A DNA stretch of 64,000 nucleotides from Eledone cirrhosa (GCA_964016885.1 OZ024740.1:73160001-73224000), one strand, 5' to 3'; shown: positions 1 through 64,000, counted from the stretch's first letter. Made by a program: numbers and translations. The notes: generated by a model not told the origin, from the sequence alone.

Positions 1-33
1 ATACATTCTTCTGTATGTATATCTCTCATCCTT

Positions 34-310
<277 letters not shown>

Positions 311-2027
311 ATCTATCATGTATCAGTTCCCATTTTTCTTTCTTTCTTTATTTATTTATTTATTTATTACTTATTTGTTTGTTTATTTATTTAACAGTCT
401 ATCTGTCTGTGTCTCTGTCTGCCTAATTACATGTCTCCCTTTGTATATTTATTTGATCTTGCATTGCATCAATGTTTTAGATGACTGTATTTTCAACGAG
501 GGAGTTTCTACGTAGTTACTTGATATGTTACAATTAACAGCCAAATCACTGCCAAATACTACACTGCTCTTCACTTAGGTAAATGAGGAAGAACATATTA
601 GATAATGTAATCCCAGATATACTATATCTGAAGAAAATATGGGATGTTTATCAAATGACTAGGGTGATCTATCCATTTGGGAAGTACGAAGTTAAGAAGT
701 AAGAACTACGAAGTTTGTTTACGAAAATTAAGCATCACAGAGTCACTCATTTATACGGTTATGATCTGGAATTAAGTTTACCAGATTATCATTTAAACAA
801 AGTCAGTATCATAAACTTGAACTAAAATTATCAGGTACGGTTCGAGATGCCTTAAAATCGACTTTGTTTCTTATAATTACCAAATGTGTTTAGAGAATGC
901 TGCATCGTCCTTTTTTTTAAATTCCAGAATGCCTATGTTGACAACGTCGCATTCAAAAGGAAAATTTGCTTAGGCCTATATAGCATAGTAGGTTTAAGCG
1001 AACACACACATACGCGCACACACACACACATATATATATAGAGAGAGAGAGAGAGCGAGGAGAGAGGGGAGGGGCAAACAAATAGAAAGAGAAAGAAAGA
1101 GAGTGAGAGAAAGAGAGAGAGAGAGAGACTGGGATTCAGAATTTTGGTCGATACCTTTCACCACATCAATTATCTAAGTTTGAAATTACAAAAAATGAAT
1201 TATTACCTCCCTTTCTGCCAATATCAGGGCCTTTGAATCACTGCTCTATAATTCGTCTTAATTCAACCTAGGAAAAAGTAACCGTTGACTAGTTTTTTCT
1301 CACAATTATGAGAAAAGAAGTCAGAATGTATGGTTTAGTAGGCTACATTTAATGTAAACTTAAGGTAGATATAATTACTGGTGGGGGGGGGGGGGGGTCT
1401 TTTATTAGCAGCCTTCGCTGTGAAATGAATGAACTCCTTAGTGCAAACAATTTCAAATTTTCCTTCTTATACAGAAAAAAAAATATCAAAGATTATTCTT
1501 ATGCTGACATTTCAAAGAGTATTGTTTTCTCATCAGAGAATAAATACTGCAATGATTTTGGGGTCCATGTTTGTCGATCTCTTTGTGGTAGACTCTGGAA
1601 ACTGATCCCTAATCTTTTATCTCGGTCAGGCGAACGATAACAACCTGAGACCAACTCATACACAAGAAGCTATCATTTCGTGCATGAAGGATTACTGCAA
1701 CAGTAATATAAAAGATACAGAATATAAAAGATACCTAAAATAGCCATACTAATTTACATATCATGCATATGTTTGGTAGTGTAATTAAATTAATAATGGA
1801 TATTTATGCTACAATACGGCGTATATTTGAAGATTTGGGACAAATTTAAGGTGGATATATCTAACGTTTCTTTTTAATTAGAAGCCTTGGCTGTGAAAAT
1901 AATAAACTCACCACATTCAATCTTTTGGGTTAATTTCAAAAATCTGTTACGAGATTTACAAAATCATGTGCTCCACCTACGAATATTGATATTTTATTTT
2001 GATGTCATGTGAAGCTCTTGATTTTTC

Positions 2028-2142
2028 TCAACACGATTTAATTCCTCTATCTCCGAATAATACTTTGTTACAACACGATTTAATTCCTCTATTTCCGGAT
2101 AATACTTTGTTACAACACTATTTAATTCCTTTAATATCGGAT
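2028..2142. repeat. 42-bp tandem repeat, ~2.7 units
   Basis: Unit caacacgatttaattcctctatttccggataatactttgtta repeated in tandem. Confidence 0.85.
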
Positions 2143-2271
2143 AAAATTTAAAATATTCAAATTTAATAGTTTATCTCGGTTTTTGAGAAATCACCAATTG
2201 AGAATTATAACACTGTTTTGTATCACATAACAATGTGATTGATTCTTCTGAACATTAAGCTTTGCAGACGA

Positions 2272-2935
2272 AGACATGACTGAATGGTTAAGAAGTTTAC
2301 TTCATAATCATAAGATCCCACGTTCGACCTCCCCACCAGGAATCTTGGACAAGTGTCATTTGCCATAGCCTCGGGCCGACCCAGGTCTTATGAGGGAATC
2401 TGGGAAGACGGACGCTGTTTGGAAGACCAGCAGATAGACAGTATCTGTAATTCAAAAGACCTGCTTTGACACAGTGATTCTCCTTCAGAATTACCTTATG
2501 GATACACGTTTATGTGGAATACTCAGCCACTTGCATTATAACAAAAAAAAAAATTGGCTGTACCGGTAATTCAAAGGATCGTCATTGGCACACGCTATGT
2601 CACGCTGAATCTCCCTGAGAATTACATTAAGGATACACATGTCTGTGAAATGTTCAACCACATGAACTTTAAGCCTTGTCAGTGAATCTGGGCAGACGGA
2701 GGCTGTTTGGAAGACCGTTGGATGGACTGTACCTGTAATTCCAGGGGCCTGTCTTGCCACACACCGTATCACGCTACTTATTCTTAAGATCTACGGTAAT
2801 GGTACACGTGTCTGAAGAACCCTTGGCCACTTGCTCGTTAATTTCATGTGCAGGTTCGAATATTCGTCGTCGAAACCGACGAATGTCCATTCTATTCTGT
2901 AATCAGACCCCACTGCCCTGCCGTCAGAGGCCATT
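2272..2935 (+). mobile_element. tRNA-derived SINE with internally duplicated body
   Basis: A-box-like TGACTGAATGGTTAAG and B-box-like GTTCGACCT. Body module (gaatctggg...gacgga...tgtttggaagacc) occurs twice. A related copy lies on the minus strand at ~14800-15290. Confidence 0.7.
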
Positions 2936-2994
2936 ATAAGAAATGAACCACTCTAGATTACCGGCATGTCATTATTACTGTTCTTTGTGTATTA

Positions 2995-3175
2995 TTGGCA
3001 GTATCGGTAGAAGGTCGGACGCCATGCTTTAACGCATAGAGTTACGGCCCTTTCCATTCTGAGTTCAAATCCCGCCGAGGTTAACTTTGCCTTTCATCCT
3101 TACGGGGTCGATAAAATAAAGTACCAGTAATGCACTGGGTAATTGCTGGCCTTGTGCCAAAAGGTAGAAACAATT
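2995..3175 (+). mobile_element. tRNA-derived SINE with Meta-domain-like core
   Basis: B-box GAGTTCAAATCC followed by GCCTTTCATCCTTACGGGGTCGATAAAATAAAGTACCAG, which resembles the MetaSINE central domain. Close reverse copy at 7620-7806. Confidence 0.75.
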
Positions 3176-3496
3176 ATATTTATAAATAATTGATATTTGT
3201 GTTAGAACAGAGCATATATTTGAAAAATTTCTGGTAAACTTGAGGTAGATATGCCTACCATTTTTTAATTATAAACCTTAATAATAATCTCATATGTTTT
3301 TCCTGTGTATGGAAGAATAGTTAAAAGTGTTTACACTTCAGCGTTCATTCTTTACACAGCTAAGGCTTCTAGGTCAAAAACTGTAGCTATATCTACCTTA
3401 AATTTACCCTATTAAATCTATATTTTTACATCTGCCTTCAGCTTTCTTTCAGTTCAGCTGGTATAATAATCGTATGCAGTTTATTTCCCACCGAGT

Positions 3497-3543
<47 letters not shown>

Positions 3544-3943
3544 TCTATCTATTTACTTATTTATTTATTTATTTATTGTAGATTCTGCTTCTTGCCAATG
3601 TCTCTATGTTTATCTGTTTGACTTGTATTTTCACCACTACTTGCTGGACTTCGTCGTTTGATCTCCATAATATATGTAATCGTTTGTTCAATGTACTATG
3701 GCGAATTAGTCATGTAAAATGCAGCTCTAACATTACAAAGGAACAAATAATTTCCGTCCATAAAGCTGACTTCTGCTGCCATGGATCCTATATAATGGTG
3801 GTTTTGTGTAATGCTTGGACAGTTGGAAATATGGAGGAGAAGAGACGATGAGATTTTAAAAATAGACATTAGAAAAGGATAAAGGGAAAATGACATCTTG
3901 AAAGAATAAAAAAGAAGGATGGTACTTTAACCCTAAACAGAGC

Positions 3944-4062
<119 letters not shown>

Positions 4063-4063
4063 A

Positions 4064-4109
<46 letters not shown>

Positions 4110-4344
4110 GTTTGGAGCTAGAAGGCCAGAACAATGCAGGTATGGATATAGAATATAAATACAAATGCAAAAGATATTGTTGACAATTAGTCCTTTACCT
4201 TAAATTTATTTGAATATCCTTCAGTTTCGAGATAATATCTCTTCTTCGGTGGGAAGTAAAGGGGTTAATCCAGTGTTCTAATTAGCTTGCCAAGTCATGC
4301 TGACAGGAAATAGTATAGAAATTCCATTCTATTTCTAATGTCAA

Positions 4345-4487
<143 letters not shown>

Positions 4488-4505
4488 TATACATATATAT
4501 ATATA

Positions 4506-4696
4506 TAACAAAGGAATTGTGGTGACGAAACTAGATGGACCATAACGCACCAGAGTACTCAATACTTAGGGTAGTAGAGTGGGAAATAGGAAAAAGTATG
4601 ACCCCGACGGCAGAGCTCAAGCCGTTTCGACGGCTATTTTAGTCCAGAAATAGCCGTCGAAACGGCTTGAGCTCTGCCGTCGGGGTCATACTTTTT

Positions 4697-4700
<4 letters not shown>
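4506..4700. mobile_element. Fold-back PLE-like terminal remnant (family X), copy 1
   Basis: Flanked by (TA)n. Inverted arms ~4587-4638/4648-4700. Same sequence recurs at 10218-10421, 30634-30843 and partially at 42765-42848. Confidence 0.65.
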
Positions 4701-4750
<50 letters not shown>

Positions 4751-5438
4751 TTGGAAGTTTTCAATTGTTGAACATATTCAAAAGTTTTTCAAATTCTATA
4801 GTTTGAACTTTCACAAAGTTGAACCAATATTTTCTTCCCCACCATGTTTAGATCAAACAAGAGATCAAAGCGAGACCATATCTCAAGTGTTCGAATTGTA
4901 ATTCAACTTCTTATGCTTTTCTTTCTTTTTTCTCCTCTCTTCCACAAGTTTGCTAAGCTGGATCTGACCAAAACAACCACCCGTCAAAACCTACAAAATA
5001 TATGACTGGAAATCGCATCTGTTATTATTAATGGCGATGAAGACATAAGTTGCAAAGATGATACGTAAGTGTTAAGGATGAAATTTGCAACCATTTTCCT
5101 AACATTAGCCAAAAATCGTACAAATATCTGCAGTTTTCATGATAATGGTATGTACATAATATACATAATGTAGAGTAGCTTTAAATGACTGCATTGCGTG
5201 GTTGATGAGAGACAGGAGAATGTAAACTGTGAAGTTGACTTCAATGAGGAATCAACAAAGATGTAGAAATATTAGGTTAGCCAGTGTTCGTCTGATCTCT
5301 GTCACATCATTTATGGATCAATGGAATTGTACAAAGTAGAGTTTTCCGTGAGAACAGGACAAATGTCACGCACCAAATCTTATAAAAACGTTCCAGTCGA
5401 AAATCGTTCGAACTTTTATTGGAATGACCCCCGCCCAA

Positions 5439-5489
<51 letters not shown>

Positions 5490-5909
5490 GTAAATAAATA
5501 AATAAGTAAATAAATAAATAAGTAAATAAATAAATGAATAAATAAATAAATAAATGATGACTCTCCAGATATCTAATTTTGACCGAATACGATACCAATG
5601 GATGAAAATCAAACATTTCACTTTTTGCTCTACTTTGTAATTACAAAAACGAAAATGCCAATAATCAGAGCTAGATGGAGCTATAAGCTTCCCTTGTGAC
5701 ATTTTTTTTTTCTGTTCGATCGGTCGGTATTCCGTTATTTCGTTCGATATAAATCGTCATTCAAGCATTTGACTACGGTCGACAGGGGCCAATACTTCTG
5801 TTTGACTCGGTCTTTGTTATTATTACTACTTTCGCTTGAGAGACGCAATGAGAGGAGATAGTGTCATATTTAGAGAGCGTTGACATGAACATAGTCAGTC
5901 GTTCGTTTC

Positions 5910-6228
5910 CCACTACCACCACCACCACCACCGATGCTACAACCTCAGCCACCACCACTGTCACCACCACTGCCACCACCACCATCATCATCATGAACAT
6001 CACCAATAACAGCATTACCAGCAATGCCGTCTCCACCGCTACCACCGCCACCACCACCACCACTACACACACCACTACACACACCACCATCACCATCGCC
6101 TTAAACAACCAATACCGCCATTATCACCGTCACTGCCGCCGCCACATTCATACAGCCGTCGCCACCACCAATAGCGGTACCATCACTACCTCCAACACCA
6201 CCACCACCACAACTATCACCTTACCACC
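5910..6228. repeat. Degenerate (ACC)n trinucleotide region
   Basis: Direct: cac/acc triplets. Source of the poly-T/poly-V pseudo-ORFs. Confidence 0.9.
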
Positions 6229-6643
6229 ACGATCGCTCTTTCCCTCCATCACTTGTTCCCCACCCCCGCACACAAGGCAGACTATATGATCCATCAAATT
6301 CTCAGCGTGACGTGTAACGAGTGCATAAAAATGAAACGCTAAAAGATATTAATGTAGATTTACGGCATGCTTCACTAATTATCGTCTGGCATTGGGAAGC
6401 GACATTATCGTCGTCAAACGTCAGCCATCCTCAGGCCACATTAAGTCCTTTCACCGGCAAAGTAAGGCGGACCGCCTCATTAGCTAGCTGTAAAAGAACG
6501 CTATTTCTAAGCAGTTGTTACTGTGAACACACTGAGCTAATTGAGATGGTGGCAGTATGTATGTGAGCGTGTATATATATATATATATATACATATATAC
6601 ATACATACATATACTCTCATATATATATTTATATACTCATATG

Positions 6644-6718
<75 letters not shown>

Positions 6719-6772
6719 GTATGTATGTGTGTGTGTGTGTATACATTTATACATATGTGTATGTGTGTGTGA

Positions 6773-6839
<67 letters not shown>

Positions 6840-7311
6840 CGTGCACGTGTGTATTGGCAGTGGTGATGGCAATGTTGGTGTTGATGATATATAAATGGTT
6901 GGTAGTGGTGGTGGTGGTGATGGTACTGGGGCTGATGCTGGTGACGGTGTCGGCGGGAGTGTTGATGCTTCTGATGGTGTCCACGTTAGTGTAGTGGAGA
7001 AGAATGATAGATGTGTGAATGACGTTATTGATGTTGTTGTTGTTGTTGTTGTTGTTGTCGAAAGACAGAAGTCGTGTGAGAAATCTCCGAAAACGTTCGT
7101 TGAATCATTGAATTACAAGATGTCATTGGAAGATGGATTTGTTGTTAAGAATGAAACATTTTCAGTCGGAATATTTTGCTAATCTGTTGATTATCACAAT
7201 GGCAATGTAATACAGTGAAGGCACGTGACCAAGTGGTTAGAATGTTGAATCCATTGTCATAAGTTCGTAGGTTCGATTTCCATATTGAGGTGTTGTGTTC
7301 TTGGACAATAC

Positions 7312-7470
7312 CAGGGCCTCCAAGTTTGCAAGGCGATACAAGACCGTTTTAGGGCCTGAGGCAGGCAAAGATTTTTCTCAAAATGACTGTTGCATGGTTG
7401 ATGTGAGGCCTTCTTAGCTGTTGGGCCCCGGAATAATGTACCGACTGGAACCTCCCTCTCATAGGCCCTG
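7312..7470. mobile_element. MITE-like element (CAGGGCC...GGCCCTG termini) inserted into a tRNA-SINE
   Basis: 7-bp terminal inverted repeats. Interrupts a SINE whose head (gtggttagaatg...ggttcgattt) starts at ~7220 and resumes at ~7471. No clean TSD seen. Confidence 0.5.
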
Positions 7471-7619
7471 GGAAAGAGACTTCATTTTGGGTTGTTCCAG
7501 TTCACTCAGTTATAACAAAGTGAATGCCACCAGCAGCTCGGGGTTAATCCAATGATAGACATGCGCATAAGAAAATCTTTTCTTGCTTTCGATAACCCTT
7601 CACAACGACCACAGCGAAA

Positions 7620-7806
7620 TAATTGTTTCTACTTTTGGCACAAGGCCAGCAATTTCCCAGTACATTACTGGTACTTTATTTTATCAACCCCGTAAGGATG
7701 AAAGGCAAAGTTAACCTCGGCTGGATTTGAACTCAGATTGTAAAGAGACGTAACTACGCTAGAAAGCATGGCGTCCGACCCTCTACCAATACTGCCAATT
7801 CACCTC
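7620..7806 (-). mobile_element. tRNA-derived SINE (same family as 2995-3175)
   Basis: Reverse-complement match to 2995-3175 (ctggtactttattttatcaaccccgtaaggatgaaaggcaaagttaacctcgg...gatttgaactcag). Confidence 0.8.
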
Positions 7807-7824
7807 AGTGCAAACATGCGCCAG

Positions 7825-7975
7825 TTTAAGCTCTCGGTCATCAGAAGGGAAGTCGGTTTAAAAGACAAACTTGCTATCTTTAATTCGGAGTCTGTACCTA
7901 CTCTTACCTATGGTCATAACATTTGGGTAATGACCGAAAGAATACGATTGCCAATACAAATAGTCGAAAGAGTTC
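7825..7975 (+). pseudogene. RTE-clade (Rex3/Expander-like) LINE ORF fragment
   Basis: Translation KDKLAIFNSESVPTLTYGHNIWVMTERIRLPIQ resembles the post-RT segment (KLSIY..VPTLTYGHE.WVMTER.R..IQ) of RTE elements. Confidence 0.7.
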
Positions 7976-8756
7976 CCCCTTTCGTTGGGATTCTACCTCC
8001 TTAATATACACACTCTGCATCTCAACAACCATGAAATACTAATCTGATTTGTAGTCATCCTGGTTTTCACACCGCAGAAACTCCATATATGTATATATAT
8101 ATGATACTAAAAGTCTCTGATTGCTTGCTTGCTTGTCTGTAATGTAATACAGCCAAAAGAGTGCATAATGGGAAACTACTCTGAAAGGAAGTTGCGCTTG
8201 AAATGGGGATACAAATGGGATAAAACAAGTTTCACGTAAATCTGACCACGGGTTCCCGAGATATGGGGTTTTTCCGGGTACCTTCATAAACAAAGAGAGA
8301 GAAAGATAGAGAGGAAGAGATGGTGGTTGTAACAGAGTAGATTGAATGAGAGACAGAGAGAGGGAGAGGAGACAGAGAAGGAGAATGGAAGGGAGCTGGT
8401 GGGGGTGTTGTGTATATATATATATGTGAGTGTGTGTGTGTGTGTGTCTATGCCCAGTGCATATAGATCACAGATACCCACATATATATACACACACACA
8501 CAAATACATACATATATATATATATACGTGTGTGTACGTATATATATAAATGTGTGTGTGTGTATATATATATATATATACACACACACATTTATATATA
8601 TACTTACACACACGTATATATATGGGCCTACCAGTTTCTTTCACATTATACACATGTCTGTGTATATTTTAATTATTTTAAAATTATTTTTCAGTGAACA
8701 TGATTTAAAAAAGAAATTTTGAAGTGAACGTGACCCAACAGATCACGGATGGTCTA

Positions 8757-8822
<66 letters not shown>

Positions 8823-8827
8823 ATATA

Positions 8828-9459
8828 TATTGTTATACTTTGGGAGGGTCATGTTGCTAATAAGAAACACACGCACCAGTTGCTTTCACTTCAATTTATT
8901 ATAATAAATTTATAAATTTAGGAATTTATAAATTTACGGTTGGTTGGTTCCACAACCAGATGGTTGTTTATATATTGTCAAAGTTCTTTCGTCACACATT
9001 CTGTGACCTCTTCAGTGACTGGGGATTCTTTTCTTTGTTTTTGTGCCTCTCCTTTGTTCTGTCCTACGCCATTTTGTTTTTGTGTGTGTGTTGTGTGCTC
9101 AGTCTGCGCATGCGCCACATCCGGGTGTTTGTGTGTGTTTATATTCGTTTATTTATTTGTTTATTTACATGTTACAGGTTGGTTGTTTGTTCTATGTGCG
9201 TGAGTGTTTTCATTTTGTCCTTAATTGTAAGTTGTAATGTTGCTGTTCACTCATGTTTTCTATTTAATTTTGGTTGTAATTCTTTTATGTTTATTGCCTC
9301 TGTGATTTGTCTAAACATTGCGTCTTTTCTGTGTGTAGATTCTATTTTTATTTCTATGTTCTCTAATTTACTCTTATGTTCTATTTTAGCATGTTGGTAG
9401 AGTACAGATGATTCGTGTGTTTCTTATTGGCAACATGACCCTCCCAAAGTATAACAATA
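8828..9459 (-). mobile_element. 5'-truncated PLE 3' end with short inverted terminus
   Basis: Minus strand 9408-9247 reads SVLYQHAKIEHKSKLENIEIKIESTHRKDAMFRQITEAINIKELQPKLNRKHE*, a GIY-YIG C-terminal EA..I....P.LN pattern. HHR in the 3' UTR. ~46-bp inverted copy of the terminus at 8828-8873/9414-9459. Confidence 0.75.
8977..9019 (-). ncRNA. Minimal type-I hammerhead ribozyme motif
   Basis: GUCA-CUGAAGA-G-GUCACA(GAAUG)UGUGAC-GAAA-GAAC-UU-UGAC; stem I GUCA/UGAC. Confidence 0.65.
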
Positions 9460-9516
9460 TCGGTTTCAACATACGTTTTCAGATAAAGAATCTTGCTAAA
9501 CAAATTCAGAAACGAA

Positions 9517-9559
<43 letters not shown>

Positions 9560-9676
9560 AATATCCACGGTTAGTTGTGGAGTCTAGTCTGCATGAAGAA
9601 CTCAATATAATCCATATGTTGAAAATGTTGTAGGTTAAAATAAATCCCGGAAAATAAAAGGAAAACAGAGTCATGA

Positions 9677-10138
9677 TATAAGTTAAAACAATGAAAAAAA
9701 AAAATCAAGTCATTAGAAATATACTTCACTGCTTTACGATCGTTTCTAGGTGATAATAATACATCGTACGCATATTTCGTTATCGATCTATGTAGGGTTA
9801 GTTACAAAATATCAGATAAGGAATATATTTACTTACATGTATATCATCAGCCGTTGTAAAAAGCAATGAGAATTTTATTCAAAATCAGTAGTAAATTGAA
9901 TTCTACTTTACTTTAATTGAATTCAATTTACTACTGATTTTGAATAAAATTTTCATTGCTTTTGACAACGGCTAATGATATACATGTAAGTAAATATATT
10001 CCTTATCTGATATTTTGTAACTAACCCTACATAGATCGATAACGAAATATGCGTACGATGTATTATTATCACCTAGAAACGATCGTAAAGCAGTGAAGTA
10101 TATTTCTAATGACTTGAATTTTTATTTCATTGTTTTAA

Positions 10139-10142
<4 letters not shown>
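9677..10142. repeat. ~225-bp-arm near-perfect inverted repeat, probable PLE terminal remnant
   Basis: 9677-9900 is the reverse complement of 9922-10142 with a few mismatches. Abuts (TA)n. Contains CUGAUGA and GAAACGAUCGUA pieces. Confidence 0.8.
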
Positions 10143-10217
<75 letters not shown>

Positions 10218-10220
<3 letters not shown>

Positions 10221-10418
10221 AACGAGTAGGACCCCGACGGCTGAGCTCAAGCCGTTTCGACGGCTAATTGTGACATTTTTTAGTCCAGAATTAGCCGTCG
10301 AAACGGCTTGAGCTCAGCCGTCGGGGTCCTACTCGTTCCTATTACCGACTCTACTACCCTAAGTATTGAGTACTTTGGTGCGTTATGGTCCACCTGGTTC
10401 CTTACCACATTTCCTCCG

Positions 10419-10421
<3 letters not shown>
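10218..10421. mobile_element. Fold-back PLE-like terminal remnant (family X), copy 2
   Basis: Matches 4506-4700 and 30634-30843 in the opposite overall orientation. (TA)n on both sides. Confidence 0.65.
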
Positions 10422-10453
<32 letters not shown>

Positions 10454-10576
10454 GGAGGTGAGTTTTATTGTAGTACAATAAAGCAATGCAGATATCGGAT
10501 ACGAAGCACTCTACAGTTTGTAGGACTGGAGTATACATAATATATAAGATCAAAAGATGGTTAAATGAGTTCCATG

Positions 10577-10647
10577 TATTTTATTATGCGCATTTCAAAA
10601 ACAAATATCATCATGCAATAACATTTGTGTTTTCATCAGATAAAATA
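10577..10647 (-). ncRNA. Hammerhead ribozyme motif (inverted pLTR copy)
   Basis: Reverse complement of the 13222-13292 motif. Confidence 0.8.
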
Positions 10648-10992
10648 GGAGGACATGATATGAAGGTTAAAAAACACTTGTGGATAGTGCAGTTTTAAAT
10701 CAACATATGAAAAGTAGTTTTAGATTGATGTGTGATATTGGGAAAAAAAATATTTGAGGGCGGTGGGTGGAAAGGATGAAAAAGAGGAGGAGATGAGAGT
10801 AAAAAGTGGAGCGGGAGGAGTATAGTGAGGAAGGATGAGATAGGAGGAGAGATGGGTGATAGAGAGAGAGAGATAGCTTTTATAACTGAGAAAAATATAT
10901 TGTTTTACATAGAGAGGTTGAAAAAACCATTGGAAGATAATGTATAAATTAAAAGAATTTGAAAATTAACGAAGAGAAAAATAATGTAAAGA

Positions 10993-12317
10993 GTTCATCG
11001 TGACGATGGACTCTTTACTATCTTAAATTGCAACACAGTTAACCTTAATATTATTAAGAACAATATACGTAATCTCTTTAACCAACATAACCTAAAAATT
11101 GAATTTGATAATAGTATCAAACTAGCTAATTTCTTGGATGTATCTCTTAATCTTGACACTGGCCTATATTACTCTTACCATAAAAACAATGAGAACCTAA
11201 ATTATGTTAATTTTAAATCTAACCACCCTATCAATATTAAGAATGCCATAGTTAGTAATATTGGAAAAAGAATATCTAACCTATCTTCTAATAAAAACAT
11301 CTTCGATGCTAACGCCAATTACTATAATAACGCTCTTTCTAAAGCCGGCTATCCTGATAAAATCAAATATAATAAAGAAACAAATTCTAGAAGATCTTAC
11401 AGTAGAATAATTAATCATGATCATTCCAATAACTTTAATAAAAGACCTAAATACAAAAACATAATCTGGTATAATGCTCCTTTCTCCATCTCTATTAATA
11501 ATAATATTCCTAAATTATTCTTTAGTGCCTTAAATAAATGATTCCCTCCCTCACATATCTATAGTAAAATATTTAACAAACACACTATAAAATTTTCCTA
11601 TTCAACATCCTCCAACATTTCCAACATTATCTCTAAACACAACAATAAAATACTAAATACTAAATCTCTTCCTTCCAACACTGAATATCATGATAATAGT
11701 AATAGTACTCCCGACGTCATTGTAAACTCTAGGCTAATTTCTGCAAACCCAAATACAACGTCAAACACAACTTCGCTAAATGTTCTTAATCCCATTCTAA
11801 ATCAAGAAACTATTATTCCTATCGCCAATAATTTCTCCAATCCAACTCCTTCTATAGATAACACTAGGTCACTCGTTAATAATCTCTCTAATCGCAATTG
11901 CAATTGCCCTGCTAAAAATAAATGTCCTCTCAACAACCATTGTCTTGATAAAAACTTAATTTACGAATGTAAAGCTATAACTGACACCAAATCCTTCACC
12001 TATTTTGGCTCCACTTCCACCTCCTTTAAAGCTCGTCTTTATAATCATCATTCGTCTTTTAAATATAAACTTAAAAGAACCAACACGGCTCTCTCAGAAC
12101 TCATATGGTCCTTGAAAAACAAAAATATTAAATATAACATCTCTTGGAAAAAGGTTTCCTCTGCTTCTTCAGTTCTCTATCTAAGACTTGCAATCTCTGT
12201 CTAAATGAAAAAGTTACCATTATTTCTAATTTAGATTCTATAATAAATAGACGCACTAACTTGTTTTCTATCTGCTTGCATAAATTCCACAGAACTTTCC
12301 ATAAAGTATACAGCTAA
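10993..12317 (+). pseudogene. Degenerate PLE RT(C-terminal)/GIY-YIG ORF
   Basis: Reads HRDDGL...NFLDVSL...SNHP...IWYNAPFS...CNCPAKNKCPLNNHCLDKNLIYEC...YFGST...CNLCLNEK...CLH. In-frame TGA at 11539-11541 and a frameshift near 12170. Confidence 0.9.
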
Positions 12318-13221
12318 TATGATAAACTTTATCAATTCAGAATCCTTTTCTCAAAGGCACACATATATATATATATATATACTTCTTTAAAAATATACCC
12401 ATCTTTCTACCTTATTTCAAAGTTATTTATTATATTTATTATATTCTACATCACTCCTAATTTCTAACCCCTAATCTGTACCTTTTCTCACTGTGCCTAA
12501 CATAGAAACAATTATTACACAATACACCATATTCTTACTTCATATCACCTTGAAAAAATCCTTCGTAAACATAAACATTTTTTTGACGTTAGATTATTCA
12601 TCCACTATTCATTATTTTTTTCTCCCTTTCATCTAACTTATTCATGCTCATCTCACAATATATCCTTACTTACATTACTTCTGTTTTTAATAATACATAT
12701 CAACATTTTCTTTCCATCGCACATATTATTAAACCCTTAAATATTATTCTTAATACATATTAACATTTTCTTTCCATCGCACATATTATTAAACCCTTAA
12801 AATTATTCTTAATACATATTAACAATTTCTTTTCATCGCACATATTATTAAACCCTTCAATATACAAACCTTAACTTTACATTATTTTTCTCTTCGTTAA
12901 TTTTCAAATTCTTTTAATTTATACATTATCTTCCAACGGTTTTTTCAACCTCTCTATGTAAAACAATATATTTTTCTCAGTTATAAAAGCTATCTCTCTC
13001 TCTCTATCACCCATCTCTCCTCCTATCTCATCCTTCCTCACTATACTCCTCCCGCTCCACTTTTTACTCTCATCTCCTCCTCTTTTTCATCCTTTCAACC
13101 ACCCCCACCCTCCAAATATTTTTTTTCCCAACATCACACATCAATCTAAAACTACTTTTCATATGTTGATTTAAAACTGCACTATCCACAAGTGTTTTTT
13201 AACCTTCATATCATGTCCTCC

Positions 13222-13292
13222 TATTTTATCTGATGAAAACACAAATGTTATTGCATGATGATATTTGTTTTTGAAATGCGCATAATAAAATA
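13222..13292 (+). ncRNA. Type-I hammerhead ribozyme motif in PLE pLTR
   Basis: UAUUUUAU-CUGAUGA-[stem II acaaauguua/ugauauuugu]-GAAA-UGCGCA(palindrome)-UA-AUAAAAUA; 8-bp stem I. Confidence 0.82.
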
Positions 13293-13322
13293 CATGGAAC
13301 TCATTTAACCATCTTTTGATCT

Positions 13323-13363
<41 letters not shown>

Positions 13364-13684
13364 CAATATAAATCAAGATGGATACAGTAAGAAACTGGTT
13401 AGACCATTACTCTCCAGACTACTCGATACTTGGGGTAGTGGAGTATGGTTGTATAAAAGAGTCGACGCGTACAAGTATAGCTCTATATCCAAAACGGTTT
13501 TTCTTTCCATTTCAGGTAGATGCGCTCCATCATCAACTTTTCTAAAAAAGTATATTATACACAAAATGGCAGCATCAACAGTTTTGCAAGAGATGTCAAC
13601 ATGAATGGACTGTTATTTTTATTTAAAAACATTTTTCCGATTCCGCCCCATCGGTCCCTTCAATCTTTCTAATTTCTCATTCTT

Positions 13685-13720
13685 TCTTCTGATGAAGGAC
13701 TAGTTACCGAAACGTTAAGA
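13685..13720 (+). ncRNA. Minimal hammerhead ribozyme motif
   Basis: UCUU-CUGAUGA-AGG(ACUAGUUA)CC-GAAA-CG-UU-AAGA; palindromic AACGUU stem III, typical of PLE minimal HHRs. Confidence 0.7.
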
Positions 13721-13831
13721 CTCTCTTTCTGCTATTTCAAGCGTTAAACTAATATAATCCTTCCATATACTGTACCGATTGTGATATTTCTGTTTACCTT
13801 TTACATACCTTTTACACACGCGCGCGCGCGC

Positions 13832-13914
<83 letters not shown>

Positions 13915-14581
13915 ATACGTGCGCGCACGCACACATATTATTATGCTTACCTTGCTCAAAATGCCGCACAGTGGAATCGAAACCGGTACCATGTAGTTAT
14001 GAAGCAAAGTTTAAACTTCTTAAGCCGTCAATCGTGTTTGTGTCCCTTACTCGACTATCGACACACAGTGTCAATGACATGTCATTCCTTGACCTCTCAT
14101 TCGGTAATCTAACGCTATATTCCTGAGGCAGGGATCCATTTTAGTTCCAGGGGCAAACCACAATTATATGAGAAGGAAGGAGATGTCTGTGATGTGAGAA
14201 ATAATGAATCATTAATTTCATAAACTCATAAGTATGCACGCCATCGGATTAAGCAACATTAATTAAATTGCTATAATGCATTATATGTCTGTGTATGTAT
14301 GTACGTATGCATCTATGCATATATATGTACATGTATATATATATATAGAGAGAGAGAGAAAGAGGGAGAGAGAGAGAGACCCACACATACAAAAAGTGTA
14401 TATATATGTATATATATATATATATGTGTGTGTGAGTGTGTATGTACATATATATATATATATATTTATACATATATAAATATATATATATTTACATATG
14501 TATACATATATGTATATATATGTGTGTGTATATATATGTATATATATTTATATATGCGTGTGTACATATGTATGCATGTAT

Positions 14582-14642
<61 letters not shown>

Positions 14643-14799
14643 TTGAAACATCAAAGACGCCACAGAGTATATAATGTTTTAAATTTGAAAGCCAAATCTC
14701 TCACTCTATCTTAATGAGAAGCTCTGTTGTGCTGAACTATGGCAAGCTCAGAGATATCTATACGGGACTGATGATACAGCAATCTTTACTCATTGATTT

Positions 14800-15288
14800 C
14801 ATAGATTATATTATATGTAAGTCACACACGCAAATGGTTCTTTGGTTAAATGTAGAATGGGATGGTCCTCCGTCGGTTTCAGCGATGAGAGTTCCAGTTG
14901 TTCGATCAACAGAACAGCTGGCTCGTTGAGTATTCTACAGACATGTGTACTCTTAACGTAATTCTCAGGGAGATTCAGCGTGAAACTGTGTGACAAGGTT
15001 GCTCATTTCAGTTATCCGGTACAGTCCATTTCTTTTATTATAATGTATGTGGCTGAGTATTCCACATACATGTTTATCTATAACGTAATCCACGAGGAAA
15101 ATCGATATGATAAAGCTGGTCCTTTTTATAGCTGGTACACTCTGTCCGACGGGCTTCCAAACAGTCTCCGTCTACTTACTTTGCCTCACAAGGCATGGGT
15201 TGACTCGCGGTCAAATGAGAGTTGTCCAAAATGAAAGGCAATGAAATGGAACCCAGGACCTTGTGATTATGAAGTGAACTTCTTAACA

Positions 15289-15290
<2 letters not shown>
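14800..15290 (-). mobile_element. tRNA-derived SINE (family of 2272-2935)
   Basis: Reverse-complement similarity to 2272-2935 (gaacccaggaccttgtgattatgaagtgaacttcttaac; cttccaaacag..tccgtct). Confidence 0.65.
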
Positions 15291-15370
<80 letters not shown>

Positions 15371-15768
15371 TATCTGTCTGTGTGTAGCTATGTGTGTGTG
15401 AGCGATAGAGGGAGGGGGAGGAAGAAAGAGAGCATATAATAGGAGGTTTAAGGAGTGTGTAGTAAGGGAAATGTATTATTTGCTTGATGTAAATGCTACT
15501 ACAACACACATTAACTAGGATATAATTGAATAAAATTGTGGTTATAACCTACTGAGACGGGTTATACCCTGAATTTTATTCGACTATCTTATACTTGATC
15601 TGTTGAAGTAGACATTGCATCAAACAAAATATACCCATATATATATATGTGTATGTGTGGGTGTGTGTGTGTGTGTTTATGTGTGGGAGCGTGTGCGTGT
15701 GTGTGTGTGTGAGTCCCGGGTTCAATCGGGGATAACCACAGTAAGATACTCAATACATTAGTAGAGTG

Positions 15769-15918
15769 TATAAAACAAAATTTAATAAAGAAATGGCTTC
15801 CACAGGACTAGAACTGTTTCATTCGAAGGAAATCATCAGGAAAAGCCCTGATGATTTCCTTCGAATGAAATAATTCTAGTCCTGTGGAAGCCATTTCTAT
15901 ATTGAATTTTGTTATATA
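15769..15918. mobile_element. Fold-back PLE terminal remnant with HHR-like motif
   Basis: Arms ~15769-15840/15847-15918. Minus strand 15847-15795 reads GGCUUUUC-CUGAUGA-UUUCCUUCGAAU-GAAA-CAG(UUCUAGUC)CUG-UG-GAAGCC. Confidence 0.65.
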
Positions 15919-15924
15919 TAGTAG

Positions 15925-16920
15925 TACATGCAACATCCCTCACTAGCTATGCTGATGACACAAAGGTAGCACAGGCAATAAAAAATCCGGCTGATGCTGC
16001 CCTTTTACAGGATCTGGCTGCCATATATAAATGGGTTAAGGACAACAACATGCAGTTTAATGCTGGAATATTTCAAGCCCTACAATACCAACCTGCTAAC
16101 ACAAAAACAGTACAACATAGCAACACCGGACCAGGAGGGATCGAAATCCCCATGTCGAAATCGATACGAGACCTGGGGCGATGCATCTTTTTCTTCACAC
16201 ATCATGAGATTGGAGACAATGTGCAGACGACTCGCTGGCTGGGTCTTGAGGATTTCCGGACAAGAGACCGAGATACCATGTTGATATTATGGAGGACATT
16301 TGACCTTTGTCCTAAGCCGACTGGACTACTGCTCCCAACTGTGGTGACCCCATAGTATCAAACTAACCACGGAGCTTGAAGCAATCCAACGAGGTTACAC
16401 CAAGAGGATTGTTACGATGAAGGAGAGGAGCTACTGGGAGAGACTAAAAGAACGGAAACTCTACTCCTTGGAACGAAGACGGGAGAGATACGCATTGATA
16501 TACATATGGAAAACCCTGGAAGGACTAGCACCAAACTTTGGCATTGAGAGCTGGACCAACCCCTGAACAGGACGTCATTGTGTGGTGCCAAAGGTCCGTC
16601 TTTCACATCTAGAATAAGGAGCAGATATTGCAATAGCCTGGGGTTCAAAGACCCTCAACTCTTCAGCAAGCTGGCAAGAAATTTAAGAGATCTGCATGGT
16701 GAGGACGTGGATATTTTCAAGAAACATCTTGACACCCTGCTATCCAGAATCCCGGGTGAGCCCACAGCACGGTACAAAGGTAACCTAAGGGCACCAACAA
16801 CGAACTACCTCTGACACCAATGACCAGCCAACACAGGCTGGAGATAGAACGTGTAGCAACAAGGGCGGTGCCCCAGCATGGCCTCAGCTGGATGACTGGG
16901 ACAGGTAAAAGAGTAAAAGA
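15925..16920 (+). pseudogene. 5'-truncated, frameshifted CR1-group LINE (RT C-terminus to 3' end)
   Basis: SYADDTK, IYKWVKDNNMQFN and IRDLG, then LDYCSQLW and SYWERLK...LYSLERRRERYALIY in shifted frames. Confidence 0.8.
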
Positions 16921-16938
16921 TATATATATATATATATG

Positions 16939-17744
16939 CTAGCAGAATGGCCCGGCGTTGCTCGGTATTCTAAGCATATATTGGCATGTTAATCCCTCCT
17001 TTCTGAAACAGTTTCGTCGTATGTTCACCAATTGATGCAGAAGTCCTAATAAAAAGTGATGTCGCCTTGGCTGAATAGGCAAATAAGTTTCCATTAAGAT
17101 TTTTCAAAAGCATGTGATTGCGTTCCCTCTCTTTTTTGTTGTTGTTTTTGCTGCTGTCGAGTCTCGGGGAAATAAATACGTTTGTTTATATTTTGTTATT
17201 GTGTATGCAAAAATATCTGTACACGAATATATAATTATATATATATATATATATATATATTAAAATAACAGATTAAAGTTTAAGTGAAGAATCGCTGCTT
17301 TCACCCTTAACGGGATCTTCTGAAACTAAAAAAATCAATCTGTGAACGCAGAAGTAAATATTTCGAAAAACATTACACACTATATATATATACACACACT
17401 GTATATACATACATACACACACACACAGATAGTGTTATAATGTCGTAATGCAGACAGCCAGACATACAGACAGATATAAGGGCGCGACGTCATAGCTATG
17501 TCTCTATCTAAAAAGACAGGCTAAGAAAGACAGAGAGATCGCTAAACGGCGCCTAATGCGGTCCCTAGGGCATTGAAAGTTTGAAATATGTTTTGCTCAA
17601 AACACTCACACGACAATAAGTATTACATGTGTAAAGTTTGAAAAAAATTGGTTGGGTGGTTCTTGAGTTTTAGGTAGTCAGACAGACATATATACAGACA
17701 GACATACAAACAGACAGACAGACATTCTCTGTTTTAGATATATA
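16939..17744 (-). mobile_element. Non-autonomous Helitron-like element, tandem unit 1
   Basis: Minus-strand 3' end CCGAGCAACGCCGGGCCATTCTGCTAG (short hairpin + CTAG). (CTGT)n near the 5' end. Head-to-tail with the next unit. Confidence 0.7.
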
Positions 17745-17892
17745 CTAGCAGAATGGCCCCGCGTTGTTCGGAATTTGCTCTAGGGTTCTTATATATTTAA
17801 TATATATTTATCCTTATCGAGCCTCGTGAAATAAATATGTTTGTTTATATTTTGTTATTGTGTATGCAAAAATATCTGTACACGAATTTTAA

Positions 17893-17959
<67 letters not shown>

Positions 17960-18124
17960 CAGATTAAAGTTTAAGCAAAGAATCGCTGCTTTCACCCTTA
18001 ACGGGATCTTCTGAAACTAAAAAAATCAATCTGTGAACGCAGAAGTAAATATTTCGAACACACTATATATATATATATATATATATGAAGTATAAGAATC
18101 AAAGAACTGTTCAAAACATTATTG

Positions 18125-18171
18125 TGCTTACAGCTGTTTCCTCCAAACCGAGGTTTGGATTCTTCGGAGCA
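18125..18171 (-). ncRNA. Hammerhead ribozyme motif (inverted arm)
   Basis: Reverse complement of the 21563-21609 motif. Confidence 0.75.
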
Positions 18172-19614
18172 ATTTATTAATGCATGGACAGTTATATGAC
18201 CTCCTTTTCAGCCGAGAGACATACCAATACATATTCAAACATTGATACATATTCAAACATTGTGGGTCAACATTCATTACAGAATTTAGAGTGGCAGTAC
18301 ACACTTCGAGATTACATTTATATTAATAGGTACAATCAAAAATCAAAGATATAGGTTAAAGTACAACATGAAGATAAGTGGTTATATAGTGCAAATGTTA
18401 TATGTGTGGCACGCATGTGCGTCTTGTTTATATAGTGTGGCAGAGAGATATGTGTGGTAGAGGCACTTAGGTAGGTAAATAAGAGTGTTAGGTTGGTAGA
18501 TCTGGTGGCAAAGTCTTTATATGATTGATATAGTCTGTGTGTGGAGGAATATTATAAGCATTAAAGATAGTGCAAGCATTAAAAGTGTTATAAGTATTGG
18601 AGATGCACAGCGCAGGGATGTCAAGTAATTCATGTACTTCGGCATTTTCATGGTCAAGGGAGTGTATATTTCGATTATATGCCTTTCACATAATCCACGA
18701 CAATCCAGTTAGAGATCGTAGTCTGGTGTTCTTTAGTTCGATACAGGAGGTTGTTACGTTTCGAGAGACGCCATTGAATACCGGAAGTGTGTGTGTGGCT
18801 AAGGGGAGTTAATGCATGCGGGGAGGTAACTCTGGGGTTTCTATATCTAGCCATTAAAATGTGTCCCAATATAGACCCTAAATGCTATGGTGAGGTGCAC
18901 CTTCCAAGAGAGACTTTTAAAGCATAAAGTGTACTAACTATAGAGTAGTTTAACTAAATTATGCTGAAGGTGATCATATTATTATTAAGGTGGATTAACC
19001 CATCTTAAGGTGCTACAAATGGAAATTATAGATGATGAGCGAGGATTCTAAATTAATGATCTCTGTGGTTGTAGTCTGCTCATATGACCAGGCGCGGTGA
19101 TTGCAGGATTGCTTCAGGACCCAATGATCTCTGGTAAGATCTGGGTCATCGCTTGCTACATTGGATGTCGAAAGATAATCGTCCCCAGGCAGGCCAAAGG
19201 TCAATCCGCAGTCCTCGCGACCCCTCTCTGACCGTCAGATCATCCATATACGTACAACCCGCACGGCAGTTGCATTGCATTCACTCATTGCGCTCAGCAG
19301 CCCGGTCCTACTGGTCAACAGCGCTACTCGATTAAATCATTTTACATCTGTCTAAGGAAGGTGTTTCCTCTGCCCAACACCATCCAACCGATCAATTCAT
19401 GCTCAAATTACCCTTAGAGCGGTGTAGTGCCGTCCAGGTGGGTGGATGTTGTCACACCTGCCGTAGAGGTATAAATGGGTATTTTCCCTGCGAAGGGTTC
19501 CAGAGGGATGTCGTTGTTTGTGTTATAATGGATCAGCTAGTGTTGGGTATGTAGTATAGGGTGTGTCTCTGGTGTTTGATGCTAGATGTGGTGTTAGGTT
19601 CCAGTCCGACATTG

Positions 19615-21240
19615 CTATATATAGGGCTTAAAGTTTTGGAAGGAATGTCTGAGGCGGTGCTGGCAAGTTGCAAACACCTCAGATTTTTTGTTAAGTAGGT
19701 TACGGTTGGAGAAGATAATATTGTGTGTCTCTAGTATACAGAGGTTACAGAATTTATTAGGTGGTTTGTACGAGGTCGCGCTGCCTATCACTTCCCATTT
19801 GAGTGTGTATGGTTTATTTTTAGATTTTAGATAGTGTATGTAGCTAGAAAGTGAGGTGGAGTTGGCTAGGCTGTGCTTTTTGAACGAGTGGATGTGCGAG
19901 TTATATCTAATTTTGAAGCAGTTAGAAGTGGAGCCTACATAGGTTTCTGAAGAGTTATTAGTCGTGACTGTGCATGAGTATATGACATCCTTGGTTAGGC
20001 ATTTTTTATCTAAAGGGCAGGTTCTATTAGCTCTACAGTTACAATTATTCTGTGCGTTAGTCCGCTGGTTATAATGCAATGCGGAAGTCTGTGTGGTGGA
20101 TATAGGATTTTGGGTGTTCAGGTTGACAACCCTGGTGTTATTACTTATACTAGTGCTATTTCTATTGTTACTGCCGTTGCTATTGTTGCTTGCTACAGTG
20201 GTATTTAGAGGGTTTGCATCCCGTTGTGATTTTGTTTGTTGGAAGTAAGAACTAATTTTACTATTATTGCTGCTAGCTATGTGGTATGCTAAGTTAGGCG
20301 TCGTAGAGTATGAGATTTTAATGGTGTTTTTGTTTAAGAGGTTGTGGTACTTGTGTCCTAGAGGGAAGTTTTTATCTAGTAGTGAGAAGAAAGCCCTAGG
20401 TATGTTGGTGGAGACATTTAGGTTGAAAGGAGGGTTGAAAAATGTATTATTTCTTCTTCTATTTTTGCTTTTAGTGTTTGGTGTGTTGCTTCCTCCTAAG
20501 GCCTCACAGTAGTTTCCATGGTAATGGTTACTTCCGGTGGCACCCTCCGCTTTGGTGTACTTGTGGTTGCTATTCCTATTATTAGATTTCCTCATGGACA
20601 TGTTGTGCGAGATGATGTTGTAGCTATGTGTTTTCTTAGGTAGGAACTCTATTTCTATATTATGGCCGGAGCTAGCTAATGCTTGATTGTAATATTGTGA
20701 GTTTTTGCTAAATATGTTTGCGTCATAGGACAGACTAGAGATTCTATTGGACACCCCCTTAGAGATAGAGTTTAATATTGATCTAGGGTGATTAGACTTG
20801 GTATCTACGTAAATAAGTTTCTCATTAGGCTTATGGAAAGGTGTATATATTTTTGAGTCTAGGTATAGTGTGGCGTCTAGGAAGTTAACATTTTTAGTGT
20901 TTTTGTCCATGGTGATACTAAGGTTAAAGTTTTTGAATGTCTTATGCAGTTGTTTTCTAGTTCTTTCTATATTAAATTTTTTATATTCTATGAGTAGAAG
21001 TGCATCATCGCGGTACAAACCACCGTTGAGGTAAGGGAGGTCTTTATGGATTTCATTGAGGAGGTATAGGCCGACCAAATCAGTGACCTGCGCCGAGTCA
21101 CTAGATCCCATGGTTATGTCGAAGTTGTTGTGCGTATCCTTGCGTGTCCATAGTTGGTCCTCGAAGGTGATTATGGTTTTACGGGCCGCAAGGATGACAT
21201 CAACCTGGGCTCTAGTCAGGTCGCTATTGGTCATGGCCAT
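19615..21240 (-). pseudogene. 5'-truncated inverted copy of the PLE ORF (RT C-half + GIY-YIG)
   Basis: 541 aa matching the C-terminal part of the 21859-24318 ORF except T/M and C/W substitutions. A 10-nt deletion lies just upstream, near 21315. Confidence 0.93.
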
Positions 21241-21562
21241 GATAAGTGCCTTATTTAATAGGATAGGGGAAATAGAGGTGTAGTATGAATTGATATCAAA
21301 TTGAATAAATTTTTATTCTTGATATCCTTAAACCATTCAATGCACTATATAACCACTTATCTTCATGTTGTACTTTAACCTATATCTTTGATTTTTGATT
21401 GTACCTATTAATATAAATGTAATCTCGAAGTGTGTACTGCCACTCTAAATTCTGTAATGAATGTTGACCCACAATGTTTGAATATGTATCAATGTTTGAA
21501 TATGTATTGGTATGTCTCTCGGCTGAAAAGGAGGTCATATAACTGTCCATGCATTAATAAAT

Positions 21563-21609
21563 TGCTCCGAAGAATCCAAACCTCGGTTTGGAGGAAACAG
21601 CTGTAAGCA
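21563..21609 (+). ncRNA. Minimal type-I hammerhead ribozyme motif in 5' pLTR
   Basis: UGCU-CCGAAGA-A-UCCAAACC(UC)GGUUUGGA-G-GAAA-CAGCUG(palindrome)-UA-AGCA; U4C core variant, GUA cleavage triplet. Confidence 0.78.
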
Positions 21610-21858
21610 CAATAATGTTTTGAACAGTTCTTTGATTCTTATACTTCATATAACTGCTCTGTAAATCATCTGATGTTTTTACATTGAGCTACTTAACTTA
21701 CTGGTAATAAGGTAGTAATACATCACTGCCTACCACTATTTAGGGTGTGTGTAAAATACTTACAACTGCTTAAGGTTTTGTGTTTACATAACCATAAATA
21801 GTATAACTAATACTATTAACTGCTCCATATCGTTGAGCTGACATATAATATTGCCAAT

Positions 21859-24318
21859 ATGCTAATCAAAGACCAACTCCCCATGTCAACCAAGAACATA
21901 CCAATACCATCCAGGAATACATATGAGAAATTGCTGATCAACAGTGTAAATTCATTTATCAATAGAGTGAGATGGAGGACATTCCATTATGATAGAAACA
22001 AATCTAACAACTTGAATAATACTAACAATTTTGACTCCTTCGGCTTTAAAACCTTTAAAAGCCCCCCTCATAACACTCTACTTAACTCCTTTGAAAATGA
22101 CCTAGTTAAACTAGTTAAGAACATTAAATACAATAAGCACCATATTAGAAGCAACACCTTCTTAAACAAACTTAACACTTCTATTAGTGGATTCAAAACT
22201 AGTAATAAAATTATTGTACACGCAGATAAAACTAATAACATATACAGCCTAGATTATATTACTTATAGAAAGTTTATATATAATGAACTACATAAAAGCT
22301 ACAAAAAAACCACCTTGAAAAACTTAGAAGATATTAATGTAGAGGGTTATAATATAGTGTCTAAACTAGGACTACAGAGGCATACACAACCTTTCACTCC
22401 GAACCCCCCTAGATTCTCTCTGAAGGACCATAAGGAGAACTTCATCAGCAACCCCACGATAAGACTTATCTGCCCTTCCAAGTCCGACATTGGTATTGTC
22501 AGCAAGAAGATTTTGGATAAAATCATCCCACAAATTAAACACAAGATACACCTTAAACAATGGGGAAATACGGGTGAAGTAATTGAATGGTTTAAGGATA
22601 TCAAGAATAATAAGAACAAAAAATTTATTCAATTTGATATCAATTCATACTACACCTCTATTTCCCCTATCCTATTAAATAAGGCACTTATCATGGCCAT
22701 GACCAATAGCGACCTGACTAGAGCCCAGGTTGATGTCATCCTTGCGGCCCGTAAAACCATAATCACCTTCGAGGACCAACTATGGACACGCAAGGATATG
22801 CACAACAACTTCGACATAACCATGGGATCTAGTGACTCGGCGCAGGTCACTGATTTGGTCGGCCTATACCTCCTCAATGAAATCCATAAAGACCTCCCTT
22901 ACCTCAACGGTGGTTTGTACCGCGATGATGCACTTCTACTCATAGAATATAAAAAATTTAATATAGAAAGAACTAGAAAACAACTGCATAAGACATTCAA
23001 AAACTTTAACCTTAGTATCACCATGGACAAAAACACTAAAAATGTTAACTTCCTAGACGCCACACTATACCTAGACTCAAAAATATATACACCTTTCCAT
23101 AAGCCTAATGAGAAACTCATTTACGTAGATACCAAGTCTAATCACCCTAGATCAATATTAAACTCTATCTCTAAGGGGGTGTCCAATAGAATCTCTAGTC
23201 TGTCCTATGACGCAAACATATTTAGCAAAAACTCACAATATTACAATCAAGCATTAGCTAGCTCCGGCCATAATATAGAAATAGAGTTCCTACCTAAGAA
23301 AACACATAGCTACAACATCATCTCGCACAACATGTCCATGAGGAAATCTAATAATAGGAATAGCAACCACAAGTACACCAAAGCGGAGGGTGCCACCGGA
23401 AGTAACCATTACCATGGAAACTACTGGGAGGCCTTAGGAGGAAGCAACACACCAAACACTAAAAGCAAAAATAGAAGAAGAAATAATACATTTTTCAACC
23501 CTCCTTTCAACCTAAATGTCTCCACCAACATACCTAGGGCTTTCTTCTCACTACTAGATAAAAACTTCCCTCTAGGACACAAGTACCACAACCTCTTAAA
23601 CAAAAACACCATTAAAATCTCATACTCTACGACGCCTAACTTAGCATACCACATAGCTAGCAGCAATAATAGTAAAATTAGTTCTTACTTCCAACAAACA
23701 AAATCACAACGGGATGCAAACCCTCTAAATACCACTGTAGCAAGCAACAATAGCAACGGCAGTAACAATAGAAATAGCACTAGTATAAGTAATAACACCA
23801 GGGTTGTCAACCTGAACACCCAAAATCCTATATCCACCACACAGACTTCCGCATTGCATTATAACCAGCGGACTAACGCACAGAATAATTGTAACTGTAG
23901 AGCTAATAGAACCTGCCCTTTAGATAAAAAATGCCTAACCAAGGATGTCATATACTCATGCACAGTCACGACTAATAACTCTTCAGAAACCTATGTAGGC
24001 TCCACTTCTAACTGCTTCAAAATTAGATATAACTCGCACATCCACTCGTTCAAAAAGCACAGCCTAGCCAACTCCACCTCACTTTCTAGCTACATACACT
24101 ATCTAAAATCTAAAAATAAACCATACACACTCAAATGGGAAGTGATAGGCAGCGCGACCTCGTACAAACCACCTAATAAATTCTGTAACCTCTGTATACT
24201 AGAGACACACAATATTATCTTCTCCAACCGTAACCTACTTAACAAAAAATCTGAGGTGTTTGCAACTTGCCAGCACCGCCTCAGACATTCCTTCCAAAAC
24301 TTTAAGCCCTATATATAG
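21859..24318 (+). CDS. Penelope-like element polyprotein: reverse transcriptase + C-terminal GIY-YIG endonuclease (probably Hydra-type clade)
   Basis: Open 819 aa. HADKT (DKG-like), QFDINSYYTSI, TMGS, GLYRDD, NFLD and SNHP RT/thumb motifs. CNC-x5-CPL-x3-C, VIY...YVGST, R...H and CNLC..E...LN...CQH endonuclease motifs. Clade assignment is from recall of motif patterns, not a phylogeny. Confidence 0.95.
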   Translation: MLIKDQLPMSTKNIPIPSRNTYEKLLINSVNSFINRVRWRTFHYDRNKSNNLNNTNNFDSFGFKTFKSPPHNTLLNSFENDLVKLVKNIKYNKHHIRSNTFLNKLNTSISGFKTSNKIIVHADKTNNIYSLDYITYRKFIYNELHKSYKKTTLKNLEDINVEGYNIVSKLGLQRHTQPFTPNPPRFSLKDHKENFISNPTIRLICPSKSDIGIVSKKILDKIIPQIKHKIHLKQWGNTGEVIEWFKDIKNNKNKKFIQFDINSYYTSISPILLNKALIMAMTNSDLTRAQVDVILAARKTIITFEDQLWTRKDMHNNFDITMGSSDSAQVTDLVGLYLLNEIHKDLPYLNGGLYRDDALLLIEYKKFNIERTRKQLHKTFKNFNLSITMDKNTKNVNFLDATLYLDSKIYTPFHKPNEKLIYVDTKSNHPRSILNSISKGVSNRISSLSYDANIFSKNSQYYNQALASSGHNIEIEFLPKKTHSYNIISHNMSMRKSNNRNSNHKYTKAEGATGSNHYHGNYWEALGGSNTPNTKSKNRRRNNTFFNPPFNLNVSTNIPRAFFSLLDKNFPLGHKYHNLLNKNTIKISYSTTPNLAYHIASSNNSKISSYFQQTKSQRDANPLNTTVASNNSNGSNNRNSTSISNNTRVVNLNTQNPISTTQTSALHYNQRTNAQNNCNCRANRTCPLDKKCLTKDVIYSCTVTTNNSSETYVGSTSNCFKIRYNSHIHSFKKHSLANSTSLSSYIHYLKSKNKPYTLKWEVIGSATSYKPPNKFCNLCILETHNIIFSNRNLLNKKSEVFATCQHRLRHSFQNFKPYI

Positions 24319-25761
24319 CAATGTCGGACTGGAACCTAACACCACATCTAGCATCAAACACCAGAGACACACCCTATACTACATACCCAACACTAGCTGA
24401 TCCATTATAACACAAACAACGACATCCCTCTGGAACCCTTCGCAGGGAAAATACCCATTTATACCTCTACGGCAGGTGTGACAACATCCACCCACCTGGA
24501 CGGCACTACACCGCTCTAAGGGTAATTTGAGCATGAATTGATCGGTTGGATGGTGTTGGGCAGAGGAAACACCTTCCTTAGACAGATGTAAAATGATTTA
24601 ATCGAGTAGCGCTGTTGACCAGTAGGACCGGGCTGCTGAGCGCAATGAGTGAATGCAATGCAACTGCCGTGCGGGTTGTACGTATATGGATGATCTGACG
24701 GTCAGAGAGGGGTCGCGAGGACTGCGGATTGACCTTTGGCCTGCCTGGGGACGATTATCTTTCGACATCCAATGTAGCAAGCGATGACCCAGATCTTACC
24801 AGAGATCATTGGGTCCTGAAGCAATCCTGCAATCACCGCGCCTGGTCATATGAGCAGACTACAACCACAGAGATCATTAATTTAGAATCCTCGCTCATCA
24901 TCTATAATTTCCATTTGTAGCACCTTAAGATGGGTTAATCCACTTTAATAATAATATGATCACCTTCAGCATAATTTAGTTAAACTACTCTATAGTTAGT
25001 ACACTTTATGCTTTAAAAGTCTCTCTTGGAAGGTGCACCTCACCATAGAATTTAGGGTCTATATTGGGACACATTTTAATGGCTAGATATAGAAACCCCA
25101 GAGTTACCTCCCCGCATGCATTAACTCCCCTTAGCCACACACACACTTCCGGTATTCAATGGCGTCTCTCGAAACGTAACAACCTCCTGTATCGAACTAA
25201 AGAACACCAGACTACGATCTCTAACTGGATTGTCGTGGATTATGTGAAAGGCATATAATCGAAATATACACTCCCTTGACCATGAAAATGCCGAAGTACA
25301 TGAATTACTTGACATCCCTGCGCTGTGCATCTCCAATACTTATAACACTTTTAATGCTTGCACTATCTTTAATGCTTATAATATTCCTCCACACACAGAC
25401 TATATCAATCATATAAAGACTTTGCCACCAGATCTACCAACCTAACACTCTTATTTACCTACCTAAGTGCCTCTACCACACATATCTCTCTGCCACACTA
25501 TATAAACAAGACGCACATGCGTGCCACACATATAACATTTGCACTATATAACCACTTATCTTCATGTTGTACTTTAACCTATATCTTTGATTTTTGATTG
25601 TACCTATTAATATAAATGTAATCTCGAAGTGTGTACTGCCACTCTAAATTCTGTAATGAATGTTGACCCACAATGTTTGAATATGTATCAATGTTTGAAT
25701 ATGTATTGGTATGTCTCTCGGCTGAAAAGGAGGTCATATAACTGTCCATGCATTAATAAAT

Positions 25762-25808
25762 TGCTCCGAAGAATCCAAACCTCGGTTTGGAGGAAACAGC
25801 TGTAAGCA
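25762..25808 (+). ncRNA. Minimal hammerhead ribozyme motif in 3' pLTR
   Basis: Identical to 21563-21609. Confidence 0.78.
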
Positions 25809-26009
25809 CAATAATGTTTTGAACAGTTCTTTGATTCTTATACTTCATATAACTGCTCTGTAAATCATCTGATGTTTTTACATTGAGCTACTTAACTTAC
25901 TGGTAATAAGGTAGTAATACATCACTGCCTACCACTATTTAGGGTGTGTGTAAAATACTTACAACTGCTTAAGGTTTTGTGTTTACATAACCATAAATAG
26001 TATAACTAA

Positions 26010-26072
<63 letters not shown>

Positions 26073-26355
26073 TATAGCGACGTCATAATATCGTAATGCA
26101 GACAGCCAGACATACAGACAGATATTATAAGGGCGCAACATTATATCTATGTATCAATCTAAAAAGAAAGACTAAAAATTATAGAGAGAGATCGTTAAAT
26201 CCCCTAATGCGGTCCCTAGGGTATTGAAAATTTGAAATATCTTTTTGCTTAAAACACTCACACGACCATAAGTATTACATGTGTAAAATTTGAAAACAAT
26301 CGGTTGGGTGGTTCTCGAGTTTTAGGGAGTCAGACAGACAGACAGACATTCTCTG

Positions 26356-26432
<77 letters not shown>

Positions 26433-26860
26433 AAAGTTAGTACAGCATAATCGAAGCTCTGGCTGCAGCTAAGCTAACGAATGCAATCGGGATGTGCAGC
26501 TAAGCATTCAATAGGGTATATCACCTTAGAGTTATAACATTACGTTTAGACAGCTTTGCAAATTGAAGACAGCGACCGATAAGCGAGCCGCAGTGACCAA
26601 AGCAACGAAAAAAACTGACTCAGGAAAATATGACAAACCTGGACCATCGCGTTGATATTATTCAATATCTCCGCTAGGTTTCTGTAAATTCGAAATCAAC
26701 AAAATCAACTTGCAGGGGCCTGCAAGTTATTGGTTTTGAAAGATAGAACAGCGGAATTTACTTCGTCAACAAGTTTTCGTTGTAGTCCGCTCCGGTTGTG
26801 AATATTAGCAGTAAACACGACCAGTAGTCGCGTGGTTTTTCCCGATATATATATATAATT

Positions 26861-27387
26861 ATCAGTGATCTGAAATAGCGATGTATGTATAGGATAATAT
26901 ACTTTATGTTTATTTAAAACATTTTGAAGACCATTAGCTATGAGTTTTAAAGTAGTGATTATGTCACTTACTTTGTCTCGGCAAAAATAAAGGGAAGCAA
27001 CCGACAGCTGATTCTCGTTTGTTAACAGTTATCAAGATTTCTTAGTGACATAGTCACTACTTTAAAACTCATAGCGAATGGTTTCAAAATGTTTTAAATA
27101 AACATACAGTATATTATCAAATATACTATACATACATTCATACATACATCGCTATTTCAGAGCACTGATACTAATTTCTAATTTTTGCTGAACCGGCAAC
27201 TGCTCTACTTAATCAGATCTTAAAAATCACTGGAATTCGATAAGTCTCGACAGAAGCGAGGGGATAAGCAATCTTGATAACCGTTAACAAACGAAAAACA
27301 GCTGTCGGTTGCTTCCCTTTATTTTTGCCGAGACAAAGTAAGTGACGTAGTCACTACTTTAAAACTCATAGCGAATGGTCTTCAAAA
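26861..27387. repeat. Complex inverted/tandem repeat element of unknown class
   Basis: 26862-26968 is inverted at 27045-27168, and 26923-27038 is inverted at 27270-27387. Related sequence occurs as a direct repeat at ~29145-29575. Confidence 0.6.
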
Positions 27388-27743
27388 AGAAAACAGCAAA
27401 GCAAACAATACAGTTCAGTGAAGAATTATATTAGTTTAATGCTTGATGTAATAGGAAAAGTGTCATTATGCATATATATATATTTATATATATATATATA
27501 TAATTGGTGTGGGATGCTTAAAGCGTCCGTATGCGGTAGGCCGTTTGAGCACTCGATGCTTTTACAGAGCAGAGTATAATATCACATGAGAAACGGAGAT
27601 TCAATGGTGCGACGAATAAAATTGCGATTTCAGAGTCAGGTTCGATCATTGCATCTATCGTGCCTCGAGCTGGTCGCCAGAGAAACGATTGTAATATGTC
27701 TAATAAATGTTATTGGTCGCACTACTGATTCTCAGTTTCTTAT

Positions 27744-27856
<113 letters not shown>

Positions 27857-28003
27857 AATAGGATTTCGCTTCAAGCATAGCTTTATACAATATGTATAAA
27901 TATTTCGTATCTCCAAAGAAATACTGTTTTAGGAAGCCGTAGCTATGCAAACACCGAGGGGCTAACGCCCTCTGGTGATGTCCAGCAGAAGCAAGGGGGA
28001 CAA

Positions 28004-28045
28004 CCGTCTATGCATTTCAGGCTTAACTGGCCTTCGTCAGGACGG
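28004..28045 (-). ncRNA. Minimal type-I hammerhead ribozyme motif
   Basis: CCGUC-CUGACGA-AGGC(CAGUUAA)GCCU-GAAA-UGCA-UA-GACGG; perfect 5-bp stem I, extendable. Lies in a ~210-bp insert between (TA)n tracts. Confidence 0.85.
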
Positions 28046-28483
28046 TCCCTCCCACCGCTATATATATATATATATGACGTAATGAGGCTGTTTGCTTGCA
28101 AACGAACCGAATATTAATATTATTATTCGCTCATGAACGCATATATATGTATATATATATATATAAATTCCTCAATTTAAGAATGACCTATAGTATCTAT
28201 TCATACTATTAACCTTAATTGAATATATATCTGACCAGGAATGCCTTTTGAGAAAATCAGTCATATGGAACTATTGTCATCTTGCCTGACGGTTTGAACT
28301 TTACAACACCACCTGCCTCTTTGAGGTCAAATACCAACCCTACTACCATCTACAAACTGACCAATGAGAATCAAGACTATTCCTGCTGACAACATTAATT
28401 TATTCCTAACAAGCTCATATGTCCCAAGGCTCTGATACCATCAACACTATAAACACAGAGCTGGCATATCTAAGAACTGGCTA

Positions 28484-28539
28484 ACTGCCTGATGAGGTCA
28501 TAGCCATTCAATGGGTATCATCGAAATATATATAGCAGT
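28484..28539 (+). ncRNA. Type-I hammerhead ribozyme motif
   Basis: ACUGC-CUGAUGA-[GGUCAUAGCCAUUCAAUGGGUAUCAUC]-GAAA-UAUAUA-UA-GCAGU. Confidence 0.82.
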
Positions 28540-28580
28540 AAATAAAGGATTATGAGTTCATGCAATTGACTTATGTTTCG

Positions 28581-28654
<74 letters not shown>

Positions 28655-28742
28655 TAAAAAACAAAAAAAAAAACAATTACAAAGAGTGCAGTACGAACAG
28701 TGTTGGTATTAGGTTCGCGCTTCAGAGTGGGGAGTGAGGGAC

Positions 28743-28812
<70 letters not shown>

Positions 28813-28846
28813 AGAGAGAGAGAGAGGGGGGGAGAGAGAGAGAGAC

Positions 28847-28883
<37 letters not shown>

Positions 28884-28897
28884 AGGAGGGGGGGAGA

Positions 28898-29106
28898 GAA
28901 GTAGTTCCACAACAGTTAATTCACCATTCGTATAATTGTTTCCCTTTCCGTATAACGTAATTTAAACCGAGCTGATGATCCGTCTTAGGTGAAAGAAATT
29001 GTTCTCGGAAATGGTGAATTGAATGTTGTGGAACAGCTTCTACCGAAATCGTCCCATGAACTGAGTGCTCTCTACTACTACGCATATGCTCCGCCAGTGT
29101 TCTACT
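28898..29106 (+). mobile_element. Fold-back PLE terminal remnant with HHR at 28967-29008
   Basis: CCGAG-CUGAUGA-UCC(GUCUUA)GGU-GAAA-GAAAUUG-UU-CUCGG. Related inverted remnant at 29767-29937 has GAAACAAUUGUU (palindromic stem III) but a degenerate core. Confidence 0.65.
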
Positions 29107-29595
29107 ATATATATATATATATATATATATACGTATATCGTGCAATGAATGTAAATGTATGTATATTATATTTGGCAATATACCGTATGTTTAATTAAAA
29201 ACATTTAGAAGACCATATGCTATCAATTTTAAAGTAGTGACTATGTCAGTTACTTCTATTCGGCGAAAGAAGGGAGAGAAGCTGACAGTTTGTTTCACGC
29301 AGGTTGGCGTTCATCATAGCTACGTATCATACTCCCCTGCTCTCGCCGAAAATTATAGAAGCTGGATTCTTATAGAATTCCAGTAATAATCAGGAGCTGA
29401 TTATTCAGAGTGATTGCCGGTCCAGCAAAAATTAGGTATTAGGATTGGTGCTCTGAACTAGCGATGTATACATGAATGTATGTATAGTATATTTGGCAAT
29501 ATTCCGTATGTTTAATTAAAAACATTTAGAAGACCATACGCTACCAGTTTTAAAGTAGTGATTATGTCACTTACATATATATATATATGTGTGTG

Positions 29596-29771
<176 letters not shown>

Positions 29772-29959
29772 ACTGGAAGGTAATATCCGTAGTGGTAGAG
29801 CACTCAGTCCATGGAACGAGTTTGGTAGAAGTAGTAATGCAACAGTTAGTTCACCATTCCGAGAACAATTGTTTCACCTATTGCGGATGAAGATTTGCAT
29901 AAGGTGAAACAATTGTTCCCGGTATGGTGAACTAACTATATATATATATATATATAACA

Positions 29960-30597
29960 AATTATAAAGTAAGAAGAAATAATAGAGACAGATATATACC
30001 TATCTTTTCCTCAATGTCCCGACTGTACAGTTTCGCTGGTCAGTATGAAACAATTTCACATTATAGAGGTCTATCATTGTTGTGAGGCAAACCAGCTTCT
30101 CAAGGGAACTCCTCGGGGAAAGAGCGCTTTCCAGACAGGTTCGTAGCAAGCGAGAAAATCTCAAAAAAGCGGAGGGAGAGATTATCACGTGATACACCGG
30201 TCAAGGCGGAGGGAGATTTAATACATGATACCGAGGTTACAGGAGGGTGGTAAGGTTGACTGAAAGTGGTTATAGTGTTTGCTTAAAAGCAGTTACTATA
30301 CTTCCGTGGTTACTCGAACGTGTGGGAGTTTGAGACATTAATGAGAGGTACGCACATATATGTGCATACATACACATGTATATATACACATGTATTTTTC
30401 AGAAGTATGTGAATGTGGATGTGTGTGTTGTCGACCTTAACCAGTGTTGCTCTATGATTACGAGAGACAAAACAATCGAAATAATTATATTGACTCGATA
30501 TCAGAGCTAAATAATGTAATAAATTATAAAGTAATAAATAATGTAATAAATTATAAAGTAAGAAGAAGTAATAGACACAGATATATACCTATTGTTT

Positions 30598-30600
<3 letters not shown>
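29960..30600 (-). mobile_element. PLE pLTR-like remnant with terminal direct repeat
   Basis: ~45-bp direct repeat aattataaagtaagaagaa.taataga.acagatatatacctat at ~29960 and ~30549. Contains the HHR at 30017-30107. (TA)n flanks. Confidence 0.6.
30017..30107 (-). ncRNA. Hammerhead ribozyme motif, U3-A8 core variant
   Basis: UCCC-UUGAGAA-GCUGGU[~50 nt]ACCAGC-GAAA-CUGUACAG(palindrome)-UC-GGGA. Confidence 0.78.
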
Positions 30601-30633
<33 letters not shown>

Positions 30634-30636
<3 letters not shown>

Positions 30637-30843
30637 CGAAGGAAATGTGGTAAGGAACCAGGTGGACCATAACGCACCAAAGTACTCAATACTTAGGGTA
30701 GTCGAGTGTGTAATAGGAACGAGTAGGACCCCGACGGCTGAGCTCAAGCCGTTTCGACGGCTAATTCTGGACTAAAAAAGTTTTAGTCCAGAATGAGCCG
30801 TCGAAACGGCTTGAGCTCAGCCGTCGGGGTCCTACTCGTTCCT
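30634..30843. mobile_element. Fold-back PLE-like terminal remnant (family X), copy 3
   Basis: Arms ~30714-30777/30781-30844. Matches 4506-4700 and 10218-10421. Confidence 0.65.
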
Positions 30844-31034
30844 ATATATATATATATATATATATATTCCAACCGGTACTAAGTACCTATGGAAATATAT
30901 ATGGTGTCTATAATAATTGTTGTTCAATGGTACTAATTTGAGATACCAGAACTATAAAAATGAACGGAACAAGTAAACATTAAACAATCTTTTAAATAAA
31001 TTAAAATACGTTTTAAATATTCACCTGTTCTAAT

Positions 31035-31114
31035 GCTGTTACCGACGGTTTCGCTTATCAAGAGATTGGAAATTCAGAGAATTTCCAATGGAAAGAATCA
31101 GCTCTTCAGACAGC
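31035..31114 (-). ncRNA. Type-I hammerhead ribozyme motif with extended stem II
   Basis: GCUGU-CUGAAGA-GC[...AUUGGAAAUU/AAUUUCCAAU...]GC-GAAA-CCGUCGG-UA-ACAGC, within a remnant at ~30955-31280. Confidence 0.82.
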
Positions 31115-31272
31115 TATTTCCATTCTATAGGGCATAAAGCCTCACAGTTTGTAAATATATCGCTTCCTGCCCGATGTATGAGGTCAGGCCGTTAAAGTGA
31201 CCCACACATAAACAGGCCGTAAGTAAAAGCGGGAAAATTATAGACTCGTTGTTTTTCATGCTTGTTCCGCTC

Positions 31273-31332
<60 letters not shown>

Positions 31333-31562
31333 TGAACCTGATTTTTCTCAACCTGATTTTTCTCAACCTGATTAGTTTTATCGTTACTTTGGTATATAGT
31401 GTGTGTTAGTTTAGCCTACCACAATGTTCGATTTGTCAAGCTATTTAAACGTATGTTATAACCCTGAGACCTATCTTATCGAGTGCGTTGCTAACTCATC
31501 ACTTCATATAAGTAGGCCGAATTTACTTGCAAACCGCCAGAGATTCGATTTTACTGATTTCC

Positions 31563-31674
<112 letters not shown>

Positions 31675-32275
31675 AAATTCGAAAATATTAAAATATGAGA
31701 ATCCTAAACGCTGACAATAACTCTAATAAAATAACACGCTAAAGACAAAAGAACGGATCGATATGATGTTATCACTGCCAAACGGCCATGTAACCTTATT
31801 GCATAAAATGTTGTCTGATGATGTAGGGTGACTGGTTGTGTGATCGAAGCATCACGTAATCATGAATGCCATTGAAACATGTATCACAGCTTTATCTACA
31901 CCAAACCTCGCAATTATCCTTGTTGTTTATATAATCCGTCGCGAACTAAGAAATTATATTTGGAAGAAAACACTTGACGTTTAGGGCTTACATCGAATTG
32001 TATCATTATCCATTGATCTGTGTAGCGTATCGCGACCCTCATTAATCAACTTGTTTACCGAAAGTATATATATATATCAGTGTGCGTGTGTGCGTGTGCG
32101 CGCGAGTGTGTTAGTGTGCCCATGTCAAAGGTAATGACAATTTTATTGATTGTAAAATAGGTTACATCCATTAAAAGAGCTGAGTGCAGCCATTGATGAA
32201 ATTTATTCACAAATTTAGTCCAGCCAGTGACTTGAAAACTCTGGTACAAACACTACACTTGTGACAATTATTGAC

Positions 32276-32329
<54 letters not shown>

Positions 32330-32332
<3 letters not shown>

Positions 32333-33025
32333 TATAAATGGACCAATTCACAGAGAAAGTTGTGCATGGGTGCCTGAGACGAAAAGCATAGACCATAGAG
32401 GGGATAAATCATTCAAATAGCCTGACATGGAGTTCCGACAAGATTTTGACATCCCACCTTGGAGGATATCTCTATGCAATACAGGAACAAGAAATCCTTA
32501 CCAAATATCTGCTAAACAAAAGAGGAGGGCCATCAGTCAACAATGAATGTAGGCTATGAAAAACAAAGATGTAAACCACATTGTTGCCAACTGTGAAAGA
32601 ATGTCGCCTTGCTACTACCTCCCTATGAGATACAATGAGATAGCTACAACTATCTGGAATGCAATTAGGAAAACAAAATTAAAAACAAATGAGGAGGAAT
32701 ATATTGAGATAGATGACACTAAAGAATACTGGTGGAACCTGAAAATATAAATTAAAGCAGAACCGGCCTGATATTGTTGTTTGGAAGCACATATAGAAAA
32801 CGTGCTCTGTTGTAGAAATCAGCTGCCCACTTGATGTCAACGTTGTAAGAAGAATACAAGAAAAGGAGGACATCTACGGACCATTGATGAGAAGTTTGCA
32901 GATCCAGTATCCAAGAGCAAACGGGGCTATTAAACTCCACCACATTACAAATGCATTTTATTTATAATGCATTTGTAGTGTGGTGGGGTTTAATGCCCTC
33001 TAGGGCTTAATACCTCCGTTTTCTC
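32330..33025 (+). pseudogene. Degenerate R4/Dong-like non-LTR element 3' fragment (restriction-like endonuclease region)
   Basis: Shifted frames give SHLGGYLYAIQEQEILTKYL, HIVANC...YYLPMRYNEIA, EYWWN, NRPDIVVW and VVEISCPLDVNV...EKEDIYGPLMRSLQIQYP (RLE-type PD..E motif). Ends at (TACA)n. Confidence 0.72.
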
Positions 33026-33130
33026 TATACATACATACATACATGCATGCATATATACAAACATACATACATACATACATACATACATACATACATACAT
33101 ACATAGATACATACATACATACATACATAC

Positions 33131-33741
33131 ATGGTGGCTGCCAACTCGTTTTCGAGTACGGCCACTACTTTATATCCATATAGGAGAACCCCTACCGATG
33201 CGCCGAACGGGTGTGACTTTTTAGTCCAGCCAGCGACTTGAAAACTCTGGAACAAACACTACACTTGTGACAATTATTGACACATAGTGCTGGGCCCATG
33301 GTACCATGTGACGACAAGTGCAGAGAGATCTCCAGATATAAAGCAATGCCTGTGCCGTGAAGCTTTTATAGTGAGCAAAGGCACTGCACAAAGCCAGTCC
33401 CACTCTCTTAACCAAGATGATATTTACCAAAAAGAAGAACAAGTCAACATCATTGGATACCATCAGAGTCGCAGGTGTTATATCAGAGTTTTCCTTCTCC
33501 TAGAATTCTGCCTTGACAAAGGCTAAGGGGTCATCTCTCCCGGTGATTTTGGATGGCCATTGACTCTTAAGAGCTCCTTTGCCCTTTGACAGGTTTTGTT
33601 TTTAGTCCTGCAGGATGTCCAAAGTCACCCTCCTCACCAAGAAACCTTGGTGGGGTTGCCAGTTTAGTCGCCAACGACCCGACCATGAGACAGGTTGTAC
33701 TGGAATACATGTTACCAGTAGCACCAACTGGTGACCTGACA
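33131..33741 (-). mobile_element. ~600-bp non-autonomous RTE-derived element, copy 1
   Basis: Near-identical to 51610-52178 and 52200-52752. Carries CTAGGAGAAGGAAAACTCTGA, recalled as an RTE 5'-region motif. (TATG)n tail on the minus strand. No long ORF. Confidence 0.65.
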
Positions 33742-33944
33742 TATATACATACATACATACTGGTGACCTGACATACATACATACATACATACATACATAC
33801 ATACATACATACATACACAGAGAGTAGACCATAAAAGTTTAGTGTAAAATACTTTATTGACATATATAAGAGAAAGAAAAGTAGGAATACGTAGGAAATC
33901 TGTGAATTCTGTCATTAGTTATGTAATTCCTCCGCTATCTATCT

Positions 33945-34548
33945 AGACTGTATGTAAAATCCCCGGCATGTCTTTGTATTGTCCCCTTTTCTTGTGCGCC
34001 CTTGTGGCTAATAAAGAAATATATCTATCTAATACTGCCGAGTCCATAGTAAGGTTCAAACCGCCACCTTCGTTTAAAAACGAAAGAGAGGCGGTTTTCC
34101 TCTGTATGGTGGCTATGGTGAAAGAGGTAATATGGTGAACGAGATTGAGAGGACTGAGGACAGATGCCTTTCTCTCAGGACAACAGCTCATTCCCTTCTT
34201 TAGATACCACTTCAGAAGGAGAATCAGAGTGGAGAGAGAGGTACTGCACCCCAGTAAATTTACTGAAAGGTGGGTGAATGTGGCGAGAATGGCCCGAGTG
34301 ATTGGGCCTTCTTTGTATATAAACCTGTAGATTGAGAAAGAGAGCGAAAAGAAGAAAGGAGCACTTGCAAAACATGCTCCTGGAGTTGAGGGTTGTTCTA
34401 TCTACGGGGTATAAAAGAACCCATTTGTAACGCCTCCCCACTATTGGGCACTTCGATTGTTAAAATGTTTTTAATGTTTTAATTTCCCCGCCATATGTCC
34501 CCGCCATATGTCTTTGTATTGTCCCATTTCTTGTGCGCAGATAAAGAA

Positions 34549-34628
<80 letters not shown>

Positions 34629-34877
34629 CAGCCTGTAGGTTGAGGAACAGGAGGAGGAGAGGAAAGGGGTACAAACTCTTCGTACTCCTGGAGATGAGGG
34701 TTGCACATTTTTTCGGGGGTATGTGTTACCCATATGAACTGTCTCCCCCTATTGGGGAAAATCGACTAATTTTTTAAATTGCATTTGTGATAACATTTTA
34801 CACGTTTTTATTGTATGTAAACTTCCCCCTTTGTATTTGTCCCCTTCTTTTGTGCCCCTGTGGCTAATAAAGAAACA
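33945..34877 (+). mobile_element. Three short 5'-truncated Tx1-type LINE 3' ends (33945-34020, 34034-34549, 34629-34877)
   Basis: Each ends ..ATAAAGAAA followed by (TCTA)n. 34034-34330 encodes a degenerate ORF2 C-terminus (..RYHFRRRIRVEREVLH..). Confidence 0.85.
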
Positions 34878-34907
34878 TATCTATCTATCTATCTATCTGT
34901 CTGCCTA

Positions 34908-36753
34908 CATGCACAGCAGCCGCATCTGCTCTAGGGTCAAGGTGAACGGCTACCTCTCGGAGCCGTTCAAAATCGCGCGGTCCATCCGACAAGGGTGCCC
35001 TCTCTCCTCCCTTCTGTATGTGTTGACTCTCGAGCCACTACTGCGGAAGTTGGAGTTGTTGCAGGGCATCCCTTTGGAACCGGGATTGCGGAAAGCGGTG
35101 TCGGCCTACGCCGATGACGTGACAGTAATGGTGTCGACGGCCTCCGAAATCGAGGCGGTCGGCACCTTACTGGAGGAGTACGAAAAGTTCACAGGGGCTA
35201 AGCTGAACCGGAACAAGTCGATCGGTTTGCAACTCGGCACGTGGAGGGGCAGACCGATGCCCTCCGATGGCGTCGTCGGACGCTGGACGGAGGGCCCGGT
35301 GAAGTTGCTCGGGGTCTGGTTCGGACCGGACCTCCAGGTGGAGAAAAACTGGGCGGAGGTTACGAACAGGGTGTTTGCACTGACCCAGAAGTGGGCCAGT
35401 TGCAAACTATCCCTGAAAGGTCGGGCGGAGGTGGCGAACACCTACATAGCGTCCGTCATCTACTACCGCCTGACCGTAGTGCCCTGCCCAAGGGAAACCC
35501 TCACCAAGATGGAGCGCGCGCTCTTCCAATTCCTTTGGAAGAGGCGGGCTCCTATGGTGAGGAGATCCATCTGCTGTCAACACCCTTCGAAAGGAGGGCT
35601 GGGGATGCCGTGGCTAATGATGCGTAAACACGCATTAAGGCTACGGCACCTCTACGTATTCCTCACCGGACAACCGGTGTGGGCCTCGTTTGTGAGACGA
35701 ACCTTTCCCAGACTCGTCTCACTCACCGAGCTGCAATCCTGGGTCAAGCAAAGACCGAGAAAACTGGGCGCCTGGCACACTGAGTGTGCCCAGGCGCTCA
35801 CCGCCCTCTGGCAGGCGGATCCGGTTATCAGTGGAGACTCCACCGCAACATTCTATAGAGGGCTGGTACGCAGCAGGTGCGACGACGCCCTCGGAGAAGC
35901 CCTAGACATGGAGGAGGACGAACTGGCCAGCCTGTTCGGTAGGACATTCAGCCCGGGACCTATGGACAACTTCCAGAAGTCCCTGGCCTGGCAGTGCTAC
36001 CGAGGGGCTTTACCCGTTCAAGAAAGGCTCTACAGACACGGGCGCCCGGGTAGGGACCCCGCCAATAAGATCTGTCCCAGATGCGTGTGCGACGAGGAAA
36101 CCGTTGCACACGCATTGGTACACTGCTCGGGCGTAGCCGATCTGTGGAGCTATGTCGAACAACTGCTGTCAAGGGTGGGACCGATCCGGTTGACCACCGA
36201 GTCTATTGTAATGATCAAGCCGCCTCCCCCCTTCAAAGATGAAGCAGAGGCGGTGTTTCTGTGCGTAATAGCCATGGCGAAAGAGGTTGTATGGTGGACG
36301 CGTCTGAAAGGACTGAGGTCAGGCACCTTTCTCTCTGGCCAACAACTGGTCCGTTTCTTCCGATATCATTTCGGAAGAAGGATCAGGATGGAGAGAGAGG
36401 TGCTGCACTCCAGCCGTTTCTATGAAAGATGGGTGAAAGTGGCGAGAATGGCCCGTGTGAATGGGCCTTCACTCTACATCAGACTATAGGTGAGGAAGAT
36501 GAAAGACCAAGGGAGCACCCCTTCTCTGTGCTCCTGAGGAGAAGGGTTGCACACTTTTTTCGGGGGTGTGTGCGACCCCCCAAGGCGCCTCCTCTCTATT
36601 GAGGATTTTGTTAAAAATTTTATTTTTTGTTATATCTTATTTTATTTTTATATTTTGTTATTGCCTCCTCCTTATTGAGGACGCCTTTTTGTGTAAACTC
36701 CCCCCTTTGTACTTGTCCCACTTTTGATGCCCTAGTGGCAAATAAAAGAAACA
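34908..36753 (+). mobile_element. 5'-truncated Tx1/L1-type LINE (ORF2 RT C-half open to 36489)
   Basis: RQGCPLS, AYADD, CPRC..ETVAHALVHC; 3' UTR with AATAAA then (TCTA)n. The first ~26 codons of the listed ORF come from upstream repeats. Confidence 0.92.
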
Positions 36754-37026
36754 TATCTATCTATCTATCTATCTATCTATTTTATTTTATTTCATCCTAG
36801 CTGTCGTCTGTTCTACAGTGTGGATGTCATTCACTTCGCACAGAAGTTTTGTTCAAATTTATTGAGGAAATTTTGTGAGTTCAAACTTAATTTTGATACA
36901 ATTGTGTAGCTTGACCCTCCGTCTGAACTGTCAGGCGGTGGGTCAGCTCATCTTTACCCCTCCTAGAGGTGAAAAACCTGTTTTAAAAAAAAATTTTGTG
37001 TAAAAAATTTCAATCGTCTAACAGAA

Positions 37027-38904
37027 ATGTTAAACGCAGCGAACGAAAATAGTGGTGGGGGGACAGCGGTAAGAGTTGTAAGCTCGCACGCTTTAGTCCT
37101 CCCTTCCTTCCCAACTAACGTCATAGAGAAGGAAGGAAAAATGAAAATAAAAACGGACGAATCTGCGGAGAAAAAATTAAATGACGAAAACAACGAAGAA
37201 AAAAAATTTGAAAAATTGCATGACAATACTAATAACACAAACAAAGACACAACAAACAAAAAAATAACAGTTGAAAATAACATAATATCAGAAAACAAAG
37301 CAGACGACAAGATTTCATTTGCACAGAAAACAAAGAAATCTTTGACTTATATAGCGGAAAACATTTCAGATGTGGTACGAAGGATCACGGACGCAAAACA
37401 ATACATAAGTGAAGGTGAGAATGGTATTTTATTGGTAAAAATGCCTCAAGAATTCACGAAAGACATTGAAAGCCGAACGGTCAAGTTTCGGACCATCAAC
37501 AACAGTACAAAAAAACCTGAACAGCCTTCTCAAGCAGATATCAAAACAGTACTCGCAGAAGTACTGAATGAAACAACTTTCATAAGAAAAGACAGACTGT
37601 ATGGAAGCCTAGCAATTATCATGAAGAACGAATCGGCGGCAAAAAAATGTGCTTTGTCACCGATTCGTTCGAAAAATTTCACCTTTTATCCATCTTATAT
37701 GGGGAAAAAAACTCAACGCATATGGCTGGATGCAATGATGCCAGATGTGGACTACTGCTGGCTCATAGCTGGCTTCATCGATCCAGTGAATGACAACGTG
37801 ATTTCCATTGGGAAAACCACAGGCAATGCGTTCAGTGGAACAGGTATAGAGCTGGTAGTACAAATGAAGCCTGAACGCATCGCCCAAATACCCGACAGAA
37901 TCCTATTAGAGGACCACGGGTATATAAACATTAGCGTGGAGGGGAGAAGGCCGTCCTGCCATATCTGTGCAGGCAGAGGGCACCTGAAGGCCGCTTGTCC
38001 CCAACTCAACAAAAAGAAAACCCTGCTACCAACACCAGCTCCACCACCACCACCACAACAGATAAACAAACAACAAAACTCAGTCCCACCCAACCCGTCC
38101 CTCAGTAACACCACAACACCACCACAACACAAACAGTCACAACACATTACCCCAAAACAAAATACAGGCCCACCCAACCTCTCACTCAATAAAACAACAC
38201 AACCACCGCAGACACAACACACAACACAGTCTAACATAGTGACATCCATCTCCCCCACAAAGAAAACCAACACGGAAACATTACCAGCAAACATACCTCT
38301 TCCCTCCAACACTGAAGATAACCCAACGAATTCGGAGGAAGAAACGGAGTCCTTCAGACAGATTAAAAGGAAAAAAAGAAAACATGTGCAAAACACACAA
38401 GGACAAACAACCCCCACCCAAATCGCAACACAATCTAACAAAACAGAAAACACCCCTCCAGCAACAAACAAAACCAAACCTGCCCCTCCCCTCTTCGAAA
38501 CACTCACACCATCGGAAAAAAAGACATTACACTATACTTACATCAACAGAAACAATAATAAATTAAATGAACTCATATACAATAATCCTTCGGTACAAAC
38601 CGAAGGTGTAAACTTTGTTTCATCAGAAAACCACCCACATTTAAAACTAATAAAAATCCCAATGAACCTCTACCAAAAACTAAAAAAGGATTTTAAGGAG
38701 GACGTAGGACCACCCTCTGTCAAACCCATAAACCGCGTCCTACTAAAAAGCTTTCCCCCTCCCCTTCCCCTCCCCAACACAACTCCAAACACCCCAACCC
38801 CACCACACACCGACGACCCCACACCACCACAAGACACCCCTTCACCCAACACCCCCGACCCCATGGAAGTCGTGCAACCCGAACCCCGGGAAGCGGAAAG
38901 GTAG
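37027..38904 (+). CDS. LINE ORF1p (gag-like nucleic-acid-binding protein with zinc knuckle)
   Basis: 625 aa open; ISVEGRRPSCHICAGRGHLKAAC (CX2CX4HX4C); P/T/Q-rich tail. Lies 33 nt upstream of ORF2. Confidence 0.9.
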   Translation: MLNAANENSGGGTAVRVVSSHALVLPSFPTNVIEKEGKMKIKTDESAEKKLNDENNEEKKFEKLHDNTNNTNKDTTNKKITVENNIISENKADDKISFAQKTKKSLTYIAENISDVVRRITDAKQYISEGENGILLVKMPQEFTKDIESRTVKFRTINNSTKKPEQPSQADIKTVLAEVLNETTFIRKDRLYGSLAIIMKNESAAKKCALSPIRSKNFTFYPSYMGKKTQRIWLDAMMPDVDYCWLIAGFIDPVNDNVISIGKTTGNAFSGTGIELVVQMKPERIAQIPDRILLEDHGYINISVEGRRPSCHICAGRGHLKAACPQLNKKKTLLPTPAPPPPPQQINKQQNSVPPNPSLSNTTTPPQHKQSQHITPKQNTGPPNLSLNKTTQPPQTQHTTQSNIVTSISPTKKTNTETLPANIPLPSNTEDNPTNSEEETESFRQIKRKKRKHVQNTQGQTTPTQIATQSNKTENTPPATNKTKPAPPLFETLTPSEKKTLHYTYINRNNNKLNELIYNNPSVQTEGVNFVSSENHPHLKLIKIPMNLYQKLKKDFKEDVGPPSVKPINRVLLKSFPPPLPLPNTTPNTPTPPHTDDPTPPQDTPSPNTPDPMEVVQPEPREAER

Positions 38905-38937
38905 GTCTCTACACTCTCCTTTGGCTCTGCCGCCCAC

Positions 38938-41900
38938 ATGGATGTGTTAAGAGTAGGATGTTTGAATGCACGTGGCCTGGGCTCAACTTGGAAGCAAGCA
39001 AAGCTTCTAAATGACCTCAGGTCATGTAGTATAAATGTAATGGTTATCTGTGAGACTCGAATCAGCGTCATGCGGCAGCTGGCCCCCACCTTCGATGACT
39101 TTGAGGTGCATGCATCTCTCTGTCAACCTGGAGGTGGGGGTGGGGTTGTCGTGCTGCTGCAAAAACACCTGGGTCTTGCCGTACAGGTTGTGCACTCGGA
39201 CCCGGAGGGTCGTTTGTTGGTGCTAGACGTTGGCAGTAGTGAAAGTGCGGCCTTGAGACTGGTCGCCGTCTACTCCCCTTTCGGAGCTGAACGGCCCGAC
39301 TTCTTCCAGCGTTTGGAGACTTTTCTGGGAACGTCGCGTTCCCTGCTTCTAGCGGGGGATTGGAATGACATCCTGGATGCACGTTGGGACTATGCAGGAG
39401 CATGTCCTAATAGAGGGGGGTGTAACAGCCTCAAGGGGTTACTCGACCGTTTTAACTTGGTCGATAGATATCGACTAGATTTTCCAACTGTGCCTACCTG
39501 GACTTGGAGAAACCACAGTGGTCAATCTAGATCGTACTTAGATAGATTCTTAGTTAGAAGTAAGGATAGGGACATATTAAGCTGTCCAGAAATGCGCACG
39601 GTTGGCTACACGGATCACAAATTAGTGACCTGCGTGGTCAATCTCGAGAAAACACATAGACAGGGTCCCGGTTACTGGAAACTTAATTTGTCGTTACCGG
39701 CAAAAGAGACTTACAGAAACCGGATTAGCAGATTAGGTAAGGAGAGGTTGACGGGTGCAATCGTCAACAACCGATGGTGGGCATCTCTCAAAAGAGAGAT
39801 TAGAACAGAATCAATAAGTTATAGCAAGATGTTAGCTGCCAATAGGAATAGAAACGAGAAAGAATTAACAGGTAAATTAGAAGAGGCAATCAAGAGCGAA
39901 GATGTGGCCAGAGTGATGGCATCGAGGACGGCCTTGAACCAGTTTTTCGATGCAAAGCATGAAGGCTGCGTCATTCGAAGTAAAATACGTGCTCTAGGTA
40001 ATGAGGGGGCCAAAGCCGTTGGATGGGCCCGCGTGACAGAAGCTAAAAGTGGAAATCGATCCACCATCCGGTCGTTGCAAGACGAAGATGGACGAGTGAT
40101 CCGGGAGCCTAAGCAGATGTGCGAGGCCTTTCAAAAGCACTTTGCCCGATTGTTCGGGGGAGGCGAGGGTCCGGGCCGGGGCGTGGATTTCGGTCCATAC
40201 CTCGACGGCCTGCCGCGTCTCTCGAACAAAGAGGCAGAGTCCTGCGAGGGACCAATCTCGGCTGATGAGATCGGAGATGCGCTGAGCCAATGCAGCAGAC
40301 GCAAATCTCCAGGTCTCGATGGTATACCTTACGAACTTTATTTAGCAATGCCGGTCTTCTTCTCCGAACTCCTCGAAGCGGTCTACTGCAATTGGCGGCA
40401 GAACGGGAGAATTCCTTGTTCTGTAGCCAAGGGCGTAGTCACGCTGGTGAGGAAGGACGAGAACAAGGGGGATAGTATAAATAATTTTCGGCCCATAACC
40501 CTGCTAAACACAGAGTTAAAGATTTTGGCCAAGGTGTTAGCAAAGAGGTTGGCGCTTGTCGTGGGTGGCCTGGTGGGAGATGCGCAGACACGTGCTATCC
40601 CATCCAGGTCCATTCACGATAACCTCCACCTCATGCGATACATCATAGAGAGGGTTGGCAACAAACCCGGCTTCGGTGGGGCCCTGATCAACTTGGATCA
40701 GTCTAAGGCCTTCGATAGGGTCGACCATGGTTACCTGGATGCGGTGCTAGCGGCGGCTGGGTTCGGTCCTGTTTTCAGAGGCTGGATCACTGCCCTACAT
40801 AGCAACCACATCTGTTCTAGGATCAAGGTGAACGGCTACCTTTCGAAGCCGTTCGAAATCACACGATCCATTCGACAGGGGTGCCCTCTCTCCTCCCTTC
40901 TGTACGTATTGACTCTCGAGCCTTTACTGAGGAAGTTGGAGTTGTTGCAGGGTATCCCCCTGGAACCAGGATTGAGCAAAGCGGTGTCGGCCTATGCCGA
41001 TGACGTAACAGTAATGGTATCAACCGACTCGGAGATCGAGGCGATCGGTACCTTACTGGAGGAGTACGAAAGGTTGTCAGGAGCGAAACTGAACCGGGAA
41101 AAATCCATCGGGCTGCAACTCGGAACGTGGAGAGGCAAACCGATGCCTCCTGACGGTGTCGTCGGACACTGGACGGAGGGCCCGGTAAAGTTGCTTGGGG
41201 TCTGGTTTGGACCGGACCTCCAGGTGGAAAAGAACTGGAACGAGGTTACGAACAAGGTGTTTGCACTAACCCAGAAATGGGCCAAGTGTAAGCTGTCCCT
41301 AAAAGGCCGGGCGGAGGTGGCGAACATTTACATAGCGTCCGTCACTTACTACCGCCTGACTGTCGTGCCTTGCCCTAAGGAAACACTCACCACCATGGAA
41401 CGCATGCTCTTCCAATTTCTTTGGAAGAAGCGTCCTCCTATGGTGAGAAGATCCATCTGCTGCCAACAACCTTCGAAAGGAGGGCTGGGGATGCCGTGGT
41501 TGATGATGCGTAGGCACGCATTAAGGCTACGGCACCTACAGGTATTCCTCACTGGTCAACCGGTGTGGGCTCCGTTCGTAAAACGAGCCTTTCCGAGACT
41601 CGTCTCACTCACCGAGCTACAGTCCTGGGTCAAGCAAAGATCCGGAAAACTGGGAGACTGGCACACTGAGTGTGCTCAGGCGCTCAGGGCTCTCTGGCAA
41701 GCGGGCCGGGCCATCGGTGGAGAATCCACCTCATCATTCTATAGAGGGCTGGTGGCTAGCAGGGGCGATGACACCCTTGGAGAGTCGCTGGACATGGAGG
41801 AAGACGAACTGGCCAGCCTGTTCGGTAGGACTTTCGGCCCAGGACCAATGGACAACTTCCAGAAGTCACTGGCCTGGCAGTGCTACCGAGGGGCTCTACC

Positions 41901-42375
41901 CGTTCGAGAGAGGCTCTACAGACACGGGCGTCCGGGCAGGGATCCCTCAAAAAAGATTTGCCCTAGATGCGTGCGTCACGAAGAAACCGTGGCGCACGCA
42001 TTGGTGCAATGTCCGGGTGTGGCTGATCTGTGGGGCTACGCCGAACAACTGCTGTCGCGGGTGGCGCCGATTAAATTGACCGCCGAGTCCGTGATGACAA
42101 TCAAACCGCCTCCCCTCTTCACAAAGGAAGCAAAGGCGGTTTTTCTGTGCGTAATAGCCATGTTGAAAGAGGTTGTTTGGTGGACACGATTGAAAGGTCT
42201 GAGGTCAGGCAACTTCCTCTCTGGCCATAGTCTGGTCTACTTCTTCCGATATCACTTCGGAAGAAGGATAAGAATGGAGAGAGAGGTGCTTGGCCACAGG
42301 CAGTTTTATGAAAGGTGGGTGATAGTGGCGAGAATGGCTCGTGTAAATGGGCCTTCTCTGTATACCATCCTGTAG
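38938..42375 (+). CDS. LINE ORF2p: APE endonuclease + reverse transcriptase + C-terminal Zn motif
   Basis: 1145 aa open. LNARGL, CETR, VYSP, GDWN, YLDRF and TDHK (APE). KSPGLDG, FRPITLLN, DQSKAFDRVDH, RQGCPLS and YADD (RT). CPRC..H...C. Confidence 0.96.
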   Translation: MDVLRVGCLNARGLGSTWKQAKLLNDLRSCSINVMVICETRISVMRQLAPTFDDFEVHASLCQPGGGGGVVVLLQKHLGLAVQVVHSDPEGRLLVLDVGSSESAALRLVAVYSPFGAERPDFFQRLETFLGTSRSLLLAGDWNDILDARWDYAGACPNRGGCNSLKGLLDRFNLVDRYRLDFPTVPTWTWRNHSGQSRSYLDRFLVRSKDRDILSCPEMRTVGYTDHKLVTCVVNLEKTHRQGPGYWKLNLSLPAKETYRNRISRLGKERLTGAIVNNRWWASLKREIRTESISYSKMLAANRNRNEKELTGKLEEAIKSEDVARVMASRTALNQFFDAKHEGCVIRSKIRALGNEGAKAVGWARVTEAKSGNRSTIRSLQDEDGRVIREPKQMCEAFQKHFARLFGGGEGPGRGVDFGPYLDGLPRLSNKEAESCEGPISADEIGDALSQCSRRKSPGLDGIPYELYLAMPVFFSELLEAVYCNWRQNGRIPCSVAKGVVTLVRKDENKGDSINNFRPITLLNTELKILAKVLAKRLALVVGGLVGDAQTRAIPSRSIHDNLHLMRYIIERVGNKPGFGGALINLDQSKAFDRVDHGYLDAVLAAAGFGPVFRGWITALHSNHICSRIKVNGYLSKPFEITRSIRQGCPLSSLLYVLTLEPLLRKLELLQGIPLEPGLSKAVSAYADDVTVMVSTDSEIEAIGTLLEEYERLSGAKLNREKSIGLQLGTWRGKPMPPDGVVGHWTEGPVKLLGVWFGPDLQVEKNWNEVTNKVFALTQKWAKCKLSLKGRAEVANIYIASVTYYRLTVVPCPKETLTTMERMLFQFLWKKRPPMVRRSICCQQPSKGGLGMPWLMMRRHALRLRHLQVFLTGQPVWAPFVKRAFPRLVSLTELQSWVKQRSGKLGDWHTECAQALRALWQAGRAIGGESTSSFYRGLVASRGDDTLGESLDMEEDELASLFGRTFGPGPMDNFQKSLAWQCYRGALPVRERLYRHGRPGRDPSKKICPRCVRHEETVAHALVQCPGVADLWGYAEQLLSRVAPIKLTAESVMTIKPPPLFTKEAKAVFLCVIAMLKEVVWWTRLKGLRSGNFLSGHSLVYFFRYHFGRRIRMEREVLGHRQFYERWVIVARMARVNGPSLYTIL

Positions 42376-42611
42376 GTAAAGAAGTAAAGGAGAGGGGAGC
42401 ACCTTCTCCATGTGCTCCCCGGGCAAAGGATTGCACACTTTTTCGGGGGTGTGTGCAACCCCCATCACGTCCCCTCCCTTTTGAGGTTATTTTCGATTAT
42501 TTTCATGTTACACCCTTTTTACTCGATTATATGTAAACTCCCCCTTTGTATTTGTCCCTTCTTTTTATGCCTTTATGGTAAATAAAGAAATCTATCTATT
42601 TTATTTTATTT

Positions 42612-42717
42612 TTATATTTTGTTATTGCCTCCTCCTTATTGAGGACGCCTTGTTTTGTAAACTCCCCCCTTTGTACTTGTCCCACTTTTGATGCCCTGGT
42701 GGCAAATAAAAGAAACA
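42612..42717 (+). mobile_element. ~110-bp Tx1-type 3' UTR fragment
   Basis: Near-identical to 36647-36753; ends AATAAAAGAAACA-TATCTATCTA. Confidence 0.8.
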
Positions 42718-42938
42718 TATCTATCTATACACACACACAAATATATATATAAATGTCATATATTTTCCTATTCCTCACTCTACTACCCAAGTATTGAGTA
42801 CTCTGGTGCGTTATGGTCCATCTGGTTCCTTACCACAACTCGTTCGTTATATATATATATCTGACTGTCCGTCTGTTTGTCTATCTCTCTGTCTATCTAT
42901 ATATCTACCTACCTACCTATCTATCTATCTATCTATAC

Positions 42939-45048
42939 AGATTTTGGCCAAGGTGCTAGCAAAGAGGTTGGCGCTTGTCGTGGGCAACCTGGTGGGAGAT
43001 GCGCAGACATGTGCTATCCCGTCCAGGTCCATCCACGACAACCTCCACCTCATGCGATACATCATAGAGAGGGTTGGGAACGAACCTGGCTTTGGTGGGG
43101 CCCTGATCAACTTGGATCAATCTAAGGCATTCGATAGGGTCGACCATGGTTACCTGGATGCGGTGCTAGCGGCGGCAGGCTTCGGACCCGTTTTCAGGGG
43201 CTGGATCAATGCCATGCACAGCAGCCGCATCTGCTCTAGGGTCAAGGTGAACGGCTTCCTCTCGGAGCCGTTCGAAATCGCGCGGTCCATCCGACAGGGG
43301 TGCCCTCTCTCCTCCCTTCTGTATGTAGTGACTCTAGAGCCACTGCTGCGGAAGTTGGGTTGTTGCAGGGCATCCCGTTGGAACCGGGATTGCGGAAAGC
43401 GGTGTCAGCCTACGCCGATGACGTAACAGTAATGGTGTCGACGGCCTCGGAAATCGGGGCGATCGGCACCTTACTGGAGGAGTACGAAAGGTTTACAGGG
43501 GCTAAGCTGAACCGGGACAAGTCGATCGGTCTGCAACTCGGCACGTGGAGGGGCAGATCGATGCCCTCCGATGGCGTCGTCGGGCGGTGGACGGAGGGCC
43601 CGGTGAAGTTGCTCGGGGTCTGGTTCGGACCAGACCTCCAGGTGGAGAAGAACTGGGGTGAGGTAACGAACAGGGTGTTTGCACTGACCCAGAAGTGGGC
43701 CGAGTGCAAACTGTCCCTGAAAGGTCGGGCGGAGGTGGCGAACACTTATATAGCGTCCGTCATTTACTACCGCCTGACCGTTGTGCCTTGCCCAAGGGAA
43801 ACGCTCGCCAAAATGGAGCGCGCACTCTTCCAATTCCTTTGGAAGAAGCGGGCTCCTATGGTGAGGAGATCCATCTGCTGTCAACACCCTTCGAAAGGAG
43901 GGCTGGGGATGCCGTGGCTAATGATACGTAAACACGCATTAAGGCTACGGCACCTTCAGGTATTCCTCTCCGGTCAACCGGTGTGGGCCCCGTTTGTGAG
44001 GAGAGCCTTTCTGAGACTCGTCTCACTCACCGAGCTGCAATCCTGGGTCAAGCAGAGACCGAGAAAACTGGGCGCCTGGCACACCGAGTGTGCCCAGGCA
44101 CTCACGGCTCTCTGGCAGGCGGACCCGGCTGTCAGTGGAGAATCCACCTCGTCATTCTATAGAGGGCTGGTGGTTAGCAGGTGCGACGACGCCCTCGGAG
44201 AAGCCCTAGGCATGGAGGAAGACGAACTGGCCAACCTGTTCGGTAGGAAATTCAGCCCGGGACCCATGGATAACTTCCAGAGGTCCCTGGCCTGGCAATG
44301 CTACAGAAGGGCTCTGCCCGTTCGAGAAAGGCTCTACAGACACGGGCGCCCGGGTAGGGACCCCTCGAAAAAGATCTGTCCCAGATGCGTGTGCGACGAG
44401 GAAACCGTTGTACACGCATTGGTACACTGCTCGGCATTGCCGATCTGTGGGGCTATGTCGAACAACTGCTGTCAAGGGTGGGACCGATCCGGTTGACTAC
44501 CGAGTCTATTGTAACGATAAAGCCGCCTCCCCTCTTCAAAAACGAAGAAGAGGCGGTGTTTCTGTGCGTAATAGCCATGGCGAAAGAGGTTGTATGGTGG
44601 ACGCGTCTGAAAGGACTGAGGTCAGACACCTTTCTCTCTGGCCAACAACTGGTCCGTTTCTTCCGATATCATTTCGGAAGAAGGATCAGGATGGAGAGAG
44701 AGGTGCTGCATCCCAGCCGTTTTTATGAAAGATGGGTGAAAGTGGCGAGAAAGGCCCGTGTGAATGGGCCTTCACTCTACATCAGACTATAGGTGAGGAA
44801 AATGAAAGACCAAGGGAGCACCCCTTCTCTGTGCTCCCGAGGAAAAGGGTTGCACACTTTTTTTCGGGGGTGTGTGCGACCCCCCCTCCTCTCTATTGAA
44901 GACTTTGTTATAAATTTTATTTTTTGTTATATTTTATTTTATTTTTATATATTGTTATTGCCTCCTCCTTATTGAAGACGCCTTGTTTTGTAAACTCCCC
45001 CATTGTACTTGTCCTACTTTTGATGCCCTGGTGGCAAATAAAAGAAAC
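42939..45048 (+). pseudogene. 5'-truncated, frameshifted Tx1-type LINE (same subfamily as 34908-36753)
   Basis: ORF2 pieces in three frames (breaks near 43358 and 44435). Preceded and followed by (TCTA)n. Confidence 0.92.
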
Positions 45049-45049
45049 A

Positions 45050-45120
<71 letters not shown>

Positions 45121-45122
<2 letters not shown>

Positions 45123-46124
45123 CATTAACAGAGCTGCAGTCCTCGGTCAAGCGAAGACCGAAAATGGGCGCCTGGCACCTCGAGTGCCTTCAGGTGCTCA
45201 TAGCCCTCTACCAAGCGGAAATAGCAATCAGCGGGACTCCACTTCGACATTCTATAGGGGATTAGTGGAGGATAAGTGCGACGACGTTCTCTAGGCATGG
45301 AGGAGGACGAACTGACCAGTTTGTTCGGGAGGACTTTCCGTCCAGTGCCTATGGATAACTTCCAGAGGTCTCTGGCCTGGCAGTGCTACCGAGGAGCTCT
45401 ACCAGTTCGTGACAAAATCTACAGGCACGGACGCCCTGGCAGAGATCCTGCTAAAAGGACCTGTCCAAGATGCGAGCAGGACATCGAAACCGTTCTGCAC
45501 GCAATTGTTCAGTGCCCAGGGGTGACCGACCTGTGGAATTATGTCGAACAGCTGCTGTCACGTGTGGGACGCATCCAGTTGTCAGCCGAGTCCATCGAGA
45601 GGATCACCCCGCCGCCTTCATTTAAGAATGAAGGAGAGGCGGTTTTCCTCTGTCTGGTGGCTATGGCGAAAGAGGTAATATGGTGGACGAGGTTAAAAGG
45701 ACTGAGGGCAAACACCTTTCTCTCCGGACAACAACCCATCCCCTTCTTTAAGTATCACTTCAGAAGGAATGTGAGAGTGGAGAGAGAGGTGCTACACCCC
45801 AGTAAATTCGCTGAAAGGTTGGTGAATGTGGCAAAAATCGCCCGAGTGAATGGGCCTTCTCTGTATATAAACCTGTAGGTTGAGGAAGATAAAAAGAGGG
45901 AAGGCAGGAACACCTACAAAACGTGTTCCTGGTGTTGAGGGTTGTTCTATCCACGGAGTGTAAAACAACCACGCAGTAACGTTCCCCGCTATTGGGGATT
46001 TCGATTGTTTTATTTTATATATAGTTTATTGTTATTCATCATTGTTAAACATTTTATGTAAAACCCCTGCCGTCACATCTTGTAATGTCCCCTTTTTATA
46101 CGCCCCTGTGGCAAATAAAGAAAG
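45121..46124 (+). pseudogene. 5'-truncated Tx1-type LINE (subfamily like 34034-34549)
   Basis: MDNFQRSLAWQCYRGALP...CPRCEQDIETVLHAIVQC...; 3' AATAAAGAAAGATATCTAT. Confidence 0.9.
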
Positions 46125-46422
46125 ATATCTATTTGCTGTGTATTTTAACGTAGACATTATTTCATTTCTTCAAAGGATTTCGTACTAAAACTCTAATGTT
46201 GGGTGTGTATTTGTGCGTATGTGTGCATTTATGTATGTATGTATGTATGTATGCATGTATGTGTGTATGTATGTATGCATGTATGTGTGTATGTATGGAT
46301 GGATGGATCGATGCAAGTATAAATTAGAAAATATATACAAATACACGCGAGGTATGTTTACATTTATATATATGTGTGCATGCGTGCGTATCTATGTATA
46401 TGTATATATATATATATACTCC

Positions 46423-46532
<110 letters not shown>

Positions 46533-47181
46533 CACACACATATATATACATGGATTGGGAGAAAGATATTTAGTATTCATTGTCCTTCATTAGTCACGCT
46601 TATATGATCTTAGAAAAATTGATAAATAATATTCTTTTTTAAAAATCTATCTATCTTCGTTTCGGTATTATTCATTCATATATATTTATATATAATCATA
46701 TTAAGAAAATGTGTTGGTGAACATATGTTATATGTGTTCATGTTTCTTGTTTTCACTTTGGACTTGTTGCCATGCTTACTTCTGTTTTGCCCCCATGTAG
46801 AGTTTGTTGCCGTAACGTAGCAAATATTTGGAATACAGCACTAATGTTTTGTAAACATTATCCTACAGAAGCTGTTTTCAAAAATATTCTGTGTTGATTA
46901 TTTTCAGAGCGTTTATTCTAGTCAACATATAAGGCTGACGGCAAATTTACTAATCGTTATTTCTGTCGTCTTGTTTTTGGTTTTTATTCTCTTTCTTTTT
47001 CTATCTTTTTGTTATTATCGTCTGCTTTCATCTGCTTTCGCCATTTTGTTTGTATCTTTTTTTCTGTCTTTTTTTTTTTGTATTTACTGTGTTTATTTTC
47101 TTTCATTACTTCTTTTGTGTTACATTCTCTCTCTATTTCTCCCTCGTTCTCTTTTATATTCTCTTCCATTCTTACTCCCTA

Positions 47182-47320
<139 letters not shown>

Positions 47321-47894
47321 TACATCTCTCTTTCGTTACCATTCCTTCTTTTTCTCTTTTCTATTTTCTACTTGCTCTTTTCATGACAATACTTCGTGGA
47401 AAATATAGTAGCCATTTTTGAAGATCTTTGAATGAATGTGCTTGCTTCGTAGAACATGCCAGTAATATGTATCCTGGCTAGGAGCATAGAGAGTCATTGC
47501 GTGACCATGCCAACAGGGGGCGTGACAGAACCGGAAACCAGTACCGTCCTTAAAGAAAGTTCAACAAGCACAACTGTCATTTCATCTAACTCGTATCTAA
47601 ATACCCTAACGAAGTGCTATTCATAGCTCACACAGGCCGACCAGTTTATATAGGGACGGCTTCCTTTTTATGACATATATTTCCCAATCTATAACAGCCA
47701 TGTATAAATCTAGTTGAAAATCGGTTACATGCAACCAACTGATGTAAAAAAACAAATAAAATAAAATGAAATATAATAAAATAAAAGTTTAAAAGAAATA
47801 ACCCCTTTGGCTATAACACCATTCTTTACTGGGAGGATAACCAGATATAACTTTAAAAGATGGATGAAGAAGCAAATATGAAATAAATAAACAA

Positions 47895-47943
<49 letters not shown>

Positions 47944-47975
47944 CACACACAAATACACAAATACGCACACACACG

Positions 47976-48017
<42 letters not shown>

Positions 48018-48049
48018 TACATACATACATACATACATACATACATACA

Positions 48050-48151
<102 letters not shown>

Positions 48152-48404
48152 AAATAAAAGGCACAGAATGAAAGAAGGACAAAAGCAGAAATAAAATATA
48201 ATGAATACAAAATGGAAGCAGATTGGGGAAAGATCAACAGTTAGAGATGGCTAGCTCAGTTAAACGCTTCTGATTTTCAACACTATTCGATTTGGTTATT
48301 GTTGTTGTTGTTGTTGTTGTTGTTCAGTCATCAGTTAATAAGTTTTATATTTTGGCTTATAGTGTGCCTAGTCCTTTCATCGCAGGCGAACTAGTTTCAT
48401 TGCA

Positions 48405-49390
48405 TACCTACTGATTTCAACATGTGCCCAACTTTTTAACACATACCCACTGCTTTAATAGATATCTACCTTTTTTTAACACATACTTGCTGACATAGTA
48501 GATATCTACCTTTTTTAACACATACTTGCTGACATAGCAGATATCTACCTCTTTAAACACATACCTGCTGTTTTAAGAGATATATATCTTTTTAACACAT
48601 ACCTACTGATTTAATAGATCTATTGTTTTACTAGATAGCTACCTTTTTAACACATACTTGCTGTTTCAATACATATCTACCTTTTTCAACACATACATGC
48701 TGTTTCAATGGATACCTACTATTTTCAACATATGCTTACCTTTTTTAACACATACTTGTTATTTTAATGGATGTTTACCCTTTTTAACACATACTTGCTG
48801 TTTCAATACATATCTACCTTTTTGAACACATACATACTATTTTGAACATGTGCCCACCTTTTTTAACACATACCCACCGCTTTAATAGATATCTACCTTT
48901 TTAAACAAATACCTATTGTTTTAATGGATATCTATCTTTTTGAACACATACATACTGTTTTAATGGATATCTACCATTTTTTTTAACCCATACCTACTAT
49001 TTTCAAACTATGCCCACCTTTTTTAACACATACCTGCTGTTTTAATAGATATATATCTTTTTAACACATACCTGCTGTTTTAATAGATATATATCTTTTT
49101 AACACATACCTGCTGTTTTAATAGATATATATCTTTTTAACACATACCTACTGTTTTAATAGATATATATCTTTTTAACACATACCTGCTGTTTTAATAG
49201 ATATATATCTTTTTAACACATACCTACTGTTTTAATAGATATATATCTTTTTAACACATACCTACTGTTTTAATAGATATATATCTTTTTAACACATACC
49301 TACTGTTTTAATAGATATATATCTTTTTAACACATACCTACTGTTTTAATAGATAGATATCTTTTCAACATATACTTGCTGTTTTCAATC
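48405..49390. repeat. 38-bp minisatellite, ~25 units
   Basis: Consensus tttttaacacatacct(a/g)ctgttttaatagatatatatc. Units at 49021-49360 are nearly identical; left units are diverged. Confidence 0.92.
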
Positions 49391-49513
49391 ATATCCATAT
49401 GATTCCAGTTCCTCAGAGAAATAACAACTCAACCAGGAGCTGGACATATCGGAGTATTGACGGAGTAAAACACTTCAACAACATGTGTACCTGTCTCTAC
49501 CACACCAATTCGG

Positions 49514-49568
49514 ACTGCCTGAAGAGGTCACAGTCAATGATGGCTGTCACGGAAATATATATAGCAGT
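49514..49568 (+). ncRNA. Type-I hammerhead ribozyme motif (family of 28484-28539)
   Basis: ACUGC-CUGAAGA-[GGUC-ACAGUC(AAUGAU)GGCUGU-CACG]-GAAA-UAUAUA-UA-GCAGU. Confidence 0.8.
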
Positions 49569-49634
49569 ACATCTTTAATAAACGAAGCCAAATTTTAAAT
49601 ATTTGACTTAATTATTTTATTTTATATGTATATG

Positions 49635-49680
<46 letters not shown>

Positions 49681-49683
<3 letters not shown>

Positions 49684-49823
49684 TGAAATTCCGTTATAAC
49701 GAAATTCGCGGGTATAAAAAAGTTCGTTATAACGAAAAAACTTTTATAACGAGATCGACAGAAACAAATCGAGCATTTGAAAAATTCGTTATAATTGTAT
49801 TCGTTATAATGGAATTTTACATG
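49681..49823. mobile_element. Tc1/mariner-pogo (Tigger-like) MITE
   Basis: TA|CAGTGAAATTCCGTTATAACGAA ... TTCGTTATAATGGAATTTTACATG|TA imperfect TIRs; internal TTCGTTATAA repeats. Confidence 0.7.
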
Positions 49824-49952
49824 TATATATATATTATATATATATATATATAAGCAAAAGGGATATTCAATTTGTTGGTAATTCAACAAATATAAATGTT
49901 TATAACTAATTCAAAGCACTCGATAAGTTTTCTGGAGTATAATATTCAATCA

Positions 49953-50845
49953 TCTATATATATAAAACTGTGGTTGTCTGTCTGTCTATCGATTTTTGGC
50001 ACACATCTCCTCTTAGAATATCTCACGGAATTGCACCGAAATTGCTAGACTTGTACATTGAGCCCTAGCGAAGACATCGGAAAAAAAAAATTTCAAATTC
50101 ACCCACCCTATGTGACGAAATCGAATATAATGTATCGATTTTTGAGCGTAAGTGATCAGTTATTTCCCTTTGTTCTGTTTACATTGAGCGTCTGCGTGCA
50201 AAAATTAAAAAAATTACGCTGGCTTTCTCAGTGTTTAAAATGACATTAACACAATACACGATTTAAAGACTACGTAAAACAAGCCTTTTAAAACAATATT
50301 TTTACTTGAAAACAAGTCTATTTAAAAACTACTTAAAACAAGCAAATATTTCGTAAAAAAAAGCAAAAATTATATAAGTTTATATAAAATATATGTATCT
50401 GTAAATTTCGTTAGGCGTGCAGACAGACAGTCGTGCAGAGAGGTGATATAGGCGTGCAGACAGATAGTCGTGCAGAGAGGTGATATAGGCGTGCAGACAG
50501 ACAGTCGTGCAGAGAGGTGATATAGGCGTGCAGACAGACATAACTGATAATTTGGTTACGCTAATGTTTTTCTCTGCGTTGCAGTGTTTACATTTTCGAT
50601 CTTTGTTAATAAATAACCAGTGCAGTTTTTATCCCCAGCATCCTCTTTTGTTATAACATTCGGGTTATCGTTATGTTTTCTTAACTTCATAAGGCATATT
50701 GTTGGTTGAGGGAATATTAATCAAAAACACCACATGCAAGTCTGCACAGTAGACACTACAGTTTTTAAGCCAAAAAAGAAACTTAACATTGTAACTTTAA
50801 CACAGCTACTGAGCGACCCCGAGCAACGCCGGGCTTTACTGCTAG
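49953..50845 (+). mobile_element. Non-autonomous Helitron
   Basis: A|TC start, (CTGT)n near the 5' end, 3' hairpin CCCGAGCAACGCCGGG and CTAG|T end. Internal 37-bp tandem x3.5 at 50412-50540. Confidence 0.8.
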
Positions 50846-50942
50846 TATTAAATAAATGGAAACTATATTTATAAAACCATATTTATTCTATTAATAATAG
50901 AATAAATATGGTTTTATAAATATAGTTTCCATTTATTTAATA
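50846..50942. repeat. Perfect AT-rich palindrome (~47-bp arms)
   Basis: tattaaataaatggaaactatatttataaaaccatatttattctatt is followed after a 3-nt spacer by its reverse complement. Confidence 0.85.
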
Positions 50943-51172
50943 TCATTGAATTTATATATATATTCCGCTCATCTCAATTATATGTATATATATATATAAA
51001 GGATCGATCGACTTTCGTCAAATCGGACCTAGGAAACAATGTTTCCGTCGGTCTTTCCAGTTGCTAATACTATCTATCGGTCGCAACTCCAGGTAGAAGG
51101 AGCAACGTGAAATAAAGTGTCTTGCTCAAGGACATAACGCATCGCCCGGTCCAGGAATCGAACTCACAACCT

Positions 51173-51210
<38 letters not shown>

Positions 51211-51282
51211 GAGCGGAACAAGTAAACATTAAACAATCTTTTAAATAAATTAAAATACGATTTAATATTCACCTGTTCTAGT

Positions 51283-51362
51283 GCTGTGACCGACGGTTTC
51301 GCTTATCAAAAGATTGGAAATTCAGAGAATTTCCAATGGAAAGAATCAGCTCTTCAGACAGC
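51283..51362 (-). ncRNA. Type-I hammerhead ribozyme motif (family of 31035-31114), GUC site
   Basis: Same fold as 31035-31114, with ...CCGUCGG-UC-ACAGC. Confidence 0.82.
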
Positions 51363-51609
51363 TATTTCCATACCACAGGGCACAAAAGCCTTGTGGTAGT
51401 AAATGTATTGCTTTCTGCCCATAGATGATGGCTGCAAACTCTGTTAAGAGTACTGCAATCGTGTGTCAGATTATAGAGTTTGGTGCACTTTTAGGCTACG
51501 GTCAGCCACATGAAAGTGTAACATATCCTGAACAGGCAATGCCTGTGTTTTGAAAGTTTTTTTTAAGTGGACATACATACATACATACATACATACATAC
51601 ATACATACA

Positions 51610-52752
51610 TGGTGGCTGCCAACTCGTTTTCGAGTATGGCCACTACTTTATATCTATGTAGGAGAACTCCTACCGATGCGCTGAACGAGTGTGACTTTTT
51701 AGTCCAGCCAGCGACTTGAAAACTCTGGTACAAACACTACACTTGTGACAATTATTGACACACAGCGCTGGGCCCATGGTACCATGTGATGACAAATGCA
51801 GAGAGATCTCCAGATATAAAGCAATGCCTGTGCCGTGAAGCTTTTATAGTGAACAAAGGCACTGCACAAAGCCAGTCCCACTCTCTTAACCAAGATGATA
51901 TTTACCAAAAAGAAGAACAAGTCAACATCATTGGATACCATCAGAGTTGCAGGTGTTATATCAGAGTTTTCCTTCTCCTAGAATTCTGCCTTGACAAAGG
52001 CTAAGGGGTCATCTCTCCCGGTGATTTTGGATGGCCACTGACTCTTAAGAGCTCCTTTGCCCTTTGACAGGTTTTGTTTTTAGTCCTGCAGGATGTCCAA
52101 AGTCACCCTCCTCACCAAGAAACCTTGGTGGGGTTGCCAGTTTAGTCGCCAACGACCCGACCATGAGACAGGTTGTACCATACATACATACATACATAGT
52201 GCCAACTCGTTTTCGAGTACGGCCACTACTTTATATCCATGTAGGAGAACCCCTACCGATGCGCTGAACAAGTGTGACTTTTTAGTCCAGCCAGCGACTT
52301 GAAAACTCTGGTACAAACACAACACTTGTAACAATTATTGACATATAGTGCTGGGACCATGGTACCATGTGATGACAAGTGCAGAGAGATCTCCAGATAT
52401 AAAGAAATGCCTGTGCTGTGAAGCTTTTATAGTGAGCAAAGGGACTGCACAAAGCCAGTCCCACTCTCTTAACCAAGATGATATTTACCAAAAAGAAGAA
52501 CAAGTCAACATCATTGGATACCATCAGAGTTGCAGGTGTTATATCAGAGTTTTCCTTCTCCTAGAATTCTGCCTTGACAAAGGCTAAGGGGTCATCTCTC
52601 CCGGTGATTTTGGATGGCCATTGACGCTTAAGAGCTCCTTTGCCCTTTGACAGGTTTTGTTTTTAGTCCTGCAGGATGTCCAAAGTCACCCTCCTCACCA
52701 AGAAACGTTGGTGGGGTTGCCAGTTTAGTCGCCAACGACCCGACCATGAGAC
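51610..52752 (-). mobile_element. Two tandem copies of the ~600-bp RTE-derived element (51610-52178, 52200-52752)
   Basis: Both match 33131-33741; separated and flanked by (TACA)n. Confidence 0.75.
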
Positions 52753-53626
52753 ATACATACATACATACATACATACATACATACATACATACATACATAC
52801 ATACATACATACATACATACTTTCTTTTAATGCTTTCCTGTAAAAACATAAAACATATGACAGTTTGCAGCAACTCAACTCACCGATTTCTTTTCTGCCT
52901 TTCTTTCTTTTTTCTTTCTTTCTTTCCACCCACTCCTACTACACTAAACTAATCTATATTCCTATATATTCTTATGTATTCCAGAACTGCAGTTCGAAGG
53001 TATTCAAATAAAGACTAACACATAGTAAAATTACAAGTCAGAGTGTTAAGCAATTGGTATCATTATAAAAAGGAGTTTCCCCCCAATGAAGATCAATCGA
53101 ACGACAGTTTTAATGACAGCTGGGTTGCCGTAACGTGGGGAGTTAAGCTCTTCTCTATAATCAAAATCACTTAATTGACGCTTCGTTCGTTTCTACAGTA
53201 GAGAGGAAAGGAGGCAAAGAGATTGTCCGGATTTAATCATTTTTCAAAATGTCGTCTGCTTCTTTCCAATTTTACATTTGTGTCCCTTGATTTATTATGT
53301 GACCAGAACAAGGTTTGATCTTTGTATCATAAAATACTTTCTATGTTTTTTTTTTATTTCCTTCCTCCCCACTCTTTCTTTCAGTTATCCACCGTTTTTA
53401 TTTTTTCTTCTTTTCTTTCCTTATTTTCTCTCTCCCTCTCACTTTCTTTCTTTCTCTCTTTCGTTTTCTCATTTTCGCATTCTCTCTGTCACTTTCTCTC
53501 TCATCTTCTTTCTCTTTCCCCTTTCCTCTACATCATCCTCACCCCCCCCCCTCGATTCTTTACTGTTTCTTTTCATTTTTTTTTCTTTCTCTGTATTCGT
53601 TTGTTCTTTTATTCCTTAATTCTTTT

Positions 53627-53922
53627 GCCGGTTTCAGTCATTAGATTGCGACCATGCTGAGGTACCGCCTTAAATGAATTGTCGATCGTATCGACCCCAG
53701 TACTCTTTTACTGGTTTCAGTCAGTAGACTGTGGCCATGCTGTGGCACTGCTTAGAAGAGATTTAGTCGATCATATCAACCCCAGTATTCTTTTACTAGA
53801 CTGTGGCCATGCTGGAGCACCATCATCAAGAGATTTTATTTTTATATCGACCCTATTACATTTTTTTTAGGTTTGGTACTTATTATATCGATCCTTTTTG
53901 TGTCGAACTGTTAAGTTACGGC
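53627..53922 (-). mobile_element. SINE-family remnant with internally repeated module
   Basis: Module ggtttcagtca.tagactg.ggccatgctg..gcac...gtcgat...atcgaccccagta repeated ~2.5x. The tail resembles the Meta-like SINE (tggtacttatt.tatcga). Confidence 0.55.
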
Positions 53923-54154
53923 TCATAGATAACTCACACACAAACACACACACACACTTTTCCGACTACCAAATTTCCCTCACATCTTATTTTATTTCCT
54001 TTTCTTTCTTTTTTCCTTATCTCTTATTCACTTTCCCTCTTCCCTTTCCCGCTATATTATACGTTATACATACATACATACATACATACATACATACATA
54101 CATACATACATACATACATACATACATACATACATACATACATACATACATACA

Positions 54155-54214
<60 letters not shown>

Positions 54215-55589
54215 TATATATGCATATACATACATATATATATGTGTGTGTGTGTGCGTGTGTGTGTATGTGTGTATGTTTGGATGTATATATGCATCAC
54301 TTTTTATCTCTCATATTTTCTCTCTCTTTCTCTATCATTCTCCTATGTCTTTCTCTCCTCCATTTTCCATCCCCTTCTTGTAGTTTGTTTTTCTCTATCA
54401 CTCTCCAATGCCTTTCTCTCCTCCATGTTCTCTCCTTTTACTTCCCTTCTCGTCCTCTCTAAACCACTCTCACTATTTTCCTTCTTTTTCTTACCGCCCC
54501 GACCTTTTCATCCTCTCTCTCTGCCACAATCTCTATTTCCACCTTCTTACCTCCCTTCTCATCCCCTCTATAACACTCTCCCTCTCTATTCCCTTCCCCT
54601 TCTTATTTCCCTTTTTATCCTCTCTATACCACGCTCTCTATTCCCCCTCCTTACCTCCTTTTCATCCCCTCTATACCACTCTCTCTCTCTCTCTCTCTAC
54701 CTCTCTCACTCTCTCTCTTTCTCTCTCTCCCATCCCATTCTTCCCTCTCATTCTTACTTCCATTCTCATCTTCTCTATACCACTCTTTCTATTTTCCCTC
54801 CCCTTCTTCCCTCCTTTTCATCCTCTCTCTATATATATCTCTCTCTCTCTACACACACACACTCTCTCTTCCGTACTACCCTCTCTATTTTCCCGCTTCT
54901 TACCTCCCCTCTCATCCTCTCTATACCACACCCTCCATTCTTCCACCCCTTCTTACCTCCCCTCTCATCCTCTCTATACCCCATCTCCATTCTTCCATCC
55001 CCTTCTTACTTCCCTCCTTCTCAACCTCTCTGTACTATAGTCTGTTTCACCATTCTCTCGAAATATTTCTATATTTATATTAGCTGTCTTCTGTCTGTTT
55101 TTCTACCATTCTTGCTTAATGAATATATTCTACACCAATACCATCATACCATTTCAGAATATATGAAATGCACTTTTCCCTTTAATTTTTATTTATCCAT
55201 TCATTTATATTTTTTCCTACAGAAAGAATATTTCATTATTTCTTTCTTTTGTCGAATACTTTTTTTTATTAAATACCTCTTCTTCGTTTAAAATTCTTAT
55301 TTTTTAAAAATATATTCTTTTTCTAATTTTTTTTTATCATTTTATCATTTTATTTATTTATTCATTTTTTTTTTTTTTTTGAAAACCTAATTTTTATTTT
55401 TTTCGATTTTTCTAGAAACTCCCTCGTTTGTTGTGTTTGCCATGAGTTTTAGAATATTTTAGTCTGAACTCTGTTTGCCTTTATTAATGACAGACGTAGA
55501 CTTTTTCCTTATAATTTTGTCGGCCCAACCCGGTTACCTTCACCCCACACTCTCACAACTGCTACCTTATATCCCCCCCCCCCGCCACC

Positions 55590-57825
55590 ACCATCATCAG
55601 CACCCATAACAATAACAACAGCAGCAAAAACACCTATACCATCATCAACACCCACAACAACAAACATAAATTCCACCATCATCAGCACCCACAACAACAA
55701 GAATAACAAACCTTACCTCCACCAACAACAACGCATACACCATCACAGTCACCAACAACAACACACGCCGTCAAAGCCATCACCACTAACAACAACAACA
55801 CATACACCGCCACAACCATCACCAACACCACTACCACCACAACCACCACAACCATCACCAACACCACTACCACCACAACCACCACAACCATCACCAACAC
55901 CACTACCATCACAACCACCACAACCATCACCAACACCACTACCACCACAACCACCACAACCATCACCAACACCACTACCACCACAACCACCACAACCATC
56001 ACCAACACCACTACCACCACAACCACCACAACCATTACTACTACCACTACCACCATCACAACCATCACACCACCACCACAACTACCTCAACCGTTACTTC
56101 CAATAACAACAACAAAACAACAACCCCTCCACCACATAGGTCACTCAACCAACTAGAAATAGAAGTCTAATCTTAAATATTTCCCTGTCATCTTACAAAA
56201 AGATATGGATACATTGGACAATGTGGTTCTAGATACTACAGCCACCAATCACAATCGAGCATGACTTTGTAATATGTACCATGCTTTCACTAAGGATTTT
56301 AGGTGTCCTTACAGTCTTGGGCAGACATAGACACTCTCTCAATCCTACTTCCTTTGATCCAGTAAAACAACCAGTGTGTGACAGCTGGAAGGGGGGGGGG
56401 GCTGCACCAGCACTGAACTAGTACTTTCTTTATCGTCCCCAAATGAATGAAAGGCAAAGTGGACCCCGACAGATTTGAACTCACAACATTGAGACCAGGA
56501 ACACATATCCAACGTTCTAACAACTCTGCCATTGGTTCTAGATACACTCTATATGAAAGGAAGACACTATGATCAAACTTGGATCGACTTTGATCATAAT
56601 ACATCAACCAGGCTATAGCTGACCTAAGGTTAAAGAACTACTTTGCCATTGTTACCAACAGCAAAACAAAATAACATGTTCACTAATGCCACCATCATGA
56701 TTACGATGATTACCACCATCGTCATCATCACCACCTCCACCATCATCCTCACCACCATTACCCCCTCCATCGTTGTCGCCATCGTTACCAAGCCACTACC
56801 ACCAACAACACCAACACCAACAAAAACACCAACAGCACGAACAACTCAACACCACACCAATAACACCAACAACACCAACACCACCAAACACAATTTACAA
56901 CACCAACACCACCAACAACAATACCACCACCACCAACACCACCACCAACACCAACAACACCAACACCACCAACAACAATACCCTCAACACCACCACCACC
57001 ACTAACAACACCATCACCTCCACTACAACCAACAACACCACCACCACCACCACCACCACCACCAACACCACCACCAACACCACCACCACCACCAACACCA
57101 TCACTAACAACACCACCACTAACAACACCATCACTACCAACACCACCACCACCATCACTAACAGCACCACCACCATCACTAACAACACCATCAGCACCAC
57201 TACCACCACCAACAACACCAACACCACAACCACCACCATCACCACCAACACCACCACCACCAACACCATCACTAACAACACCACCACTAACAACACCATC
57301 ACTAACAACACCACCACTAACAACACCATCACTACCAACACCACCACCAATACCATCACTAACAACACCATCACCACCACTACCACCACCAACACCACCA
57401 CCACCAACACCATCACAAACAACACCACCACCACTACTACCAACACCACCACCACCATCACTAACAGCACCACCACCATCACTAACAACACCATCAGCAC
57501 CACTACCACCACCAACAACACCTACACCACCACCACCAACACCACCACCAACAACACCTACACCACCACCACCAACACCACCACCACCACCATCACTAAC
57601 AGCACCACCACCATCACTAACAACACCATCAGCACCACTACCACCACCAACAACACCAACACCACAACCACCACCATCACCACCAACACCACCACCACCA
57701 ACACCACCACCAACAATACCAACACCACCACCACCAACACCACCACCAACAATACCAACACCACAACCACCATCACCACCACCACCAACACCATCACTAA
57801 CAACACCACCACCACTACCACTTGC
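55590..57825. repeat. (ACC/AAC)n-derived low-complexity repeats (36-bp unit at ~55810-56050; degenerate array 56690-57825)
   Basis: Direct. Open in several frames on both strands only because of composition. SINE remnants lie between them (~56100-56640). Confidence 0.9.
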
Positions 57826-58089
57826 TAATGAATATGATGGCATTTTTGTCAACACCAGCCAGCCCGTCAGCTCACCCTCAAGCCAACACACACCAAACAA
57901 ACCTATTCTCTACTTCATATCTCTCACTCTCTCTTTCTGTTCTCTCTCTTTCTACACCCCTCTCCCTCTTTCTCTTCTCTCTCTTTTTCTCTCTATTTCT
58001 CCATCTCTCTCTCTTTCTCTTATCTCTTTTTCTCTCTCTCTCTCTTTACACACACACACACACTCACATATATCTTTCTATCTATCTCT

Positions 58090-59055
58090 CTATATATATA
58101 TCATAAAACATGTCTATAGAATCACAAGATAAAATATATACTATTTCCTCTCCCAATTAGCATAATTAACTATATAAAAAATCGAATAGACCAGGCTATA
58201 CGAATGAGGCTTCTATGAAGGAATCTCCGACAAATAACCAAAACTAGCGCTTCGCGTCGACCGTAGCGGAATATTTATCGAATATTTCGACAGCGTAATC
58301 GCCTAGATACAGTCAACTAAGCAGAATTAGGTTTAAAATAAACTAGGAGAAAATAGAATACATTTAAATACCTCTACCATGGTTTCGTCCGTGTTTTGAG
58401 TTATCCAATAATTATGTAATAATTATATAAACTCGAGCGCCGGATTCTTCAGGAAGCTCGCTCATATCTAGACATTAAATTTTCCAAAACAATCGCGCCA
58501 AGAATTCATTTCAAAATGGCTAAAAATCGTGACGTGGTCGCGGTCAAGTTGGAAGGGGTGTGGTAGTTGCTTACGACTGGTGGCATTTTTGCTAGAAAGC
58601 ACAGCATAATACAGCCAAATTTGTATCTCAACCTAGTGGGAGATTATTACATATAAAAGTTTACATATATATCTACATACACATACATATACGTGTTTTG
58701 CAACTGGTCACTTTGTGGCTCAATGAAAAATTAATAAATTAAACAATCAGAGCTATATATCATAAAACATGTATATAGAATCACAAGATAAAATATATAC
58801 TATTTCCTCTCCCAATTAGCATAATTAACTATATAAAAAATCGAATAGACCAGGCTATACGAATGAGGCTTCTATGAAGGAATCTCCAACAAATAACCAA
58901 AACTAGCGCTTCGCGTCGGCCGTAGCGGAATATTTATCGAATATTTCGACAGCGTAATCGCCTAGATACAGTCAACTAAGCAGAATTAGGTTTAAAATAA
59001 ACTAGGAGAAACGCTGTAGAAATATTCGATAAATATTCCGCTACGGCCGACGCGT
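58090..59055 (-). mobile_element. PLE pLTR-like remnant (direct + inverted repeat) at the truncated 3' end of the Tx1-type element
   Basis: ~58095-58351 is repeated at ~58754-59011; 59018-59055 is the inverse of 58912-58949. Contains an HHR. Confidence 0.72.
58370..58457 (-). ncRNA. Type-I hammerhead ribozyme motif
   Basis: GCUUC-CUGAAGA-A-UCCG[long]CGGA-C-GAAA-CCAUGG(palindrome)-UA-GAGGU. Confidence 0.78.
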
Positions 59056-61994
59056 AGTACTGCCAGGCCAGAGATTTCTGGAAGTTGTCCATAGGTCCCG
59101 GCCCGAAAGTTCTTCCGAAGAGATTGGCTAGTTGATTTTCGTCGACGCCTAGAGTTTCCCCAAGTACGTCGTCGCTCTTCCCCTCCACTAATCCTCTATA
59201 GAACGCCGAGGTGGAGTTTCCACCGATCACATTGCCCGATTGGTCGAGGGCTGTGAGCGCCTGAAGACATTCCAGTCTCCAGGCGCTCCCTCTCGGTCTT
59301 CGCTTGACCCAGGACTGCAGCTCCGACAAGGAAACGAGCTGGGGAAATACGTGTCTAGCAAACGGCGACCACACCTGATCACCGTCGAGGAAGAGGTGGA
59401 GATGTCGTAGCCTGAGCGCGTGTCTGCGCATCATCAGCCACGGCATTCCCAGCCCTCCACGTAGCGGGTGTTGACAGCAGATGGACCGCCTGACCATCGG
59501 AGCGCGTCCCTTCCACAAAAAGCGAAAGAGCAAACGCTCCAGCGCAGTCAGGCGGGGCTTAGGACAAGGTACGACGGTCAGGCGGTAGCAGATGACAGAC
59601 GCGATGTACGCGTTAGCCACCTCCGCTCGACCTTTCAGGGATAGCTTCCTCTCGGCCCATTTCTGGGTGAGAGAAGCCACCCTGCTCGTCACCTCGTCCC
59701 AGTTTTTGTCCGTCTGGAGGTCCGGACCGAACCAGACCCCTAGCAATTTAACCGGTCCGTCCGTCCAGCGTCCGACGACGCTGTTGGACGGCATGGACCT
59801 GCCTATCCAGGTGCTGAGCTGAAGGCCCACTGACTTTTCCTGGTTGATCATTGCTCCTGTCACCGCTTCGTATTCTCTTAGTGTAGTGCCGATCGTCTCG
59901 ATGTGTTTGGCGTTCGACACCACTACGGTGACATCGTCCGCATATGCTGACACGGATCTTCCGCATCCTAGTTCGCGCGGGACGCCCCTCAACGTCTCCA
60001 GTTTGTGCAGTAATGGCTCGAGAGTCAATACGTGCAAGAGTGACGAGAGGGGACATCCTTGGCAGACCGAGCGCATGATGTTGAACGGTTCCGACAGGTG
60101 ACCGTTCACTCTCACCACAGAGCAGATGTCACTGTGATGGCAGCGATCCAGCCTCTGAAGACGGGCCCAAAGCCAGCCGCCCTCAGGACTGCCGCTAGGT
60201 AACGATGGTCGACCATATCGAAAGCTTTCGACTGATCTAAATTGATCAAGGACCCACCCGTGCCAGGTTCCCTAGCTGCCCTCTCTACGATGTATCGCAT
60301 GAGGTGGAGGTTGTCGTGGATGGATCTGTCGGGAATGGCGCATGTCTGCGCCTCTCCCACCAGACCACCAACGACAAGCGCCAACCTCTTTGCTAGCACC
60401 TTGGCCAAAATCTTGAACTCTGTGTTTAGCAGAGTTATGGGTCGGAAATTATCTGTTATCCCCCTTGTTCGGATCCTTTCTCAGCAGTGCCACCGCTCCT
60501 CGGCTCACAGAACTGGGAATTCTCCCGTTCTGTTGCCAGTTGCAGTAGACGTCCGCCAAGAGGCCTCCGAACAAGTCTGGCATCTGTACGTAAAGTTCAT
60601 AGGGCAGACCATCCAAACCAGGCGATTTACCCCTTGTGCAGCCAGTCATTGCCTCCCTTACTTCAGCGGCTGTTATCGGCTTTTCGCAACACTCCGCCTC
60701 AGTGGCCGAGAGCCGCAGCAGTCCGTCGAGGTAGACACTAAAGTCCATCCCTCGACCCGACCCACCGCTGCCCCCGAACAGCTGAGCGAAGTGTCGCTGA
60801 AAAGCTTCACACATTTGCCCGGGATCGAGTAGCATGCGCCCGTCGTGGTCCACCAAAGACCGGATCGTGGCTTTGTTGCCACGACGCGCCTCCGCCACTC
60901 GGGCCCATTGAACGGCTTTCGTCCCCTCGTGTCTGAGAGCACGCACCCTAGCTCTGACAACGCAGCCTTCGTGCTTTGCATTGAAGAATTGGTCAAGGGC
61001 CAATTTCGCCGCAAGCACGTCGGTCGCAATGCCTTTGCTAAGCACCTCGTCTAATTTTCTAAATACTTCTCCCTCTGCTCTATGTTTCTCTATTGCTAAA
61101 GCCTTACTAAACCTAATCGATTCTATTCTAATCGCTCTTTTCAGAGCAAACCACCACTTGTTGTTGAAGATGGCCCCCGTCAACGCCTGCTTAACTAGTT
61201 CGCTAATCCGGTCTCTGTAGGCCTTGCGCGCTGGTAAGGACGCGTTTAGCTTCCAGTAGCCGGGTCCTCGTCTATGAAGCCTATCTAAGTCAAGCACACA
61301 GATCACGAATTTGTGGTCCGTGTAGCTGACTATCTTGAATTGTGGACAGCCTATGCTAGACCTATCTATTTCCCTACAAAATACTCTATCTAGATATGAT
61401 CTGGATGACCCTATGCGATTTGTCCAAGTCCACATTGGCACATTCGGGAAATCCAATCGGTACCTGTCAGACAGTTCAAAACGCCTGAGCAGGTTGGTGA
61501 GGCTCTTGCACACTCCACCCTATCCGCTAATCCCACACAGTCCCAGCGTGAATCTAAGATCCCGTTCCAGTCGCCCACTAACACTAAAGAGCGGGACGTT
61601 CCAAGAAAGGTCTCCAGACGCCGGAAGAAATCAGGCCGCCCTGCTCCTGTCGAGGCATAGACGGCCACTAGCCTGAAAGCTTGCCCGTCTCCGCTGGTCA
61701 CGTCCAGCACCACCAACTTACCCTCTGGGTCCAGGAAGATGGCCCGTATGGCGAGATCCAAACCTCTCCGAAAAAGCACAGCAACTCCCCCCCCCCCGAT
61801 CCAGGACGGCTGGGAGATGCGTACACATCGTAGCCGCCGAAGATCGGTGCGAAGGCCCGTGCTTCGGAGATTCTGGTCTCGCTGATGGCCACTACATCTA
61901 TGTTTAGTGACCTGAGGTCGTTGAGCAGGTGACCCTGCTTCCATGACGACCCCAAGCCACGCGCATTTATGCTGCCTATTCTGAGTGAGGTCAT
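59056..61994 (-). pseudogene. Frameshifted, 3'-truncated Tx1-type ORF2 (APE + RT)
   Basis: INARGL, SETR, VYAS, GDWN, YLDRV, TDHK, DQSKAFD, QGCPLS and YADD spread over five ORF pieces. Stops abruptly after SLAWQ at the PLE remnant. Confidence 0.92.
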
Positions 61995-62029
61995 GTTTAA
62001 AATAGAGTGGAAAAGATGGGAAAGACCAC

Positions 62030-63942
62030 TTACCGTACTTTTCGTAGAAGAGGGATGGTTTTTCCATCCCTTCTCACTTGATCGTCTGGTGAAGGGACCG
62101 TTAAATCGTCCCTTCGGCTGGTCGTCGGCTCTTCTATGAGTATGTCCGAATATACTCTTCGGTTGAGTGTCCCGCCTAGGTCTCTGAAATCACCAACTGC
62201 GTTGGGGAATTTCGTTTTAATGTTTGTGTATTGTTTCTGTGCTATTTTTAGCAGTCTTATGTTAGTTGGCGTTTTGATTGGTGCTGGTATTATGTAGTCG
62301 TGTTGTGAAATGTCTGTGTGTTCAATTATGTAAGTCATTAGTTTCTTGTTGTGTGTATTTATTGCCGTGCATTTGTTTTTCTGGGGGTGGGGTGTGGTTC
62401 TGCTATTTTCTTGTCGTTGTTGCTGGGTGTGTGTGTTTTGTTGTTGTGTTTGCGATGTTGGTGTTTGTGGTGGTGGTGTTGAAGGTGTTGTTGGCGGTGG
62501 GGTTGTCGCCGGTGGTGATGGTGGTGCTAGTGTGGGTGGTGATGGTGTTGGTGGTGTTGCTGCTGTGAGTCTCTTTGCAGTAGCCTTTACCCTTTTTTCA
62601 TTTCTTTCCTCCCTTTTCAAAGGCGACGATGCGCTGCTTCTGCGTTTGTGCCTTCTTACGACCTTTTGCCATCCCTCTCCCACCTCACACTCCATGTCTG
62701 ATTCTGTGAGGTCGGGGAGGGGTACTAGCTCCACTCTTTCACTTGTTGTTGTTGGTGATGTTTGCACTGGAGTCTCTGTTGCAGCTGCATTTGGTATTGC
62801 TGTTGTTGTTGTTAATACTTCCACTGCTGCTGCTGTTTTTGATTTCCGTGGCGTGGGTATGGGTGCCACGGACCTATCGTTCCTGGTTGCCGCTTGTCCT
62901 GTTGCTGGTAGCCGTGGAGCCGGTTTCGGAAGGAGGGGGGGTTTCTCCTTTCTCAGGGTCTTCTCATTGCAGAAGGCCCTGAGGTGAGTCTTCGATCCAC
63001 AGCGAAAGCATTTCGGGCGTTTGCCCTCAACACTTATGGGCAGTTGAGTGCCATTATCGAAGTCTATCACATCCGGGATAGCTTCCATGCACTCCTGGTT
63101 GGTTTGGATTAACATCTCAATGGAGGTGCCGACCCAATCTTCTCTTACTTTTTTCTGTACTTGCAGTACAGTTGTTTTGTCCTCGATTCCGACGAGGACA
63201 GACGCGGCCAGCCAAGAAGGGGCCATCCCGGGAGGGGGGGGGGTACGTGGGTCAGTTTGACCCTCACAATTTTTTGCCCGCAGTAGGAGGGCACCAACAC
63301 CATTTCCTCGCTCCTTAGGGTCACTAAGGATTGAGCCTTTGCCTCATGGGGTGTGGCAAAAAGTACGTCTACGGTGGCATATTTCTTGCCTCGGGTGATG
63401 TGCGTTTTCCGCTGCCACACAGACCCCAAGGCTTTTTGTATTTGAGCCTCTGTTGCTCTTTCAACCCTACGGGATTTTGTACTTACTGTACAGTACGTGA
63501 CCGTACAGTGCTGTTGGGTTTCGAAAAATTTTTCCGCTGCCTTGCAGATTGCTCGGTGTCCAGTTTTTGTCACCATCTTCTTCGCTTCCTGTAATTCCTC
63601 ATTTGTTATGAGGATGGTTTCCAGGTTCTTTGCGATACCTGCAAACGAGATTGGTTTTTCTTTGATGCTGTTGTTGTTGTTGTCGTCAGAGCTGCTGTTA
63701 CTTTTGTTGTTGCTGCAGGTACTACGACTACTGCCGCCGCCGCTGTTGCTGTGGTTGTTGTTGTTGTTGCTGCTGCTGCTGTTGTTGTTGCTGCTAATGC
63801 TGTTGTTGTTTATGCTGCTGCTGATGCTGTTGCGGCTGCTACTGTTGTTTTCCTTGTCACTGTTGCTGCTGTTATTACGGCTGCTACTGCTATTATTCCT
63901 GACGTCAGACGAATGAAATGGGTTTTCGTATTTCCCGCACAC
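62030..63942 (-). pseudogene. Tx1-type ORF1 (zinc knuckle CFRCGSKTHLRAFC) split by a frameshift near 63235
   Basis: Homologous to 37027-38904 (ISFA, PSY.G.K, ISVEG.RP.C..C...HL.A.C). N-terminal poly-Asn/Ser tract. True start not identified; the 5' end may lie beyond the window. Confidence 0.85.
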
Positions 63943-64000
63943 TTTTTTCGTCGTTGTCGTCGTCGTGGAGAAATCTTACTCGCTTTGCACGTGATTTTTC

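Follow-up and report, generated by a model that had tools for sequence, protein, structure and literature searches.

Why eight pieces of LINEs should lie one behind another in the same orientation, each bordered by TATC repeats, is the question raised by this locus: the repeat may be the target that the elements enter or merely a tail that they carry with them. The window analysed, i.e., the whole 64,000-nucleotide stretch of Eledone cirrhosa DNA (C1:73,160,001–73,224,000; genome size 3.0 Gb), is very rich in microsatellites, and the eight pieces, all on the + strand, occupy positions 33946–46125. Eight co-oriented insertions had been proposed in an earlier note made from the sequence, and indeed all eight 3' ends, with the ending ATAAA(A)GAAA, are present on this strand, at positions 34019, 34549, 34875, 36751, 42590, 42715, 45047, and 46123. 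In every case two variable bases come next, and behind them stands TATCT; as the earlier note had stated, there is no poly(A). The per-position frequency of TATCT in the rest of the window is 0.002, which excludes chance as the source of eight such junctions.

Organisation of the LINE stack

Best matches and a phylogenetic tree assigned the pieces to six subfamilies, D2, D, E, B (three times), A, and C, where at least three had been suspected; compared with six different reference copies, the pieces showed best matches of 87–99%. The stack opens with a short outer flank of about 2.5 TATC units at the first target site (33936–33945, +). Insertion 1 (33946–34021) comprises the 3'-terminal ~75 bp of subfamily D2 (97% identity over 74 bp to copy L249), and insertion 2 (34034–34551) is a 5'-truncated copy of subfamily D, placed by 87% identity to L234 and by the tree. 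A (TATC)n array of ~19 units on the + strand (34552–34628) lies between it and insertion 3 (34629–34877), a 3' UTR fragment of subfamily E with 99% identity to L187, and then follows insertion 4 (34908–36753), a 5'-truncated copy of subfamily B (94% to L179) in which the ORF2 part is open up to a stop at 36489.

Insertion 5 (36793–42592) is a full-length 5.8-kb element of subfamily A, bracketed by a 19-bp target-site duplication (36774–36792 and 42593–42611). The 3' copy of this duplication reaches into the beginning of insertion 6 (42597–42717), a 3' UTR fragment of subfamily B (98% over 119 bp to L179). Since the duplication includes the first bases of this B fragment, the A element entered an older insertion at its 5' junction and for the same reason starts after 12 non-repeat bases; the suggestion that every insertion begins right after repeats therefore fails at 36793. 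The start of insertion 6 had been put at 42612; the insertion is real, but its true start is near 42597–42600.

A single (TCTA)n microsatellite, as assumed in the earlier note, is not what underlies the stack: a spacer of ~170 bp (about 42728–42900), containing a short dispersed non-LINE repeat with 18 hits, which are spread over 14 sequences and include 4 from the window, divides it, so that six insertions share one TATC site and the remaining two a further one. These two are insertion 7 (42939–45049), a 5'-truncated and frameshifted copy of subfamily B with 98% identity to L179, and insertion 8 (45121–46125), a 5'-truncated copy of subfamily C with 92% identity to L183, with a (TATC)n array of ~17 units (45050–45120, +) between them. 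Insertion 8 is followed by TATCTAT, an outer flank of about 1.75 repeat units (46126–46132), and then by unique DNA. Copies of the short dispersed repeat in the window, located at 42756–42850, 4505–4601, 10336–10422, and 30633–30719, are 88–93% alike, and elsewhere this repeat is sometimes found immediately upstream of TATC sites (e.g., at locus L270).

Coding capacity and abundance of the elements

The A copy, the only full-length one in the stack, contains ORF1 (37027–38904, +; 625 aa when counted from its first ATG, including a single CCHC zinc knuckle), one stop codon and then, in the same frame, ORF2 (38938–42375, +; 1145 aa), which comprises an APE domain, an RT domain with the YADD motif, and a C-terminal zinc-binding region. 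ORF1 had no match in the Pfam scan, and its look-alike clusters, at 0.90–0.92, were of the zf-CCHC type. ORF2 matched PF03372, PF00078, and PF13966, while no RNase H domain was detected in the Pfam scan; its best match among solved structures was human L1 ORF2p (E 6e-50). Prediction of the endonuclease structure from the single sequence reached a pLDDT of only 34, and an alignment-based model (57 sequences, pLDDT 94.5) was used instead; its top fold match was the L1 endonuclease, with a TM of about 0.8. The catalytic residues N10, E39, D141, N143, D202, and H227 are conserved, and ORF2 is intact in 9 of 15 full-length A copies.

An ORF2 with an N-terminal APE, an RT, and a C-terminal zinc-binding region, a separate upstream ORF1, 5' truncation, a fixed 3' end, and target-site duplication are traits of the L1 group (L1/Tx1), and on these features the elements are two-ORF L1/Tx1-type LINEs. 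A fungal match with 26% identity bears the name 'Transposon TX1 uncharacterized protein', which is too weak to count for membership in the Tx1 clade, and none of the six clusters of close homologues that were looked up carries a name. Contigs of two runs labelled as other organisms (X1 and X2) match ORF2 at 90–99%, so close relatives of the clade are present in data from other species.

A 17-base 3'-end pattern gave 27,244 matches in the genome versus 7 for the reversed control, and this number is a lower bound since the pattern misses subfamilies A and B. A query from subfamily A yielded 963 candidates, and all 40 that were scored are 100% identical over 301 bases; the fetched full-length A copies are 95.8–99.7% identical to that of the window. 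Judging by these copy numbers and identities, the LINE clade is abundant and recently active.

Sequences at the 3' and 5' junctions

Genome-wide, 12,775 of the 15,878 ends matching TGTGGCWAATAAAGAAA continue with NN-TATCT, about 20% being without an exact TATCT, and only 2 ends have the repeat reversed at a distance of up to five bases; thus, the proposed fixed orientation relative to the repeat is upheld well beyond the window. A run of at least six A residues after the 3' end was found at 2 of 244 loci. The two bases following GAAA track the subfamily rather than the target (mostly TC in A, CA in B, mostly GA in C, CA or TA in E), and in all B, C, and E cases with anchored duplications they are unlike the bases preceding TATCT in the target, which indicates that they are supplied by the element. 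As for the Kibi/Koshi-type targets (TC)n or (TTC)n, a (TC)n run was found behind just 224 ends of a related pattern, which belong to the ends lacking an exact TATCT; since the 30 examined are mixed ordinary TATC subfamilies, a separate (TC)n-targeting family was rejected. Short elements at four loci (L271, L280, L274, and L303) share the TGTGGCWAATAAAGAAA end yet do not align to the LINE panel, and ATTATT follows two of them; these are possible non-autonomous partners.

For the 5' side, loci were taken from the best matches to families A, B, C, E, and G (30 per search), and these samples lean towards young copies because they were chosen as best BLAST matches to the copies in the window; 70 ends picked by position at the start of C1 were added. 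Junctions were located by chaining alignments against natural reference copies. Duplicate loci, the copies belonging to the window itself, and 5' ends that stayed unresolved (18 of the TATC type and 14 of the G type) were left out.

The TATC repeat is a target and not a tail. Sense TATC is present within 25 bases of 91 of the 115 resolved TATC-type 5' junctions, antisense TATC at 3 and ATT at none, against a background of 101 in 2,934 windows (3.4%); 24 of the 115 flanks are without the repeat. The position-picked set alone, in which 13 loci overlap the main set and one locus is of the ATT type, shows 24 sense cases and 1 antisense case among 38. The earlier note had named non-TATC 5' flanks in most copies as the observation that would speak against a target, and the opposite was observed. 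PMC4494074 treats elements as microsatellite-specific when the target occurs in over 20% of flanks; here the repeat is found at 80% of 3' ends and 79% of resolved 5' ends.

Target-site duplications and the probable cut register

After five position-picked loci of the ATT type or of unresolved family had been set aside, 139 resolved TATC-type copies remained. An exact duplication of at least 10 bases which includes non-repeat letters and begins at the third base after GAAA was found in 28 of them, while shuffled pairs gave a mean of 2.7 and a maximum of 7; the real count peaks at +3. The length of the anchored duplication is 10–24 in 25 of the 28 cases. No anchored duplication was found in the other 111 copies, many of which have no readable one because they sit in pure repeat, whereas others look rearranged or deleted. 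Two of the duplications (L038 and L047) mark the joints between full-length copies in tandem and could stem from tandem duplication, and that of L024 lies within a longer repeat.

The 5' copies of the duplications give the target consensus TATC^TAT(C/A)TAT. Deviations from the repeat, such as TATAT in 4 cases and AATCT in 1, occur in both copies of the duplication, which means that the start of the repeat derives from the target DNA. From these alignments we infer a cut at TATC^TATCTAT, a duplication of mostly 10–24 bp, and an end without poly(A). The target is mostly (TATC)n, as had been claimed, but not exclusively pure repeat, since insertions also use the variants TATAT and TCTCT and isolated TATCT sites. 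The independent E-family copies L134 and L215 share the same lone TATCT in one non-microsatellite repeat, so one TATCT in its context can suffice.

Contigs of four public runs were also searched for an empty site with the region 33300–46220; no joint spanning the stack was present among the matches listed, short-read contigs being fragmented in repeats. Head-to-tail runs with at least three full-length A copies were noticed at L038/L039 (C1, about 348.917–348.935 Mb) and at L026/L027/L047.

A sister family in ATT repeats

The window also contains a copy of a sister family, G (59055–64000, –), which has lost its 3' end and is 70.6% identical to element A over 2.9 kb; the ORF2 of this family is about 70% identical. 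Family G ends in the same AATAAAGAAA-NN, but the next bases are ATTAT in 39 of 41 ends examined, and (ATT)n is found in 21 of 27 resolved 5' flanks and TATC in none. Across the genome, NN-ATTATT follows 9,355 of at most 11,366 ends. A midpoint-rooted tree of 65 sequences, computed from the ~350 bases at the end of ORF2, unites the 8 ATT copies in a single clade (support 1.0), and the TATC copies are distributed over several subfamilies.

The endonucleases of A and B are 80% identical to each other and 60–61% identical to that of G; the corresponding values for the RT are 88% and 73–75%. Within the endonuclease domain, 41 positions separate A/B/E from G. Segments 47–66 (…DDFE.[HY]ASLCQPGGGG) and 152–157 and hairpin position 194 (S or T) are common to the seven TATC subfamilies compared (A, B, C, D2, E, H, and J), with occasional deviations in decayed copies, and are different in G. 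These three segments (47–66, 152–157, and near 194) align with loops of the L1 endonuclease and are presumably DNA-facing. Work on TRAS1 and R1Bm supports a beta-hairpin that faces the DNA and matters in both elements (PMC1919474). The difference in target thus likely lies in the surface segments 47–66 and 152–157 and the beta-hairpin near 194, which, coming from a single contrast between a TATC and an ATT lineage, are candidates and not proof.

The G copy in the window is interrupted at its 3' end by another sequence (about 59055–58230, –), within which a ~265-bp block at about 59035–58770 recurs near 58375–58110. At nine other loci (L205, L206, L208, L209, L212, L216, L218, L223, and L236) the (ATT)n is followed by the same downstream repeat of ~1-kb scale, and two copies of the ATT family (L143 and L153) lie in what resembles the (AAT)n tail of a reversed SINE.

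Probable mechanism of insertion

Taken together, the stack probably consists of eight separate insertions with their 3' ends at TATC^TATCT, made in one orientation and with a short target duplication by elements whose APE domain likely recognises the site. The most likely process would be target-primed reverse transcription with an APE domain that reads the sequence. That the endonuclease itself chooses the site is suggested by analogy, namely by SART1/TRAS1 domain swaps, in which exchanging the endonuclease changes the target (PMC7265360), and by the TRAS1/R1Bm work mentioned above.

The endonuclease would nick the GATA strand at 5'-ATAGATA^GATA-3', and, following general LINE biology, the freed 3' end would prime at the last base of the element, two bases past AATAAAGAAA. 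As no poly(A) is copied, pairing with the repeat in read-through RNA may aid this step. A second cut about 10–24 bp downstream would then produce the target duplication that is seen, leaving TATCT on both sides, as is also seen. With TATCT on both sides, later copies of any subfamily could insert, and co-oriented stacks would grow. The retention of the target on both sides and the resulting self-stacking, both anticipated in the earlier note, are visible in the sequence in the form of the target-site duplication and the stack itself. The same process would operate in the sister lineage at ^ATTATT.

The leading rival, to which we give a low probability, is that pairing between RNA and DNA is the main selector: read-through transcripts would carry the TATC or ATT repeat of the donor, nicks would be only loosely specific, and only those that allow pairing would be used. 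It would account for the near absence of copied poly(A) (the 2 loci of 244 given above), for the repeat directly after the 3' end in every donor, for the repeat-like letters with which full-length 5' ends start, and for the young copy L017, which has six extra repeat bases on its 3' side. However, extra repeat units templated by RNA should then be frequent, while later-starting duplications were found in 6 of 139 copies, within the range of shuffled pairs (mean 2.7, maximum 9). Sites that deviate right at the junction are nevertheless used precisely (L036, L048, L239, and L272), and the four upstream bases, with which the RNA cannot pair, are mostly TATC (T in 22, A in 23, T in 24, and C in 25 of 28), although the repeat context inflates these counts.

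Much less probable still is the view that TATC is only a tail made by the element, which would insert loosely and form stacks where tails accumulate. The long 3' arrays of 17–19 units in the window agree with it, as do the 26 of 115 resolved copies which lie directly behind the tail of another element, but sense TATC is present upstream of 66 of the 89 copies in which no such tail was detected within 130 bp. Moreover, duplications with unique letters start at the first base of the repeat, and some copies (L025, L036, and L134) are almost without repeat after the 3' end. The counts of 5' flanks and duplications thus largely refute this explanation. Finally, the idea that the stack arose by local tandem duplication, or that repeat-rich DNA was misassembled here, hardly deserves credence. 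Tandem copies with identical 20-base junctions do exist elsewhere (L038/L039), but the eight pieces represent six subfamilies and are truncated at different points, and an order of insertion can be read from the 19-bp duplication.

The share of GATA arrays next to these elements was estimated from a small sample at one chromosome end, the first 30 distinct arrays of at least 5 TATC units on C1. Elements adjoin 22 of these arrays: 19 touch an element detected with the panel, 17 of them in the matching orientation only, and 3 lie before a 5' end that belongs to one more subfamily. A broader and more tentative proposal, which we regard as possible though doubtful, is that one LINE radiation split into GATA- and ATT-reading lineages through the three endonuclease segments, and that the GATA lineage flanks most long GATA microsatellites, the element and the repeat multiplying each other.

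Relation to known elements

Microsatellite-targeting Tx1 elements are represented by Kibi, (TC)n, and Koshi, (TTC)n, of teleost fish and by crocodilian elements in (TTCC)n/(TTTC)n (PMC4494074, PMC3812793; for context, PMC4640811). As here, they are APE-type non-LTR elements inserted in microsatellites, and related families occupy different repeat units (PMC4494074, PMC3812793); the differences are the (TATC)n/(GATA)n target, the ATT sister family, the invertebrate-type genome, and the tens of thousands of copy ends. The clade works like Kibi/Koshi and may belong to the Tx1 clade.

Dong belongs to the R4 clade and has a restriction-like endonuclease. Its target, (TAA)n, is of the same repeat class as that of the sister family (PMC3812793), but the element is listed as Dong-R4 in Table 1 of PMC13282606, whereas family G has an N-terminal APE. 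SART1/TRAS1 and Waldo/Mino (R1) resemble the present elements in their APE-type insertion, always at the same step of a simple repeat (PMC7265360). They differ in belonging to the R1 clade, in their telomeric or AC-type targets, and in the poly(A) of SART1, while here ORF2 is L1-like and poly(A) is absent. Human L1 shares the two ORFs in one frame, the short target duplications, and the ORF2/endonuclease fold match, but it has a poly(A) 3' end and a weak TTTT/AA preference, in contrast to the AATAAAGAAA-NN end at a repeat target.

Recently active families in an octopus genome have been described as well: Table 1 of PMC13282606 gives 13 recently active L1-Tx1 families with 421 insertions for Octopus vulgaris, and a term search of the main text of this annotation paper returned neither 'target' nor 'GATA'. 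No published GATA/TATC-targeting LINE was found in the literature search; Repbase and Dfam, outside its scope, may record one. As far as the literature search shows, the (TATC)n/(GATA)n target is new among microsatellite-targeting LINEs; that it is real is well supported.

How APE-type LINE endonucleases read and change their targets is described as poorly understood (PMC3812793, PMC7265360). Two young lineages with intact copies, the same 3' end, different repeats, and thousands of insertions each offer a comparison in which such a change of target can be followed, and the seven TATC subfamilies serve as replicates that provide a short list of residues for endonuclease swaps. In this genome, GATA microsatellite markers will often lie beside mobile and possibly polymorphic insertions.

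Another pair of repeats was noticed in the window, consisting of near-identical inverted ORFs of 565 and 832 aa (19615–21312, –, and 21820–24318, +). The 832-aa ORF had no match in Pfam or NCBIfam; the pair, which combines an RT-like GGLYRDD motif with a C-terminus of GIY-YIG-like character, resembles Penelope-like elements. A decayed relative of this pair is located at about 10990–12204.
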